A DNA stretch of 64,000 bases from Dehalococcoidales bacterium (GCA_041656115.1 JBBAED010000002.1:82403-146402), one strand, 5' to 3'; positions 1 through 64,000 are shown, counted from the first letter of the stretch. Notes: generated from the sequence alone by a model not told the origin. A program made the numbers and translations.

Positions 1-760
1 CCAATACAATTTTGTATATTTCATTAAAAGTATTATCGGCTCCACCAAGACATAACGTTCTGGTGCAATCACTGCAATAGCCCTTGTATTTTGCGCCAAA
101 ATCGATTACTATCGGCTCCTTTGCTTTGATTCGGCGCTCAGTCGGGTAGGCATGCGGAAGCGCCGCATTCGGCCCTGAACCAACAATTATTTCAAAAGGA
201 ACTGTCTCGCTGCCGGCCTCTCGTAACGCCTTCTCAAGCTCCCAAGCAACATCAAGTTCGGTCATCCCCGGGCAAATAATGCTTTCAAGGTGTTCAAAGG
301 CTTTATCGGCAATTTTAACGGCTTGCTCGATGCAAACAATCTCGGCGGCATCCTTAACAGCCCTTATTTTTTCAACAGCCCCCGGCAAGGGAATCATATC
401 CAGTTCAATTCCGCTTTTTTGAATCGCCGATGAAAAGTTCTGGAATTTTTCAATTGTTATATCTCCGGGCTCAAACCCCAATGTTTTGATATTAAGCCCG
501 CCGGTAATTTCGGGGAACCATTTATCAATGCCATCCGTAATTTGGAATAGGGTGTAGAGCGGAGACTGTTCCTTTACTTGCTCGACATAACGAAAATCAG
601 TCGCTAAAACAGTATTATTTTGAGTTATCAAAAGATATCCGGCTGAGCCGCTAAAACCGGAAAGATAATATCTGTTTTGGGGTTGGGATATTAGAACGGC
701 ATCTAAATTTTTCTCCTTTAGGATTTCCCTGAGTTTAGATATTCTCTTTTCTGTCTGCAT
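1..760 (-). CDS. Xaa-Pro aminopeptidase / M24 family peptidase (3' end runs off the window; absent from ORF track)
   Basis: Manual reverse-strand translation from the ATG at 760-758 gives MQTEKRISKLREILKEKNLDAVLISQPQNRYYLSGFSGSAGYLLITQ... (creatinase/prolidase N-domain). Further on it gives ...EAGSETVPFEIIVGSGPNAALPHAYPTERRIKAKEPIVIDFGAKYKGYCSDCTRT (M24 pita-bread core). The frame stays open to position 1. The start overlaps the xerC stop by 26 nt. Confidence 0.75.
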   Translation of the reverse strand, partial: MQTEKRISKLREILKEKNLDAVLISQPQNRYYLSGFSGSAGYLLITQNNTVLATDFRYVEQVKEQSPLYTLFQITDGIDKWFPEITGGLNIKTLGFEPGDITIEKFQNFSSAIQKSGIELDMIPLPGAVEKIRAVKDAAEIVCIEQAVKIADKAFEHLESIICPGMTELDVAWELEKALREAGSETVPFEIIVGSGPNAALPHAYPTERRIKAKEPIVIDFGAKYKGYCSDCTRTLCLGGADNTFNEIYKIVL

Positions 761-1697
761 CGGTTTCCTCTTCAATTTTGGCCATCGGATGAGCCACAAG
801 ATAAACTTTTCGCGCCTGACTGTAAGAAACATGGGTATAAATCTGAGTTGTTGATAGGTTGGAATGCCCCAGTAGTTCTTGGACAACCCTTAAGTCGGCC
901 CCGCCGTTAAGCATATGGGTAGCAAAGGTGTGACGCAGCATATGCGGGTGAACATTCTTTTCGATACCAGCCAATTCCGCATATTTACGAATCAGCATTT
1001 GCACCATGCGTTCGGTAATTCTTGTTCCGTCGCGGTTTAAAAAAAGGGCTACGGCTTTTTTCTCTTTTTGAACCCCTAATTTCGGCCTGCCGTCGCTAAG
1101 ATAGTTTTCAATCGCATTAACGGCATATTCTCCCATTAAAGCAATGCGTTCACGAGAGCCTTTCCCCCAAACCCGTATTTGCCTACCTTCAATATCAACG
1201 TTATCGATATCCAAACCGACTAACTCGCTCACCCTTAACCCGGAAGCGTAAATCAGTTCTATTAAAGCCCTGTCTCGCAAGCCTTGCGGGGTCGATAAAT
1301 CGGGCGTTTGCAACAGTTTAACAATTTCCTCAATCGTCAAAAATTCGGGCAAACGCTTATCCAGCTTGGGAGAAACAGAATGTTCAAGAGGATTTACATC
1401 CAATATTTTTTCTCTTGATAAATAGCGATAAAAGGAACGGATAGCGGAAAGTTTACGGGCGATACTGGATTTAGCAACCCCTTCACTCGCTAAATAAGCC
1501 ATATATTCACGCAATACCCATTTATCGGCCTTATCGAGGGTTTTGATCTCCTTCATGCGTAAAAATTGGAAAAACCCTTTAGCCGAGCCGCGCTTGGTAT
1601 TACCGACCAAATCGCCGGTGTAGTTACGCACGGTGTAGGGAGACACATTACGCTCGGCGACTAAATAGTCGACATATTTGTTAAAAACTTCCTGCAT
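735..1697 (-). CDS. xerC: Tyrosine recombinase XerC/XerD family
   Basis: 320 aa. N-terminal SAM-like core-binding domain. C-terminal catalytic signature HPHMLRHTFATHMLNGGADLRVVQELLGHSNLSTTQIYTHV (R..HxxR..Y). Sits directly downstream of topA and dprA. Confidence 0.85.
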   Translation of the reverse strand: MQEVFNKYVDYLVAERNVSPYTVRNYTGDLVGNTKRGSAKGFFQFLRMKEIKTLDKADKWVLREYMAYLASEGVAKSSIARKLSAIRSFYRYLSREKILDVNPLEHSVSPKLDKRLPEFLTIEEIVKLLQTPDLSTPQGLRDRALIELIYASGLRVSELVGLDIDNVDIEGRQIRVWGKGSRERIALMGEYAVNAIENYLSDGRPKLGVQKEKKAVALFLNRDGTRITERMVQMLIRKYAELAGIEKNVHPHMLRHTFATHMLNGGADLRVVQELLGHSNLSTTQIYTHVSYSQARKVYLVAHPMAKIEEETDADRKENI

Positions 1698-1702
1698 CGG
1701 TT

Positions 1703-3805
1703 TTAGTCCTGCCGGAGTTTATTTTTATAATCGCATTTGGTGCACTTACCCGTTTTGCCTCTGTATACGGTCATTAAGCCGCCGCACTCAGGGCAGGGCT
1801 CGGGTAAGGGCTTTGTATTGATTGCAAAGTTACATTTCGGATATCCGCTGCAGCCGTAAAAGGTTCTTTTCTTTTTACTGCGTTTTTCAATAATATCCTC
1901 GCCGCATTCGGGGCACTTGGCGCCCGTTTTAATCTTAAACGAACTGGTGTATTTACATTCCGGGTAACCGCTGCAGGCCAAAAACTTACCGAAACGACCG
2001 ACTTTAATCACAACCGACTTTTCACAGAGCGGGCATTTTTCATCGGTTTCTTCGTCTGCCAGCTTAACCCTTTCGATATCCTCGCCGGCTTTTTGCAAGT
2101 CCTCATTAAACGGCCCGTAAAACTCCCTGACTACCCCCACCCAGTCTATATCGCCGTTGGCAATCTTATCAAGATCGTTTTCAAGATGTGCCGTAAAGTC
2201 GATATTAACAATATTGGGGAAGTGTTGGAACAACAAATCGTTAACAATAAATCCCAATTCCGTCGGTTTAAAGCTGCCGCCCGGCTTGGTGACATATTCA
2301 CGGTCCTGAATGGTAGATAAAATAGGCGCATAGGTACTTGGGCGCCCAATACCCCATTGTTCAAGCATTTTAATTAAGGTCGCTTCCGTATAACGTGACG
2401 GCGGCTTGGTAAAGTGCTGTTTTTCCGAGAGGTCTAAGAGTTTTAATTCCTCTCCCTTTTCCATTTTCGGCAGCTTTGATGTCTCTTCCTCTTCGTTATC
2501 GTCTTTCTTTTCACTGTAAAGGGTTATAAAACCGGGAAAGATGTTTACTGAGCCGGTTGCCCTGAAAAGATACTTATTTTTGGAAAGATTATTTTTAGCG
2601 TTAATATCAACCGATGTATTTTCAAAAGAAGCTGCCGCCATTTGGCTTGCAACCATCCTTTGCCATATCAGATTGTATATTTTATATTGCGTAGCAGTGA
2701 GATACTGTTTAACGGAATCGGGCGTACGCCACACCTTAGTGGGGCGAATGGCCTCGTGGGCTTCTTGGGCTCCCTTTACTTTACGGGAAAAGGAACGTGC
2801 ATGAGCAGGCAAGTATTCAGCCCCGTATTTTTCCGAAATATAATTCCTTACTTCCGCTAGGGCGGAAGGGGCTACATGTGTGGAATCGGTTCTCATATAA
2901 GTAATCAAACCGACACTGCCCTCATTGCCGATTGTCAAACCTTCATAAAGCTGTTGGGCGGTTACCATCGTCATTTTTGCCGTAAATCGGAAACGCCGCC
3001 AGGCTTCCTGTTGTAACGTACTGGTAATAAACGGGGGCGCCGGTTGGCGTTGCACATTTTTTACAGTCACCTTACCGACACTGTAATCCGCTTTTTCCAA
3101 TTCCGATTTGATTGTCATCGCTTGGTCGGAGTTTTTGATTTCCGCCTTGGCGTTATCGGCTGTTTTAATAAGCATCGCCTTAAATGAGCCATCTTTTTTA
3201 GCAGAATTTTTCTGTAATTCCGCTTCGATGGTCCAATACTCAACGGGAACAAATTGTTCAATTTCACGTTCGCGATCGGCTACAATCTTTACGGCAACGG
3301 ATTGGACTCTTCCTGCCGACAGTCCTTTACGCACTTTTCGCCACAGGAGGGGGCTTAGTTTATAGCCTACCAGCCGATCTAAAATCCTGCGCGTTTGCTG
3401 CGCATTAACAAGTTGAATATCAATATCGCGCGGGGTTTTAAAAGCGTCGGTAATCGCCTCTTGGGTAATCTCATGGAAAGTAACACGGCGGTATTTAACG
3501 TCTTTCTGTTTTATAGCCTCGACAAGATGCCAAGCAATCGCCTCACCCTCGCGGTCGGGGTCAGTCGCCAGATATACGGTAGAAGCCGTCTTAGCGGCAT
3601 CCCTCAGTTCTTTTACGGTTTTATTTTTATCTCTGGATACAACATATTTGGGTTCAAAATTATTCTCAACATCAACGCCTAAGCTGCTTTTCGGTAAATC
3701 CCGGATATGCCCCAAAGAAGCCTTAATGGTGTAATTTTTACCCAAAATTTTCGAAAGGGTTTTCGCCTTAGCCGGCGATTCCACTATTACAAGTTTTTTT
3801 TCCAT
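1703..3805 (-). CDS. topA: DNA topoisomerase I
   Basis: 700 aa. TOPRIM N-terminus (LVIVESPAKAKTLSKILG...GHIRDLP). Active-site region ITYMRTDS. Several C-terminal CxxC...CxxC zinc ribbons. Confidence 0.95.
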   Translation of the reverse strand: MEKKLVIVESPAKAKTLSKILGKNYTIKASLGHIRDLPKSSLGVDVENNFEPKYVVSRDKNKTVKELRDAAKTASTVYLATDPDREGEAIAWHLVEAIKQKDVKYRRVTFHEITQEAITDAFKTPRDIDIQLVNAQQTRRILDRLVGYKLSPLLWRKVRKGLSAGRVQSVAVKIVADREREIEQFVPVEYWTIEAELQKNSAKKDGSFKAMLIKTADNAKAEIKNSDQAMTIKSELEKADYSVGKVTVKNVQRQPAPPFITSTLQQEAWRRFRFTAKMTMVTAQQLYEGLTIGNEGSVGLITYMRTDSTHVAPSALAEVRNYISEKYGAEYLPAHARSFSRKVKGAQEAHEAIRPTKVWRTPDSVKQYLTATQYKIYNLIWQRMVASQMAAASFENTSVDINAKNNLSKNKYLFRATGSVNIFPGFITLYSEKKDDNEEEETSKLPKMEKGEELKLLDLSEKQHFTKPPSRYTEATLIKMLEQWGIGRPSTYAPILSTIQDREYVTKPGGSFKPTELGFIVNDLLFQHFPNIVNIDFTAHLENDLDKIANGDIDWVGVVREFYGPFNEDLQKAGEDIERVKLADEETDEKCPLCEKSVVIKVGRFGKFLACSGYPECKYTSSFKIKTGAKCPECGEDIIEKRSKKKRTFYGCSGYPKCNFAINTKPLPEPCPECGGLMTVYRGKTGKCTKCDYKNKLRQD

Positions 3806-4945
3806 CTAGTTAATCTCTATCTTATAAAATTCTTTATTTTCACGCACTTCACGGCATAAAGCATAATTCATTGCCCCGACCTGTTTTACCATCCCTTTTA
3901 ACTCCATCATCGCCAGGGTACTGCTGGTAACCGAAATCGGCAAAGCACTGTTACGGCAAACTTCGTCAATATGTTTGGGTTCCGCCCCTAATTGTTTTAA
4001 AATCAGGGCTTCCGTGTCCGACGCCGGGATAAGTTCTTTTACCTCAATTTGTTCCGCAACCGCAGTCAAATTAAGTTCTTGCAAAATATCCTCAACATTA
4101 CGCACAAGCTTAGCCGTATTTTCCATAATCAATTTGTTTGTTCCCGAGCTGGCAGGGGACAGAACGCTTCCGGGAACAGCAAATACCTCACGGTTTTGCT
4201 CAAATGCCAGGTTAGCCGTTATTAGCGAACCGCTGGTTTCGCCGGCTTCTATTACCAAAACCCCCAAACACAAACCGCTCATTATCCGATTACGACGCGG
4301 AAAGTTTTCCGGCCTGGGCTTGGTTCCGGGGGCATATTCGCTTACCATTGCACCGTTTTTAATTACCTGCCGTGCAAGGTTGGCGTTTTCTGCCGGATAA
4401 ACACTGTCAAGCCCGCCTCCCATCACCGCAATAGTTCTGCCGTTGGCATTTAATGCGGATTGGTGCGTAATGGTATCAATTCCTTTTGCCAGTCCGCTAA
4501 CAATCGTTATTTTATTTCCGGCAAGAGCGGATACTATCTCTTCGGTTATTTGCCTGCCGTAAATAGTGGGGTTCCGCGTTCCGACAACCGCTAAACAGTA
4601 TTCATCTTCCTGCAGTATATCACCTCTAATATAAATTAAAGGCGGAAAGTCATAGATTTCTTTTAAGCGGGCAGGGTACTCATTATCGTGGTAATTAAAA
4701 GCTTTTATGTTATATTTTTCAAGTTTTGCAAGCTCGGCATCAAGGTCGATAGTCGGCCTGGATTTAATGATAGACTTAACGGAACCCTCGTCTAACCCTG
4801 CTTTTTTAAGCTCATCGGCAGCGGCATTCCACGCTTTCTCGATATCGCCAAAATAACTCTCAATCTTGTTAAATTTGACCCTGCCGATGCCTGAAATCAG
4901 ATTAAAACCAATCCAATATTTGTTTTTTTCATTCTTGATAGTCAA
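3806..4945 (-). CDS. dprA: DNA processing protein DprA
   Basis: 379 aa. Rossmann-like DprA core (VVGTRNPTIYG...SGLAKGIDTITHQSAL...GGGLDSVYPAEN...FPRRNRIMSGL). The stop abuts the topA start. Confidence 0.9.
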   Translation of the reverse strand: MTIKNEKNKYWIGFNLISGIGRVKFNKIESYFGDIEKAWNAAADELKKAGLDEGSVKSIIKSRPTIDLDAELAKLEKYNIKAFNYHDNEYPARLKEIYDFPPLIYIRGDILQEDEYCLAVVGTRNPTIYGRQITEEIVSALAGNKITIVSGLAKGIDTITHQSALNANGRTIAVMGGGLDSVYPAENANLARQVIKNGAMVSEYAPGTKPRPENFPRRNRIMSGLCLGVLVIEAGETSGSLITANLAFEQNREVFAVPGSVLSPASSGTNKLIMENTAKLVRNVEDILQELNLTAVAEQIEVKELIPASDTEALILKQLGAEPKHIDEVCRNSALPISVTSSTLAMMELKGMVKQVGAMNYALCREVRENKEFYKIEIN

Positions 4946-5071
4946 AGCGGTTACATTCTAGCACAATCATAATCAATAGTGAAAAATGAAGTGCGAAGTA
5001 AAACATCATTTGATAGGGATAATTTGGAGTGTTGATTGGATTTAATTGTTAGATACCAAAGACAAACGAAG

Positions 5072-5110
5072 AGAAAAAACTAAAGCCTCTGAGTTTAAAC
5101 TTGGAGGCCG
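5072..5110 (-). terminator. Putative intrinsic terminator downstream of tRNA-Glu
   Basis: On the minus strand: GCCTC-caagtttaaactca-GAGGC followed by TTTAGTTTTTT. The stem is short (5 bp). Confidence 0.35.
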
Positions 5111-5120
5111 TTATTTACAT

Positions 5121-5197
5121 TGGTAGCGCATACGGGATTCGAACCCGTGATCTCCGCCTTGAGAGGGCGGTGTCCTAGGCCGCTAGACGAATGCGCC
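5121..5197 (-). tRNA. tRNA-Glu (anticodon CTC), CCA encoded
   Basis: The reverse complement GGCGCATTCGTCTAGCGGCCTAGGACACCGCCCTCTCAAGGCGGAGATCACGGGTTCGAATCCCGTATGCGCTACCA folds as a cloverleaf. Anticodon stem is CCGCC/GGCGG and the loop is CTCTCAA. T-loop is TTCGAAT. Confidence 0.9.
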
Positions 5198-5315
5198 ACG
5201 CACCAATCACGCGTGTTTTACGCCGAACATAATAGCTTATTATATCAAGGCTGTTTTGTCAAAATCTTCTGCTTGTAAAATAGCGGGGCAGGGGATAGTT
5301 AACATAACAAATATG

Positions 5316-5906
5316 TTAGTTTTTGACATCCAATTGAACACCCGATAAACCATAATAACGCCAGATTTTAAGCAAACTGTTTTCATGCATATACATAGAA
5401 AACGACATCACAATTTTTTCGTTTGATAAGTCCAGCTCCGAGGTGTCAATCCAGTATTCTAGTTTAATGACTTGGTTAAAGTTGCTGCTTAAATCAGGGT
5501 AATTAATGGCAACCCCGTCATCGCGATAAGTAACTTCACGATTAAAAAGATTGACGTAATTATCGGCAGGGTCGTCGTAAAGAAAGGCTTCACCGGGGTT
5601 AATATTTTCAAAATTCATCCTTAACGAAGATATGCGATGGTTATCTTTGGGGTGAATATTAACGGTAATATGCGATAGGTTATCGGCTATTTTTTCGGAA
5701 TCAAAATCGATTATGATTGATTTATCGTTATTATGAATGTGGAAATAGTATTCAAAGCGATCCGTTTCCTGATTTATGTAGACGGTTGAATCGGCCTTTA
5801 GTTTTTGAGTATGAAAAAAAACGCTACTTGAAGCAGCTAAAAACAGCAAAACCAGCAATACATACCCGGCTATAATTAGAGATACCAGTTTCCATGCCCT
5901 TTTCAT
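5316..5906 (-). CDS. Hypothetical protein with N-terminal membrane anchor
   Basis: 196-aa ORF. One N-terminal hydrophobic helix (WKLVSLIIAGYVLLVLLFLAASS), then a soluble domain. I recognise no family motif. Confidence 0.45.
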   Translation of the reverse strand: MKRAWKLVSLIIAGYVLLVLLFLAASSSVFFHTQKLKADSTVYINQETDRFEYYFHIHNNDKSIIIDFDSEKIADNLSHITVNIHPKDNHRISSLRMNFENINPGEAFLYDDPADNYVNLFNREVTYRDDGVAINYPDLSSNFNQVIKLEYWIDTSELDLSNEKIVMSFSMYMHENSLLKIWRYYGLSGVQLDVKN

Positions 5907-6481
5907 CTTTACCCCATCGTTTCACGGTTAATAATAACCCTGCCATTATAACATTCTTTGATAACAATTCTGTAATAATAAAGGGATAAAAGAACAATAT
6001 GTTAGCCTTCGCGCCTTCAAACCACCCGCAAATTGATTATCAATTCCAAAACCTGCGTTCCGCCCCGTTTGATAATAAGGTTTACACAGTAAAAGAGAGT
6101 TAAAAGCATAAAAAACCCAGCTTTAAGCATCAATACGAGCACAAATATCCGCAAACACAAAGGAATCGGTTTTTGATGTTTGCTCATAGTTGTCCAGTCT
6201 GGTACAATAGTATTAGTAAGCATTTTGTCGCATAATTTTTTAATCATACTCTTTCTAGCTCGTATTATTGCGTTTTTCCTCATTGTTTACATTTAGCGGA
6301 AGGCTGTTTAAATAAGCTGTACTCTATTGGCAAGGATAGGGCACCGCCTACCTTTAGTATTATCCGGTCGCGTTTTTCCGCTAATCCCATGCTAAGTGCT
6401 TCTTTTCCGATTGCACGTTACGCAAACCATGTTGACTGCATTAGTGGGTTTTCCATACCCAATAAAAACAGGAGCTACGAA

Positions 6482-6835
6482 ATGAAGGAAGAAGGAAAAA
6501 CCGCAAGCTATAATTTAGCCAAAAAAAAGAAGTTGTTTTTACGTGAGCTCAAGCTACTGAAATCAGCCCAAGGCTCCGGAAACAAGCGTTTCGACGGCAG
6601 CCTTGCCAGAGAAAGAACGGAAATTGCGGATGCCGCCACCGAATTTGAAAAGAATTTAGCGCTCGGAATGCAAAAGCAAACCAATTTAGAGCTAATAGAA
6701 CGGGCTTTAAGCAAGATAGACGAGGGCTCATACGGGATATGCGATATTTGCGGCAAAAGCATTAACCCCGCACGCATGGCAATATTGCCGTATGCCAATT
6801 TATGTATTAAGTGTTGTAATGATTCAAGCCGTTAA
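6482..6835 (+). CDS. DksA/TraR family C4-type zinc-finger protein
   Basis: C-terminal GSYGICDICGKSINPARMAILPYANLCIKCC (CxxC-17-CxxC), preceded by a coiled-coil region. I moved the start to the ATG at 6482, which has AGGAG 6 nt upstream. The ORF-track start at 6389 has no RBS. Confidence 0.7.
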   Translation: MKEEGKTASYNLAKKKKLFLRELKLLKSAQGSGNKRFDGSLARERTEIADAATEFEKNLALGMQKQTNLELIERALSKIDEGSYGICDICGKSINPARMAILPYANLCIKCCNDSSR

Positions 6836-6892
6836 ATAAACCAATTCGAATAGGATTGCCAGCAGTATAAAAATAGTTTTGAAGGGAGTGTT

Positions 6893-7600
6893 TTGGAAGT
6901 GAAGAACGGAAAAAAGTTGATTGAAAGTGATGAGGAATTTTTTTTAAAAGATAACGAATGTCAATTTTTATTTGGGTTAGCCAAAAAAGTTGCCAAAGAC
7001 GAAGTTATAATTGAAATAGGGGATTATCAAAAAAACTCCACGCAATGGTTAGCGGAAGGGGTTCAAGAAGGCAAAGGCTGTAAATTTTATAATATGGGTT
7101 CACGGTTTAGCATTAAAGAAACCGCAGACGAGGAAGCCGAGCCGGAAGTTATTAATGAAGATTTATCAGAAATAGTCGATTTTTCTTATATCGATTCCGA
7201 AGAAACCGTCAGAAGATGGAAAGAAAAAATCGGGCTTTTATGCATCAATTTGGCTTGTGACTTTGATAATGTCAGCGAAATATTCAACGGTTGGGAGCGC
7301 CATCTCTCTCAAAAAGCCAAGGTTGTTGTCTATAATTGCGATACGACCGTATCTTCTAAAATTATTAAAAACAAAACCGGCAGCACCGGCAAATTCGTAT
7401 TGGAAAAAACAAAGAATTCACTGGCGTTAATGAGGCTGGATAAATGCACGCATCATTGGATCCTTGATTCCTCCGATTTCGGTATTTGTAAATATTGTAA
7501 ACGGACACGAAACTTCAGAAAAATGTTAAAGGAATCACGTTCTTTTGAAGCAAGGAGAAGGACCGGCGGCAGTAAAAAGAATATCAAAAATGCTGCGTAA
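6893..7600 (+). CDS. Hypothetical protein, class I methyltransferase-fold-like (Methyltransf_24-like) with C-terminal Cys/His cluster and basic tail
   Basis: 235 aa. TTG start with GGGAG 5 nt upstream. VIIEIGDYQKNSTQWLAEG ... IGLLCINLACDFDNV ... VVVYNCD resembles the fold of O-methyltransferase-like proteins. C-terminus has CTHHW...CKYCKR followed by an Arg/Lys-rich tail. Confidence 0.45.
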   Translation: MEVKNGKKLIESDEEFFLKDNECQFLFGLAKKVAKDEVIIEIGDYQKNSTQWLAEGVQEGKGCKFYNMGSRFSIKETADEEAEPEVINEDLSEIVDFSYIDSEETVRRWKEKIGLLCINLACDFDNVSEIFNGWERHLSQKAKVVVYNCDTTVSSKIIKNKTGSTGKFVLEKTKNSLALMRLDKCTHHWILDSSDFGICKYCKRTRNFRKMLKESRSFEARRRTGGSKKNIKNAA

Positions 7601-7689
7601 ACTAAAATTTAAATGAAATACTTGAAAATGGCGCATAGGTACTTGAATCAACGTCCTCAAATATCAGATAATTAGTTAGGAGGGTAACA

Positions 7690-8343
<654 letters not shown>

Positions 8344-8487
8344 ACACAGCTAGAATATACTAACACAACTGAGCCTTAGTCGCAAATTGCATCGCACTTT
8401 ATTACCCAAAAGTTAGAAGTATTTAATATTGTATGTTAATATTATAAAGAGGCATATAATCAAGCCTTACATAAAAAGAGTAACGTT

Positions 8488-8970
8488 ATGGCAAAATTAA
8501 GAGAAATACGGGTTGTGCCCGATCCGGTTCTTCGGCGAAAGGCAAACAGGGTTCCCGCGGTAGATGAATCAATCGTTCAACTGGTTGAAGATATGGTTTT
8601 GACGATGCAGGAATCCGATGGGGTAGGATTAGCAGCCCCTCAAGTTGGCGTTTCGCTGCGCATTATTGTGCTTCAAATGCCTGACGAAGAACCTTTTTGT
8701 ATAATCAATCCCGAAATAACCAAAAGGAAGGGTGAGGTAGAACTAACGGAAGGATGCCTTAGCGTTCCCGGTTATCAGGGTGAAGTTCTTAGATCGATTT
8801 CGATTGTCGCCAAAGGATTAAATATTAAAGGCGAAAAAATAAAAATTAAAGCAAGCGGGCTTTTGTCACAGGCAATCGAACATGAAACGGATCACTTAGA
8901 CGGTATTATTTATACCGATCGAATAGAAGAAGACGGGAAACTTTACAAAATCGAACCCGAAGACGCCTAG
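8488..8970 (+). CDS. def: Peptide deformylase
   Basis: 160 aa with the three deformylase motifs: GVGLAAPQVG, EGCLSVPG, HETDHLDG. Confidence 0.95.
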   Translation: MAKLREIRVVPDPVLRRKANRVPAVDESIVQLVEDMVLTMQESDGVGLAAPQVGVSLRIIVLQMPDEEPFCIINPEITKRKGEVELTEGCLSVPGYQGEVLRSISIVAKGLNIKGEKIKIKASGLLSQAIEHETDHLDGIIYTDRIEEDGKLYKIEPEDA

Positions 8971-8999
8971 AAAAAGCCTGCAGTAAAGGATAACCACAT

Positions 9000-9656
9000 A
9001 TGCAATATCCCTCAAACACGAAAACCTTGATTCAATGTGATTTTGACGGCACATTAACCGAAGAAGATATCAGTTTTTTAATATTGGATACTTTTGCCGA
9101 AGGCGACTGGCGCGCACTGCTTGAGCAATATAAAAGCGGCCAAATTTCGGTAGGCAAGTTTAACACACTCGCTTTTAGGATGGTTAAGCAAACGGAAAAG
9201 ACATTAGTCAATTTTGTAAGCGAAAAGGCCAAATTAAGGCCGAATTTTAAAGAGTTATTGGATTACTGCAATTCGCGCAATTTCCGTTTTACGATAATCA
9301 GTAACGGAATGACGTTTTACATCAAAACATTGCTTAAAAATATCGGCATTGAAGATTTTGAAATATATGCCGCCCAAGCAACCTTTAACAATAACGGAAT
9401 TGAGGCGCGTTATATCGGTCCGGACGGGAATGAGGTTCAAGACGGATTCAAAACAACCTATGCCAATAAGTTTTTAGGAGAAGGTTGGCGGGTTATCAGT
9501 ATCGGTAACGGGGCATCCGATGTTCCGGCGGCCAAACTGGCACACCATACCTTTGCCACAGAACCGATGCTTTCACTGTGCAGAGAATCGGGGATGGATT
9601 GTTTCCCGTTTGAAACGCTGGATGACATCATAAAGGGGCTGAAACAGATAGATTAG
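9000..9656 (+). CDS. HAD-IB family phosphatase (MtnX / phosphoserine-phosphatase-like)
   Basis: 218 aa. HAD motif I CDFDGTLT. Motif II IISNG. Motif III/IV ...IGNGASDVPAAKLA. Confidence 0.7.
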   Translation: MQYPSNTKTLIQCDFDGTLTEEDISFLILDTFAEGDWRALLEQYKSGQISVGKFNTLAFRMVKQTEKTLVNFVSEKAKLRPNFKELLDYCNSRNFRFTIISNGMTFYIKTLLKNIGIEDFEIYAAQATFNNNGIEARYIGPDGNEVQDGFKTTYANKFLGEGWRVISIGNGASDVPAAKLAHHTFATEPMLSLCRESGMDCFPFETLDDIIKGLKQID

Positions 9657-10316
9657 CTAGTTTGTTCTGGCACCGAATATTTTACTGCCGATTCTGACAA
9701 TATTAGCGCCTTCCTGCATTGCGACTTTGTATGAATCGGTCATTCCCATTGACAGATATTTCATTTCAACATTTTGAATGTTTAGTGCGGCTATTTCTTC
9801 AAATAATTCTTTAGTTTTAGCAAAATAGGGGCGTAGTTCTTCGGCTGTAACCGACCATGGCCCCATTGTCATTAGCCCCACAACTTTAATATTATCAAGT
9901 TTGGCTATTTCTTGAATTAAGCCGATTGCATCTTCGGGTAAAACCCCCGCTTTTTGGGGTTCTGCAGCGCTGTTAATTTCAACCAACACCGGCATTACTT
10001 TATTGATTTCGGCACATCTTTTATTAAGGAGCGACGCAATTTCAATCGAATCAATTGTTTCAATCATATCAAAAAGGGCAGCCGCTTTTTTTACTTTATT
10101 GCTTTGTAAATACCCGATAAAATGCCATTTCACACGATTACCAATTACCTTTTGTTTAGCCTCGGCCTCTTGCAGATAATTTTCACCGATTATTGTAACT
10201 CCGGCCTCAATTGCCTCAAGCACTTCCGATATTGTTTTTGTTTTTGCTGCGGCAACCAGTTGCACACCGGGCATTAACTCACCCAATATCTCATTAACAT
10301 TTTGTTTGATTGTCAT
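9657..10316 (-). CDS. yggS: YggS family pyridoxal-phosphate homeostasis protein
   Basis: Alanine-racemase-N fold (VQLVAAAKTKT...IGENYLQEA...WHFIGYLQSNKV...SMGMTDSY...IVRIGSKIFG). I chose the ATG at 10316 because it forms an ATGA overlap with the stop of the upstream zinc-ribbon gene. The ORF-track start is 10340. Confidence 0.85.
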   Translation of the reverse strand: MTIKQNVNEILGELMPGVQLVAAAKTKTISEVLEAIEAGVTIIGENYLQEAEAKQKVIGNRVKWHFIGYLQSNKVKKAAALFDMIETIDSIEIASLLNKRCAEINKVMPVLVEINSAAEPQKAGVLPEDAIGLIQEIAKLDNIKVVGLMTMGPWSVTAEELRPYFAKTKELFEEIAALNIQNVEMKYLSMGMTDSYKVAMQEGANIVRIGSKIFGARTN

Positions 10317-10714
10317 AATTTGTTTCCGCATTGCGGACAAAACCTCATTCCTTTATCGTTTCTACTGCCGCAATTTTCGCAAACTATTTTGGCAGTTCGT
10401 TTAGCACGGCTTGGTGCAATCCCCAGCAAATGGTCAAGCTCACCGCGTCTAAGCAATGTTTCCAATTGTTCGCGGCTTATCATGTTTTGGGCAACTTTCT
10501 TTTTTAATTCGTCATCAACCTGCAATGTCTCACCGCAGTGCTCACACACCACAACCTGCCGGGAGGAAAATTGAAAGGTAGGAACAAAATAAACGGTTAA
10601 TCTTTTTCGTTCTTGCTTAACCGCAAAGATGCGCTGCTCCTCACATTTGGGGCACATCATATTGATGTAACCCAGAGGGTCATAATAATCCTTTTTTCCA
10701 AACAGAAAAACCAT
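10313..10714 (-). CDS. Zinc-ribbon domain protein
   Basis: 133 aa with three CxxC pairs or ribbons (CPKCEE...CEHCGE; CENCGS...CPQCGN). Translationally coupled to yggS. Confidence 0.55.
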   Translation of the reverse strand: MVFLFGKKDYYDPLGYINMMCPKCEEQRIFAVKQERKRLTVYFVPTFQFSSRQVVVCEHCGETLQVDDELKKKVAQNMISREQLETLLRRGELDHLLGIAPSRAKRTAKIVCENCGSRNDKGMRFCPQCGNKL

Positions 10715-10829
10715 CGTATCTCCGAAATAAAGACCTCTAAAAAGGATAACAGAAAGCGGAGTGTTTATAAAGTTTTATGCTTCTAAACACCAAGATAAAA
10801 TTGCTCTGAATGCGACTTTTAACCGTTTT

Positions 10830-11933
10830 TTAGCGAATTATAATTCCACCTGGCAGAGGGAATATTTCATCAATGGGAACCGCAAAGCCCATTCCTTCGA
10901 ATATTTGATCAAAGAAATATCCGTCATCGTCCCTGTATCCCACATATTTCCATGAAACAATCCCGACTACTTCGCCTTTAGCATTAACTAAAGGACCACC
11001 GCTGTTTCCGCCGTTAATTGTCGTATCTGTCTGAATATAATCGTTTCCGTCGCTAATTGCTGTACGGAAAGCGGAAACAATGCCTACGCTGTGGCTAAGC
11101 GGGTTCCCTAATGCAAGCGCATTCCCCACCGCCATAACCTGTTCGCCAACCTCAAGGTCAGCAGAGGAGCCTATGGCCGCAAAGCGAAAATCCTTTTTGA
11201 TCGACTTTATTTTAACCAGCGCAATATCAATATTGTTATAGAGATTTATTGCATCGCATACATATTTCGTTCCGTTGGTAAGGGTAATATCAAGATCATT
11301 AACATTGGCGTCCTCTACAACGTGGCGCGCAGTAACAATCCAGCCGTCGGCAGTAATAATAACCCCGGAACCGGTATAACCGTTAGCAGTTAGTATCACC
11401 ATTGAAGGTTCGATATCGGCTGCAATTTTCGCCCAATCTACGATGTTGGCTTCAGCAGAATCGATACGATCTTTAAGGCCGTCAACATCCGCCGATATCC
11501 CGGCGACACTATCTTCAACTCCGGCAAAGTTATCTTGTAAAGAAGCATAATCGCTGTTTAATCCGTTAATATCGCCCTTAATTACGGAAAGGTCACTGTT
11601 TACACCGCTTAACTGCCCCTGAACTCCGGATACATCATTTTGTATACCGGACATATCACTTTCAAGAGAAGACATAGTGTTATTTAGGTTCGACACACTC
11701 CCGCTGATAGCGGAAACATTGTTACTAACCCCCGACAAGTTTCCTTCTATAACGGAAACGCTCCCGTTTAAGGATGCAACATTCCCGTTAAGCGCTTCGA
11801 TTTGTGTGTTGGCAGTATTAAAATTATTGTGCATTTGATAGTAAAACACACCGTTAGCCACGATACCGGCAGTTAAAATAAAAAGCAGTACAATTATTGC
11901 AGTCGATTTCCATTTGTTCATTTCAGTCTCCAT
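10830..11933 (-). CDS. Membrane-anchored trypsin-like (S1C/HtrA-like) serine protease with a heptad-repeat stalk
   Basis: 367 aa. N-terminal TM helix. About 16 consecutive heptads, then a chymotrypsin fold with ARHVV (His), DIALVKI (Asp) and GNSGGPLVN (Ser). No PDZ domain. Confidence 0.8.
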   Translation of the reverse strand: METEMNKWKSTAIIVLLFILTAGIVANGVFYYQMHNNFNTANTQIEALNGNVASLNGSVSVIEGNLSGVSNNVSAISGSVSNLNNTMSSLESDMSGIQNDVSGVQGQLSGVNSDLSVIKGDINGLNSDYASLQDNFAGVEDSVAGISADVDGLKDRIDSAEANIVDWAKIAADIEPSMVILTANGYTGSGVIITADGWIVTARHVVEDANVNDLDITLTNGTKYVCDAINLYNNIDIALVKIKSIKKDFRFAAIGSSADLEVGEQVMAVGNALALGNPLSHSVGIVSAFRTAISDGNDYIQTDTTINGGNSGGPLVNAKGEVVGIVSWKYVGYRDDDGYFFDQIFEGMGFAVPIDEIFPLPGGIIIR

Positions 11934-12073
11934 TTAAAATTAGAAGGATTTTGATATCGTCTGATACGTTGTCATCGTATTGTACTCTATAAATAAGTTG
12001 AATGAAAAGAGTCCACAAGTTATAATGTATATTGTTTTTAATAGGGCAGGTTATCAATTTAACATAATATAAT

Positions 12074-12148
12074 GCGGGAGTAACTCAGCGGTAGAGTACC
12101 TGCCTTCCAAGCAGGTGGTCGCGGGTTCGAATCCCGTCTCCCGCTCCA
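12074..12148 (+). tRNA. tRNA-Gly (anticodon TCC), CCA encoded
   Basis: GCGGGAGTAACTCAGCGGTAGAGTACCTGCCTTCCAAGCAGGTGGTCGCGGGTTCGAATCCCGTCTCCCGCTCCA. Anticodon loop is CTTCCAA. Confidence 0.9.
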
Positions 12149-12200
12149 TTATTATTTTGTACTGCCGTGTGTTAAATGTTAAACTTTGTTGATAAACTAG

Positions 12201-12272
<72 letters not shown>

Positions 12273-12350
12273 CTTCTGTAATATCCTTCTTTGATTTCAT
12301 AACATCTGCTGTTTTTAATATACCGTAATAGATTATTTTAGAGGTGTAAA

Positions 12351-13202
12351 ATGCCGAGATGCCCAAATTGCTTCAGAGAAACAATGAGAACCCAAGATTG
12401 GGCCTGTTATTTATGCGGTTATCCGCTGGTTTCTCCCAATTTTAAGCTCATTGAAAAAACTTTTGGTCAAATCAGAGAAGAAAGACTGTACGGAGCTCAG
12501 CCTTTAATCGAAGATGAATCACCAATATCCTCCGATTGCAGTGAAGCCGATAATTTTACGGAAATGATGGATAGCGTGCCTCAGGTGTTCGATATTAAAG
12601 ATGCATATGACGATAACGATCCGGACGAAAATCCTTCTGGAACCAAAGATGATGAGGACGAAGACGAAGTATGTGAAGCTTTAGATGAAGATATAGATGA
12701 AGCGCCGATTACGGCAGATATAACCGTTGCAGATGAAGAAACCAATGAGAGTTTACAAGATCTTCCGGAAGATTCGGTGGATGAAGAAGAGATTGTTATT
12801 TGTGAGGAAGAAGCGGAACAAGAAGAAGTTTTCGAAGAACCACCCCAAACCGAACCTGAGCCACCGACGGCATCCCCGGATATCGAAATAACGGTTAGTG
12901 ATTTATTAAGCGAGTATGCCGATGATTACACGGCAGCCACCGCAAAGTTTATTAACAAAACGATTAGATTATCAGGCTACGTTGTTTCTATTGATATAAA
13001 AGAAGTACTTGCCGTTAACTATATCCGCCTTAGCGATGATTCTTTGAATCTTCCTAAAAGTGTTCAATGTATGTTCGATAAAAAATACGCCAACAAATTA
13101 AAAGAGTTGGAAAAGGGTCAATACGTTACCGTACAGGGAAATTACACGGGCTCATTAATTGCAATGCGGTTAGCGGACTGTGTTTTGGTTGAATTTGATT
13201 AA
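12351..13202 (+). CDS. Zinc-ribbon / acidic disordered linker / OB-fold (tRNA_anti-like) protein
   Basis: 283 aa. N-terminal CPNC...CYLCG ribbon. About 110 residues dominated by D/E. The C-terminal roughly 100 aa (FINKTIRLSGYVVSIDIKE...YVTVQGNYTG) resemble OB-fold tRNA_anti-like domains. Confidence 0.6.
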   Translation: MPRCPNCFRETMRTQDWACYLCGYPLVSPNFKLIEKTFGQIREERLYGAQPLIEDESPISSDCSEADNFTEMMDSVPQVFDIKDAYDDNDPDENPSGTKDDEDEDEVCEALDEDIDEAPITADITVADEETNESLQDLPEDSVDEEEIVICEEEAEQEEVFEEPPQTEPEPPTASPDIEITVSDLLSEYADDYTAATAKFINKTIRLSGYVVSIDIKEVLAVNYIRLSDDSLNLPKSVQCMFDKKYANKLKELEKGQYVTVQGNYTGSLIAMRLADCVLVEFD

Positions 13203-13272
13203 TGCTTTGGGGGCTTGATATTTCCGGCCGATACTTTTAATAATAATTTTGCTCAGATATTTTTTTAAATTT

Positions 13273-13306
13273 GGCTCCCGGGCTTAACGGCTTGGGAGCT
13301 TTTTAT
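13273..13306 (+). terminator. Intrinsic terminator after the 12351-13202 gene
   Basis: GGCTCCC-gggcttaacggctt-GGGAGCT followed by TTTTTATTTATT. Confidence 0.6.
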
Positions 13307-13847
13307 TTATTGATGCATTAATTGTGATATCTTTGATGTAACTAAAAAAACGGTTGATAATTTAATGGGTACGATATGTAGTGGCTGGATTGATATTCCA
13401 TACTATTTCCGTTCGATATTACATAATATATATTGTGCGAAGTATTTTGCACAAACGTAACCGTATTGTTTACATAATATACGAGTCATTCCTGAAACAT
13501 CCTCTTTTCTGATTAAGTCGGATAAAACAAAACAGTCGCCGACATTTTGATAACGGGTTGCCCGGGCGCCATTTTATTTTTTTAAATTTTTTGACGGACA
13601 ACCAACGATTTTCTAATTTCTGTTTTTTAACTTCCGTAAAAATTTCTTCCGTTTTCCCGGGGCTTCAAAAACCCACTCTTTTTAGAACCCTTTTAAAACA
13701 AAAATCCGCTAAATCTTAAAATACTACCCCTATTTACATGTTTTAGCCGTTTTGGGGCCTTATTTCATTTCTAAGACAACCAATTGAGAATTTAGTAATT
13801 TTGCATAGTTTTCTATTAACTATGCGAATAAAATGGCTAGATTTTGA

Positions 13848-14948
13848 CTACAGAGGCTCGTTTTTTGGTGTAAAACCAAAAGAGCCGAGGTCTTTGTTTT
13901 TTATGATGTTATCCACTTTTTCCAGGAGGTTTTTTAACCCCCAGCCGTTTTGAGCCGAAATAACCACCGTGTTTTCTTTTTCATTAATTTCTTGGTTTTC
14001 AAAAAATGACAGCGCTTCTTCTTCATTCCATTTTTTCTGAGAATCAAGTAAAACATCAATCTTGTTTAATACCGTAATAACCGGTTTGTCTGCAATTTCG
14101 AGATCTTCAAAAACAGCTTCTACAACTTCACACATTTCGGGGGCACTGGGAGAAGAAAAATCAACAACATGCAAAAGAAGCGAAGCCTCTTCCAATTCTT
14201 CAAGCGTTGCACGAAAAGCCGATACCACTACCGGCGGCAACTTTCTTATAAACCCGACTGTATCGGTAAGAAGGAACGGTGTTCTTTCCGGTAACGCAAT
14301 TCTTCTGGTAGTCGGGTCCAATGTTGCAAAAAGTTTGTCTTCGGCTAAAACACCGGCCTGACTAAGAACATTTAACAAAGTGCTTTTCCCCGAATTGGTA
14401 TAACCAACCAAGGCCACTATCGGGATTCCGCTTTTTTGGCGCCGGGTGCGATGAAGCATTCGGTGTTTTTTTACATCGTCAAGCTGTTTCTTTAATTTTT
14501 GGATTTTCCTGTTTATTAACCTGCGGTCGGTCTCCAACTGGGATTCACCCGGCCCTCTGGTACCAATACCGCCCCCAAGCCGCTCAAGATGGCTCCATTG
14601 TCCGGCTAATCTTGGTAATAAATATTGGTGCTGGGCAAGTTCTACCTGTAATTTACCTTCGTGTGTCTGAGCACGACGCGCAAAAATATCCAATATCAGC
14701 GCGACACGGTCAATTATCTTTGTGTCTAAAGCCTGTTCCAGGTTTCTTTGCTGTAAGGGCGATAATTCATCATCAAAAATAATTACATCGGGCTCCAGCG
14801 TGCTTTTAAGCTCAATAAGTTCATCCAGCTTACCTTTACCAATGTATAGATTTTTAGACGGCTGTTTTAAATTTTGAGTGAGCCTGCCGACAACAATTGC
14901 CCCGGCAGTATCAGCCAGCTTGGCCAGTTCATCAAGGGATTGGTCCAA
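13848..14948 (-). CDS. hflX: GTPase HflX (annotated from the TTG at 14948; the true start is probably further upstream, see findings)
   Basis: HflX N-domain and linker helices (ELAQHQYLLPRL...GPGESQLETDRR). G-domain motifs GYTNSGKST, DTVGF, NKID. Confidence 0.9.
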   Translation of the reverse strand: MDQSLDELAKLADTAGAIVVGRLTQNLKQPSKNLYIGKGKLDELIELKSTLEPDVIIFDDELSPLQQRNLEQALDTKIIDRVALILDIFARRAQTHEGKLQVELAQHQYLLPRLAGQWSHLERLGGGIGTRGPGESQLETDRRLINRKIQKLKKQLDDVKKHRMLHRTRRQKSGIPIVALVGYTNSGKSTLLNVLSQAGVLAEDKLFATLDPTTRRIALPERTPFLLTDTVGFIRKLPPVVVSAFRATLEELEEASLLLHVVDFSSPSAPEMCEVVEAVFEDLEIADKPVITVLNKIDVLLDSQKKWNEEEALSFFENQEINEKENTVVISAQNGWGLKNLLEKVDNIIKNKDLGSFGFTPKNEPL

Positions 14949-15060
14949 TGACCAGTTATCTTTGGCAGTATCAATACTAACCGAAACCAGTACTGCCTTT
15001 TCTTTATTCTTTAAAATACCTTGTAATCTACTATTAATATTATACCCCTATTATGTAAAG

Positions 15061-16254
15061 TTATTTTCTGATTTTAGGCTTGAATTTATCCTTCTCGTTT
15101 TTCCAGCCCGCTAAACGCGATAACCCCTTTATTAAATTCGGATCGGAAACCGTAAGCGATAAACGCACGTATCCCTCTCCATACGTTCCGTAAACAGTCC
15201 CGGGGGTTACAACAATTCCCAATTTATCTAAAAGGTCATCGGCAAATTCAGCTGAAGTATAACCTGCCGGAACCTTTGTCCAAACATACAAACCCGCCTT
15301 GGGCATTTCGGCGCTTGCCCCGATATCGTTTAGAACCTCAACAATAAGATCGCGGCGCCTTTGATAAACCAAGCTGCTTTTTGCGGGAGCGGTTTGTGCA
15401 TTATTTAACGCTTCGATTGCCCCGTATTGAATAGCTTGAGAAATCCCCGGATCCAAATTTGATTTTAGCTTGGTTATTAGCTGTATTACTTCGGGATTGC
15501 CAACAGCCATACCGATACGCCAGCCGGCCATATTGTAACTTTTTGAAAGTGAATGAAATTCAACCCCGACATCTTTTGCACCTTTAGCTTGTAAAAAACT
15601 GGGAGGATTATTCCCTTCAAAGGCAATTTCGGTATACGGCGCATCATGGCAAACCAATAGATTATGTTTTTGGGCAAATTCAGCAACATCCTCAAAGAAT
15701 TTCAAATCACATACAGCGCCGGTCGGGTTATTGGGATAGTTAATCCATATTATTTTAGCCTTTTTTAATACCGTTTCGGGAATTGCCTGCAAATCGGGCA
15801 AATAGTTATTTTGAGATAGAAGCGGCATTTTAAATACCTCACCGCCGGCTAAGACAGTTCCGGCTGTATAGGCAGGATATCCGGGATCAGGCACAAGGGC
15901 AACATCACCGGGATTTAAACAGGATAAAGATAGATACCCTATCCCCTCTTTAGAACCGTGCAGCGGCAAAATTTCATTATCAGGATTTAGAATTACACCG
16001 AAACGCCTCTTATACCAATCGGCAACGGCTTGCCGCAATTCGGGAAGCCCGGTTATATTGGGATAGCGATGGTTTAATGGGTCACCGGCTTTAGCTGATA
16101 TTTCATCAATTACATTTGTCGGAGTAGCAAAATCGGGGTCTCCCACACTGAAATCGATAACTTCTTCCCCCAAAGCCCTCTTTTCGGCAATTTTTTTGTT
16201 TACAGCCAAGAAATAATTGGGGGTAAGTGCATTTAGTCGATGTGAGATTTGCAT
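15061..16254 (-). CDS. Class I/II PLP-dependent aminotransferase (LL-diaminopimelate aminotransferase-like)
   Basis: 397 aa. PLP-lysine motif SLSKSYNMAGWRIG. The N-terminal LTPNYFLAVNKKIAE and NPNNPTG motifs are typical of the DapL/AspC group. The exact substrate cannot be assigned from sequence alone. Confidence 0.8.
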   Translation of the reverse strand: MQISHRLNALTPNYFLAVNKKIAEKRALGEEVIDFSVGDPDFATPTNVIDEISAKAGDPLNHRYPNITGLPELRQAVADWYKRRFGVILNPDNEILPLHGSKEGIGYLSLSCLNPGDVALVPDPGYPAYTAGTVLAGGEVFKMPLLSQNNYLPDLQAIPETVLKKAKIIWINYPNNPTGAVCDLKFFEDVAEFAQKHNLLVCHDAPYTEIAFEGNNPPSFLQAKGAKDVGVEFHSLSKSYNMAGWRIGMAVGNPEVIQLITKLKSNLDPGISQAIQYGAIEALNNAQTAPAKSSLVYQRRRDLIVEVLNDIGASAEMPKAGLYVWTKVPAGYTSAEFADDLLDKLGIVVTPGTVYGTYGEGYVRLSLTVSDPNLIKGLSRLAGWKNEKDKFKPKIRK

Positions 16255-16304
16255 CTTAGTATAACCTCAACATTCGCGGTTCAAGTATTACCGCAAAACT
16301 TATC

Positions 16305-17231
16305 TCATTTTGATATTAAAAAATCTTTAATCAGGTTTATAATATCAGGTTCAATATCATTCTGTACATCAAACCACTTAATTCTATCATCTTTTAGCTT
16401 AAACCAGTTATATTGGCTTCGCACGTAGCGATGGGTATCGTATTTGATTTGTCGAATCGCCTCATCGAGGCTGATTTGCCCGTTAATATACATTACCGTT
16501 TGTTTATAGCCGATGCCGGACATAGAGGGCAAATCTTCACTGTAGCCGCTCTGCAATAATCGACGGGTTTCAGCAATCAGACCGTTTTCAATCATTAAAT
16601 CAACCCTTTTATCAACTCTGCGGTAAAGTTCTTCACGTTCTGTGGTTAACCCTATAATAAGGGCATTATACTGTGCTTCTTTTTGCACCTCTTTATTCTG
16701 CTTGTTATCTTTGGAATTATGGACAATCTCCAAGGCCCTGATGACCCTGCGCGTATTAAACTTATCAATTTTTTCAGCCGCTTTAGGATCTAAAGCCTGC
16801 AGTTGTTGATAGAGGGCTTGGGTGCCAACTTCTTCCGCCTTTTTTTCAAGCAATTGCCGGTATTCAATATTGGGGACTACTTTGGGAATGGACCACCCCT
16901 CCAACACCGCCCAGACATATTGACCGCTGCCGCCTACTAAAACGGGAACTTTATTTCTTTGGGATATATCTTCAATTTTAGACAGACATTGTTCTTGATA
17001 TTCCGCCAGGCTATAGGGTTCATCGGGGTTAATTATATCGATTAGATGGTGAGGAACTAAAGCCATTTCTTGGGGCGGCGGTTTAGCGGTGCCGATATCC
17101 ATAAAGCGATAAACCTGACGGCTGTCAACACTAATAATTTCGCAATCAAATTTTTGTCCGATGGAGATTGCCAGATTACTTTTTCCGATACCTGTCGGTC
17201 CGACAATTGCAATTATCTTTTTCATAGGCAA
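16305..17231 (-). CDS. miaA: tRNA dimethylallyltransferase
   Basis: 308 aa. P-loop GPTGIGKS. DSRQVYRFMDIGTAKP and HHLID motifs. Confidence 0.9.
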   Translation of the reverse strand: MPMKKIIAIVGPTGIGKSNLAISIGQKFDCEIISVDSRQVYRFMDIGTAKPPPQEMALVPHHLIDIINPDEPYSLAEYQEQCLSKIEDISQRNKVPVLVGGSGQYVWAVLEGWSIPKVVPNIEYRQLLEKKAEEVGTQALYQQLQALDPKAAEKIDKFNTRRVIRALEIVHNSKDNKQNKEVQKEAQYNALIIGLTTEREELYRRVDKRVDLMIENGLIAETRRLLQSGYSEDLPSMSGIGYKQTVMYINGQISLDEAIRQIKYDTHRYVRSQYNWFKLKDDRIKWFDVQNDIEPDIINLIKDFLISK

Positions 17232-17289
17232 TAACGCAAAAAGAGAGGTAAATTAACCAAAGCGATAACAAATATAATTATTATGCAAA

Positions 17290-18063
17290 CTATGCCCTAT
17301 TTTGGCAATTCTTATAAACGATAGAGGTCTGTTCGACCATACTAATAAATTGATCGGATTTAAGGCTGGCCCCGCCAACCAAAGCCCCGTCTATTTCTTC
17401 CTGCCCCATCAATTCGGTAATATTTTCAGCATTGGCACTTCCACCGTAAAGGATACGCATTTCAGAAGCAACTTGTTGACCGAAAAGCGAACAAACTTTA
17501 TTTCTGATTTTCCCGATGATTTCACCAGCTTGTTCGGGGCTGGCCGATTTCCCGGTTCCGATTGCCCAAATCGGCTCGTAAGCAATAACAAGCCCGCCGA
17601 TATTTTCGATATTCAAAAAGGCTTCGTCCAATTGCCTTTCAAGAACCGCAACAGTTCTATCGGCCTGGTTATCTTCCAGGTTTTCTCCGATGCATAAAAT
17701 GGGGGTAATTCCAAATTTCAAAGCGGTAATAAGCTTGCGGTTAACGTACAAATCGTCGTTAAAATATTGTCTGCGTTCCGAATGGCCAATAATAACATAC
17801 TCGCAATATTCTTTAATCATCAGCGGTGAAACTTCACCGGTAAAGGCGCCTTTTTCTTCATAATGAACATTTTGCGCCCCTACTTTTACGGAGCTTTTAG
17901 CCAATAATTCGGAAACTGTTTTTAGCGATATAAACGGAGGGCAAACGAGCTTTTCAACCCCTGTAATCTCATCAAGCGGTTTAAGCAAATTAATAACAAG
18001 CGAAGTGGCTTCTTCGGTTGTTGTATTCATTTTCCAATTACCTGCAATCAGTGGAGTTCTCAT
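17290..18063 (-). CDS. tpiA: Triosephosphate isomerase
   Basis: 257 aa. AGNWKMN, IIGHSERR, AYEPIWAIGTG, YGGS signatures. Confidence 0.95.
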   Translation of the reverse strand: MRTPLIAGNWKMNTTTEEATSLVINLLKPLDEITGVEKLVCPPFISLKTVSELLAKSSVKVGAQNVHYEEKGAFTGEVSPLMIKEYCEYVIIGHSERRQYFNDDLYVNRKLITALKFGITPILCIGENLEDNQADRTVAVLERQLDEAFLNIENIGGLVIAYEPIWAIGTGKSASPEQAGEIIGKIRNKVCSLFGQQVASEMRILYGGSANAENITELMGQEEIDGALVGGASLKSDQFISMVEQTSIVYKNCQNRA

Positions 18064-18065
18064 TT

Positions 18066-19277
18066 TTATGCTCCGTATTTATTCAGTTTGAGGGCGTTGG
18101 CCATCGCCAGCGGCATAATATCGGTTGCCGCAATCCTTCCTAAGCCGCCGTAGATACATGCCAATTCGGTAAACTGCTGAACGGCATCCGGACGGCACCA
18201 TTGTGAATGAATAAGGACAGGCACCGAGTGCCAACTATGCCCTTTCATCGTAGCCGGGGTAGAGTGGTCTCCGGCAACTACAATTACATCAGGGTTAAGA
18301 GCGGTAATTTCGGGGATTAGTTTATCCAAGTGCTCCAAAGCCTTTACCTTGGCACTAAAATCACCGTCTTCACCGCGCGCATCGGTTTCCTTAATATGGA
18401 TAAAGAAGAAGTCATGGTTAGCGTAATGCTGTTTAAGCGTTGCAATTTCATCTTCAACCGAGATGCCTGTTTTTAATATTTCCATGCCGACAGCCCTCGC
18501 CAACCCGCGATACATCGGATATGAGGCAATCGCCGCCGGTTTCAATTTGTATATCTCCGACATAGCGGGGAGTTCCGGCTTTCCATCAAAACCTCGGAGT
18601 AATAACATATTTGCCGATTCATAAGAGGAAAGAATTTCTTTTACACGTTCAAGATACTTATTTATAATTTCTGCCGTTCTTTCGGCACCGGGATTATCAG
18701 CTAAAACCTTTAACGGCGCCATTCCAACCTGCTGCGGATCGGAATCGGAGATTGCAGAACTAAGACCTTTGCCGCGTAAAACCAAACACATACGGTGGTC
18801 TTTAACAGGTAAAGCCAAAACAGTTACGCCGTCAATTGTAATGTTATTAATCAAATCACAGAGTTTAGTGCTTTGTTCGGTTAAAATTCTACCGGCACGT
18901 CTATCGGTAATTATGCCTTCTTTATCGACAGTACAAAAATTACCGCGGGCGGCAACATCACCGGGCATGAGCGGGAAATCAATTCCCATCGCTTCCAATG
19001 CCCCGCGTCCTATAAGATAAGTAATAGGGTCATATCCGAACAAAGCCAAATGACCCGGGGCGCTTCCGGATGTTATTCCGGGGCTGACAGGGTCGGATAA
19101 ACCGCAAATACTCTTGGCGGCAAGCAAATCCAAATTAGGGGTATTGGCAGTTTCCAATTCGGTTTTACCGCTAACGTTATCGGGAAGGCCGCCAAGCCCA
19201 TCAACAACCAACAATATAATTTTTGAGGGCGTAGTTTTTGCTAATCCTTTAATAAACTGCAGATTTACCCTACTCAA
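18066..19277 (-). CDS. apgM: Cofactor-independent phosphoglycerate mutase, archaeal-type (ApgM family)
   Basis: 403 aa. Alkaline-phosphatase-superfamily metal sites (LLVVDGLGG..., DGDF, GDHSTP). Located between pgk and tpiA. Confidence 0.8.
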   Translation of the reverse strand: MSRVNLQFIKGLAKTTPSKIILLVVDGLGGLPDNVSGKTELETANTPNLDLLAAKSICGLSDPVSPGITSGSAPGHLALFGYDPITYLIGRGALEAMGIDFPLMPGDVAARGNFCTVDKEGIITDRRAGRILTEQSTKLCDLINNITIDGVTVLALPVKDHRMCLVLRGKGLSSAISDSDPQQVGMAPLKVLADNPGAERTAEIINKYLERVKEILSSYESANMLLLRGFDGKPELPAMSEIYKLKPAAIASYPMYRGLARAVGMEILKTGISVEDEIATLKQHYANHDFFFIHIKETDARGEDGDFSAKVKALEHLDKLIPEITALNPDVIVVAGDHSTPATMKGHSWHSVPVLIHSQWCRPDAVQQFTELACIYGGLGRIAATDIMPLAMANALKLNKYGA

Positions 19278-19283
19278 AATAAT

Positions 19284-20504
19284 CTACTCCGCTTTAGCCA
19301 ATTTTGTTTTTGCCTCTTTAGGAAGCAGTGCCTCGACGCCGGGAAGGGTTTTCCCGCTTAAAAATTTTAACGAGGCGCCGCCGCCGGTGGAAACAAAAGT
19401 CATTTTATGGCCTAATTTCATTTCGGTTACTATTTCCGATGTTGACCCGCCGCCGATAATGGTTGTCCCGTGTAAATTAGCGATGATTTTTGCCATCATT
19501 TTTGTCCCTTCACTAAACTGAGGAATTTCATATATTCCCATCGGTCCGTTCCAGAAAACGGTACGGCATTTTTCAAGCGCTTTGGTAAATTTTGTTATTG
19601 TCAGAGTTCCGACATCAACGATATGTTTATTTGAAGGAATATTGGCAATACCTACATTTTCGGTTTGAGCATTTGTGCTGATTTCATCGGCAACAAGCAT
19701 ATCATCGGGAAGAACAAGTTTAACACCGTTTTTGTTGGCTTTTTCGATTATATCCGAGGCAGTATCGAGTGAATCGTCAATTAAGGATGCACCAACCTCA
19801 TATGATTGTGCTTTTAAGAAAGTAGCCGCCATACCTCCGCCGATAATTATGGTATCCACCTTGCCCATAATGTTATTTAACATGGCAACTTTATCGCTTA
19901 CTTTAGCCCCGCCCAAAAGTACCGCAAAGGGGTGCGGCGGGTCGGTGAGCACCTTCCCTAAGGCATCTATTTCCTTTTCCAGGAGCAAACCGGATACGGA
20001 AGGGATATACTTTGTAACACCCACAATCGAAGCGTGTTTTCTGTGAGCGGTACCAAAGGCATCATTTACAAAAATATCGCCGTGCTTGGACAAAGCCTCC
20101 GCAAAAGCGGCATCGCCCTCTTCTTCTTCGGCATAAAAACGCAGATTTTCTAATAGCAAGACATCCCCGTTTTGCATAGCACTAATGGCACTGTCTACTT
20201 CGGGGCCGATACAATCACCGACAAAACCAACCGGCTGCCTCATAATTTTTGATAAGCGCTTAGCCACAAAATCCAAGCTAAACTCGGGATTGACCTCACC
20301 GGCGGGACGACCGAGATGTGAACACAGAATAACCTTGGCACCCCTCTCAACAAGGTAATCAATTGTTGGGAGTGACGCCCTGATACGACTGTCATCGGTA
20401 ACAGTACGTGTTTCGCATTTAAAGGGGACATTAAAGTCAACCCTTACAAGTACATTTTTCCCACTGACATCGATATCTCTAACTGTTAACTTATTCATTT
20501 GCAC
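19284..20504 (-). CDS. pgk: Phosphoglycerate kinase
   Basis: 406 aa. VRVDFNVP, SHLGRP, NDAFGTAHR, GGGDT-like GGGMAATFL and STGGGASL motifs. Confidence 0.95.
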   Translation of the reverse strand: MQMNKLTVRDIDVSGKNVLVRVDFNVPFKCETRTVTDDSRIRASLPTIDYLVERGAKVILCSHLGRPAGEVNPEFSLDFVAKRLSKIMRQPVGFVGDCIGPEVDSAISAMQNGDVLLLENLRFYAEEEEGDAAFAEALSKHGDIFVNDAFGTAHRKHASIVGVTKYIPSVSGLLLEKEIDALGKVLTDPPHPFAVLLGGAKVSDKVAMLNNIMGKVDTIIIGGGMAATFLKAQSYEVGASLIDDSLDTASDIIEKANKNGVKLVLPDDMLVADEISTNAQTENVGIANIPSNKHIVDVGTLTITKFTKALEKCRTVFWNGPMGIYEIPQFSEGTKMMAKIIANLHGTTIIGGGSTSEIVTEMKLGHKMTFVSTGGGASLKFLSGKTLPGVEALLPKEAKTKLAKAE

Positions 20505-20581
20505 CCTTTTTAATGAAAATAAAACAAAAATCAGGCAATCTTGTACCTGATACCTTCACCGTAATTATATACCATTTTTAT

Positions 20582-22465
20582 TTAACAATGAATCTTTTTC
20601 ACCTGTGGGAGTAGCGCTAACGCCGCTTTAACTATACCGTCGGAATCCAATCCGTATTTGGCCCTCAAAATAGAAGGGGTTCCGTGCTCCACGTAGATAT
20701 CCGGGATAGCAATCTTTTTAACTTTGATATCGTTAATTCCGGCCTCGTGAAGAAGAGAAGAAACAGCGCTTCCGAAACCGCCGGTTAACACATTTTCTTC
20801 CACGGTAATAAGATGCTTTGTAGCGGATACGGCACTAATAATTGTTTCCGCATCCAGCGGTTTAATAAATCGTCCGTTAACGACGGTTGATTCAATACCG
20901 TTTAGGGATAATTCGCCCGCCGCTTGTATGGCATAAGGCACCGAGGCGCCTACCCCGATAATCGTTAAATCACCGCCTTTTTTGATAACTTCGGCAGTAC
21001 CAATCGGAATTGATTTAAAAGAACTGTCCATTCGTACACCGGTTCCGCAACTGCGCGGGTACCGGATAGCCATCGGACCTTTGGTTTTGGTTGCGGTATA
21101 AAGTAAATGCTGTAATTCATTTTCATCTTTAGGAGCAGACAGAATAAGGTTGGGAACAAGTGAAAGATACGATAAATCAAAAATACCTTGATGGGTTTTA
21201 CCGTCATCTCCGACAATACCCCCGCGGTCAACTGCAAAAATAACATGCAAATCCTGTAAGCAAACATCATGTATTATCTGGTCAAAGGAACGCTGCAAGA
21301 AAGTCGAATAAATTGCAACAACGGGGATATAGCCTTGTGTGGCAAGACCGGCCGCAAAAGCAACCGCGTGTTGCTCACAGATACCGACATCAAAAATCCT
21401 ATCGGGTAATTCGTTTTGGAGAATACTAAGGCAATTCCCCTCGGGCATTGCAGGCGTAATAACAACAATTCTGGGATTATCTTTAGCCAGCTGCAATACG
21501 GTTTGCGCAAAAACCTCACTGTAAGTGGGAATCGCTTTAACCTGAGGCGAGGTTTTGCATTTGGGGGAAACGCCGTGAAAATAGACAGCATTACCTTCGG
21601 CAGGCGTATAGCCTTTTCCTTTGGTTGTCACTAGATGAATAAGGGTCGGTTTGTGGCTGTAATCCCTTGCCTGAACCAGCGCAGCCTCAAGGTTCTTGAT
21701 ATCGTGACCGTCAATCGGCCCCATATATGCCATACCAAGCTCTTCCCAAATTGTGGTAGGCATAATAAAACCCTTTATACTGCTTTTAACTCTCTGCCCG
21801 AAATTCCATAACTTGTTACCAAGCGGTAAAAAGCCAAGGGCTTTTTTACTTTTTTCGCTGGCACGATAATAACGTTTATCGAAACGAACTTTTCTGAATA
21901 TTTTGGCTAGTGCCCCTACCGTGGGGGAAATTGACATACCGTTATCGTTAAGAATAACAATCAGTTTTGAACCAAGAGAAGAGATGTTGTTAAATGCCTC
22001 AAGAGCCATACCGCCGGTCGCCGCCCCGTCGCCGATTACCGCTATAACATTGTAATCCTTGCCGGCAAGGTCTCTGGCTTTAGCCATCCCCATAGCGGCC
22101 GAAACGGACGTACTGGCGTGTCCGGTTCCAAACGGATCATGCGGGCTTTCCTCGCGCGACGTAAAGCCGGACATCCCTCCGTGCTGACGCAGCGTTTTGA
22201 ATTCTTTTTTACGGCCGGTCAACAATTTATGAGCATATGACTGATGGCCAACATCCCAAATAATTTTGTCATCGGGGGTATTAAAAACCCTGTGTAAAGC
22301 AACAGTTAACTCAACGGTGCCCAGGCTGGATGCCAAATGACCGCCGTTTTGTGTTACAACGGAAATAATCTCCTGTCTGATTTCTTCGGAGAGTTTTTCA
22401 AGCTGTTTTTGGGTGAGCCCTTTCAAATCTGCAGGGCTATCTATACTGTCAAATAATTCTGACAT
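20582..22465 (-). CDS. dxs: 1-deoxy-D-xylulose-5-phosphate synthase
   Basis: 627 aa. GGHLASSLG, DVGHQSYAHK, the TPP motif GDGAATGGMALEALN-like (GDGAATGGMALEAFNN), and transketolase pyrimidine-binding and C-terminal domains. Confidence 0.95.
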   Translation of the reverse strand: MSELFDSIDSPADLKGLTQKQLEKLSEEIRQEIISVVTQNGGHLASSLGTVELTVALHRVFNTPDDKIIWDVGHQSYAHKLLTGRKKEFKTLRQHGGMSGFTSREESPHDPFGTGHASTSVSAAMGMAKARDLAGKDYNVIAVIGDGAATGGMALEAFNNISSLGSKLIVILNDNGMSISPTVGALAKIFRKVRFDKRYYRASEKSKKALGFLPLGNKLWNFGQRVKSSIKGFIMPTTIWEELGMAYMGPIDGHDIKNLEAALVQARDYSHKPTLIHLVTTKGKGYTPAEGNAVYFHGVSPKCKTSPQVKAIPTYSEVFAQTVLQLAKDNPRIVVITPAMPEGNCLSILQNELPDRIFDVGICEQHAVAFAAGLATQGYIPVVAIYSTFLQRSFDQIIHDVCLQDLHVIFAVDRGGIVGDDGKTHQGIFDLSYLSLVPNLILSAPKDENELQHLLYTATKTKGPMAIRYPRSCGTGVRMDSSFKSIPIGTAEVIKKGGDLTIIGVGASVPYAIQAAGELSLNGIESTVVNGRFIKPLDAETIISAVSATKHLITVEENVLTGGFGSAVSSLLHEAGINDIKVKKIAIPDIYVEHGTPSILRAKYGLDSDGIVKAALALLPQVKKIHC

Positions 22466-22627
22466 GACAAATCCTCAATTAAATACGAACCCCGATTATA
22501 TGTGCGGAAACAACTCTTATACTAGCAATGTAACTGAAAGGTTGTCAAGCTACACATCCGTTTAACTTGACGGTTCCGCAATCTGTTTGTTAGACTTCCT
22601 TATATTTACCCGATAGTAGGACAAATC

Positions 22628-23182
22628 TTGAGTGAAGCAATTCAAAACCTTGATATTCTCAAAGAGTTTATTATTCTTCTTTTATCAGCTGCCCCGATTA
22701 GTGAACTCAGAGGTGCCATTCCGCTTGCAATTCTCACCTTTGATTTCCCCTGGTACTATGCTTTCTTTTTAGCGATAGTCGGCAATATGCTTCCCGTTCC
22801 GATTATTTTATTATTTATAGAATGGGCAGCCAAATGGCTTAGTAAAATCCCAATAATGAAAAGGTTTTTTGATTGGTTATTTGAAAGAGCCGAAAACAAA
22901 AGTGGGGTAATTCGTAAATATAAGCGTTTGGGGTTAATAATTTTGGTTGCCATTCCCCTGCCGCTAACCGGGGCCTGGATCGGTTCGGTTGTTGCCGTCC
23001 TTCTCGGAATAAAATTTAAACAAGCTTTCTTTTCGATATTTATCGGTGTTATTATTGCCGGGATTATAGTTACATCTTTAACCCTACTCGGCTGGGTCGG
23101 GGCAATTATTGCCGGGGCTGCCCTTTTAACGCTGCTTATATGCAGTTTTATTAGATCAAAAAATAAAAACCAAGTTGCATAA
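22628..23182 (+). CDS. Small multidrug-export-like (COG2426) integral membrane protein
   Basis: 184 aa. TTG start. 4-5 TM helices. PISELRGAIPLAI motif typical of the Sm_multidrug_ex family. Confidence 0.55.
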   Translation: MSEAIQNLDILKEFIILLLSAAPISELRGAIPLAILTFDFPWYYAFFLAIVGNMLPVPIILLFIEWAAKWLSKIPIMKRFFDWLFERAENKSGVIRKYKRLGLIILVAIPLPLTGAWIGSVVAVLLGIKFKQAFFSIFIGVIIAGIIVTSLTLLGWVGAIIAGAALLTLLICSFIRSKNKNQVA

Positions 23183-23280
23183 CGTTTGATTTTAGGACAA
23201 TTTAGAACAAACAAACGTGAGCCGCATTAGCGATTTTACTCTTAGCGCTAATTATTATAGAATAGAGTGTTGTTTGACAC

Positions 23281-23354
23281 CTCCCTGTAGCTCAGCCGGA
23301 CAGAGCAACTGCCTTCTAAGCAGTGGGTCGAGAGTTCGAATCTCTCCGGGGAGG
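23281..23354 (+). tRNA. tRNA-Arg (anticodon TCT); no encoded CCA
   Basis: CTCCCTGTAGCTCAGCCGGACAGAGCAACTGCCTTCTAAGCAGTGGGTCGAGAGTTCGAATCTCTCCGGGGAGG. Anticodon stem is ACTGC/GCAGT and the loop is CTTCTAA. Confidence 0.9.
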
Positions 23355-23502
23355 CTTTTTGTTGTAAAGAAAACCCGACTTATCTTGCGGATAAAACAAT
23401 CTCAGACTGCTTTTGCGAATATGCACGGAATAACTCAGTGCAGAATCAAACGAGAGTCAGTAGCTGTTTTGTGATTTGGCTAACGGGATTAAGCACAAAG
23501 AA

Positions 23503-25110
23503 CTACATATTCTTATATTTAGGGCCGTCTCCGCCTTCAGGAACCTGCCAGATAATCGATTGTAACGGGCATTTCAAACGGCAAGTTTGGCAGTGCACAC
23601 AATTCGAAGGGCTCAAAATTAATTTATCTCCCTCAAACTTATAGACTTCCGCCGGGCAAAACGATTCGCAAGGATGACAACCATATGTCTCAAAACAAAC
23701 GACACAACTGTTTTCTTCTTTAAAAGTGATATGAGAAGGTTCGTCTTCACGGTGGTGTGTACCGGAAAAGCTAACCGCAGTCGGCCGATCAAGCCCACCG
23801 GCAGGTTTACATTGCAATTGTTTTTTACGCATTGCTTTGTAATCTCGTTCCAATCTTAAACGTGGTAACAATTGCTGGAAAAACGATAAAGCGATACCTC
23901 CGAACAGACCGCATTTACCAAAAACTTGGCGATAATTTCGTGCCGAGTATAAATCCTTCCCGATAAAACTGTTATCTATCCGTTTTTGATAATTTTTTAA
24001 TTGAACCGATGAAAAATCGCCCGCGATAATGGCATCAAAAACGGTTTCCGCCGAAAAAATACCCGATTGAACGGCATAATGCAACCCTTTCAGTTTTTGG
24101 ACATTCGGTAATCCGGCATCATCCCCCACTATTAAGGCACCATCAACAAAAAGTTGCGGCAGTGCGTAATAACCGCCTTCGGGCAAGGTTTTAGCCCCGT
24201 AAGAGATTACACGACCGCCCTCAATTAACGACTTTATAAAACGCTGCGATTTAAAACGCTGCAATTCTTGCTGGGGATTAAAATTACAATAACTCCAATC
24301 CAAAGACATCATCAAGGTAACGGCAACCGTATTGTTTCCCATGCTGTATACAGTCCCGCCGCCAAAGACTTCGGACGGCAAAGGATAGCCAACGGTATGA
24401 ATAACACGATTATCGCCAAATTGATTGCCTTCAGGCAGTTTGATTACCTCTTTCACGCCAACCGAATGAATTTGAGGATTTTTACCTTGGGCTAATTTAA
24501 ACTTGGCAATTATACCTTCAGCCAGTTGTCCGGCAGAACCCTCGCCCAAAATCGTAACTTTGGCTTCAATGTTTTCACCGGGAATATAATTAGCCAGCTT
24601 TTTGCCTTCTTTATCTAAGCCCTTATCGCCTAATTTTACTCCGATAACTTTGTCACCATCAAAAAGAACTTCTTTAGCGGCAAAGCCGGTATAAATCTCA
24701 ACCCCTAATTTGGTTGCAATTCCGGCCAGCCAATTTACCATTTCGCTTACCGAAATAACATAGTTTCGGTCATGACGCATCGCTTTGGGCACTAACCCAT
24801 GCGGAATTTTAATCGATTGATTATCACCGGCTAAGAAATACATCTCATCGCGTTTAACTTCATTAGCTAACAGATTGGTAACAAATTTCTCTTCGCCGGT
24901 ACGCCAATCAGGCAGTAACCCGTCCAGAACATCAGCCTCAAAGATTGCCCCCGACAAATTGTGCTGCCCCGGTCTATCCGCCTTCTCGATTACAACAACA
25001 GACTCATCCCTGCCGCTTTGGTTCAAAAGTTGCTTCAATTTTATAGCGCCGGCAAGGTTCGCAACGCCGGCACCGATAAACAGTGCATCAATTTTATTCA
25101 AATCAGACAT
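23503..25110 (-). CDS. Electron-transfer-flavoprotein:quinone oxidoreductase (FixC fused to a FixX-like ferredoxin domain)
   Basis: 535 aa. N-terminal FAD fingerprint FIGAGVANLAGAI. C-terminal Cys-rich ferredoxin-like region (CHPCESFCPAEVY...CVHCQTCRLKCP). Adjacent to the etf gene. Confidence 0.85.
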   Translation of the reverse strand: MSDLNKIDALFIGAGVANLAGAIKLKQLLNQSGRDESVVVIEKADRPGQHNLSGAIFEADVLDGLLPDWRTGEEKFVTNLLANEVKRDEMYFLAGDNQSIKIPHGLVPKAMRHDRNYVISVSEMVNWLAGIATKLGVEIYTGFAAKEVLFDGDKVIGVKLGDKGLDKEGKKLANYIPGENIEAKVTILGEGSAGQLAEGIIAKFKLAQGKNPQIHSVGVKEVIKLPEGNQFGDNRVIHTVGYPLPSEVFGGGTVYSMGNNTVAVTLMMSLDWSYCNFNPQQELQRFKSQRFIKSLIEGGRVISYGAKTLPEGGYYALPQLFVDGALIVGDDAGLPNVQKLKGLHYAVQSGIFSAETVFDAIIAGDFSSVQLKNYQKRIDNSFIGKDLYSARNYRQVFGKCGLFGGIALSFFQQLLPRLRLERDYKAMRKKQLQCKPAGGLDRPTAVSFSGTHHREDEPSHITFKEENSCVVCFETYGCHPCESFCPAEVYKFEGDKLILSPSNCVHCQTCRLKCPLQSIIWQVPEGGDGPKYKNM

Positions 25111-25112
25111 AT

Positions 25113-27014
25113 CTATAAGCCTTTCGCATTGAGCGCGTTAATTAATTCAGGGACTACTTGCTCTAAATCCCCCAGAATACAAAAATCGGCGGCGCGGAAT
25201 ATTTGGGCATTGGGGTCTCTGTTAATCGCAACAATAACATCGGAGTTTTGCATACCGCTCAAATGCTGTACCGCACCGGAAATACCAACCGCAACATACA
25301 ACCTCGGGGTTACGGTTTGCCCCGTTTGTCCGACTTGGTGACTGCGATCAATAAAACCGGATTCCACCGCTAAGCGGGAAGCCCCGACAACCGCCTTCTG
25401 TCCCAAGAATTTACCGAAATGTTCAGCCAGTGCCGGAATATAACGGTCAAATCCCTCTTTCGTTTTACAACCGCCGCCGCCGGAAACTATAATCGATGCT
25501 TCGGTTAAACCGGAAGTAGGCGGTTTAATTTCTTTGGAAATAATCTGTATTTCGGGGGAAGCCGGTATAAAGTCCGGTTGATATTCTATTACCTCGCCGT
25601 CGGTTGCCATCTGGCATTTGATAACCTTTAACAAACCGGGTCTTACGGTAGACATTTGCACGTTGGCTTTTTGCGTTAAAATCTGCGCCATAATACTGCC
25701 GCCCAATGCCGGACGGGTTTGGCGCAAAATCGCCGTATATTCTTGAGAACCTCTTTTGAAATCAAAAATATCCAAAGAAGTGCAGTCGGCAGTCAGGCCG
25801 GATCTTGTTCGATATGCTACGCGCGGCGCCAATTCGCGCCCCAGGGGTGTTGCACTAAACAGCATAATTTGGGGTTTATGTTTTTCAATCAATTCACTGA
25901 CAACAGCGGTATAAGGAATCGGTAAAAATTCTTTATAAATTTCATTTTCAACCACGTAAACCTTATCGGCTCCGCAGGTTATAACCTCATCGGTAAGATG
26001 TTTTACATCCTTTCCGATTAACAACGCCCCGGTTTTTGTTTTAAGTTGCGTTGCCAATTCCTTTGTTTTACTTAAAAGCTCCATCGATGCAGGGTTGATT
26101 TCACCGTCTTCCTGCTCGGCAAATATCCACACCTCACCATGATAGCTGGGTTCTTTATCTTCCGGCAGCTTATAAACTTCGGCTTCTTCCTGCTTCCCGA
26201 CAGATTCCAGTTTTGCCGAATAAGCGGTTTTAATTGCCTCAGCCAGTTTATTAAAATCGGGCTCGAACAGGCATTTACGATTAGTGGTTTCACGCGGAGA
26301 AAATATACGGTAAACATTTGTTCTTGAACCTGCCAGACCGATCAATTCTTCATTGGCTTCAACGTCCTCGGCACTCCATACGTAAAGCGATTGATTATGC
26401 GCCCATCTGGTACGATTAAAGGTTGCGCTAAGAGGTAAGGTCCAATCGGTAACCGTAACCACAAAAGGATAGCTTAGAGGGACTACTTCCTGAGTTCCGC
26501 GACGCGTAATACGGCTAAAAGTAAACCCATTATCTTTTTTCTTAAAAGCCGTGGCATAAGCTATTTGCGGGATACCCAATTCTTCGGCAACTTGCGGCGG
26601 AACCTGTGCCGTATCTCCGTCTACAGATTGCATTCCGCTAATAATTATGTATTCTTTATCTCCGGAAAAGATCTCTTTTTCAATTTTACGGATGGTTTGC
26701 GCCAAAGGATAAGCCGTTGCGGCTGTATCAGCGCCGCCCAGTTTTCGATCGGTTAATAAAACCCCGAGATCGGCGCCGATTGATAATGCGTAGCGCAAAA
26801 CTTCATCAGCAAAAGGGGGTCCCATTGTTAGGGCAACTATTTTTCCGCCATGTTCTTTACGCATGCCAACAGCAAAGGCAAGCGCTTGTTTATCGAGTTC
26901 GTTACAGACGTTATCAAGCATCCCCCTTCTAAGAATCCCTTTTTCCCAGTTCCAAGCTTCTTCGGGGATATTCTTAACATCGGGAACCTGTTTTACCAAA
27001 ACAATATAATTCAT
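25113..27014 (-). CDS. Fused electron transfer flavoprotein beta-alpha (EtfB-EtfA / FixA-FixB in one polypeptide)
   Basis: 633 aa. Residues 1 to about 250 are EtfB-like (MNYIVLVKQVPD...). After a roughly 40-aa linker comes an EtfA-like part (EVWIFAEQEDGEINPASMELL... ending PRLYVAVGISGAVQHLSGMQNSDVIVAINRDPNAQIF). Confidence 0.85.
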   Translation of the reverse strand: MNYIVLVKQVPDVKNIPEEAWNWEKGILRRGMLDNVCNELDKQALAFAVGMRKEHGGKIVALTMGPPFADEVLRYALSIGADLGVLLTDRKLGGADTAATAYPLAQTIRKIEKEIFSGDKEYIIISGMQSVDGDTAQVPPQVAEELGIPQIAYATAFKKKDNGFTFSRITRRGTQEVVPLSYPFVVTVTDWTLPLSATFNRTRWAHNQSLYVWSAEDVEANEELIGLAGSRTNVYRIFSPRETTNRKCLFEPDFNKLAEAIKTAYSAKLESVGKQEEAEVYKLPEDKEPSYHGEVWIFAEQEDGEINPASMELLSKTKELATQLKTKTGALLIGKDVKHLTDEVITCGADKVYVVENEIYKEFLPIPYTAVVSELIEKHKPQIMLFSATPLGRELAPRVAYRTRSGLTADCTSLDIFDFKRGSQEYTAILRQTRPALGGSIMAQILTQKANVQMSTVRPGLLKVIKCQMATDGEVIEYQPDFIPASPEIQIISKEIKPPTSGLTEASIIVSGGGGCKTKEGFDRYIPALAEHFGKFLGQKAVVGASRLAVESGFIDRSHQVGQTGQTVTPRLYVAVGISGAVQHLSGMQNSDVIVAINRDPNAQIFRAADFCILGDLEQVVPELINALNAKGL

Positions 27015-27085
27015 GAATAACCTGCTTCCAATTCTAAATACCCGGCGTCAGAGTCAGCATATTTTGCACCAACGCACCACCCCGC

Positions 27086-27144
27086 CATTCCCTTTAATAC
27101 CCATCCGTAACCTACCGGGTAAAAGACGGGTATTTAAAGGAATG
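27086..27144. repeat. Imperfect 20-bp-arm inverted repeat between the SDR gene and the etf operon
   Basis: CATTCCCTTTAATACCCATC (27086-27105) pairs with GACGGGTATTTAAAGGAATG (27125-27144), with a 19-nt spacer. No U-run follows on the transcribed (minus) strand. Confidence 0.4.
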
Positions 27145-27182
27145 AGAGATGCAATAATATAATATCAGGTTAAAATTCGAGA

Positions 27183-27944
27183 TTAATAAGATGTCCAACC
27201 GGTATCAACGGTAATAATCGCACCGTTAACCGCGCTGGATTCATCACTGGCTAAGAAAAGGGCGGTAAAGGCCACTTCCTCGGGTTCAATAGTACGCGGG
27301 TTAAATCCGGCACCCGCCATCGCCCTTCCCATACCGAATTCATCGGGATCGCGCATGGTGTTACCGATATTGGTATTAACACCGCCCGGGGCAATGGCAT
27401 TACAGCGTATACCTTTCTCGGCATATTGGAAACCGACATTTCTGGTTAAACCGACAACGGCATGCTTCGACGCCGTGTACGCCGCACCGGCTTTCGAACC
27501 GGTAAGGCCGCCCACAGAGGCAATATTGATAATAACACCGGCACCTTTGGCAAGAAAGATTGGTAAAGCCTTTCTGACGGCACGCATAGGACCGGTAGAG
27601 TTAACCGCAAAGACCTTTTCCCATAATGCATCGGTTACCTTTTCGGCAGGTTGGAAACTATCCATAATACCCGCATTGTTAACAAGAACATCAAGTGTGC
27701 CGTAAGCATTAACCGCCGAGTCAATCATATTTTGGATATCTTCCTCTTTGGTTACATCGGTAACAGCCGCTTGAGCCTCCCCCCCGGCCTCCCGAATCTC
27801 ATCAACCACCTTCTTTAAGGCAGCTTCGTCGATGTCGGCGGCAATCACCCTAGCTCCTTCTTTGGCGAAAAGAATTGAGATACTCCTGCCCATGCCGGAA
27901 CCGGCGCCGGTAACAACGGCAACTTTGTTTTGAAGTCTTGGCAT
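27183..27944 (-). CDS. Short-chain dehydrogenase/reductase (classical SDR, FabG-like)
   Basis: TGAGSGMG (TGxxxGxG), NNAG, and the S...YTASK (YxxxK) catalytic triad. I moved the start to the ATG at 27944 (MPRLQNKVAVVTG), which has a G-rich RBS upstream. The ORF-track N-terminal 33 aa look non-coding. Confidence 0.85.
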   Translation of the reverse strand: MPRLQNKVAVVTGAGSGMGRSISILFAKEGARVIAADIDEAALKKVVDEIREAGGEAQAAVTDVTKEEDIQNMIDSAVNAYGTLDVLVNNAGIMDSFQPAEKVTDALWEKVFAVNSTGPMRAVRKALPIFLAKGAGVIINIASVGGLTGSKAGAAYTASKHAVVGLTRNVGFQYAEKGIRCNAIAPGGVNTNIGNTMRDPDEFGMGRAMAGAGFNPRTIEPEEVAFTALFLASDESSAVNGAIITVDTGWTSY

Positions 27945-28409
27945 TTTTAACGCCCCCCCTTTTTTAATAAACTCAAGAACAATAAAAGAAGAAAGAATTG
28001 AAATACATACATTTATCGATACAAATGTAGTATAACACGTCAATACAATATCGGTAAAATACTTACAATCGCAAGCATTCCATCGCAGAAAATTCTAAGT
28101 ACAACCCTTTATTCGCGGTCGAAAAGAACAAATAATGTAATTCAAAACCGATTGATTGGGAACCGATTTTTTGCGGTGGTACCGAGCCTTACATCAAATG
28201 CAGGCTCTATATTGTAACACCGACTACTTTGTTAGCGGTATTATCATTAGTTTGCGATGAAAACCGGGGAGTCAAGCGCGTTTTTACTCCAAACAGGCAC
28301 AACACTCCGCAGACTGAGAGATTATACACCGATAAAAATAGATTCGCAAATGCTTGTTCGCGTTCGGATATTTTTGACAAACGGAGATAAAAAATGATTA
28401 GAACAAGTT

Positions 28410-29417
28410 CTAAGAACGCCCTGGCAACATCCCCATTTCGCTAAACCACTCTATTTGGTCACGAATGGAATCTTGCCAAGGCCGGGTAGTAAAGCCAAGT
28501 TCTTTACGTGCTCGCGCCGAGCTGATTTGAGAATTACTTTTTAATACATCAATTGAATAGGCGGTAAAAACAGGATTTCTTTTAATCATTTTGTAATATG
28601 CACCGGCAAGTACACCGGCAATTCGGGCAAGCCCGGAGGGTATTTCATAGCGAGGGGCAGGATAACCCGTGATACTTTCAAATTGTCCCATCAGTTCCGG
28701 TATTTGCACCTTGTTACCGGAGAAAATATAATGGCGCCCCATTTTGCCCTTTTTAGCGGCAAGCAAGAGCCCCTCGGCAACATCACGCACATCAACAAAA
28801 TCATAAGCACCGCGCACATAAGATTTCATATAGCCGCTGGCAAAATCGAGTATCATTTGACCGATATTGGAAACATTATAATCATACGGCCCGATAATAC
28901 CCGTCGGGCAGCATATAACCGCATCAAGCCCGCCTTTTTTTACTTCATCCAGAAGGGTTAACGTGGCACGGGCTTTGCTCCAAGCGTAATCGCCTAAAAC
29001 TTTATCGGGATCAAACGGCTGCGATTCATCAATAACCGTACCGTGCGGCGGTTCGGCAATTGCATGAACCGAACTGGTATAGACGAGGCGGTGTACGCCA
29101 ACCGCACGACAGGCTTCGGCAACGTTTCGGGTTCCTAAAACATTAACCTGCTCCAATACTTTTTTCATACCGGATAAAATCGTTATAATTCCGGCAAGAT
29201 GAAAAACGAAATCCGCGCCGGCAAAAGCTGTTTTGAGGCTTTCAATATCGGTTACATCACCGCGCGCAATTTCGACACTAAGGCCGTCCAAAGCACGGCA
29301 ATCGTCATTCGGTAGCACAAATGCGCGTACGGAATAACCTTTATCCAGCAAATTGCGTACCAGCGCATTACCGATATGCCCGGTTGCTCCGGTTACAACA
29401 GTTAAGCCCTTTTCCAT
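28410..29417 (-). CDS. NAD(P)-dependent epimerase/dehydratase family protein (extended SDR, dihydroflavonol-reductase-like)
   Basis: 335 aa. VTGATGHIGNALV Rossmann motif. YAWSK (YxxxK). Confidence 0.8.
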   Translation of the reverse strand: MEKGLTVVTGATGHIGNALVRNLLDKGYSVRAFVLPNDDCRALDGLSVEIARGDVTDIESLKTAFAGADFVFHLAGIITILSGMKKVLEQVNVLGTRNVAEACRAVGVHRLVYTSSVHAIAEPPHGTVIDESQPFDPDKVLGDYAWSKARATLTLLDEVKKGGLDAVICCPTGIIGPYDYNVSNIGQMILDFASGYMKSYVRGAYDFVDVRDVAEGLLLAAKKGKMGRHYIFSGNKVQIPELMGQFESITGYPAPRYEIPSGLARIAGVLAGAYYKMIKRNPVFTAYSIDVLKSNSQISSARARKELGFTTRPWQDSIRDQIEWFSEMGMLPGRS

Positions 29418-29609
29418 TTACTGTCCCCCAGCGGATTTCAAACTTCCCCAAAAAGAATATTAACTACATCAAAATAATATTATAAAACAGATATTATGTC
29501 AACAAATTGCATGTCTTTCGTTTTAAAAAGTATGCCATATTTTCTTGGCTTGTGTTAGAATAGGATAATTTATTAAGAACAATAAATATCGGTGCGGCGA
29601 TTAAAGAAC

Positions 29610-30155
29610 ATGAAAGGTTTTTCTAAAAAAATTGCGGACCCTGCTTATACGAAATATAAAAAAGATTCCGTAACGTGGTCGTTTTTGTTTTCCGTAATTT
29701 TGGCAATCGTTGCGATTATCGGCTTCCCTATTTACGGAAACTCCACCGGCGAGCTGGATTGGCCGGAATCGCTTTTTATCGGGATCGTTATCGGCGCTAT
29801 GTTTATAGCCATTGCAGTCGCACAAACCGTCAAACGAAAACTGGATAAAACATGGGACGGGGTTGTAACAGACAAACAATTTTATGTAAAACATCTCAGC
29901 AGCGAACGTACCACAAAGTACATAATGGAAGTAGAAAACGAAGCGGGAAAAATAAAAAAGGTAAAATGGACAAACACCCCGCAAGTATTTAATTATTACA
30001 GCATAGGCGACCGTGTTCGTCACCACCGGGGGCTTTTTTATTTCGAGAAATACGATAAAAGCAAAGATTTGATAATCTTGTGTGTCGCCTGCCGGCATTT
30101 TAACGATATTCAAGAGGATTATTGTATCAGGTGCAAATGCCCTCTATTAAAATAA
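29610..30155 (+). CDS. Hypothetical membrane protein with C-terminal zinc ribbon
   Basis: Two predicted TM helices (SFLFSVILAIVAIIGFPIY; LFIGIVIGAMFIAIAVA), a soluble domain, then CVACRH...CIRCKC. The start is uncertain (ATG 29610 or GTG 29592). Confidence 0.5.
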   Translation: MKGFSKKIADPAYTKYKKDSVTWSFLFSVILAIVAIIGFPIYGNSTGELDWPESLFIGIVIGAMFIAIAVAQTVKRKLDKTWDGVVTDKQFYVKHLSSERTTKYIMEVENEAGKIKKVKWTNTPQVFNYYSIGDRVRHHRGLFYFEKYDKSKDLIILCVACRHFNDIQEDYCIRCKCPLLK

Positions 30156-30312
30156 GTAAGCCTTTTCCCGACAACCCCGTAATTCCCTTCCTTTATTACC
30201 CCCCAACAAAGATAATCACATGCACCAAACTATCTCAGCCCCAGCCGTTCCGAATATCCAACTAAGCGAAATTTCGCGGTTTTCCGTTTGATTGGAATAA
30301 AAAGTTTTAAAA

Positions 30313-30366
30313 TTTAAAGATTTAAAGAATCTCTAAATTGAAGAATTTTGCTTTTTGTACTATTAT
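30313..30366 (+). promoter_or_regulatory. Candidate promoter with an adjacent inverted repeat upstream of the pat-like gene
   Basis: TTTAAAGATT-taaag-AATCTCTAAA (9/10 complementary, 30313-30337) directly abuts TTGAAG (30338-30343), a 17-nt spacer and TATTAT (30361-30366). In AT-rich DNA such matches can arise by chance. Confidence 0.3.
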
Positions 30367-30451
30367 ATCTTACAATCAGGGTCTATTTATAAAAACATTA
30401 ATAGACGAATTATCAAAGCTTTATTAGAGGGGGATAATAAAAACGACCGAT

Positions 30452-33136
30452 ATGAATAAAATTAATTCATTTTTTGACCCAAAGAGCGTTGCTCTTGTCG
30501 GGGCGTCCAACCGCCCGGGATCAATCGGAAACATCGTACTGGAAAATCTTATTCTCGGAAAAAACAAGCGTAACGTTTACCCGATTAACCCGAAATATGA
30601 AACATTGCTTGATATTAAATGCTACCCTAACCTCGCCAGCCTCCCCGAAATCCCGGAACTCGTAATTATTACCATTAACGCCGAAAACGTTCCGGCCATC
30701 GTAGAAGATTGCGCCAAGATTGGAACTAAATCGATTACAATCATTTCCGCCGGATTCAAAGAAGCCGGGGAAGCCGGAAATAAACGCCTTGATAAAATCA
30801 TGGAGATTTGCAAAAACAACGGAATTCGCCTTTTAGGCCCCAACTGTCTGGGATCCATCCGTCCCGGAGCTGATTTTAGCGGCTCCTTTGCCCGTAAAAT
30901 ACCGAAACCCGGTAATATCGCCTTCCTTTCACAAAGCGGTGCGTTAGGAACCGCCGTTCTTGACTGGGCAATCAGCAGAGAAATCGGTTTTAGCGCATTT
31001 GTCTCGCTTGGCAGCATGATGGATGTCGATTTCGGTGACTTAATTGACTATTTCGGTGATGACCAGGAAACAAAAAGTATTATCATCTATATGGAAACAA
31101 TCGGTAATACCCTGGCAAGCGTCAAGAACTTTATGAGCGCTGCCCGCGGTTTTGCCCGTAATAAACCGATTATTGTTATTAAACCCGGTAAATTCCAGGA
31201 GAGTATTGAAGCGGCCAAATCGCATACCGGCGCACTTGTCGGCGACGATGCCTACTATGACGCGGTATTTAACAGAGCCGGTGTGGTTCGTGTTGATGAA
31301 GTCTCCGATCTGTTCAGCTGCGCTTCGCTCTTAGATTCCACGAAGCTCCCCAACGAACAAAACGTTGCCATCATTACAAACGCCGGCGGGCCTGCGGTTT
31401 TAGCAACCGATGCTCTTATCGCCAGAGGCGGTAAACTAAGTGAACTTTCTCCCGAAACGATTAAGGCATTAAATGAGGTTATGCCTACTTTCTGGAGTAA
31501 AGCGAACCCGATTGATATTCTCGGAGACGCCGACGCCGAAAGATATACCAAAGCGATTGAAATTGCGCTTAAAGACCCCGGTATCAGCGGTATCGTTGTT
31601 ATTTACACCCCGCAAGGCGCTGCCAATGCAACGGATGTCGCCAAGGGGATTGTCAAAATCTCCAAAAAGAGCCCCAAGCCGATACTGACAACAATGATGG
31701 GAAGTAAAGACGTTGCCGGAGCGCGGCAAATATTTTATGCAAACAAAATCCCGACCTTCGATTTCCCCGAAGAGGCAATGAACAGCTACCTCTATATGTA
31801 TAAATACGCACGCAACCTGGCAAGCCTTTATCAAATCCCCGAAGATATTCCGTTTGATGTGGGAATCGCCAAAAATCACTTAAAGACGATTATCAATAAC
31901 GCCATCAGTAAAGGCGAAACATTATTAAACGAAGAAGACTCCAAAAAGTTTTTAAATACCTATCGGATTGGAGTCAGCTATCCGTTCTTTGCCGAAAATA
32001 TCGAACTGGCGGTTGCCACGGCAGACTCCGTCGGCTACCCGATAGTTATGAAAATACAATCGCCCGATATTTCTCACAAATCCGATGTCGGCGGTGTAGT
32101 CTTAAATATTGAAAACGCGAAACAACTCCGCCAAGCATACGCGGAGATGATGGAAACCGTTAAAAAGAGCGCCCCGAAAGCCAAAATCGAAGGGGTTACA
32201 ATCCAGAATATGGTTGGCAAATACGATTACGAGCTTATAATCGGCAGCAAAAAAGATGCCGCCCTCGGTAACGTAATCGTTTTCGGGCAAGGCGGTACGG
32301 AAGCCGAATATCACAAAGATATCGCTATCGGGTTGCCTCCGTTAAATCAAGCTTTAGCCAGAAGACTGATTGAAGAAACAAAAATCTACTCGTCATTATC
32401 CAAAGGGTTTAGAAACAAGCCGCCGGTAGATTTACGACTGCTTGATGCAACCTTAATCAGGGTGTCCAATATGATTGTTGATTTCCCTGAAATTGCCGAA
32501 CTTGATATCAATCCGTTGGTTGTCAGCGATGGCAAAGTTATTGCGTTGGATGCGCGCATCGTGTTGGATAAAGAAGCTATTAAAAAATCCGATGATGAAG
32601 CATCGCATCTTATTATAACCCCCTACCCGACCCGTTATATCCAAACATGGACTTGCCATGACGAGAAACAAGTCTTGCTGCGCCCGATACGCCCGGAGGA
32701 CGAGCCTTTAGAATATGCGCTGCTTAACGGTTTGTCGGAACAATCCAAAAAATTCAGATTCTTCCATCCGATTAATGAATTTACGCACGATATGCTCAGC
32801 CGTTTCTGCAATATAGATTACGACCGGGAAATTGCGATGGTTGCGGAATTCAACGGCTCGGGCAAAAAACAAATCGTCGGGGTAAGCCGATTGATTATAG
32901 AAGCCGGAAAAGAAGTCGGAGAGTTCGCCACCGTAATCGCTGACGAATTCCAGGACATTTGGCTGGGACACAAGCTCACCGATATGCTAATCGGTATTGC
33001 GCGTGAAAAGAAGCTCAAATCAATCTACGGCATTATCCTGCAAGACAATATTAAGATGATTAACCTGGTACGCAACCTCGGTTTCCGCCTGGTAAGCGTA
33101 TCCGATAATGAATTAAAAGCCGTTATGGAATTATAG
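30452..33136 (+). CDS. Pat-like protein: ADP-forming acyl-CoA synthetase (alpha + beta/ATP-grasp domains) fused to a C-terminal GNAT domain
   Basis: 894 aa. CoA-binding N-terminus (SVALVGASNRPGSIG). Succinyl-CoA-synthetase-like flavodoxin domains (LLGPNCLG, SQSGALG, histidine loop SHTGAL). ATP-grasp (GYPIVMKIQSPDISHKSDVGGV). GNAT at about 735-890. Confidence 0.85.
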   Translation: MNKINSFFDPKSVALVGASNRPGSIGNIVLENLILGKNKRNVYPINPKYETLLDIKCYPNLASLPEIPELVIITINAENVPAIVEDCAKIGTKSITIISAGFKEAGEAGNKRLDKIMEICKNNGIRLLGPNCLGSIRPGADFSGSFARKIPKPGNIAFLSQSGALGTAVLDWAISREIGFSAFVSLGSMMDVDFGDLIDYFGDDQETKSIIIYMETIGNTLASVKNFMSAARGFARNKPIIVIKPGKFQESIEAAKSHTGALVGDDAYYDAVFNRAGVVRVDEVSDLFSCASLLDSTKLPNEQNVAIITNAGGPAVLATDALIARGGKLSELSPETIKALNEVMPTFWSKANPIDILGDADAERYTKAIEIALKDPGISGIVVIYTPQGAANATDVAKGIVKISKKSPKPILTTMMGSKDVAGARQIFYANKIPTFDFPEEAMNSYLYMYKYARNLASLYQIPEDIPFDVGIAKNHLKTIINNAISKGETLLNEEDSKKFLNTYRIGVSYPFFAENIELAVATADSVGYPIVMKIQSPDISHKSDVGGVVLNIENAKQLRQAYAEMMETVKKSAPKAKIEGVTIQNMVGKYDYELIIGSKKDAALGNVIVFGQGGTEAEYHKDIAIGLPPLNQALARRLIEETKIYSSLSKGFRNKPPVDLRLLDATLIRVSNMIVDFPEIAELDINPLVVSDGKVIALDARIVLDKEAIKKSDDEASHLIITPYPTRYIQTWTCHDEKQVLLRPIRPEDEPLEYALLNGLSEQSKKFRFFHPINEFTHDMLSRFCNIDYDREIAMVAEFNGSGKKQIVGVSRLIIEAGKEVGEFATVIADEFQDIWLGHKLTDMLIGIAREKKLKSIYGIILQDNIKMINLVRNLGFRLVSVSDNELKAVMEL

Positions 33137-33176
33137 CCGATAATTTTTAACTAATCCCTTCAGACGAAGGCAAAAA

Positions 33177-33218
33177 GGCCACATGGGAGAATCCACTCTT
33201 GTGTGGCCTTTGGTTTTT
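33177..33218 (+). terminator. Intrinsic terminator after the pat-like gene
   Basis: GGCCACA-tgggagaatccactctt-gTGTGGCC followed by TTTGGTTTTT. Confidence 0.6.
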
Positions 33219-33404
33219 CGGAGGAGATTGCGCAATTTTAAAAAAATGAGAACTATTTTGCGTTATTTTGGTTACGTACCGCTCTATATTTGTTATAATA
33301 CGGACATACCGATAAAGATATGTAACATGCCGAGATGTTGGCGATATGATGGAAATTGTTCCTGATGATAAATCCGAAGAAATTTTCAACCCGGCGGTGA
33401 TAAC

Positions 33405-35951
33405 ATGAGTGCTAAAGAAGCAAAAGCAAGGATTAAAATAAATAAACTGCTTGAAGAAGCAGGCTGGCGGTTTTTTGATACCGATGGCAAACCCGCTAAT
33501 ATTCAGGTTGAACCCAACGTAAAAATTTCCGAGCAGCAAGTAGACTCAATGGGAGAAGACTTTGATAAAGTCAAAAACGGATTTATCGATTTTTTATTGC
33601 TTGATGAAAAAGGTTTCCCCTTAATAGTTCTTGAAGCTAAATCCGAAGAAAAGAACCCGCTTGTCGGAAAAGAACAAGCCAGAAAATATGCCAAATCCCA
33701 GAACTGCCGTTTTGTGTTGCTTTCCAACGGTAACTTACATTACTTTTGGGATTTGGAACGCGGTAATCCGTATATCATTACAAAATTTCCGGAAGCAACT
33801 TCGTTAAAAAGTTATTTTAAAACAAAACCCAACCCGCTAAGCCTTATTGATGAAACGGTTGACAGGGATTATATTACTTTAACGCAAATGCCCTCATATG
33901 CGGTAAATGCCGGTTATAAAAACGAAGAGTTACGCCAAGAATTTATTGATAAAAACAAATTACGGTTTTTAAGGGAATACCAATTAAACGCGGTTAAGGC
34001 AATCCAGAAATCAGTCGGTCGCGGAAACGACAGGTTTTTACTTGAAATGGCCACAGGTACAGGCAAAACTCTGGTTGCCGCCGCAGTAATAAAGCTTTTT
34101 TTGAAAACGCAAAATGCCAACAGGGTTTTATTTTTGGTTGACCGCCTCGAATTGGAAGACCAGGCAAATAAATCGTTTACACTGCTCTTAAAAAATGATT
34201 ATAAGAGCGTTATTTATAAAGAAAACCGTGATGACTGGCGAAAAGCGGAGATTGTTGTATCAACGGTACAATCTTTGTTGTTCGATAATAAATATCGGAA
34301 GCTGTTTTCGCCTACCGATTTTGATTTTATAATATCGGATGAAGCGCATCGTTCCATCGGCGGTAATGCCAGAGCCGTATTCGAATACTTTATCGGCTAT
34401 AAGTTAGGCCTAACCGCAACCCCGAAAGATTACCTCAAAAAAATTGATACGGATAGCGCCAATATAAAAAACCCGCGTGAGCTGGAGCGGCGGATATTAC
34501 TGGATACCTATCGTACTTTTGGGTGTGAAGACGGGCAGCCAACCTATCGTTATTCATTGATTGATGGGGTAAAAGACGGATATCTGGTTAACCCCGTCAT
34601 TATTGATGCCAGAAGTGAAATTACAACGGAATTATTGTCCAAACAGGGTTATGCCGTTCTTACAACGAATGAAGATAATCAAGATACGGAACAAACATAT
34701 TTTCAGAGTGATTTTGAAAAGAAATTCTTTTCCGAGGCCACCAATGCCGTTTTTTGTAAAACATTTTTAGAAGGTGCGGAAAAAGACCCCATCAGCGGAG
34801 AAATCGGTAAAACCATTGTCTTTGCTGTCAGCCAAAATCATGCCGCCAAACTCACTCAAATCCTAAATGAAATGGCGGATAGGATGTTTCCGGGTAAATA
34901 TAATTCCGATTTTGCGATACAGGTTACATCTCAGATAGCGGATGCGCAACAATTTTCAATAAACTTTGCCAACAATAACCTTAGCGGTTCGGGAAACTTT
35001 ATCCCCGCCTACAAAACAAGTAAAACCCGCGTCTGTGTAACCGTCGGTATGATGACAACCGGTTACGATTGCACCGATATATTAAATATTTGCCTGATGC
35101 GGCCGATTTTTTCCCCAACCGATTTTATCCAGATAAAGGGTCGCGGAACCAGAAAACACAATTTCTTTGAACAGCTGTTTGATGAGAACCTCAAAGCCCA
35201 AATAGAAAAACCGGATAAAAAACACTTTAAAATATTTGATTTCTTTGCCAACGCCGAGTATTTTGAAGAAAAATACGATTTTAAACAGGAGCTTAAATTA
35301 CCGCCGCTGCCGGCAATCAAACCTGTTGAGTACGGCAAAGGCGAAGATCAAGTTGTTATAAGCCATTCCGCTTATGAAAATTTCGGCCCCGATTTGATTG
35401 CCAGTATTAAAGAACAGCGTATCGGGTTCGAAGGCATGAAAATCGACCGCATGTTCTTTGAAAAGTTTGAAGAAAAGGTTACCGCCGATAATTTTATTAA
35501 AGAAAATGTTGAAGCCGAAAAGTTTGATAAGGTTACAGAGTACATCAACCAACATATTATGAATAAACCGGAAGATTACTTTACAATCGAAAAACTGCGC
35601 AGGGCAGCCGGTGTGGACAGACGAATTTCAATGCGGGAAATAGTTGAAAAAGCGTTTGGACTGATACCTCATTTTAAATCTAAGGATGAGCTGTTGGAAG
35701 AAGAGTTCGGCAAGTTTGTTTCCGATTACAAGCCGGAAAACCCATCGGAAATTATGGCAATCAAATATTATTTTAAATCGTATATTTTAGATAACCGCAT
35801 ACGTGAAATAATAGAGAATAACAGTTATGGCGAGCTTAATGTTAACCCTGCTTTTAACATGAAAGATTTTAAGGCAGTCCCCGCAAAATGGCGTAAACTG
35901 ATACCGGAATATGTAAAAGACTATGTATCTTTAAACCAATTCATGGATTAA
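33405..35951 (+). CDS. hsdR: Type I restriction enzyme R subunit (HsdR) with EcoEI-type C-terminal domain
   Basis: 848 aa. The N-terminus AKARIKINKLLEEAGWRF is typical of HsdR. PD-(D/E)xK-like nuclease motif DFLLLDEKGFPLIVLEAK. SF2 helicase motifs MATGTGKT (I), SDEAHRS (II), LGLTATP (III), QIKGRGTR (VI). Confidence 0.85.
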   Translation: MSAKEAKARIKINKLLEEAGWRFFDTDGKPANIQVEPNVKISEQQVDSMGEDFDKVKNGFIDFLLLDEKGFPLIVLEAKSEEKNPLVGKEQARKYAKSQNCRFVLLSNGNLHYFWDLERGNPYIITKFPEATSLKSYFKTKPNPLSLIDETVDRDYITLTQMPSYAVNAGYKNEELRQEFIDKNKLRFLREYQLNAVKAIQKSVGRGNDRFLLEMATGTGKTLVAAAVIKLFLKTQNANRVLFLVDRLELEDQANKSFTLLLKNDYKSVIYKENRDDWRKAEIVVSTVQSLLFDNKYRKLFSPTDFDFIISDEAHRSIGGNARAVFEYFIGYKLGLTATPKDYLKKIDTDSANIKNPRELERRILLDTYRTFGCEDGQPTYRYSLIDGVKDGYLVNPVIIDARSEITTELLSKQGYAVLTTNEDNQDTEQTYFQSDFEKKFFSEATNAVFCKTFLEGAEKDPISGEIGKTIVFAVSQNHAAKLTQILNEMADRMFPGKYNSDFAIQVTSQIADAQQFSINFANNNLSGSGNFIPAYKTSKTRVCVTVGMMTTGYDCTDILNICLMRPIFSPTDFIQIKGRGTRKHNFFEQLFDENLKAQIEKPDKKHFKIFDFFANAEYFEEKYDFKQELKLPPLPAIKPVEYGKGEDQVVISHSAYENFGPDLIASIKEQRIGFEGMKIDRMFFEKFEEKVTADNFIKENVEAEKFDKVTEYINQHIMNKPEDYFTIEKLRRAAGVDRRISMREIVEKAFGLIPHFKSKDELLEEEFGKFVSDYKPENPSEIMAIKYYFKSYILDNRIREIIENNSYGELNVNPAFNMKDFKAVPAKWRKLIPEYVKDYVSLNQFMD

Positions 35952-35969
35952 CAAATGAGGTAAATTTGA

Positions 35970-38501
35970 ATGCTTGACAGTGAAACCAGACGAAGAATAG
36001 ATACGGCAAGGGATATTTTAGTCGGCAAAGTGCCCGACCCAAAATCTCAGGTAGAGCAAATTACAATTGCGCTTATCTATAAGTTTATGGATGATATGGA
36101 TGCCGAATCGGAAGAACTGGGCGGAACGCGCACCTTTTTTACCGGCGAGTTTGAAAAATACGGCTGGTCAAAGCTGATGTCACCGGCTGTCGGCGGATAT
36201 GATTTAATCAATCTCTATTCGGATGCCATTCAAAAAATGGATACCAACCCCGGCATTCCGCAGCTTTTTCGGGATATGTTTAAAAATGCCTACCTGCCCT
36301 ATCGCGACCCCGAAACATTAAAGAGCTTTTTAAAAATAATTAACGATTTTGAATACGACCATTCCGAACGCTTGGGAGATGCCTTTGAATATTTGCTATC
36401 GATTTTAGGCAGTCAGGGTGATGCCGGGCAATTCCGTACCCCGCGCCATATCATTGATTTTATGGTTGAGGTTATCGACCCCAAAAAGGATGACGTTATT
36501 ATCGACCCTGCCTGCGGTACCGCCGGTTTTCTGATTTCCGCCTATAAACATATTATCAGGTATAATTCATCCAACTTTAAGCCCGATGAATATAAAATTG
36601 AATTCGGAGGCACCAACGGTCGTTTTAAAGGCGATAAACTATCAACCGACGAACGCAAAAAATTAGCCGATAACATTAAGGGTTATGATATTTCGCCCGA
36701 TATGGTCAGGCTCTCTTTGGTCAATATGTACCTGCACGGTTTCCCCGAACCGCATATTTACGAATACGATACGCTCACCAGTGAAGAGCGCTGGAATGAG
36801 TATGCCGATGTTATAATGGCAAACCCCCCGTTTATGTCTCCGAAAGGCGGCATCAAACCGCATAAACGATTCTCAATACAGGCAAACCGCTCCGAAGTGC
36901 TTTTTGTGGATTATATTGCCGAACATTTAAAACCGAACGGCAGAGCTGCCGTAATTGTCCCCGAAGGGATTGTATTTCAAACGGCCAATGCGTACAAAAC
37001 GCTTCGAAAATACCTTGTTGACGATGGCATTCTTTTTGCTGTAATTTCATTGCCGGCAGGCGTATTTAACCCATATTCCGGCGTTAAAACAAGCATTTTG
37101 CTTTTTGATAAAACCGTAGCGAAGCAAAGGGATGAAATACTGTTTGTAAAAATCAATAACGACGGTTATAGCCTTGGCGCACAGAGAAAAGAAATCGAAG
37201 GCAGCGATATTCCGGAAGTTGTAAATATTATTAAGGATTACAAGGAAGGAAAAGACGTTCCCGATAACGCGCTCACAACAACAGCAACCAAAAAAGATAT
37301 CGCCAAACAGGATTATATTTTAGTTGGAGACAGATATAGAGAAGCTGAGGTCTCCAATGCTGATTACTCGACTGTTGGACTCGGTGAAGTTTGCGAGATA
37401 CTTGCCGGAAATTCCGCTCCACAGGATAAGGAATTATTTACAAATGGCATTTATCCCTTTTTTAGAACAGCGGATGTTGGAATGGTTCACCTTTCTGATA
37501 ATCTTGTCAGCTCAAAGGATTATTTAAATGATGCAGGAATTAGTGGATTAAAGCTATTCCCTAAAGGTACGATATTGTTTCCAAAGAGCGGAGCCTCAAC
37601 TTTTCTAAACCACCGTGCAATCTTAGGCGTCGATGGGTATGTTTCAAGCCATTTAGCTTGCATTATTTGTGATGCCAATAAAATAAATAATAAATACCTG
37701 TACCATGCCCTTACAAATATTGATGCTAGAACACTAACCGCAGACCAAGCTTATCCATCACTTAATTTGAAGCAAATAAGCGGAATAAAAATCCCCCTCC
37801 CCCCGCTACCCGTTCAGCAAGAAATCGTGGCGGAAATCGAAAGCTATCAAAAGATTATTGACGGCGCAAAACAGGTTGTGGATAACTACAAGCCTGTCAT
37901 TAAGGTTGACCCCGATTGGGAGATTGTGAAGTTAGGCGATATATGTGAACTAAACCCCAAAAAATCTGAATTAAGAGACTTATCGAGCACGACAGAAGTG
38001 TCGTTTGTTCCAATGGCCAATGTTAATGAGCACGAAATGTTCTTTTTACCCAAAGAAACAAAGCAGCTTTCAGAAGTTTATTCAGGATACACATATTTTA
38101 GGAATAATGATGTGTTGTTAGCAAAAGTGACACCTTGTTTTGAAAATGGGAAAGCCGGAATAGCAAAAAACTTGAATAACGGTGTCGGCTTTGGCTCAAG
38201 TGAATTTTATGTATTAAGAGCATTTTCAGAAACGGTCTTGCCAGACATGATTTACTACACAATTAACAGTTCTGATTTCTTGTTAAAAGGGAAGGATAAC
38301 ATGACAGGAACTGGAGGTTTGCAACGATTAACTAAAGACTTTGTCATGAATTATTTATTACGCCTACCATGCTTAGATATCCAGCAAAAAATCGTTGCTC
38401 AAATCGAAAAAGAGCAGGAGTTAGTCAATTCCAACAAACAACTAACTGAAATCTACGAACAAAAAATCAAGGATAAAATCGCCGAAGTCTGGGGCGAGTA
38501 A
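35970..38501 (+). CDS. Type I R-M methyltransferase fused to a specificity subunit (HsdM-HsdS single polypeptide)
   Basis: 843 aa. HsdM N-terminal domain. AdoMet motif I IIDPACGTAGFL and catalytic motif IV NPPFMS (N6-adenine class). From about nt 37360 there are two target-recognition domains separated and followed by conserved helical spacers (IPLPPLPVQQEIVAEIESYQKIID...; LRLPCLDIQQKIVAQIEKEQELV...). Confidence 0.85.
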   Translation: MLDSETRRRIDTARDILVGKVPDPKSQVEQITIALIYKFMDDMDAESEELGGTRTFFTGEFEKYGWSKLMSPAVGGYDLINLYSDAIQKMDTNPGIPQLFRDMFKNAYLPYRDPETLKSFLKIINDFEYDHSERLGDAFEYLLSILGSQGDAGQFRTPRHIIDFMVEVIDPKKDDVIIDPACGTAGFLISAYKHIIRYNSSNFKPDEYKIEFGGTNGRFKGDKLSTDERKKLADNIKGYDISPDMVRLSLVNMYLHGFPEPHIYEYDTLTSEERWNEYADVIMANPPFMSPKGGIKPHKRFSIQANRSEVLFVDYIAEHLKPNGRAAVIVPEGIVFQTANAYKTLRKYLVDDGILFAVISLPAGVFNPYSGVKTSILLFDKTVAKQRDEILFVKINNDGYSLGAQRKEIEGSDIPEVVNIIKDYKEGKDVPDNALTTTATKKDIAKQDYILVGDRYREAEVSNADYSTVGLGEVCEILAGNSAPQDKELFTNGIYPFFRTADVGMVHLSDNLVSSKDYLNDAGISGLKLFPKGTILFPKSGASTFLNHRAILGVDGYVSSHLACIICDANKINNKYLYHALTNIDARTLTADQAYPSLNLKQISGIKIPLPPLPVQQEIVAEIESYQKIIDGAKQVVDNYKPVIKVDPDWEIVKLGDICELNPKKSELRDLSSTTEVSFVPMANVNEHEMFFLPKETKQLSEVYSGYTYFRNNDVLLAKVTPCFENGKAGIAKNLNNGVGFGSSEFYVLRAFSETVLPDMIYYTINSSDFLLKGKDNMTGTGGLQRLTKDFVMNYLLRLPCLDIQQKIVAQIEKEQELVNSNKQLTEIYEQKIKDKIAEVWGE

Positions 38502-38525
38502 TACAAGTTTTTATCTATCCAAAAC

Positions 38526-38555
38526 AAAAAACCCTCGTTTTAGCGAGGGTTTTTC
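38526..38555. terminator. Bidirectional intrinsic terminator between hsdMS (+) and rplT (-)
   Basis: AAAAAACCCTCG-ttttag-CGAGGGTTTTT. A-run and T-run flank a GC-rich 6-bp stem, so it can work on both strands. Confidence 0.7.
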
Positions 38556-38578
38556 TAATACACCGTTTTAAAATTCTG

Positions 38579-38929
38579 TTAGGCCGGCTGAGCCATTTGA
38601 AGCAACTTCTCAAAAGCCTCGGGATCACGAACCGCCATATCGGCCAACATCTTGCGGTTAATATCAATACCGGAAGTTTTGAGCCCGTTCATAAACTGGC
38701 TGTAAGTTACCCCGTGTGCTCTGGCGGCGGCATTGATACGAGTAATCCAAAGTTTCCTCATATCACCTTTGCGGTCTCGGCGATGAATATAAGCATATCT
38801 TAACGAATGCATCATCGACTCATGAGCGCGCTTGTACAGAGAATTATAAGTTGCTCTGTGTCCCTTGGTTAAACCAAGTACTTTTTTGTGTCTTTTATGT
38901 GCGGTTACACCTGTTTTTACTCTTGGCAA
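38579..38929 (-). CDS. rplT: 50S ribosomal protein L20
   Basis: 116 aa. [18 protein letters not shown]...[18 protein letters not shown]. Confidence 0.95.
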
Positions 38930-38947
38930 ATCACTACCCCTATCTTA

Positions 38948-39148
38948 CTATACCCCGTAAGGTATAAGCCTTTTAATTCTTTTTTTATCACTCGGATGCA
39001 GAGGAATGGTTTCATCGAACTGCATCTTCACCCTGCGAGATTTCTTACGACGCAGATGGCTCTTCATGCCCTTGGTGCGCATAATCTTACCAGTTCCGGT
39101 GATATGGAATCTGGACTTTGCTCCCTTATGTGTCTTAAGCTTTGGCAT
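38948..39148 (-). CDS. rpmI: 50S ribosomal protein L35
   Basis: 66 aa. MPKLKTHKGAKSRFHITGTGKIMR...HLRRKKS. Confidence 0.95.
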   Translation of the reverse strand: MPKLKTHKGAKSRFHITGTGKIMRTKGMKSHLRRKKSRRVKMQFDETIPLHPSDKKRIKRLIPYGV

Positions 39149-39719
39149 CTTCTTCCTGTTTCTCTTCTTCCTTTATTTTACTTTTTACGGCAGACGGCAA
39201 GGGCACTAATATCAAATGCAACCTGGCACCCTCTTTTGTCGGTTGCTTCTCAACGGAAGCAATCTCTTTTAAGGATTCAAACATTTTTTCGAGTAACCGT
39301 AAACCCAACTCGGGATGAGCGTTTTCCCGCCCGCGGAACATAACAGTCAGTTTAACTTTATCTCCGCCCTCAAGCAGCCTCTTGGCTAACCTGGCTTTTG
39401 CTTCAAAATCATGATCCCCTATTTTAGGGCGAAGCCTAACTTCCCTTAATAAAGAAAGTTTTTGTGCTTTTCTGGCCTCTCTCTCTTTTCTGGTCTGTTC
39501 ATACTTGAACTTTCCAAAATCCATAAGGCGACAAACAGGCGGGACAGCCATCGGCGCCACTTCCACGAGGTCTAAGCCCTGCTTTTTAGCAACCTCTCGC
39601 GCTTGGAATAAAGGCATAATCCCCAGCTGTTCACCCTTTTCCCCTACGAGGCGAACTTCCTTGCACTTAATTTTTTCGTTTACTCGTAACTCTTTATTTA
39701 TGTTTTTATATCCCTCCAC
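39135..39719 (-). CDS. infC: Translation initiation factor IF-3 (ORF-track GTG start; the real start is probably an in-frame ATA at 39701, see findings)
   Basis: INEKIKCKEVRLVGEKGEQLGIMPLFQAREVAKKQGLDLVEV..., plus a C-terminal domain and a Lys/Glu tail. Conserved infC-rpmI-rplT order. Confidence 0.9.
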   Translation of the reverse strand: MEGYKNINKELRVNEKIKCKEVRLVGEKGEQLGIMPLFQAREVAKKQGLDLVEVAPMAVPPVCRLMDFGKFKYEQTRKEREARKAQKLSLLREVRLRPKIGDHDFEAKARLAKRLLEGGDKVKLTVMFRGRENAHPELGLRLLEKMFESLKEIASVEKQPTKEGARLHLILVPLPSAVKSKIKEEEKQEEDAKA

Positions 39720-39783
39720 CGTTCAAATGTATACAGAAGGACTATACCACAGTAAAGCTGTTTCTTTCAAGTTTTTTTAAACT

Positions 39784-41532
39784 TTAAGCCCTTACAGCGG
39801 CTTCGTCCACAGCCGTATTCAAAAAATCTTCAAACGGGATGCCGTTTTTCTGTTCGCCGTTTCTGAAACGCACCGAAACAGTACCGTTATCCGCCTCTTT
39901 ATCCCCGATAATCAGCATATACGGAATCTTTTGGGCCTGCGCCTGTCTGATTTTATTGTTCACAGTCCCCTGCTGATAATCGACTTCCACTCTTAAATCT
40001 TTAGCCTTTAACTCACTTGCCAGTTTTTGGGCATAGTCGTTATGTCGATCCGCAATCGGCAATATCGCAACCTGAACGGGGGAAAGCCAAACAGGGAATG
40101 CCCCGCCGTAATGTTCAATCAGGCAGGCCATAAAGCGTTCCATACTGCCAAGCACAGTGCGATGCACCATGGCAACCATATGTTCTTTACCGTCTTCGCC
40201 GATGTAATGCATATCGAAACGCTGGGGGTTATTAAAATCGACCTGAATTGTCGGACCCTGCCAGCTTCTGCCGACTGCATCTTCAAATTTTATATCGATT
40301 TTCGGCCCGTAAAAAGCGCCTTCCCCTTGGTCAACGCTGTAATCCACATTCCTTCTTTGGAGGGCATTAACAAGAATAGTTTCCGCTTCTTCCCAGATTT
40401 TAAGCTCACCGGCATACTTTTCCGGCCTGGTGGAAAGGATTATCTTGTAATTCGCAAACCCGAATGAGTCCATCATGAAAGTTGCCAAATCAAGCACATC
40501 CACGACTTCGTCTTCTAATTGATCAAATCGGCAAAATATATGGGCGTCGTCTTGGGTAAAACCCCTTACACGGGATAGCCCATGCAGTACGCCTGAGCGC
40601 TCATAACGGTAAACCGTGCCAAGTTCGGCCCAGCGCAGGGGTAATTCACGGTAACTTCTTAATTTACTGTTATAAATCAAAATGTGATAAAGACAGTTCA
40701 TCGGCTTAATCACATATTCTTCTTCGTCTATTTCCATCGGGCTGTACATATTTTCTCTGTAAAACTCCCAATGCCCGCTGGTTTTCCAAAGGTCTACCTT
40801 GGCAATGTGAGGCGTGTAGAGAATATCGTAACCGCGCTTTTTGTGTTCCGCTTTCCAAAAATCTTCGATTATACTGCGTATCAGGGCGCCTTTGGGGTGC
40901 CAACAAACAAGCCCGGGCCCCGATTCTTCATGCACACTAAAAAGATCCAATTCCTTGCCCAGCTTTCTGTGATCCCTTTTTGCGGCTTCTTCCATCTTTT
41001 TCAGATAGTCGTCGAGTTCGGTTTGGGAGTTAAAAGCCAAGCCGTAAATTCGCTGGAGCATTTTGTTCTTTTCATCTCCGCGCCAATAGGCGCCGGCAAT
41101 GCTTGAGAGTTTAAAGGCCTTAATTTTACCGGTGGAATCAACATGAGGGCCTCGGCATAAATCAACAAAATCACCCTGACGATAAATACTGACCTTTTCG
41201 TCTTCTATCCCGTCAATAAGCTCGATTTTATAGGGCTGGTACTGAAAGATGTTACGGGCTTCGTCTTTTGTTATTTCATCATGCCTAAAGGGCAAGTCCT
41301 GAGCGATAACCTCATTCATTTTATCGGTTATAATCGATAAATCATCCGGGGTTAAATGTCGCGGCAGTTCAAAATCGTAATAAAAACCGTTTTCAATAGC
41401 GGGCCCGATCGCAAATTTCGCACCGGGGAAGATTGATAAAACCGCCTCGGCCATAATATGCGCCGCCGAGTGGCGCACCTTTTCAACCTCGTTATTTATG
41501 TCTTTCTCTTCTGCATCAATTTTATTATTCAT
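39784..41532 (-). CDS. thrS: Threonyl-tRNA synthetase (short form without the N-terminal TGS domain)
   Basis: 582 aa. Starts in the editing/second additional domain (HSAAHIMAEAV...). Class II motifs (FRYERSGVLHGLSRVRGFTQDDAH; GAFYGPKID). HGSMERF-like LGSMERFMACLIEH. C-terminal anticodon-binding domain. Confidence 0.95.
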   Translation of the reverse strand: MNNKIDAEEKDINNEVEKVRHSAAHIMAEAVLSIFPGAKFAIGPAIENGFYYDFELPRHLTPDDLSIITDKMNEVIAQDLPFRHDEITKDEARNIFQYQPYKIELIDGIEDEKVSIYRQGDFVDLCRGPHVDSTGKIKAFKLSSIAGAYWRGDEKNKMLQRIYGLAFNSQTELDDYLKKMEEAAKRDHRKLGKELDLFSVHEESGPGLVCWHPKGALIRSIIEDFWKAEHKKRGYDILYTPHIAKVDLWKTSGHWEFYRENMYSPMEIDEEEYVIKPMNCLYHILIYNSKLRSYRELPLRWAELGTVYRYERSGVLHGLSRVRGFTQDDAHIFCRFDQLEDEVVDVLDLATFMMDSFGFANYKIILSTRPEKYAGELKIWEEAETILVNALQRRNVDYSVDQGEGAFYGPKIDIKFEDAVGRSWQGPTIQVDFNNPQRFDMHYIGEDGKEHMVAMVHRTVLGSMERFMACLIEHYGGAFPVWLSPVQVAILPIADRHNDYAQKLASELKAKDLRVEVDYQQGTVNNKIRQAQAQKIPYMLIIGDKEADNGTVSVRFRNGEQKNGIPFEDFLNTAVDEAAVRA

Positions 41533-41570
41533 AATATTTCAACCGTATAACCTTAAAATAACCGTTAAAT

Positions 41571-41609
41571 AAAAACCCCTCACTCATATGATGGAGTAGA
41601 GAGGTTTTT
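41571..41609 (-). terminator. Strong intrinsic-terminator hairpin, downstream of the Ala-rich gene and 38 nt upstream of the thrS ATG
   Basis: Minus-strand RNA: AAAAA-CCUCUCUACUC-cauCauau-GAGUGAGGGG-UUUUUAUUU. About 10 bp with one bulged U. A/U runs on both sides. Confidence 0.6.
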
Positions 41610-41627
41610 AATCTTTCATAGACTGTT

Positions 41628-41656
41628 ATTATAACAGCCGCCAGCTATAAAATCAA
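41628..41656 (-). promoter_or_regulatory. Candidate sigma70-type promoter reading into the hairpin and thrS
   Basis: Minus strand: TTGATT (41656-41651), a 17-nt spacer, then TATAAT (41633-41628). Sequence match only. Confidence 0.35.
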
Positions 41657-41710
41657 TTCTACCACGATTAAAGATAGCTGATTCCGTTCAATTTAAGATT
41701 AATCTTATTT

Positions 41711-43501
41711 TTATAACCCGGCGGTTAGCGCCACGGCAAGGAAAACAGAGCCGAATACAATCGCCAAAATAATAACAACCATATACAACACAAATTCCGA
41801 CTGTGTCAGTTTTTTGACTATCTTTTTTAAGAGTGCTTCCTCTGCTTTAGCCAATGCCTCATCAGCCGCTTTTTGAGCAGCCATGGCAATTTCTTCCGCC
41901 CGTGCCACTGCTTCTTTGGCGGTTTTATCCGACTCCTCAATTTTTATTCTTGCGATTTCGGCGGCTTTGGTAGTAGCCGTCTGCGAAGCCCTTTGCGCCT
42001 CTTCGGCCTTAGCAAAAGCCTGCGCTACGGCTGAGGATACGGCTGCAGCCAAAGCTTTGTCAGACTCGATATCGGCTTGTTCCGCCTTTACGGCGATATC
42101 GCCCGCTAATTTGGCAGCCATCGCAGCCGCTTCGGTGGCGTCTTTACCTGCCCGCGCCGTACTTTCCGCCGATTCTCCCGAAACATTGGCTGATGCTTCC
42201 GTTGCCTCTCTTCCGGCAATCGCGGCAAGTTCCCCTTTTCTGGCTACTTCTTGGGCCAAACGAGCCGCGCTAAGTGCGGCTTTCTTGGCTTCTCTGCCCG
42301 CTTCATCGGCTTTTTTGGCTGTTTCAATCGTGCTTTCTTTTTCAGCCTTTTCGGCCGCTTGTTTGGCAAGCGCTAATTTTTCATCCGCAATTTTCGATGC
42401 TATTTCAGCTTCTCCGATAGAACTTAAAACAGCGTCTTTGGCAATAATTGCCGCCTCTTTGGCTCTGCCGGCAACCTGTTCGGCAAGCGCGTTGATTGCC
42501 GCCGCTAAAGCCGTATCTCCCGCGGAATCGGCGTATTCGGCATTTTGGTTGGTTTCATCAACTATCGCCAGCGCCTTAGCGGCCGCCTCTTTGGCATCTT
42601 TCCCCGACTCGTCAATCCTCTCAGCCAAAACGCCTGAAATGCGGGTTGCGGCAATAATTGCGGCATCGCCTGCTATATCTGCCAGTTCACTTTTTCTGGC
42701 TGTTTCGTCCGATAACCTAAACGCAACGGCTGCCGCCTTTTTGGCTTCTCTTCCGGCATCGTCTGCCTTTCTTGCCGATTCGGCATCTTTGTTGCTGTTT
42801 GCCTCGTCAGCTGCGGTTTCGGCTCGTTTAGCCGAATTCAACGCCTGCTTTGAGGCCGCAAATGAGGCTTCGGTGGATCGCTCAAGAGCTTCTTTGGCAA
42901 GGAGTGCCGCATCTTCCGCCCGGATTGCGGCATCTTCGGCAGCCCTCATCGCCGACTGAGCGACTTCGGTAGCTGCTTGAGCAACTTCATTGGATTTAAC
43001 GGTGGCTTCCTCTGCAGCATATTGGGCGGCTCTGGCAATATCTTCCGCCCGGAGGGCAGCCTCTTCCGCTCTGGCAGCCGCCTCTTCGGCAGCTCTGCTG
43101 GCGGCATCCGCCGCTTCTTTAGCTTTTTTCTCGGCATTTTCGGCATCGCTAATCGCCGCTTGTGCGATACTCTCGGCTCTGGCAGCCGCTTCGCCTGCGG
43201 CTAAAGTTGCCTTTTGTGCAGCTGTTACCCCGGCTTTACGGGCTTCTTCCGCCCTCTTTTCCGCTTCACCGGAAGCCGTTGTAGCTAATATTGCAGCCTC
43301 ATTTGCCTTTTTGGAAGCATCTTCCGCTCGTCTGGCGGCGTCAATGGCAGCTTTAATATTAGCGTCCATTTCATCCAGAATTACCGGAAGGGGTTTGGTC
43401 AGAATTTTGGGGGCGGGGGGTAGAGCTTCAACAGGAACAGATTCTCTTTTTAAATCTTCGTTTTGTATAGGTGCCTCCTTTGATTGCATAGAATCATTCA
43501 A
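41711..43501 (-). CDS. Tail-anchored Ala/Glu/Lys-rich repetitive alpha-helical protein (hypothetical)
   Basis: 596 aa. TTG start with AAGGAG upstream. N-terminal Pro-containing segment, then about 500 aa of A/E/K/R-rich helical sequence with internal repeats of roughly 150 aa (KADDAGREAKKAAAVAFRLSDETARKSELADIAGDA... vs KADEAGREAKKAALSAARLAQEVARKGELAAIAGRE...). A single C-terminal TM helix (FVLYMVVIILAIVFGSVFLAVALTAGL) sits at the very end. Confidence 0.65.
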   Translation of the reverse strand: MNDSMQSKEAPIQNEDLKRESVPVEALPPAPKILTKPLPVILDEMDANIKAAIDAARRAEDASKKANEAAILATTASGEAEKRAEEARKAGVTAAQKATLAAGEAAARAESIAQAAISDAENAEKKAKEAADAASRAAEEAAARAEEAALRAEDIARAAQYAAEEATVKSNEVAQAATEVAQSAMRAAEDAAIRAEDAALLAKEALERSTEASFAASKQALNSAKRAETAADEANSNKDAESARKADDAGREAKKAAAVAFRLSDETARKSELADIAGDAAIIAATRISGVLAERIDESGKDAKEAAAKALAIVDETNQNAEYADSAGDTALAAAINALAEQVAGRAKEAAIIAKDAVLSSIGEAEIASKIADEKLALAKQAAEKAEKESTIETAKKADEAGREAKKAALSAARLAQEVARKGELAAIAGREATEASANVSGESAESTARAGKDATEAAAMAAKLAGDIAVKAEQADIESDKALAAAVSSAVAQAFAKAEEAQRASQTATTKAAEIARIKIEESDKTAKEAVARAEEIAMAAQKAADEALAKAEEALLKKIVKKLTQSEFVLYMVVIILAIVFGSVFLAVALTAGL

Positions 43502-43685
43502 AAAATCACAAAACTCCTTTTAGAGAGTTAAATAATTTCAAAGGATGCAAAAATGTTTTGTCAACGAGTTAATCTGCCCCACTAATAAGATTATGATAAT
43601 TAATATTGCAAGTCAATAGGTTAAGAAAGCAAAAATTATCATTTTAGTTTAAAATGGGAGAAATTTATCCCACTTGGGAGTAATT

Positions 43686-43770
43686 TGGTGGGGAAGGGGG
43701 GACTTGAACCCCCACGCCTTGCGGCACAAGATCCTAAGTCTTGCTCGTCTGCCAATTCCGACACTTCCCC
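43686..43770 (-). tRNA. tRNA-Leu (anticodon TAG), long variable arm, CCA encoded
   Basis: Reverse complement GGGGAAGTGTCGGAATTGGCAGACGAGCAAGACTTAGGATCTTGTGCCGCAAGGCGTGGGGGTTCAAGTCCCCCCTTCCCCACCA. Anticodon loop is CTTAGGA. Confidence 0.9.
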
Positions 43771-43908
43771 AAAAGAACGCCTGAGGCTTTAGCATTTTAT
43801 CACTGTAGGGGTTATTGCTCAAGCCTGTAAAGATAATTATCCGGCGTTATCAATAAGAGGGATACAATGTACCCCTCTTATCAAAAATTCTACTGTTTAA
43901 GTTTAATT

Positions 43909-45111
43909 TTAAACCGAATGGACTTCTCCGCAATGCGGGCAGCGGACACTTTTTTGATGGAACTGCGGGGGTATTCTTAATTTGGTTCCGCAAGAACAAT
44001 CAATAGTATTGTAATTATTCAGCTTCCACATTAAGCCCGATGTCTCTCTGGTTCTTTCGAGCCTATCGGGGTCGTCAACCGCAGGGGCGCGGATAGGAAC
44101 AGATTGAGATGAACCGGCCAAAGACATCGCCGATGCCGGCATAACGGATCCTTTCCCTTTGTGAACTTGTTTATAAGCCTTTTCGTAATCAACAAAGGAT
44201 GCCCCGCCCCCCATCGCACGCAAAATACGTATTCTATCCGAAATAGGCGGATGGGTACTGCTTAAGTCGTTTGCCGCCCTGCCCTTTTCGCGAAACGGAT
44301 TTACGATATACATCGGAGCGGTTGCTTTGTTGGCCGATTTTAATTGACCGGTTGAAGCCCCCAGTTTTTCAAGTGCGGACGCCAAGCCTTCGGGGTATCT
44401 GGTATACATTGCTGCTGAAGCATCGGCCAGATATTCTCTTTTTCTTGATATCGCAAAGTAGATTAACTGCGCAAAAATAGGCGCAAGAATCATTAGTAAA
44501 AGAGCCAGAATCATTATTATCCCTTGAGCGGCGCCGCCGGAGGAAGAATCGCGCCGGGAACCGCTGCCGCCCCCGAAAATCATGATGCGCGAACCGTACC
44601 ATGACAGCATCACAATTGTTCCCAAAAGGATGCTTGACATTGCCATAAGAAGAACATCCTTGTTTTTAATATGCGCTATCTCATGCGCCATAACACCTTG
44701 CAATTCATCCCTGTTAAGGTGTTGCAGCAAACCCGATGTAATCGCTACGGCGGCCTTATTGGGGTCTCTTCCCGTCGCAAAAGCGTTTAGAGAAGGGTCA
44801 TCGATGATATAGATATCAGGGGTTTTGGGCAGCCCCGATGCAATGCGCATTTCTTCAACAATGTTATAAAGGCGCGGATGGTCATCATGGCTGATTTTTT
44901 TGGCACCGGCGGAGGCCAACAGAATATTGTCGCCCTGGAAAAAACCGACCAAAGTCATTATTATCCACAGCGCAACAGCTAATATAAGGCCCGCGAGAGC
45001 GTTATCAAAAAAGTACAGCCCCAAAAAATAGCCGATTAGAAACAGCAACGCCCCCATACCAATAACCAGAACCGCAGACCTTATCCGGTTAGATCTAATT
45101 TGTTCCCACAT
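43909..45111 (-). CDS. HtpX-like M48 zinc metalloprotease with C-terminal zinc ribbon
   Basis: 400 aa. Four TM segments. HEIAHIKNKD (HExxH) and a downstream E ligand (REYLADA). C-terminal CSCGTKLRIP...CPHCGEVHSV. Confidence 0.85.
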   Translation of the reverse strand: MWEQIRSNRIRSAVLVIGMGALLFLIGYFLGLYFFDNALAGLILAVALWIIMTLVGFFQGDNILLASAGAKKISHDDHPRLYNIVEEMRIASGLPKTPDIYIIDDPSLNAFATGRDPNKAAVAITSGLLQHLNRDELQGVMAHEIAHIKNKDVLLMAMSSILLGTIVMLSWYGSRIMIFGGGSGSRRDSSSGGAAQGIIMILALLLMILAPIFAQLIYFAISRKREYLADASAAMYTRYPEGLASALEKLGASTGQLKSANKATAPMYIVNPFREKGRAANDLSSTHPPISDRIRILRAMGGGASFVDYEKAYKQVHKGKGSVMPASAMSLAGSSQSVPIRAPAVDDPDRLERTRETSGLMWKLNNYNTIDCSCGTKLRIPPQFHQKSVRCPHCGEVHSV

Positions 45112-45126
45112 ACAGTGCTTATTCCT

Positions 45127-45693
45127 TTAATTAAAACTAACTCGAGGTGCTTCCCTCTCGTTTGCGGCGGTAACTTCAAAAAATTCACCCGTTTTAAATC
45201 CGCTCATTCCGGCAACAACGTTTGATGGGAACATCTGAATCTTATTATTGTAATTCAAAACGGAATCGTTATAAAACTGGCGCGAAAAGCTGATTTTATT
45301 TTCGGTTGAAGCCAGTTCTTCTTGTAAAGCCAAGAAGTTCTGATTCGCTTTCAGATCGGGATAGTTTTCTGCAACAGCAAGCAGCCTGGTCAGTGCCGAA
45401 GTTAATTCACCTTCAGCTTTGGAACGTGCCGCAGCACCCCCGTCAGATATTTTCTGAGCCAGGTTTCTGGCACTGGTTACGGCTTCCAAAGTTTCTCTTT
45501 CGTGTTTCATATAACCTTTAACCGTCTCCATCAGGTTAGGGATAAGGTCATATCTTCTTTTTAATTGAACATCAATCTGTGCCCAAGCGTTTTTGACTTG
45601 GTTACGCAAGCGTACCAGTCCGTTATAGGTAAGTACATAAAATAATAACAATAAAACTACGATTCCCAGCAGAACCCAAAGTACAATATCCAA
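45127..45693 (-). CDS. lemA: LemA family protein
   Basis: 188 aa. N-terminal TM helix. [32 protein letters not shown]...ENYPDLKAN...[11 protein letters not shown]. Confidence 0.9.
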
Positions 45694-45744
45694 AAAACAC
45701 CTCCTAATTATTCTTCTCGCTTAAGCGAGTACTATTAAACCTTT

Positions 45745-46158
45745 TTAAATACGAAAAACTTCGCCCAAAAAATCGATTACCTGTTGCCCTTCACCAAACC
45801 CTTGACGTTGTTTTTGCGAAGTATGCTTAATAAGCTGCGCAACCTCTCCTCCGTCAAACCACAACCCGTCACCCCTGGGGCATATATCGATTACTAACGT
45901 GGAATCAGGCCCAACTTTTACTTTGCCCATTGACCTTCGGCAAATCGGGCACCTGTATTTCTTTTCGCGGATTTTTTTGTCAATTTTATTGATTAAGCTC
46001 AAAAAGGATAAATCGAAATCTTGCAATCCGTATTTTTCCATTAAGAGCTCGAGCTCGTTGGTATCAAACCATACACCTTTGCATTTAACACAATAGTCTA
46101 GTTCGATTTTATCGTGTTCAACATCAATCATACTTAATTTACAAACCGGACAATTCAT
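45745..46158 (-). CDS. Double zf-TFIIB-type zinc-ribbon protein
   Basis: 137 aa. Two copies of CPxC...LDxCxxCxGxWFD (CPVCKLSM...CVKCKGVWFD; CPICRRSM...CPRGDGLWFD). Confidence 0.6.
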   Translation of the reverse strand: MNCPVCKLSMIDVEHDKIELDYCVKCKGVWFDTNELELLMEKYGLQDFDLSFLSLINKIDKKIREKKYRCPICRRSMGKVKVGPDSTLVIDICPRGDGLWFDGGEVAQLIKHTSQKQRQGFGEGQQVIDFLGEVFRI

Positions 46159-46323
46159 CGCACTCCACCCTCGTATCTAATTTTAAACGGCGGTTACAAA
46201 TGTGTCAAGATTTTTTATTGATTACTATAATAAGCTAAATAACAGCCCGACAAGCGAGGTAAAAGTTAAGAAAACGCCCTGACCGTATAGTCGGGGCATT
46301 ATAAAAAAAACTTTTTGCGGTTT

Positions 46324-46365
46324 AAAAAAGAAGCTACCGTCAAGATTACCTGGCGGTAGCTTTTA
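46324..46365 (-). terminator. Intrinsic terminator after the kinase / TPR-like operon
   Basis: Minus strand: AGCTACCG-ccaggtaatcttga-CGGTAGCT followed by TCTTTTTT. Confidence 0.55.
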
Positions 46366-46504
46366 AAACTCAAATTCGCGTGGCAGACGACATTAAACGA
46401 CAGCAGGTCGGATTGCACAAGCACCATTACCGAAAAGCACGGCTCTGTTTACGGAACGCCTGCAATTCGGCCGATTTTACGCAAAAAGAAAAAGCGATGA
46501 GTAT

Positions 46505-46921
46505 TTAGGCAGCTGCTTCTTTAGCGGCGGCAACTTTGACCCTTTGCAGGTCTACCATTTCTTGCCCAAATTCACATGTCTTACAATCATAAAGTCGGCT
46601 GCAAACCCTGCTGGAAACTTCTCCTTTGGCACTGTACATACAATACCTCTGTGAACCGGGATGGTCTTTTAAATCTTTGATTTTCGGATTGGGGACTTTC
46701 TTAGTCAGTAAACCCTTTTCTCCATCCAAAGCTTCCTGCGCTTTTCTGAGCCAAATTCTGGCGTCGATATTATCGGGAGCAACATTCAATATTGAACCAA
46801 ACTCCTTAATCCCCTCTTCGTATTTGGCATTTTCATAGTGTTCTTTGCCTAACTTCATATGTGCAGGAACGTCCTCAGGATTGATGGCAATAAAATCCAA
46901 TGTTTTCATAATTTCCCCCAT
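46505..46921 (-). CDS. Hypothetical TPR-like / Cys-containing small protein
   Basis: 138 aa. The N-terminal half has a TPR-like helix pair (HMKLGKEHYENAKYEEGIKEFGSILNVAPDNIDARIWL). The C-terminal half has four Cys (CMYS...VCSRLYDCKTCE). Starts 42 nt after the kinase stop. Confidence 0.5.
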   Translation of the reverse strand: MGEIMKTLDFIAINPEDVPAHMKLGKEHYENAKYEEGIKEFGSILNVAPDNIDARIWLRKAQEALDGEKGLLTKKVPNPKIKDLKDHPGSQRYCMYSAKGEVSSRVCSRLYDCKTCEFGQEMVDLQRVKVAAAKEAAA

Positions 46922-46962
46922 ATTATTTATATTATATTTTAACCGTTACCAAGGATAGCAGT

Positions 46963-48915
46963 CTAATTTTCTTCGTGATTATGACTAACCGGTAAAGACA
47001 CTCTAAAGGTAGTGCCTTCACCCTCTTTACTTTGTATCTCTATTTTCCCGTTGTGGCGTTGGATAATACCGTAAGATATCGCTAAACCCAACCCCACCCC
47101 CTTTTGGTCTTTTTTAGTCGAAAAGAAGGGGGTAAAAAGTTTCTTCATATTTTCCGGGGATATCCCAACCCCCGTATCATTTACCTCAACCAGCACTTGG
47201 TCATCTATCGGTAATGTGCGAATAGTTAAAATCCCACCGTCGGGCATAGCCTGAATTGCATTCATTATCAGATTAGTGCAAACCTGTTGAATTTGCCCGA
47301 AATCGGCAACAATCTTCGGCAAATCCGCCGAAAGTTCTTTTATCACTTTTATATTTTGTATTTCTGCCGAGTGGATACCAAGATCGTAACTTCTATCAAT
47401 AATTTCATTGACATCCACTTCCCAAAATTCGGGAACCGATTGCCTGGAAAAATCAAGCAAACTTCTAACCAACTTAGTGCTGCGATTGAGCTCAGTTTCC
47501 ATTTTGGAAAGGTAATCAAGAGCAACATCAATACTGTAATTACCGCTCTTGAGTTTTCTGGACATAAGCTGAGTATAGATTAGAACACCCGATAACGGGT
47601 TGTTAATCTCATGGGCGACAGAGGCCGCCAACTGCCCCAGTGAAGTCATTTTTTCGGCTTGGATTAAACCCTCCTGCGTTTCTTGCATGTTTTTATGCAA
47701 ATACGGCCAACACATTTCAATTTCAGCCAACTTATCGCAAACGGCGATTGCCAGCTCGCGACAAGTGCTGTACCCGCAAGCGCCGCAATTAAATTGCTCT
47801 TCGGGGTTGTTTCTGTTAATTTTATTTAAGACGGCTTCAATTTCTGCCTCACTCGGAAGGACTATCCTACCATTTTGATTTGTAAATTGTCGGGATAAGT
47901 CAATGTCGGCATATTCTTTAATGTCTTGCTCGGTTTTTTCCGGTTGCGATGTTTTAACGGCATAGCGAGCAACAAGTTCCTCGCGCCTGTAAATACTTAA
48001 ACCGTTATCTATCACCGGCCCGCTTACACACCCATGGCAAAAATAAAGGTTAATTAATTTGGTATTTATTTTGCCTAAGGCAAACTCCTTAAGAATTTTG
48101 CTAACAGCCCCTCGACCGTTAGCGTTAATAACCTCGCTTTTAAGAATATCATCGGATAATCCCGCCAGTTTTGCCAAGCCACCTGAAACAGACATTAACC
48201 TCCCCAAATTGGGTGTCGGCCCGTCAAATTCGGATGAAGCCTCATCTTCAGGAATAATTTCTTTGGTTGCAAACATTTCTTTAAGCTCGGCAAAAGTTAA
48301 AACCGCATCAATCACACCGATATTACCGGGCTTACGCGCCTCATCTTTTTTAGCCACACATGGTCCGATAAAAACAACTTTAGCAGATTTATTGTAGCGA
48401 TTTTTAATCAATCTGCCGGTTGCAATGGTCGGTGACACAATGTGTGCCATGTGGTCGATTAGGTCGGGATAGTACTTTTCAACAAAATTTACGACAGCCG
48501 GACAATTCGAAGAAATAATCGGTCTATCCGTTTGTGTAACGATTAATTTCTTATATTCCCTGCCTATTAACTCAGCCCCGAAAGAATCCTCCATCACTTC
48601 GTTAAAACCAAGTTTTTTAAGTGCCGACACCAAACTGCCCGGCTCGGCCTCGGGCATTGCCGCAGGAAAAGATGAGGAAACTACCGCTATCAAGTGATTA
48701 TCCTTGTTACTTAGCAACTGCCATACCAAATCAATATCACTCTCTACCTTTTTTGCACCGGTAGCACAAACCTTTAAGCAGCTTCCACAGACAATGCAAC
48801 GCTCCTGTATTACTTGCGCTAAAAGATCTTCTACTTTAATCGCTTTAACAGGACAGCTGCGTATACAAGCATAACAGCTTTTGCACTTATCTTTTTCTGT
48901 GTATATAATGCTCAT
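46963..48915 (-). CDS. Sensor histidine kinase with an [FeFe]-hydrogenase-like (HydS-type) Fe-S sensory module
   Basis: 650 aa. Two 4Fe-4S ferredoxin motifs (C11xxC14xxC17xxxC21P; C40xxC43xxC46xxxC50). Fe-hydrogenase large-subunit-like domain with H-cluster-type motifs SSNC138P, GPC186VAKKDE, FC293HGC296VSGP. CGACGYSTC Fe-S motif. HisKA H-box SVAH435EINNPLSG. HATPase (DTGVGI, GVGLGL). No TM segment. Confidence 0.8.
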   Translation of the reverse strand: MSIIYTEKDKCKSCYACIRSCPVKAIKVEDLLAQVIQERCIVCGSCLKVCATGAKKVESDIDLVWQLLSNKDNHLIAVVSSSFPAAMPEAEPGSLVSALKKLGFNEVMEDSFGAELIGREYKKLIVTQTDRPIISSNCPAVVNFVEKYYPDLIDHMAHIVSPTIATGRLIKNRYNKSAKVVFIGPCVAKKDEARKPGNIGVIDAVLTFAELKEMFATKEIIPEDEASSEFDGPTPNLGRLMSVSGGLAKLAGLSDDILKSEVINANGRGAVSKILKEFALGKINTKLINLYFCHGCVSGPVIDNGLSIYRREELVARYAVKTSQPEKTEQDIKEYADIDLSRQFTNQNGRIVLPSEAEIEAVLNKINRNNPEEQFNCGACGYSTCRELAIAVCDKLAEIEMCWPYLHKNMQETQEGLIQAEKMTSLGQLAASVAHEINNPLSGVLIYTQLMSRKLKSGNYSIDVALDYLSKMETELNRSTKLVRSLLDFSRQSVPEFWEVDVNEIIDRSYDLGIHSAEIQNIKVIKELSADLPKIVADFGQIQQVCTNLIMNAIQAMPDGGILTIRTLPIDDQVLVEVNDTGVGISPENMKKLFTPFFSTKKDQKGVGLGLAISYGIIQRHNGKIEIQSKEGEGTTFRVSLPVSHNHEEN

Positions 48916-49191
48916 TTATGTAATACTCCGGCAAGCTTTTAAATTTGAAGGTAAGATGCTTGCCGCTTAACTTCGTTGGTTTTTAAAATCAAGAAACAGG
49001 CGCCCTGCAAAAGGCAGTACCTTTAGCGGCTGCCTTAGTGTTACAGGTTTTGCAGTCCGATAAATTAATTCTTTGTAACGGTATCATCATTTACAACCGC
49101 CCAATACAGAGTAATTCCTATCTTTAAATTGACTCAAAACCTATTTTTTATATCCGAATTGATGTGTTAACCCAAACTTATAACGTAAAGC

Positions 49192-49653
49192 CTAAGAAAC
49201 AGTATTTACTTCTTTTAATATCATATCGACAGCTAAAGGGATAGCCGCTTTGACATTCGGTGTGCACTCCTCGGTTAATGTTCTGACATCGGCCGCTTCG
49301 ATTCCGATAATATCTATCTGTGCCGGCATTTCCAGCCCCAGTCTCCTGCCAAGTTCAATCGCGGCAATAACACCGATATCATGGCTTGAAGTAGTATGGC
49401 AGGTATTATCGAACTCTTCCGGAGTCAAGCGATAGATACTACCGGGTTTACCGTCTTCTGTCGTAATGGCATCGACAATAATAGCCCGGTCGTAACCTAC
49501 CAAATAATCAAGCAAGCTAATGCCCGCTAAGCTAACCTCATCTAAGGCAACATCTGGATTGGATACCCTACCCTCAAGCTCTTTAATAACCTTTAATCCG
49601 GCGCTATCATCGCTCAGATAAGGGTTACCCAATCCTAAAATTAATGTCTTCAA
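49192..49653 (-). CDS. [NiFe]-hydrogenase maturation endopeptidase (HyaD/FrhD family)
   Basis: 153 aa. LILGLGNPYLSDDSAG...IIVDA...SSHDIG metal-ligand pattern (D16, D62, H93-like). Confidence 0.85.
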   Translation of the reverse strand: MKTLILGLGNPYLSDDSAGLKVIKELEGRVSNPDVALDEVSLAGISLLDYLVGYDRAIIVDAITTEDGKPGSIYRLTPEEFDNTCHTTSSHDIGVIAAIELGRRLGLEMPAQIDIIGIEAADVRTLTEECTPNVKAAIPLAVDMILKEVNTVS

Positions 49654-49666
49654 AATATTATGTAAT

Positions 49667-51124
49667 CTATTCCCAGCTTTTTACTATTTGTTTTTTATTG
49701 TCGTAAACATACATCGGCATCGCCGGATGTCCGGGTAAGTTATGACTGGCACAAGCCAAACATAAATCGTAGGGACGCCAAGCCATCTCGATTCGGTTTA
49801 ACAAACCTTCGGTTATTTCTTTACCCGGCTGAATTAAGGCTTGTGCAGCCTTGTTAACCGACATATTAACCGCAGCCCCGTTATTTACAGTTGCCACAAT
49901 TAAGTTGGCTTTCTTGATAACGGCATTTTCATCGGTGGTATAGTGATGAATCAAAGTGCCTCTGGGTGCCTCAACGATTCCCACGCCTTCACTCGGAGTG
50001 GCGGTCGGTATATTTCTCAAATCATCGCTTGTAATTTCAGGATCCGTACTCAAAGCGAGTAATGTTTCGGCAGCCTGAACAAGTTCAACCAAACGCGCCC
50101 AATGAATAGCCAAGGTATGATGAACCGGTTTTCCGCCCAGCGTATCATACAATTTTTCGTAGGCTTCTTGAGCTAACGGAGTAGCCATACCGTCTGAAGC
50201 GTTTAATCGGGCCATCGGGGCTACACGGAAAACACCGCTGTCATTTCCGTCAACAAAGCCCTTCCATCCCACTTTCTTCAGATACGGGAATTTAATGTAG
50301 CTCCATGGTTCGACATGTTCGGCAATGTGATCAAGGTAATCTTTAGGCTCAAATTTAGCAAACTCTTTGCCGTCGGGATCGACTACCCTTACCATACCGT
50401 CGTAAAAACTTACCTTATTATTTTCATCAACCAAGCCCATTGAATAGGTTCTATGGGTATAAGCATCGCTTACAATCATATCAACATATTCTTTGTTGGC
50501 AAGGACGATATCATCAAAAACCTTCAGCGACAATTTGCCGAATTCAATACAATCACGAGCAATTTGCTCTATTTGCTGACGCTCTTCTTCATTAAGGCCT
50601 CTGCTAACACCACCGGGCAGTGCAAAAACCGGATGAATGGCCCTGCCTGCCAACATTTCAATAACATGATGGCATTTTTTACGGGTATTAATAACCGCCC
50701 CGCCCAATTCCAGACCTACTTTACCGATAACACCGATAATATTGCGTTCGGCGACAGGCGCTTCCGGACCCATAATAAAATCAGGGCCGGCAAGGATATA
50801 AAAATGGGTGGTATGATCGGTTATAAAAAACGCATTATAAACAAGCTCGCGTAACTTACGCGCCGCACTGGTCGGCTGGACTTGAAACAGAGTGTCCAGT
50901 GTTTTAACCGAAGCCATATGATGCGCTTCGGGGCACACCCCACAAATTCTTTGCGTAATTTGCGGCATATCTTCGGCAAGCCTTCCTTCCGAGAACTTTT
51001 CAAATCCGCGCAATTCGGGGACTTGGAAATAACTGTTTTCTACCCTACCCTCATCGTTAAGGAAGATCTCAATTTTTCCGTGCCCTTCAAGCCTCGTAAT
51101 CGGATCAATACTTATTTTTTTCAT
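49667..51124 (-). CDS. mvhA: [NiFe]-hydrogenase large subunit, Mvh/group-3c-like
   Basis: 485 aa. N-terminal RLEGHGKIEI and RICGVCPEAHH (L1). C-terminal DLCLACASH (L2), followed by a 24-aa extension for protease cleavage. Clustered with mvhG, mvhD and hdrABC. Confidence 0.9.
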   Translation of the reverse strand: MKKISIDPITRLEGHGKIEIFLNDEGRVENSYFQVPELRGFEKFSEGRLAEDMPQITQRICGVCPEAHHMASVKTLDTLFQVQPTSAARKLRELVYNAFFITDHTTHFYILAGPDFIMGPEAPVAERNIIGVIGKVGLELGGAVINTRKKCHHVIEMLAGRAIHPVFALPGGVSRGLNEEERQQIEQIARDCIEFGKLSLKVFDDIVLANKEYVDMIVSDAYTHRTYSMGLVDENNKVSFYDGMVRVVDPDGKEFAKFEPKDYLDHIAEHVEPWSYIKFPYLKKVGWKGFVDGNDSGVFRVAPMARLNASDGMATPLAQEAYEKLYDTLGGKPVHHTLAIHWARLVELVQAAETLLALSTDPEITSDDLRNIPTATPSEGVGIVEAPRGTLIHHYTTDENAVIKKANLIVATVNNGAAVNMSVNKAAQALIQPGKEITEGLLNRIEMAWRPYDLCLACASHNLPGHPAMPMYVYDNKKQIVKSWE

Positions 51125-52092
51125 TAAACTCTGGCCCTCCTTAACACAGAATCAGGTAGACTGTAACGATAGAATGTCCCCGCAGGATCCCTGACACCTT
51201 CGGCAATCTTTGCGATTTCTTCAGGATCGTTTGAATCAATAACGGAAGCAATTGCATTCATAAAGTGCGCACCTTGGTCAATTACACCTTCAACGGGTCC
51301 GTAACAGCCGGTACACGGCATCCCCGCCTTGGGACATTTGGCTTCGCAACCGCCCCTGGTAGCGACACCGGCACAAGGTAACCCCTGTTCCAAAAGGCAT
51401 ATCTCGGGGTCGGCAACAATTTCGTAAGGCCTGTAAAATTTCTTAACCTTTTTAACATCACGCTTACGCGGGCATTCATCGCAAACCGCTTTGGCACTGC
51501 TTGTAATTACAGAGCCAACGGGGGGCAACTGGCCGCTGATTAATGCTTCTAAGGCCATCCACGTTGTTTCGGCTTCGGGAGGACAACCGGGAATAATATA
51601 TTCAACCGGAATCGTCTGAGCAAGTGTTTTAACGGTATTATACAATTCCGGTAATCTCAACTCGCCTTCCGGCGCCTGATAAGTCGTTTGGGGAAGAATT
51701 TTATTGGGATTATCGGTGGAAGGGGTTTCCAAAAAGGCCCTTTCCAAAATCATATCACGATTATACAGATTGGCTAAGCCCGGAATACCACCCTGATATG
51801 CACAGGCGCCAAAAGCAATCATTACTTTTGATTTTCGCCTCAGCAATTTAGCCATATGCTCCTGCTCGGTTGAGCGGATTGAACCGTTGAAAAGACAGAC
51901 GTCAATGCTTTTATCTTCCATTGCCTCAACGTCTTTATATTTAACGTCCATTGCCACCGGCCAAAAAACGATATCCACCGCCTCGATGAGTTTTAACAAA
52001 TTCTCAGCGATTTCAAGAGTGCCGATTTCACAACCGCCACAACTGGCTGCCCAATATAAAGCAACTTTTGGTTTAGCCATTATCTCCTCCAT
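51124..52092 (-). CDS. mvhG: [NiFe]-hydrogenase small subunit, MvhG-like
   Basis: 322 aa. Proximal-cluster motif AASCGGCEI...GACA...GCPP. Additional C-terminal Cys clusters (CDECPRK, CAGVATRGGCEAKCP, CTGCYGP). Confidence 0.85.
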   Translation of the reverse strand: MEEIMAKPKVALYWAASCGGCEIGTLEIAENLLKLIEAVDIVFWPVAMDVKYKDVEAMEDKSIDVCLFNGSIRSTEQEHMAKLLRRKSKVMIAFGACAYQGGIPGLANLYNRDMILERAFLETPSTDNPNKILPQTTYQAPEGELRLPELYNTVKTLAQTIPVEYIIPGCPPEAETTWMALEALISGQLPPVGSVITSSAKAVCDECPRKRDVKKVKKFYRPYEIVADPEICLLEQGLPCAGVATRGGCEAKCPKAGMPCTGCYGPVEGVIDQGAHFMNAIASVIDSNDPEEIAKIAEGVRDPAGTFYRYSLPDSVLRRARV

Positions 52093-52492
52093 CTCTGGGG
52101 AAAGGCCCCAATTTTTTAATTTTTTCAGTCATATCTTTTATAATCTCGGCAAACTTATCGCCTTCGGAAGCGGCGACCCAGTCAAGATGAATGCGATCGC
52201 TTTCGATTCCCATTTGTTCGGTTAACCTCTTTAGCATTTCCATGCGGCGCATTGTTTTTAGGTTACCCGAGTTATAATGGCAATCACCGGGGTGACATCC
52301 GAGTATAGCCACACCATCGGCTCCCGATTCCAGTGCTTTCAATATAAAAACCGGATCCACTCTTCCGCTGCACATTACCCTTACTATTCTGATGTTTGCA
52401 GGATACTTCTTTCTTGAAGTCCCCGCCAGGTCAGCCCCGGAATAGGAGCACCAGTTGCAGAGGATTCCCAGTATTTTAGGTTCAAAACTCAT
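52073..52492 (-). CDS. mvhD: Methyl-viologen-reducing hydrogenase delta subunit (MvhD)
   Basis: 139 aa. ILGILCNWCSYSGADLAG...VMCSGRVDP...GADGVAILGCHPGDCHY, typical of FlpD/MvhD. Confidence 0.85.
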   Translation of the reverse strand: MSFEPKILGILCNWCSYSGADLAGTSRKKYPANIRIVRVMCSGRVDPVFILKALESGADGVAILGCHPGDCHYNSGNLKTMRRMEMLKRLTEQMGIESDRIHLDWVAASEGDKFAEIIKDMTEKIKKLGPFPRDGGDNG

Positions 52493-55400
52493 GCTAACAC
52501 CCCCTCAATTTCAGCCAAAATCTGCTTGGTGGTAAAGTGATTGCTTGTTATTGCATCGCTGGGACAAGCCGATACACAAACACCACATCCTTTACAAAGG
52601 ACCGGGTTGATTTCGGATACCCGAGCACTTTCGTTATAGCTAATCGCACTGTACGGACACATCGTGTTACAAATACGACATCCGGAGCAAAGGTCCGCAA
52701 TAATTTCCGAAACGGCACCGTCAATCTCAACCTTGTTATTGCTAATCATCGCCAGTGCCCTGGCAGCGGCGGCCGAAGCCTGTGCAACCGTATCGGGGAT
52801 ATCTTTGGGTCCCTGGCAGCACCCGGCAATAAACACGCCGTCGGTCATTGTCGATATCGGATCAAGCTTGGGATGTTTCTCCAAGAAGAACCCGTCGGCT
52901 TTTTTGTTAAGCGACAAAACCTTACCGATTTGTTCGGCACCGTCGTTGGGTTCGATAGCACAGCTCAAGATAACCATATCCACCGGCAGCCTTCTCTTTT
53001 TACGTACCAGCGTATCTTCAACCATAACAACCAATTTGTCTTTTTCTTCGTCAATTTGAGGAATGTTGGTTATTTCAGCCGCACGCCCCCTAACAAACTT
53101 GACACCTTCATCTTGTAATCTCATATAGAATTCTTCGTATCCCAATCCGGGGCAACGCATATCGATGTATAACTGGTAAACTTCCACATCGGGCAGTTTT
53201 TCCTTTAGGAGGTGCGCATACTTGAGAGAGTACATACAACACACGCGCGAGCAATATTTGTGATAATTCTCATCACGGCTTCCCACGCAGTGGAGTATGG
53301 CAACACTCTTCGGTTTTTTACCGTTCTTTTTAACAACAACTCCGTCGGTGGGGCCTGAGGCATTTGAAAGCCTTTCAAATTCAAGACCCGTTAAAACATC
53401 GTCGAATCTTCTGTATCCGTAGGTATACATTACCTCGGGGTCAAATTGTTTAAGACCGGTGGCAACAACAATCGAGCCTATATCAACTTCAATTGTCTGC
53501 TCTCTCATTGAATGATCAATTGCATCCGGTTCACAGGCTTTAAGGCATAACATACATTCTGAACAAACGGAACAGTTCAAACACCTTCCGGCTTCATCAA
53601 TCGCTAATTCATTGTCATAGCCAAGTTCAACTTCATCAAAGTTGCCTTTTCTTTCTGATACGCCTAAGGTCGGCATAACCATTCTGGATTTTGCTTTGAC
53701 TTTGTCTTTATTGACTTCAAACTTCTTCGGCATCTGTTCGGCACGGCCTTCGCGTATATCCTGACCGCTTAAATATCTATCGATACTTTCGGCTGCGGCT
53801 TTTCCGGAAGCCATGGATGCAATCACATCCAACTGTCCGGCAACCACTTCGCCGCCGGCAAACACACCGGAAACATTGCTTTCCAGCGTAACCGGGTCAA
53901 CTTCCAAATAGCCCAATTCGCTAAATGCCATTTCTTTAGGTAAGCTGTCTTTATTAACATCCTGCCACATGGCATTGATTACATTACCGGCTTCAAGAAC
54001 AAACTCTTCGCCTTTTTGTGCCTTTGATTCGTTAACACATTTAACACCGCTTATTTTATCGCCATCGATAATTATCTCTTTAACCGATGTAAGGAACTTA
54101 AATTTAATCCCTTCGTTTTTGGCTTCCTCTACCTCGCTGCATGTAGCGGGGGTTTCGGATTCCGATTTTTTATAAAGGACGGTAACATCTTTGGCGCCCA
54201 ATCTCCAAGCCACTCTGGCCGACTCAACTGCCGTATTACCGCCGCCGACAACAACTACTTTATCGGAAACGACAACATCTTGACCCGAGTTAACTTTCTT
54301 TAAGAAATCCATCGCACCGAAGACATTGGCATTATCCTCACCGGGTACGCCCAATTTACGGTTAACACCGGCACCGGTACCCAAAAAGACTGCCTTGTAT
54401 CCTTGTTTAAACAGGCTTGCAATATCATTAACAGCAGTTCCTGTTTTTATTTCGACGCCTCTTTCTTTAAGATAGTCGATTTCAGTATCAACAATATTTT
54501 CCGGCAATTTAAAGTTGGGGATGCCGTATCGCATCAAGCCACCGGCTTTTTCATCTTTTTCAAAAACGGTAACAGCGTAGCCTTTCTTTAATAAATCGAA
54601 AGCGCAGGCAAGCCCGGAGGGGCCGGAACCGATTACAGCAACCTTTTCGGCCTTGGTTATTTCAAGCGGAGTCGCTTTTTCTCTGCCCATTTTTATTTCA
54701 TAATCGGCAACAAAGCGCTTAAGGTCACGAATGTTAATCCCGTCGTCAACGGTGGTTCGTTCGCATTCGGTTTCACAAGGGTGATTACAAACCCTGCCGA
54801 CAACACCGGCAAGAGGAATTGAATCACGAACCAAATCAAGAGCTTCCTTAAACTGACCCTTTGCAATAAGTGCAACATAGCCGTGGGCATTAACGCCGGC
54901 TGGACAAGCGACTCGGCAAGGGGATATTCCTTTTTTATTGATTACCGCTTTGTTAGGCACGGCATAAGGAGATTGAATATAAGTGGCACTGCGCAGGCTT
55001 AAGCCGACATCAAATTCGTTTTCAACCTTTACGGGACAAACCTTACTGCATTCGTCACAGCCGGTACATTTTGTTTCATCGACATAGCGCGCTTTTCTTT
55101 TTATTTTAGCTTTGAAGTTACCAACAAACCCGGTAACTTCTTCAACTTCACTGTAAGATAACAAGTCAATATTGGGGTGTTGCCCGACGCTGGTCATTTT
55201 GGGGGTGAGAATACAAGCGGAACAGTCTAACGTGGGGAATGTTTTATCAAACATCGCCATATGTCCGCCGATACTCGGCTCCTTCTCTACCAAATAAACC
55301 TTTTTACCGGCATCGGCAATTTCTAAGGCTGTTTGAATACCGGCGATACCGCCGCCGACAACCAAAACATTCGGATTTACCGAAACCTGTTTGCTTTGCA

Positions 55401-55800
55401 GAGGCTCATGATATTGAACACGGCTTACGGCAGCTTCAACCAATGCCTTCGCTTTTTCAGTCGCCATTTCTTTATCCGTATGCACCCAAGAACATTGCTC
55501 ACGAATATTAGCCATCTGGAAATAGTATTGGTTAATCCCGGCATCTTGTACCGCCCGACGGAAAGTCGGTTCATGCATGCGAGGAGAACAAGCAGCTACC
55601 ACTACCCTGTTCAATTTGTTTTCTTTAATATCGTTTTTAATAAGGTTTTGACCGGGGTCGGAACACATATATTTATAATTTCGTGCTACAACTACAGAAC
55701 CTAACCCTTTGGCGTACTCGGTAACTTCTTTGGTGTTGACCGTAGCCGAAATATTGGTTCCGCAGTCGCATATGTATACACCAATCCTTACTTCTTCCAT
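52489..55800 (-). CDS. hdrA: HdrA-like heterodisulfide reductase subunit A carrying an inserted GltD/NfnB-like NAD(P)H:FAD module
   Basis: 1103 aa. HdrA N-domain (VYICDCG...). FAD motif VVGGGIAGIQTALEIA plus TFPTLDCSACILTP. Ferredoxin CTGCDECSKVCP. Residues about 290-735 are a GltD-like block: CPAGVNAHGY...CNHPCETEC, VAVIGSGPSGLACA, AGGLMRYGIPNFKLP, VVVVGGGNTAVE. Then the rest of HdrA follows, with C-terminal 2x[4Fe-4S] (CSGCRICNTMCP, CKGCGVCVSACP). Confidence 0.85.
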   Translation of the reverse strand: MEEVRIGVYICDCGTNISATVNTKEVTEYAKGLGSVVVARNYKYMCSDPGQNLIKNDIKENKLNRVVVAACSPRMHEPTFRRAVQDAGINQYYFQMANIREQCSWVHTDKEMATEKAKALVEAAVSRVQYHEPLQSKQVSVNPNVLVVGGGIAGIQTALEIADAGKKVYLVEKEPSIGGHMAMFDKTFPTLDCSACILTPKMTSVGQHPNIDLLSYSEVEEVTGFVGNFKAKIKRKARYVDETKCTGCDECSKVCPVKVENEFDVGLSLRSATYIQSPYAVPNKAVINKKGISPCRVACPAGVNAHGYVALIAKGQFKEALDLVRDSIPLAGVVGRVCNHPCETECERTTVDDGINIRDLKRFVADYEIKMGREKATPLEITKAEKVAVIGSGPSGLACAFDLLKKGYAVTVFEKDEKAGGLMRYGIPNFKLPENIVDTEIDYLKERGVEIKTGTAVNDIASLFKQGYKAVFLGTGAGVNRKLGVPGEDNANVFGAMDFLKKVNSGQDVVVSDKVVVVGGGNTAVESARVAWRLGAKDVTVLYKKSESETPATCSEVEEAKNEGIKFKFLTSVKEIIIDGDKISGVKCVNESKAQKGEEFVLEAGNVINAMWQDVNKDSLPKEMAFSELGYLEVDPVTLESNVSGVFAGGEVVAGQLDVIASMASGKAAAESIDRYLSGQDIREGRAEQMPKKFEVNKDKVKAKSRMVMPTLGVSERKGNFDEVELGYDNELAIDEAGRCLNCSVCSECMLCLKACEPDAIDHSMREQTIEVDIGSIVVATGLKQFDPEVMYTYGYRRFDDVLTGLEFERLSNASGPTDGVVVKKNGKKPKSVAILHCVGSRDENYHKYCSRVCCMYSLKYAHLLKEKLPDVEVYQLYIDMRCPGLGYEEFYMRLQDEGVKFVRGRAAEITNIPQIDEEKDKLVVMVEDTLVRKKRRLPVDMVILSCAIEPNDGAEQIGKVLSLNKKADGFFLEKHPKLDPISTMTDGVFIAGCCQGPKDIPDTVAQASAAAARALAMISNNKVEIDGAVSEIIADLCSGCRICNTMCPYSAISYNESARVSEINPVLCKGCGVCVSACPSDAITSNHFTTKQILAEIEGVLA

Positions 55801-55815
55801 AATTTACGCTCTCCT

Positions 55816-56682
55816 TTACAGATATTTGGCCAGGATTTTATTCGGTTTGACGATATTTTTATTTAAGCCCAGTTTGTCTTCTTTTAACCCGAGCGCAAGA
55901 CCGATAAGCTGTGTAACAAACAATACCGGCAAATTAAAATTAGTATTGAATTTGCTGTTTACTTTGGCTTGATAGGCATCGAGGTTCATTTGACAAAGAG
56001 GACAAGGGGTAATCATACACTCCGCCCCACTTTCGACGGCGTTTTTAAACAGATCGTACATCAGTTGGAGACAAAGATCCTGCTCCGATATAACAGCCGA
56101 ACCGCCGCAACATTTACATTTGGAGGCGTAAGGGACAGCTATCGCTCCGACAGCCTCAACAATTTCATCCAACGCAATAGGATTTTCCGGATCGTCAAAA
56201 CCAAAACGCGGTCGCACTTCCTGGCACCCGGAATAAGGAGCAACTTTTAATCCGCTTAGGGGTTTTACAACTTTGGCAGCTATTTTCTGCGTTGTCATAT
56301 CGGACATTAAGACTTCAATCAATAACCTGACTTTAACAGAGCCGTTATATTCGAGACCGGCCGTCGCCAAGGCCTGATTGACCTTTGATTTTACCTCAGG
56401 CTTCATCATATGCACTCTGGCTTTGTTAAGGGTTACAAAACAAGAACTGCATGGGGTGACAAGGTCAAGTTTTGTTTTCTCGGCCAGCGCAAGATTACGA
56501 GCTGCGACGGCAATTGCTTCAAGTTCATCCAGCGAACCGTAAGGGGTTGAACCGCAACAGTTCCAATCTTCCAGTTCCTTTAACTCAATACCCAAGGCCT
56601 CCGCAATTGCTCGAGTTGAAATATCCAACCCAACCGCAGTAGCTTCCGATGAACAGCCGGGGAAATAAGTGTAGCTTTTCAT
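55816..56682 (-). CDS. hdrB: Heterodisulfide reductase subunit B (two CCG domains)
   Basis: 288 aa. Two CCG motifs (WNCCGS; CKCCGG) with the accompanying PCxxC patterns. Confidence 0.9.
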   Translation of the reverse strand: MKSYTYFPGCSSEATAVGLDISTRAIAEALGIELKELEDWNCCGSTPYGSLDELEAIAVAARNLALAEKTKLDLVTPCSSCFVTLNKARVHMMKPEVKSKVNQALATAGLEYNGSVKVRLLIEVLMSDMTTQKIAAKVVKPLSGLKVAPYSGCQEVRPRFGFDDPENPIALDEIVEAVGAIAVPYASKCKCCGGSAVISEQDLCLQLMYDLFKNAVESGAECMITPCPLCQMNLDAYQAKVNSKFNTNFNLPVLFVTQLIGLALGLKEDKLGLNKNIVKPNKILAKYL

Positions 56683-57239
56683 TGGTCACCTCTAATTTCA
56701 TTCAGTTTTTTGATAATTAGGTCAAGGTCTTTTTTACCTTTGATTTTCCTGGCCGAAAGCGGCATGCGTCCATGCGACAGAAGTTTTAGTGCCACCGAAG
56801 TCATTCCCAAAGCGGCAAAAGGATTGGTTGAGAGGTAATACCCCAACATCATTCGAAACTCGCTTACCCTGCCATTGCTTTTGATCGACTTCACAAAGTT
56901 GTCGTACACAACCGGTGTTGTTGTGCCTTTTGGCTTGTACCCATGCTTCACCGCCAGCGATTCGAGTGCATGGAACAAACTTGTCGGCTCCACATCTCTG
57001 GGACAACGTACGGTGCAGAAATAGCAAGAAAGACAACGCCACATTGAACTGCTGGAAAGGACTTCGTCGCGCATATCGGCTTTCACCATAGCTATTACTT
57101 CCGAAGGGGTATATTCCCAGATCTCCGCACTCGGACAAGATGCAGTACACGTGCCGCATTGCATGCACATATACACACCCTCGCCGCCGGGAACCTGGCT
57201 AACCTCGCTTGCAAAATCTTTAGCTAGAGTTTTTTCCAT
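56679..57239 (-). CDS. hdrC: Heterodisulfide reductase subunit C
   Basis: 186 aa. CMQCGTCTASCP and CLSCYFCTVRCP ferredoxin motifs. Overlaps the hdrB start by 4 nt. Confidence 0.9.
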   Translation of the reverse strand: MEKTLAKDFASEVSQVPGGEGVYMCMQCGTCTASCPSAEIWEYTPSEVIAMVKADMRDEVLSSSSMWRCLSCYFCTVRCPRDVEPTSLFHALESLAVKHGYKPKGTTTPVVYDNFVKSIKSNGRVSEFRMMLGYYLSTNPFAALGMTSVALKLLSHGRMPLSARKIKGKKDLDLIIKKLNEIRGDQ

Positions 57240-57677
57240 TAAGCTCCCCCTGTTACAAATTATTATTGATTATTTTTAAGAAACTCTTTATTAAATCAAA
57301 TCTGTTATTTCACAGGACAACACAGCCAAAAAGCAGCGTCATGCTTCATAAATATCCATTAAGCGCAAATAGCGCAGGATATTATCAGAGGATATTACAA
57401 CAATATCTTTTCAGTGTCAAATTTAATACAAGCCTTGTAGGTAAAATAAGTACACAAGATTACAATTCAGTTATTTATACTTCGAATAACTCCATCCGTT
57501 AAAAAATACTTTTTACTTTGATTAGCAAAACTATCGGCACCGTTTTTAATAAATTGAAGCTTTGTGTAAAATAAATTATAAAAACCTGTATAATACTTTA
57601 TGGGTTAGAATTGAAGCAAAGAAAAACACCTGTTATAAAACTTCCTGTATACATATTATTGAAGGAGATGTTTACAA

Positions 57678-58253
57678 ATGGCTGTTAGTGCAAAAGAAAT
57701 CGAAGATTTTTATTATTTTATTGACAAAATTGCGGAATTCCACGGACACGTCTGCGTCGGTATCGCGATGGGTACCAAATCCGCCCTGGCAGCAATGCGC
57801 GTGCTGGGTTTTGACCCGTATGTCAAAAAGCACAAGGATTTGATTGTATATGTCGAAACCGACCGCTGTATGACCGATGCCGTACAAGGCGTTACCGGTT
57901 GCGGGCTTGGTAAAAGATCCCTTAAACATGTGGACTACGGCAAATTTGCCGCCACTTTCGTTAAGTTATCCACCGGTGAAGCCTATCGCGTAACAACCAC
58001 CAAAGATTTTGATAAAAACCTTTCGGTAGATGAAGTTCTTAAAATAGTATCTGAAACCCCGGATGAAGAAATGTTAAAACTGGAAAGAGTAAAAGTAGAT
58101 ATCCCCGAAAATGACCTGCCCGGAGCCGCAAAAGCAAGGGCGGTATGTACCAAGTGCGGAGAAAGGGTAATGGACGGCCGGGCAGTATTTGAAGATGATA
58201 AACCTTATTGCAAGGCCTGCCTCTACGGGGCTTATTATAAAACGCAAGAATAA
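57678..58253 (+). CDS. FmdE/FwdE family protein with C-terminal zinc ribbon
   Basis: 191 aa. AAGGAGA RBS. FHGHVCVGIAMG...ETDRCMTDAVQ core. C-terminal CTKCGE...CKAC. Confidence 0.8.
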   Translation: MAVSAKEIEDFYYFIDKIAEFHGHVCVGIAMGTKSALAAMRVLGFDPYVKKHKDLIVYVETDRCMTDAVQGVTGCGLGKRSLKHVDYGKFAATFVKLSTGEAYRVTTTKDFDKNLSVDEVLKIVSETPDEEMLKLERVKVDIPENDLPGAAKARAVCTKCGERVMDGRAVFEDDKPYCKACLYGAYYKTQE

Positions 58254-58322
58254 GATAATATATCAAACTGCCGGAAGGACACCAATAATACGATTTCAAA
58301 AACAAAAGGAGCCTTTTGTAAA

Positions 58323-59153
58323 ATGGATTATATCCACATAAAGGATATTGATTGGGACGGTCTTTGGCAAAAACAAGCCGGACATGTCATCAAGACAAGC
58401 GATGAAGCCGCTGCATTTTGGGACCGAAGGGCTCACTATTATGAAAAGAATGTCGGTCGCAATACTTATGTAGACGAGCTTTTAAAAAGAATGGAAATTC
58501 CCGCAAGTTGTTCCGTCCTGGATGTCGGCGGCGGCAGCGGTCTTCTGGCCGTACCCATTGCACAAAAAGCAAGGCTTGTAACCGTGCTGGATATTTCCAA
58601 CGGTATGCTCAGCCTTTTAAAAAACAAATTGGAAGAAGCAAAAATCTCAAATATAACCGTTATCAATAAAAATTGGTACGAGACAGATGTAAACTCGGAA
58701 ATTGACCCCCACGATATAGTACTGGCCTCACGTTTTCTGCCGATGGGCGATAAACTTGAAGCTTCATTGGAAAATATGAATACCGTTGCACTCAAACGAT
58801 GTTATGTAACATGGCGAGCCAACAGTTTTGACAAGGTTGAAGCGGAATCCGCGCGCCTGCTGGGCAAAGAATATAAACGTTACCCCGAATACCCGATTAT
58901 CTTGAACTGCCTTTATAAAATGGGGATTAAGGCAGGGGTGGAAATTTTTAAATCCGAATCTGAAATGTGTTTTGATAATTTAGATGATGCCCTCAGACAT
59001 TTTTCCAAAAACTCACCGATGTCTGATATAACCTCGACAGATTATAAAGATTTTGTAAGATCGCTCCTTGTCGAAAAAGACGGGAAATATTACCGATACT
59101 CTGCCACCGAATGGGCATTGATTTCATGGGAAGCCCGAAAAAGAGATGTTTAA
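58323..59153 (+). CDS. Class I SAM-dependent methyltransferase
   Basis: 276 aa. Motif I VLDVGGGSGLLAVPIA. Post-I LDIS. Confidence 0.8.
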   Translation: MDYIHIKDIDWDGLWQKQAGHVIKTSDEAAAFWDRRAHYYEKNVGRNTYVDELLKRMEIPASCSVLDVGGGSGLLAVPIAQKARLVTVLDISNGMLSLLKNKLEEAKISNITVINKNWYETDVNSEIDPHDIVLASRFLPMGDKLEASLENMNTVALKRCYVTWRANSFDKVEAESARLLGKEYKRYPEYPIILNCLYKMGIKAGVEIFKSESEMCFDNLDDALRHFSKNSPMSDITSTDYKDFVRSLLVEKDGKYYRYSATEWALISWEARKRDV

Positions 59154-59913
59154 ATTAATAGATACTCACGCACATATTGATGAAGTCGAAGATATTGATA
59201 ATGTTATTACTCAAGCCAAGAGCAATAACGTTGCAGCAATCGTTGCCCTTGGAATGTCTTTAACATCTAACCGAAGGGTTTTGGAGCTTGCCGCAAAATA
59301 CCCTGCCTATGTATACCCTGCCATGGGGCTGTTCCCTTCCAATATTGCCGATGCGGATTTTGCGGAAAACATGCGCTTTATACAAGATAATATCGGTGAA
59401 ACAATCGGTATCGGCGAAATCGGGTTGGATTACAGTAAAAGGGTTAAAGAAAAAGCCTCCAAAGAAACTCAAAAAAGTGTTTTTAAAGAACTTTTGGAAC
59501 TTGCCAAGCAGCATCACAAACCGGCGCTAATCCATTCGAGATATTCATGGCGCGACTGCCTTGAACTAACACAGGCAATCGGAATTAAAAAAGCGATCTT
59601 TCATTGGTACACCGGACCGTTAGATATTTTAGAAAAGATTATTGATTGCGGGTACTTTATTTCCGCAAGCCCCGCCGCCGAATACTTTGAGGAACATCGA
59701 AAAGCGATTCAAGCCGCCCCGTTGGAGAATATCGTCTTGGAAACCGATACCCCGGTAACTTATCGTTACGGAACCGAATTCGCATACGAATCCCGCCCGT
59801 CCGATATATTAAGAACGCTGAATGCCGTATCCGAAATTAAAAATATCGATAAGAATATCGTTGCCGAAACTGTTTTTAAAAATACCCAGAAAATATTCGA
59901 AATTTCCGTTTAA
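59146..59913 (+). CDS. tatD: TatD family metal-dependent hydrolase
   Basis: 255 aa. IDTHAHID, GEIGLDY, IHSR and ETDTP motifs. Overlaps the methyltransferase stop by 8 nt. Confidence 0.9.
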   Translation: MFKLIDTHAHIDEVEDIDNVITQAKSNNVAAIVALGMSLTSNRRVLELAAKYPAYVYPAMGLFPSNIADADFAENMRFIQDNIGETIGIGEIGLDYSKRVKEKASKETQKSVFKELLELAKQHHKPALIHSRYSWRDCLELTQAIGIKKAIFHWYTGPLDILEKIIDCGYFISASPAAEYFEEHRKAIQAAPLENIVLETDTPVTYRYGTEFAYESRPSDILRTLNAVSEIKNIDKNIVAETVFKNTQKIFEISV

Positions 59914-59939
59914 TACCCGCCCGCAACCCCTTTATTTTA

Positions 59940-59968
59940 TTGACTTTGATTTAACTACATAGTATACT
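59940..59968 (+). promoter_or_regulatory. Near-consensus sigma70-type promoter for the small-peptide gene
   Basis: TTGACT (59940-59945), a 17-nt spacer, then TATACT (59963-59968). It is followed by a 5' hairpin GGCAC-tcggatagc-GTGCC (59972-59990) and an AAGGAGG RBS (60008-60014) 6 nt before the ATG at 60021. Confidence 0.5.
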
Positions 59969-60020
59969 CTGGGCACTCGGATAGCGTGCCTATTCGGTCA
60001 TTTCAACAAGGAGGATTTCA

Positions 60021-60239
60021 ATGGAAACAAAATCGTTAAAAGCAATGGTTAAAGACATATTCGGCAGTGAAGCCGGCAAAAAAGAGTTTGCGGCAAACCC
60101 CGAAAGTGTAATGAGCAGATATAATTTAACCGGTCACGAAAAAACCGCTGTTTTGAACACTGCCTCCAGAGTCGGCTTGACGACTTCGACCTCCTCGGCA
60201 TTAGCCTTTGATATCGAAGCTGCGATACTTTGGGTTTAA
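60021..60239 (+). CDS. Small peptide: candidate precursor of a modified (prenylated?) signalling peptide, ComX-like by context
   Basis: 72 aa with strong promoter and RBS. Leader-like N-terminus (KKEFAANPESVMSRYNLTGHEKTAVL). Ser/Thr-rich linker. C-terminus ...FDIEAAILWV with its only Trp at residue 71. No signal peptide. Confidence 0.6.
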   Translation: METKSLKAMVKDIFGSEAGKKEFAANPESVMSRYNLTGHEKTAVLNTASRVGLTTSTSSALAFDIEAAILWV

Positions 60240-60267
60240 CTTAAAAAATATTTTTGATTGAACCAAC

Positions 60268-61215
60268 ATGGACAGCGGGTTACAGAATGAGCTCCTCCGC
60301 AAAGAGATAATCGGCTTTATTTCTTTGCTGCCTGAGAGTTTTCGCGACTATGTCAGTGAGCCTTTAAAGGTAGACAGGCGTGGATTGTCAAATTCGGAGG
60401 AATCTGTGGCTCCATGGGTTCTGTTGCCCCTGATTGCCTGTGAATCCGTCGGCGGTAACGGAAAACAAGCAATACCGCTTTGCGCCGCGCTGCAGTTTTT
60501 TATTGCCGCCGGCGATGTTTTTGACGATGTCGAGGATGACGATTCCCCTTTAGCGCTTTCCGTAAAGTACGGTACCGCAATAACCAATAATATCGCAACA
60601 ACTTTATTGGTGTTGGGAGAAAAAGCAATTGCAAGCCTTAAAATTAAAGGCGTTTCAGATTCTAAAACAATAAAAATCGCGGATACAGTTAACTCTTACT
60701 ATTTAACCGCTTGTTTCGGTCAGCATAAAGATTTATCTTGTTCGGGGAAAATCGATATAACCGAAGAAGAATACCTTGAAATCTTAAGCCAAAAATCGGC
60801 ATCTCAAATAGAATGCGCCTGCCATGCGGGGGTTCTGCTGGCAACCGAAAACACGGATTTACTTGACCCGTTAAAAGAATTCGGCTACAACTTGGGAATG
60901 ATGGCACAAATAACAAATGACATCAGCGGAATTATTTACCAAAAAGATATTCTAAACAGGGAAATAACTTTCCCCGTCATATTTGCCTTATCTCAAGCCG
61001 AAAGCCCGATTCGTGATGAACTGAAGAAATATTACCAAAACCAAACGGATAATAAGCTTACCGCGGAGCAAGTTTCAAAAATACTTTTCGATACCGGTGC
61101 CATGCACTATTCATTAATTATCAAGGAATCCTATCGAACGCTGGCTGCAAATGCCGTTGAAAAAGCGGAAAAATACGGTGCCGATCCAAAAAGGTTACGG
61201 GAGTTTTTAAAATGA
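60268..61215 (+). CDS. Polyprenyl-synthase-fold protein with degenerate second Asp-rich motif (candidate ComQ-like peptide prenyltransferase)
   Basis: 315 aa, all-helical. First Asp-rich motif DVFDDVEDDD, without the following RRG of elongating synthases. GQHKD (GQxxD). SQKSAS in place of KT motif. QITNDISG in place of FQxxDDxxD. Confidence 0.65.
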   Translation: MDSGLQNELLRKEIIGFISLLPESFRDYVSEPLKVDRRGLSNSEESVAPWVLLPLIACESVGGNGKQAIPLCAALQFFIAAGDVFDDVEDDDSPLALSVKYGTAITNNIATTLLVLGEKAIASLKIKGVSDSKTIKIADTVNSYYLTACFGQHKDLSCSGKIDITEEEYLEILSQKSASQIECACHAGVLLATENTDLLDPLKEFGYNLGMMAQITNDISGIIYQKDILNREITFPVIFALSQAESPIRDELKKYYQNQTDNKLTAEQVSKILFDTGAMHYSLIIKESYRTLAANAVEKAEKYGADPKRLREFLK

Positions 61216-64000
61216 GCTCAAAGCAACACCAGACCGGTAAATCTGTTTTTTTAAACTTGTTAAAAAACAAGCGGACTTTGGCCGTTGTTGCTTTGAGCTT
61301 GGTTGCTATAATCATCGGCTTAGCGCTCTTTTTTGTTAGTATTAACAAGCCTTATATCGGGGTTTCTTTGCATATAACCGAAGACGGTTGGGTTGTTCAG
61401 GATTTGTATTCAAGCAGCCTTGCCGAAGAAGCGGGGATAAAAATAGGTGATAAACCGATTGAGATTAACGGACAACCGGCAGATGTTTTTTTACAGGCAT
61501 TCGAAAAACAAAAACAATTTCTCGGAATCGGGCTAACCGATTTAGTTGTTGAAAACAGCGCAGGGCAAATAATCTCCGTAAGTGTCTATGACACGCCACC
61601 GCCGGTAAAATACATCTTGGAAAATATTCCCTTTCTGTTAATCTGCCTCGTCTTTTGGTTTGTAGGTTTTTATGTTTATATCAACAAACCCAAAAGCACA
61701 GTTTCCCTTCTCTTACTGCTAAGTTCGTTGGCATTCGGTTGGGCGGTAATCGGAAATGTAGCCGCAACGGCACAAATTACAGTTGCCATTCATATGGCTG
61801 TAATCGGAACCACCCTAGGCCCTTGGTTATTGTTCCACTTCCTTTTAGTTTTACCCGAAGAACGAAGCAAACTAAGGGATAATCATCGCCTTCTTTTAAT
61901 TTATATTCCGGCGATTCTGACATTGATTCTGTATCCTTTTATCGGCTTTGCCAACAATGAACCGACAATCCTGTTCCGTTCAATAAGATCAATAGAACTG
62001 TTCGCCGCTTTTCTGGCGATTATAATTGTATCTATTTACAACTATACCAGCGCCGTTTCGCCGAGAACACGCCAACAAATGAAGTTATTGTTATACTCCT
62101 GTATTGTTGCCGTTCTCCCGTTTTTGTTATTAAGTTTACTGCCGTTGGTGTTTACCAATGAAATCTTAATCCCCATCGGCTACACCGTTATTTTCACTGC
62201 GGCGATACCGATCGGCATCGGCTATTCCATAACAACACGCAAACTTTTGGATATCAGCGTATTTATTAACCGCCATGTCGTATACGGGCTTATTTCAATT
62301 ATTATCGCGCTTGTTTTTACCGGTTTTATCATCCCAATCCTGCTTTTTTTGCCAACGATGACAGTGGTTGAAGCCATTTTAATATCTTTGGTGTTGGGGT
62401 TTGTAGCCAGCGGGCTTTTCGGACCGCTAAAAATAACAATCACAGCAATAATAGATAAGTTTTTCTATAAAGATAAGTACGATTATTATAAAGTCCTCAG
62501 AGAATTAAGTTCATCCCTTAATGCAATCGCCGATATCAGTACCGGCTCTACGCTTATTATTAACGTCCTTGCCGAAAGAATTCGTCTTAACGGGGCTTGC
62601 CTGATTATTAAAAACAAAAGCGGAGAACACACTTTCGCCGCCTCAACCGGCGTGTTTAATAAAGAAAAACAACAAAAACAAATCTTGGAATTACTTTTAA
62701 ACAAAACCGCTCATATTATGTTCCCCGATTCGGCTGTCATGGTAAATCCGGAGATTGCGTTTTTGGTTCCGCTGGTTGCCGACAAAGAAGAAATCGGTTA
62801 TATCTGCTTATCCCCCAAAACTACCGAGCAGCGTTATACATCGGACGACCTGTTTTTAATCCAAGCGCTGGCGCCCGTTGCCGCGGTCTCTCTCAGAAGT
62901 TGGCTCTTAACGGCGGATTATATTGCCGAACAAAAGCAAACTCAGGCAAGGCTGTTACAGGAAGCGGAAACTTGGCAAACAACTTTCGATGCAATCCCGA
63001 TGCCGATATCTTTACAAAGCAACGATTTCAAAATACTGCGCGTCAATAAAGCCTTTTCCGAGCTTTTCGCGATAGCCCCACAGGACGTTATCGGCAAGCA
63101 TTGTTACGAAATTGTCCACGAAAGCAGTTTCCCGATTCCCAATTGCCCTCAAGCTAAAATGCTCAAAGATAGCCAAAAAACAACAATCGAAGTCTATCAT
63201 AACGATTTTGACGAGTATTTTGAGGTAACCGTATCGCCGATTAAGGACGCCGACGGCGTAATCGACGGCGCAGTCCATATCATGAGAAATATTACGCAAG
63301 TCAAAAAGGCGGAAGAAGAAAAACGAATCCTGCAAGAAAAAGCGGAAATTTCGGGGCGGCTGGCTTTGGTCGGAGAAATGGCAGCCGGTATTGCCCACGA
63401 AATCAATAACCCGCTCACCGGCGTTATCGGATTTTCGGATATGCTGCTTGAAAAAGATATGCCGCCCGATATGAAAGAGCACGTCAAAATTATCGCTGAA
63501 AGCAGTCACAGGGTAGCCGATATTATTAAACGGCTGTTAACCTTTTCGCGCCAACACAAACCGATGAAAACAGTTGCCAATATTAACAGTTTAATTGATA
63601 ACATATTACATATGCGCAGTTATGTCCTTAAAAGCGACAACATCAATGTCGTTACGGAGTACGACCAAACCCTGCCGCTGATTGAAATGGATCCCGGGCA
63701 AATACAGCAAGTCTTTTTAAATCTGATAATCAATGCCGAATATGCGGTTAAAAAAGCCGACAGACGCGGTGAGCTGGTCGTTAAAACCGCCAAATTGGAC
63801 AATAAAGTACGCATATCGCTCCAGGATAACGGCACCGGCATTTCAGAAGAAACCAAAAAACGTCTGTTCCAGCCGTTTTTTACCACCAAGCCGGTCGGCG
63901 AAGGCACCGGTTTAGGTTTAAGCCTCTCTCATTCAATAATAACCGAACACGGCGGAACCCTCTCTGTTGAGAGCGAACCGGGAGAAGGGGCAACGTTTAT
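61212..64000 (+). CDS. Polytopic sensor histidine kinase (TM-PDZ-multiTM-GAF-like-PAS-HisKA-HATPase); 3' end off-window; absent from ORF track
   Basis: Manual translation from the ATG at 61212 (ATGA overlap with the upstream stop): MSSKQHQTGKSVFLNLLKNKRTLAVVALSLVAIIIGLALFF... PDZ-like region (GVSLHITEDGWVVQDLYSSSLAEEAGIKIGDKPIEINGQ). About 9 hydrophobic helices up to about nt 62450. PAS (WQTTFDAIPMPISLQSNDFKILRVNKAF...). H-box AAGIAHEINNPLTG. N/G boxes (NLIINAEYA, DNGTGI, GTGLGLS). The frame is open to position 64000. Confidence 0.85.
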   Translation, partial: MSSKQHQTGKSVFLNLLKNKRTLAVVALSLVAIIIGLALFFVSINKPYIGVSLHITEDGWVVQDLYSSSLAEEAGIKIGDKPIEINGQPADVFLQAFEKQKQFLGIGLTDLVVENSAGQIISVSVYDTPPPVKYILENIPFLLICLVFWFVGFYVYINKPKSTVSLLLLLSSLAFGWAVIGNVAATAQITVAIHMAVIGTTLGPWLLFHFLLVLPEERSKLRDNHRLLLIYIPAILTLILYPFIGFANNEPTILFRSIRSIELFAAFLAIIIVSIYNYTSAVSPRTRQQMKLLLYSCIVAVLPFLLLSLLPLVFTNEILIPIGYTVIFTAAIPIGIGYSITTRKLLDISVFINRHVVYGLISIIIALVFTGFIIPILLFLPTMTVVEAILISLVLGFVASGLFGPLKITITAIIDKFFYKDKYDYYKVLRELSSSLNAIADISTGSTLIINVLAERIRLNGACLIIKNKSGEHTFAASTGVFNKEKQQKQILELLLNKTAHIMFPDSAVMVNPEIAFLVPLVADKEEIGYICLSPKTTEQRYTSDDLFLIQALAPVAAVSLRSWLLTADYIAEQKQTQARLLQEAETWQTTFDAIPMPISLQSNDFKILRVNKAFSELFAIAPQDVIGKHCYEIVHESSFPIPNCPQAKMLKDSQKTTIEVYHNDFDEYFEVTVSPIKDADGVIDGAVHIMRNITQVKKAEEEKRILQEKAEISGRLALVGEMAAGIAHEINNPLTGVIGFSDMLLEKDMPPDMKEHVKIIAESSHRVADIIKRLLTFSRQHKPMKTVANINSLIDNILHMRSYVLKSDNINVVTEYDQTLPLIEMDPGQIQQVFLNLIINAEYAVKKADRRGELVVKTAKLDNKVRISLQDNGTGISEETKKRLFQPFFTTKPVGEGTGLGLSLSHSIITEHGGTLSVESEPGEGATF

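Follow-up and report, generated by a model that had tools for sequence, protein, structure and literature searches.

A HydS-type sensor histidine kinase beside the Mvh/Hdr genes of a Dehalococcoidales bacterium, probably orphaned by deletion of an ancestral sigma-54/activator cassette

Introduction

Why does a histidine kinase with an [FeFe]-hydrogenase-like sensor stand next to the Mvh/Hdr genes of a Dehalococcoidales bacterium without a response regulator nearby, and where would its signal go? The initial annotation of the window, by which we mean the whole 64-kb stretch of DNA analysed, had regarded the output pathway as unknown. By comparing the locus with its relatives, we found the ancestral output, which consists of an NtrC-type activator, a cassette-encoded sigma-54 factor and a −24/−12 promoter. 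The kinase looks partnerless because the sigma-54 factor, the response regulator and the target genes that flank it in relatives have been deleted here. We consider it probable that an intact HydS-type kinase was orphaned by deletion of this cassette and is still active.

A soluble kinase with a hydrogenase-like sensor module

The features of the locus are collected in Table 1. The window kinase is 100% identical to P0001 of the Dehalococcoidales MAG GCA_964431335.1, and the sequence-level claims made earlier for a 650-aa soluble kinase with a hydrogenase-like sensor were all borne out. The maximum 19-residue Kyte-Doolittle mean is 1.17, in line with the reported lack of a TM segment, and this hydropathy rules out a membrane-bound sensor. 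Pfam placed Fer4 at aa 4-54, Fe_hyd_lg_C at aa 74-300 (E 2.6e-50), the FeS family PF04060 at aa 374-403, HisKA at aa 426-491 and HATPase_c at aa 541-644. The PAS domain that follows the C-terminal cluster in the M2f architecture is absent according to Pfam, and the DHp domain follows directly.

The C-terminal part has the H-box His and the N, G1, F and G2 boxes of a HisKA-type kinase. H435, E436, N438 and P440 of the DHp domain are invariant across orthologues, and the ATP-binding boxes (N548/N552, D580-G582-G584, F594/F597 and G606-G608-G610), invariant in 44 orthologues, are present in the window kinase. The core was closest to the NCBIfam models of AtoS (223 bits) and ZraS (178 bits), far under the equivalog cut-offs, and Foldseek matched it to ZraS as well. 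In the AlphaFold model, the C-terminal part matches the kinase cores of ZraS and HK853, while the N-terminal part matches [FeFe]-hydrogenases (8a6t_A, E 9e-18; CpI, rmsd 4.4 over 374 columns). One continuous helix (403-456) is predicted to pass through H435, with residues 413-435 modelled at low confidence (pLDDT below 50).

Table 1. Features of the kinase locus, in window coordinates.
Feature	Position	Strand	Basis
Co-oriented hdrC-hdrB-hdrA-mvhD-mvhG-mvhA-hycI block, upstream of the kinase	49192..57239	-	Pfam
276-bp spacer where relatives carry a sigma-54-like gene	48916..49191	-	Context of L003, L006, L008, L009, L089, L093
HydS-type soluble sensor histidine kinase gene	46963..48915	-	ORF and translation, 650 aa
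Ferredoxin-like domain, two [4Fe-4S] motifs, aa 4-54	48754..48906	-	Pfam Fer4 families and Cys positions
[FeFe]-hydrogenase H-domain, aa 74-300	48016..48696	-	Pfam, PDB sequence matches, CpI residue mapping
C-terminal Fe-S motif Cx2Cx4Cx16C, directly before the kinase helix	47707..47796	-	Pfam PF04060 and Cys spacing
DHp/HisKA domain with phospho-acceptor H435	47443..47640	-	Pfam HisKA
Catalytic ATP-binding domain HATPase_c	46984..47295	-	Pfam
Deletion scar, sigma-54 promoter remnant	46955..46973	-	Alignment with L003, L006, L089, L093
TPR-like/four-Cys protein gene, 134 aa	46505..46909	-	Homologues at 60-73% identity
Spacer at the site of the receiver-fused [NiFe] hydrogenase operon of close relatives	46159..46504	-	Synteny breaks relative to L003

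Residues and class of the sensor module

The H-domain, which also matched PDB sequences at E 1e-25, was aligned to CpI. The H-cluster Cys are present as claimed, namely C138 (SSNCP, 135), C186 (GPCVAKKDE, 184) and C293/C296 (FCHGCVSGP, 292), equivalent to C300, C355, C499 and C503 of CpI. The proton-relay Cys (C299) is replaced by Asn (N137), again as previously described, M353 by Gly (G184) and M497 by Tyr (Y291); K189 and E192 correspond to K358 and E361. The cluster ligands and K189/E192 are invariant in 44 Dehalococcoidales orthologues. The P3 motif reads CxGC, one residue short of the CxxGC of group A, and this form is common to the whole sensory family.

As in group C, two ferredoxin clusters lie at the N-terminus (Cys 11/14/17/21 and 40/43/46/50), and these Cys are invariant or nearly so among 130 diverse relatives. 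Between the sensor module and the kinase core with H435, we confirmed the extra CGACGYSTC motif (377), whose cluster comprises C377, C380, C385 and C402. The resulting Cx2Cx4Cx16C spacing has been described for M2e/M2f (group D/C) enzymes (PMC8163306). Together, the lost proton-relay Cys, the change of M353 to Gly and the Cx2Cx4Cx16C cluster agree with the proposed HydS or group C-like sensor. One position differs from the group: the A-P-S pocket motif (CpI 230-232, at the proximal CN ligand) is S80-S81-S82 here and S-S-S in all kinases of the Dehalococcoidales clade, whereas 82-94% of relatives have A-P-S, and both catalytic enzymes and the maturase-linked homologues retain it.

The architecture is not an unrecognised one. 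The HydDB scheme has a group C1, termed "histidine kinase-linked (putative)" (PMC5037454), and in a sample of 70 diverse sequences related to the sensor module, kinase domains occur in 24-26 and PAS domains in about 19. The module, with 852 cluster representatives at E<=1e-30, behaves as a unit that diverse relatives have fused to kinase, PAS, sigma-54-activator or GGDEF outputs. Judged from its sequence, the window protein is a cytoplasmic HydS-type (putative sensory group C) sensor kinase of an already catalogued class. The kind of protein is already known; the new information lies in the comparison of cassettes across relatives.

The Mvh/Hdr neighbourhood and the cassette in relatives

The block upstream of the kinase gave Pfam matches to FlpD, Oxidored_q6, NiFeSe_Hases, HycI, CCG, Fer4 and FAD/Pyr_redox. 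It ends with the gene of the HycI-type protease (49192-49653), leaving the gap of 276 bp to the kinase that had been noted before. The gene order of the window recurs in an independent assembly (L002), so the locus is not an assembly artefact. The block also precedes the kinase cassette in L003, L006, L008, L009, L010, L089, L091 and L093, and a kinase homologue in the Clostridia loci L016 and L017. The recurrence of this synteny in MAGs of Dehalococcoidia and of Clostridia, two phyla, supports the proposed link to Mvh/Hdr as a functional one. The proposed control of Mvh/Hdr does not stand as direct transcriptional control: because no −24/−12 motif (GG-N10-GC) precedes hdrC in the four loci examined, direct sigma-54 control is unsupported.

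A sigma-54 gene, the kinase and an NtrC-type activator form a cassette in 14 other Chloroflexota loci (L003, L004, L006, L008-L015, L025, L089 and L093), the L025 sequence ending after the kinase. The order in relatives is a short sigma-54 gene (272-368 aa), the kinase, an activator of REC-AAA+-HTH architecture, a −24/−12 promoter and the TPR/four-Cys gene, often continued by receiver-fused redox enzymes. These include a 777-aa REC-FeS-FAD subunit of [NiFe] hydrogenase and a REC-NuoG-like protein; in close relatives, the receiver-fused [NiFe] hydrogenase operon occupies about 4.7 kb. In 12 loci, the promoter, TGGCAAGAAAATTGCA, precedes the following gene by 45-95 bp. Our literature search found no published description of a sensory [FeFe] kinase with a sigma-54 cassette. 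The scan of the genome collection used a kinase pattern, and because this pattern fell in the DHp region, 68 of the 80 loci were generic kinases.

Losses at the window locus

A receiver profile searched against every frame of the 64-kb window gave zero matches (positive control, 92 bits), in accordance with the statement that no response regulator is nearby, and the same window contains no sigma-54 or activator sequence. The cognate regulator that adjoins the kinase in the relatives' cassettes is missing, and from the activator, sigma-54 factor and −24/−12 promoter of an NtrB/NtrC-type system, the window retains only a 19-nt promoter remnant. This scar, AAGAAAATTAGACTGCTAT, matches the spacer and the −12 part of the relatives' promoter, AAGAAAATTGCACTGATAT, at 16 of 19 positions. 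Where the −12 element had GC, the window reads AG, which supplies the kinase stop codon TAG (46963-46965); neither the −24 TGGC nor any of the activator gene is left. At the other end of the kinase gene, only the last ~30 bp of the 276-bp spacer align with relatives. Neither tblastn nor blastn-short picked up traces of the lost genes in the window spacers, and the losses are accordingly not very recent.

A second lineage, L091/L092, has also lost sigma-54 and activator and kept the kinase, with a sigma-54 pseudogene carrying in-frame stops and a 150-bp activator fragment remaining. In its sister L093, whose kinase is 91% identical, the cassette is intact, and the loss in L091/L092 is independent of that in the window lineage. 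In the window kinase itself, none of the 170-odd residues invariant across the 44 orthologues has changed. Against the outgroups, the kinase gave 67.0/71.8/66.8%, compared with 67-69/72-74/67% for kinases of intact cassettes, which means no rate acceleration.

The small TPR/four-Cys gene

The small gene downstream had been described as encoding a 138-aa TPR-like four-Cys protein (46505-46921). The gene holds up, but its start does not: translation most likely begins at the ATG at 46909, which has a GGGGGA ribosome-binding site and agrees with the start of the homologues and with the NCBI call. The small gene starts 53 bp past the kinase end. Its product resembles the C-terminal part of 338-360-aa receiver+TPR proteins from L008, L004, L009, L010, L015 and L013, to which it is homologous, and C90, C103, C109 and C112 are invariant in homologues. 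More distant relatives thus have this sequence as the C-terminal portion of a larger, receiver-containing protein. Pfam and NCBIfam gave nothing significant for the protein; its model has three confident helices (aa 11-64) and a Cys part with pLDDT below 50. On the strength of this homology, the small TPR/four-Cys protein is a conserved cassette member. Its earlier description as the co-transcribed partner of the kinase is not supported in that form; relatives read it from its own sigma-54 promoter and not with the kinase.

Proposed mechanism

We propose that the kinase reads H2 or the cellular redox poise at an H-cluster-type site without a catalytic proton relay. Electrons would pass between this site, the two N-terminal cubanes and the C-terminal Cx2Cx4Cx16C cluster. 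The latter stands at the head of the helix that leads into DHp, and the redox state of this cluster would therefore set autophosphorylation at H435. In the ancestral pathway, the phosphate would then go to the NtrC-type activator encoded just downstream, and the activator, together with the short sigma-54 factor encoded just upstream, would fire the conserved −24/−12 promoter that precedes the (receiver-)TPR/four-Cys gene and the receiver-fused redox enzymes. The window lineage appears to have undergone three separate losses, one of the sigma-54 gene, one of the activator with the −24 element and one of the receiver-fused [NiFe] hydrogenase operon, which would leave an intact kinase and, behind it, the TPR/four-Cys gene as neighbours of Mvh/Hdr. 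We consider the kinase probably still active, signalling to a partner that is encoded at another site or not yet recognised; the MAG may be incomplete, and a partner regulator may lie elsewhere in the genome.

Alternative explanations

The H-domain fold and the cluster ligands could also belong to a catalytic [FeFe]-hydrogenase that merely happens to be fused to a kinase. We consider this reading hardly credible, for Asn stands in place of the proton-relay Cys, neither M353 nor M497 is kept, the protein reaches the cut-off of no NCBIfam hydrogenase model (best, 190.6 against 450), and TmHydS, which is similarly changed, has low activity (PMC10055695). As to the signal, H2 would fit a true H-cluster. 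Such a cluster is supported for the family by the four loci outside Chloroflexota (L016, L017, L018 and L019), in each of which the kinase homologue is flanked by hydG, hydE and hydF; those of L016 score above the NCBIfam equivalog cut-offs. The Dehalococcoidales H-domain might instead hold only [4Fe-4S] because HydEFG is absent, in which case the kinase would report ferredoxin/redox or Fe-S status and not H2. The 10-kb flanks of the Chloroflexota loci contain no hydE, hydF or hydG, and neither does the 64-kb window, which counts in favour of this reading; our literature search returned nothing on Dehalococcoidia with HydG or HydEFG. The S-S-S pocket of the Dehalococcoidales clade likewise speaks for a cubane-only sensor, as do group C1 proteins of Hydrogenedentota, reported without recognisable H-cluster motifs (PMC11406978), and the Chloroflexota relative L014, which has lost both a cluster Cys and the E361 equivalent, so that the H-site can decay in this phylum. 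Nevertheless, we think a cubane-only sensor somewhat unlikely: K189/E192, whose CpI equivalents K358/E361 serve the [2Fe] site, are invariant in the 44 Dehalococcoidales orthologues, as is S161-P162, and the homologues flanked by maturase genes come from three other phyla.

A kinase conserved this fully might also belong to a pathway that is intact but dispersed, in which sigma-54 and activator have been relocated and the kinase signals as in relatives; their observed absence covers the 64-kb window. Yet with the L006 activator as query, the 494-kb contig yielded none of the 120 best activator homologues, and P0283, the candidate we checked, comes from a different MAG whose own cassette is intact. 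At the window locus, the sigma-54 promoter has been destroyed, the hydrogenase operon that it serves in close relatives is gone, and the independent L091 lineage shows pseudogenisation in place, not relocation. We therefore judge dispersal improbable. Equally doubtful to us is the reading that kinase and small gene are non-functional leftovers heading for loss. Every recognisable partner and target at the locus has been deleted, and the small protein carries E16A, F107Y and Q108D at nearly invariant positions; against this, both reading frames are intact, the 170-odd invariant kinase residues are kept with no rate acceleration, the missing remnants speak against very recent deletions, and the second lineage too retains the kinase after losing sigma-54 and activator. 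An output that bypasses transcription is a further, and in our opinion unlikely, option, in which the kinase would act with the receiver-less TPR/four-Cys protein on Mvh/Hdr. In relatives, it would then phosphorylate the REC-FeS-FAD subunit, the REC-NuoG-like protein and the REC-TPR-four-Cys adaptor. If this were true, the fact that the kinase twice outlived an independent loss of the sigma-54 branch would make enzyme-level control the selected function. Two-component kinases would then have an output of a new kind, with an [FeFe]-type H2 sensor governing [NiFe] enzymes.

Comparison with known systems

HydDB group C1 likewise joins a putative sensory [FeFe]-hydrogenase-like protein to a histidine kinase, for which H2 sensing and regulation via the kinase have been proposed (PMC5037454). 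That class was set by sequence clustering, and the window kinase is likened to it by the published definition. It differs from C1 in the S-S-S pocket of its Dehalococcoidales clade and in the missing cognate regulator at the window locus. The literature searched contained no biochemically characterised member of group C1.

TmHydS of Thermotoga maritima (group C, M2f) shares the two N-terminal cubanes, the four-Cys H-domain and the C-terminal four-Cys cluster. M353 is Gly in both proteins, whereas C299 is Ala in TmHydS and Asn in the window kinase, and M497 is Ser and Tyr, respectively (PMC10055695, PMC8163306). TmHydS ends in a PAS domain and is linked genetically to a bifurcating [FeFe] hydrogenase, while the window kinase, lacking PAS, runs straight into the DHp/CA core and stands beside the [NiFe] Mvh-Hdr complex. 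TamHydS (group D, M2e) has the same cluster complement, including Cx2Cx4Cx16C, and no PAS, and its gene is flanked by that of a kinase-like ATPase (PMC8163306). Unlike in the window protein, however, the kinase-like protein is separate, not fused, and group D has Ser or Thr at M353, where the window kinase has the Gly of group C.

The logic of the HoxBC/HoxJ/HoxA system ([NiFe] group 2b) is the same: a low-activity hydrogenase senses H2 and acts through a histidine kinase and an NtrC-family regulator on hydrogenase genes (PMC5037454, PMC8163306). Its sensor is of the [NiFe] type, unrelated to the [FeFe] type, and is separate from its kinase; at the window locus, the two are fused and the regulator has been lost. 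Kinases of the NtrB/AtoS/ZraS type have a similar core, and relatives of the window kinase pair with a REC-AAA+-HTH activator and a −24/−12 promoter, but the window sensor is soluble and Fe-S based, and its locus lacks the activator, sigma-54 and an intact promoter.

How sensory [FeFe]-hydrogenases relay their signal is an acknowledged open question (PMC8163306), for which this family offers a simple test case, since sensor and kinase core form a single protein. A single cassette in relatives unites the partner activator, sigma factor, promoter and target genes, and other phyla have the maturase genes next door. The [FeFe]-type sensor of this family is moreover tied to [NiFe] enzymes, namely Mvh-Hdr and group-3-like hydrogenases, whereas the characterised HydS proteins are tied to those of the [FeFe] type. 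The window copy serves mainly to illustrate how regulation decays. In genome annotation, a kinase that looks like an "orphan" may be what is left of a deleted cassette and not a new pathway.

Hairpins in the flanking spacers

A hairpin between hycI and the kinase gene was no better than those of shuffled sequences (z −1.2). The spacer beyond the small gene contains two terminator-like hairpins, at 46331-46362 and 46273-46300, with predicted energies of −18.2 and −14.6 kcal/mol (z −4.1 and −3.9), and each is followed by a U-run.

Sensor module and class of the window kinase

The initial annotation described a soluble histidine kinase with a hydrogenase-like sensor and no response regulator nearby. 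No 19-residue stretch of the encoded protein is sufficiently hydrophobic for a membrane helix, and the Cys positions and motifs quoted for it were correct when we rechecked the sequence. A receiver-domain profile, which scored a control receiver at 92 bits, had no match in any reading frame of the 64-kb window. Together with the Pfam domains (see table), these results confirm the description. The sole correction concerns the small TPR-like, four-Cys gene downstream, which is present and whose likeliest start, 46909, corresponds to a length of 134 aa instead of 138. In the AlphaFold model of the kinase (mean pLDDT 72.9; H-domain mostly >80), the N-terminal part resembles solved [FeFe]-hydrogenases and the C-terminal part the ZraS and HK853 kinase cores. 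A single helix is predicted, with low confidence, to begin at residue 403, immediately behind the final Cys of the C-terminal cluster, and to run past H435.

Alignment with the Clostridium pasteurianum hydrogenase CpI places N137 at the proton-relay C299, C138, C186, C293 and C296 at the four cluster ligands, K189 and E192 at K358 and E361, and G184 and Y291 at M353 and M497. Published group C and D enzymes have two N-terminal cubanes, a C-terminal Cx2Cx4Cx16C motif and an H-domain without the C299 relay (PMC8163306). The Thermotoga maritima group C enzyme TmHydS has Ala, Gly and Ser at C299, M353 and M497 (PMC10055695, PMC8163306), whereas the window kinase has Asn, Gly and Tyr, the Gly being common to both. 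Since Ser or Thr at M353 is characteristic of group D, the window kinase sides with group C, and its assignment to HydS / group C-like modules was right. Unlike catalytic enzymes, which have CxxGC in the third motif, the window kinase and the whole sensory family have CxGC. The proximal-cyanide-ligand motif, A-P-S in catalytic enzymes and in 82-94% of diverse relatives, is S-S-S in every kinase of the Dehalococcoidia clade.

Searching residues 1-410 against 1.84 billion cluster representatives returned 852 proteins at E<=1e-30, and in the best 150 of the 852 the alignment spans essentially the entire sensor module. All 70 sampled relatives carry Fe_hyd_lg_C plus PF04060; a histidine kinase follows in 24-26 of them, PAS in about 19, a sigma-54 activator ATPase in 7 and GGDEF in 3. 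No biochemically characterised member of the kinase-linked class was found in the literature searched. The window kinase does not represent a new system; it adds a member to a class that is known but uncharacterised.

Positions of the features discussed (L-numbers, compared genomic loci with kinase homologues, positions within each locus; aa, residues of the window kinase)
Feature	Position	Remark
Window kinase	46963-48915 (-)	650 residues
Double [4Fe-4S] ferredoxin domain	aa 4-54	Pfam
Iron-only hydrogenase large-subunit domain	aa 74-300	Pfam, E 2.6e-50
PF04060 'putative Fe-S cluster' domain	aa 374-403	Pfam
HisKA	aa 426-491	Pfam
HATPase_c	aa 541-644	Pfam
Sigma-54-like genes	L006:8924-10000; L003:8924-10000; L008:9178-9996; L004:8893-9999	Unusually short
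Receiver-fused [NiFe] hydrogenase	L006:13836-18192; L089:7928-12284; L093:11861-16226; L091:10619-13707	
Five genes behind a sigma-54 promoter	L013:13372-18754	Complete Dehalococcoidales chromosome
hydG, hydE, hydF	L016:6229-9999; L017:6174-9996; L018:13565-17193	
hydG, hydE, hydF	L019:5489-9980 and 13136-14191	
Most divergent Chloroflexota kinase	L014:7923-9866	
Sigma-54 pseudogene	L091:7757-7997	
Piece of regulator ATPase domain	L091:9952-10101	150 bp
Window HdrA	52489-55800 (-)	1103 aa
Repetitive protein	41711-43501 (-)	596 aa; G+C 0.50 vs ~0.42 around
N6 DNA methylase protein	35970-38501 (+)	843 aa
Long ORFs adjoining the methylase gene	30452-33136; 33405-35951	

The intact cassette in Chloroflexota relatives

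We compared the neighbourhoods of orthologues at 52-91% identity. One gene order recurs in 14 further Chloroflexota loci: a sigma-54-like gene of only 272-368 aa that ends one to four bases 5' of the kinase start, then the kinase, then an NtrC-type regulator (REC, sigma-54 interaction ATPase, Fis-type HTH) starting 17 bases before the kinase stop. Between the regulator and the next gene, 12 loci have a near-perfect sigma-54 promoter, TGGCAAGAAAATTGCA or a close variant, 45-95 bp upstream of the start codon of the gene served. That gene encodes either a homologue of the window small protein or, in more distant relatives, a 338-360-aa protein that combines a receiver with a TPR-like segment and carries the motif C-x12-C-x5-C-x2-CEF(D/G)Q twice. 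The window small protein is equivalent to the TPR segment and the second of the Cys motifs in these longer proteins, and its four Cys are invariant among homologues. With its own sigma factor, activator and promoter, the cassette may be the sole sigma-54 regulon of these genomes.

Pfam sees only the DNA-binding domain in the short sigma-54-like protein; its N-terminus nonetheless resembles region I. In both small and receiver-fused forms of the promoter-served protein, an invariant P-E-H-x-K-x-G (aa 15-21 of the small protein) opens the first TPR-like helix; as an Hpt motif it is not canonical, and no Pfam Hpt match was obtained.

In the closest relatives, the 3' part of the operon encodes a [NiFe] hydrogenase resembling group 3b, as judged by subunit composition. 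Its 777-aa FeS/FAD/NAD subunit starts with a receiver domain, which suggests direct phospho-control of the enzyme. Such subunits measure 777-782 aa and carry Fer4_22, FAD/NAD binding and DHODB Fe-S domains. In L013, the conserved promoter precedes genes for REC-TPR, NuoE-like, NuoF-like and receiver-fused Fer2/Fer4 (NuoG N-terminal-like) proteins and a LuxR-type regulator.

Loss of the transcriptional branch

The window and L003 are colinear in five blocks (hdr-mvh-hycI, kinase, small gene, Zn-ribbon gene, LemA-M48), and the three alignment gaps fall exactly at the sigma-54 gene, the regulator and the hydrogenase operon, no remnants of which were detectable in the window. The window locus is a reduced copy of the cassette. 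At the junction 3' of the kinase the window reads CACGAAGAAAATTAGACTGCTAT and relatives read TGGCAAGAAAATTGCACTGATAT, at equal distance to the small gene; this match (16 of 19 bases) indicates that the promoter spacer and -12 region survived. The -12 element now has AG in place of GC, as part of the kinase stop codon, and nothing is left of the -24 TGGC or of the regulator gene. A short AAGAA repeat occurs both at the kinase 3' end and in the promoter spacer, and the deletion may plausibly have taken place there. Gene loss explains the missing regulator, and its course can be retraced nearly to the base.

A similar loss was found in L091 and L092, from two different samples. Their kinase and that of L093 share 91% identity; the cassette is complete in L093, whereas L091 and L092 both lack sigma-54 and regulator. 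L091 retains a sigma-54 pseudogene, consisting of the first 37 codons with in-frame stops joined to the last 19, and a fragment of the regulator; the promoter core is lost there, and the small gene and the receiver-fused hydrogenase persist. In a neighbour-joining tree, the window kinase groups with L006, L003 and L089 and the L091 kinase with L093, indicating that the two losses were separate events.

The window kinase keeps all of the approximately 170 positions invariant among 44 orthologues, including all catalytic boxes. Its identities to three outgroup kinases are 67.0, 71.8 and 66.8%, against 67-69, 72-74 and 67% for intact-cassette kinases, so neither measure gives a sign of relaxed constraint. 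Because the gap to the small gene is now 53 bp and two stable hairpins with U-runs follow that gene, the two genes probably form one transcript, starting in either the 276-bp spacer or the mvh operon. Of greater biological interest are the relatives' intact cassettes and the fact that the kinase was repeatedly kept once the transcriptional branch had gone, a pattern that would allow an output at the enzyme level via receiver-fused redox subunits.

Maturases and the H-cluster

The surroundings of distant homologues bear on whether the signal would be H2 or redox state in general. Each of the four full-length homologues from other phyla than Chloroflexota (two Clostridia MAGs, one Elusimicrobium MAG, one deltaproteobacterial MAG; 40-44% identity) has hydG, hydE and hydF as immediate neighbours of the kinase gene. 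In L016 these three exceed the cut-offs of the NCBIfam equivalog models by a wide margin (533, 397 and 517 bits); of the L016 genes scanned, none but the kinase encodes an H-domain, and the order is hdrA-mvhDGA-hycI-hydG-hydE-hydF-kinase. This adjacency and gene order are good evidence that the kinase family carries a true H-cluster and that its Mvh/Hdr link is old.

Evidence from the Dehalococcoidales clade points both ways. K189, E192 and S161-P162 are invariant, which speaks for an H-cluster, whereas the A-P-S motif is replaced and no maturase genes were found near the clade's loci, both of which count against an H-cluster. So does the loss of a cluster Cys and Glu in the L014 kinase, whose site appears degenerate (C293 equivalent to His, E192 to Gly, G184 to Ser). 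We consider it slightly more likely than not that the window kinase binds a [2Fe] subcluster in vivo.

Association with Mvh/Hdr and other window genes

The kinase had been proposed to control, or be coordinated with, Mvh/Hdr. The hdr-mvh-hycI block lies 5' of the cassette in L003, L006, L008, L009, L010, L089, L091, L093, L016 and L017, and HdrA-like genes lie near it in L004, L011, L015 and L025. No -24/-12 motif was found 5' of hdrC in four loci, and the target that can be recognised for sigma-54 is the gene following the regulator. The synteny therefore supports coordination, but direct transcriptional control is not supported.

L008 shares 94-96% identity in MvhG and MvhA with L003, L006 and L089, against only 67-69% in the kinase; recombination or transfer seems to have given the regulatory cassette a history apart from that of the hydrogenase genes. 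The window HdrA is far longer than the methanogen subunit of roughly 650 aa. Its extra Fer4_20 and Pyr_redox_2 / NAD-binding matches suggest an inserted GltD-like nucleotide-binding module, and relatives share this form.

Elsewhere in the window, an Ala/Glu/Lys-rich repetitive protein has a hydrophobic C-terminal segment and no Pfam match; L003 has a homologous ORF 3' of the M48 peptidase gene. A further gene encodes an N6 DNA methylase domain joined to a type I specificity (Methylase_S) domain, and with the two adjoining long ORFs it probably constitutes a restriction-modification locus.
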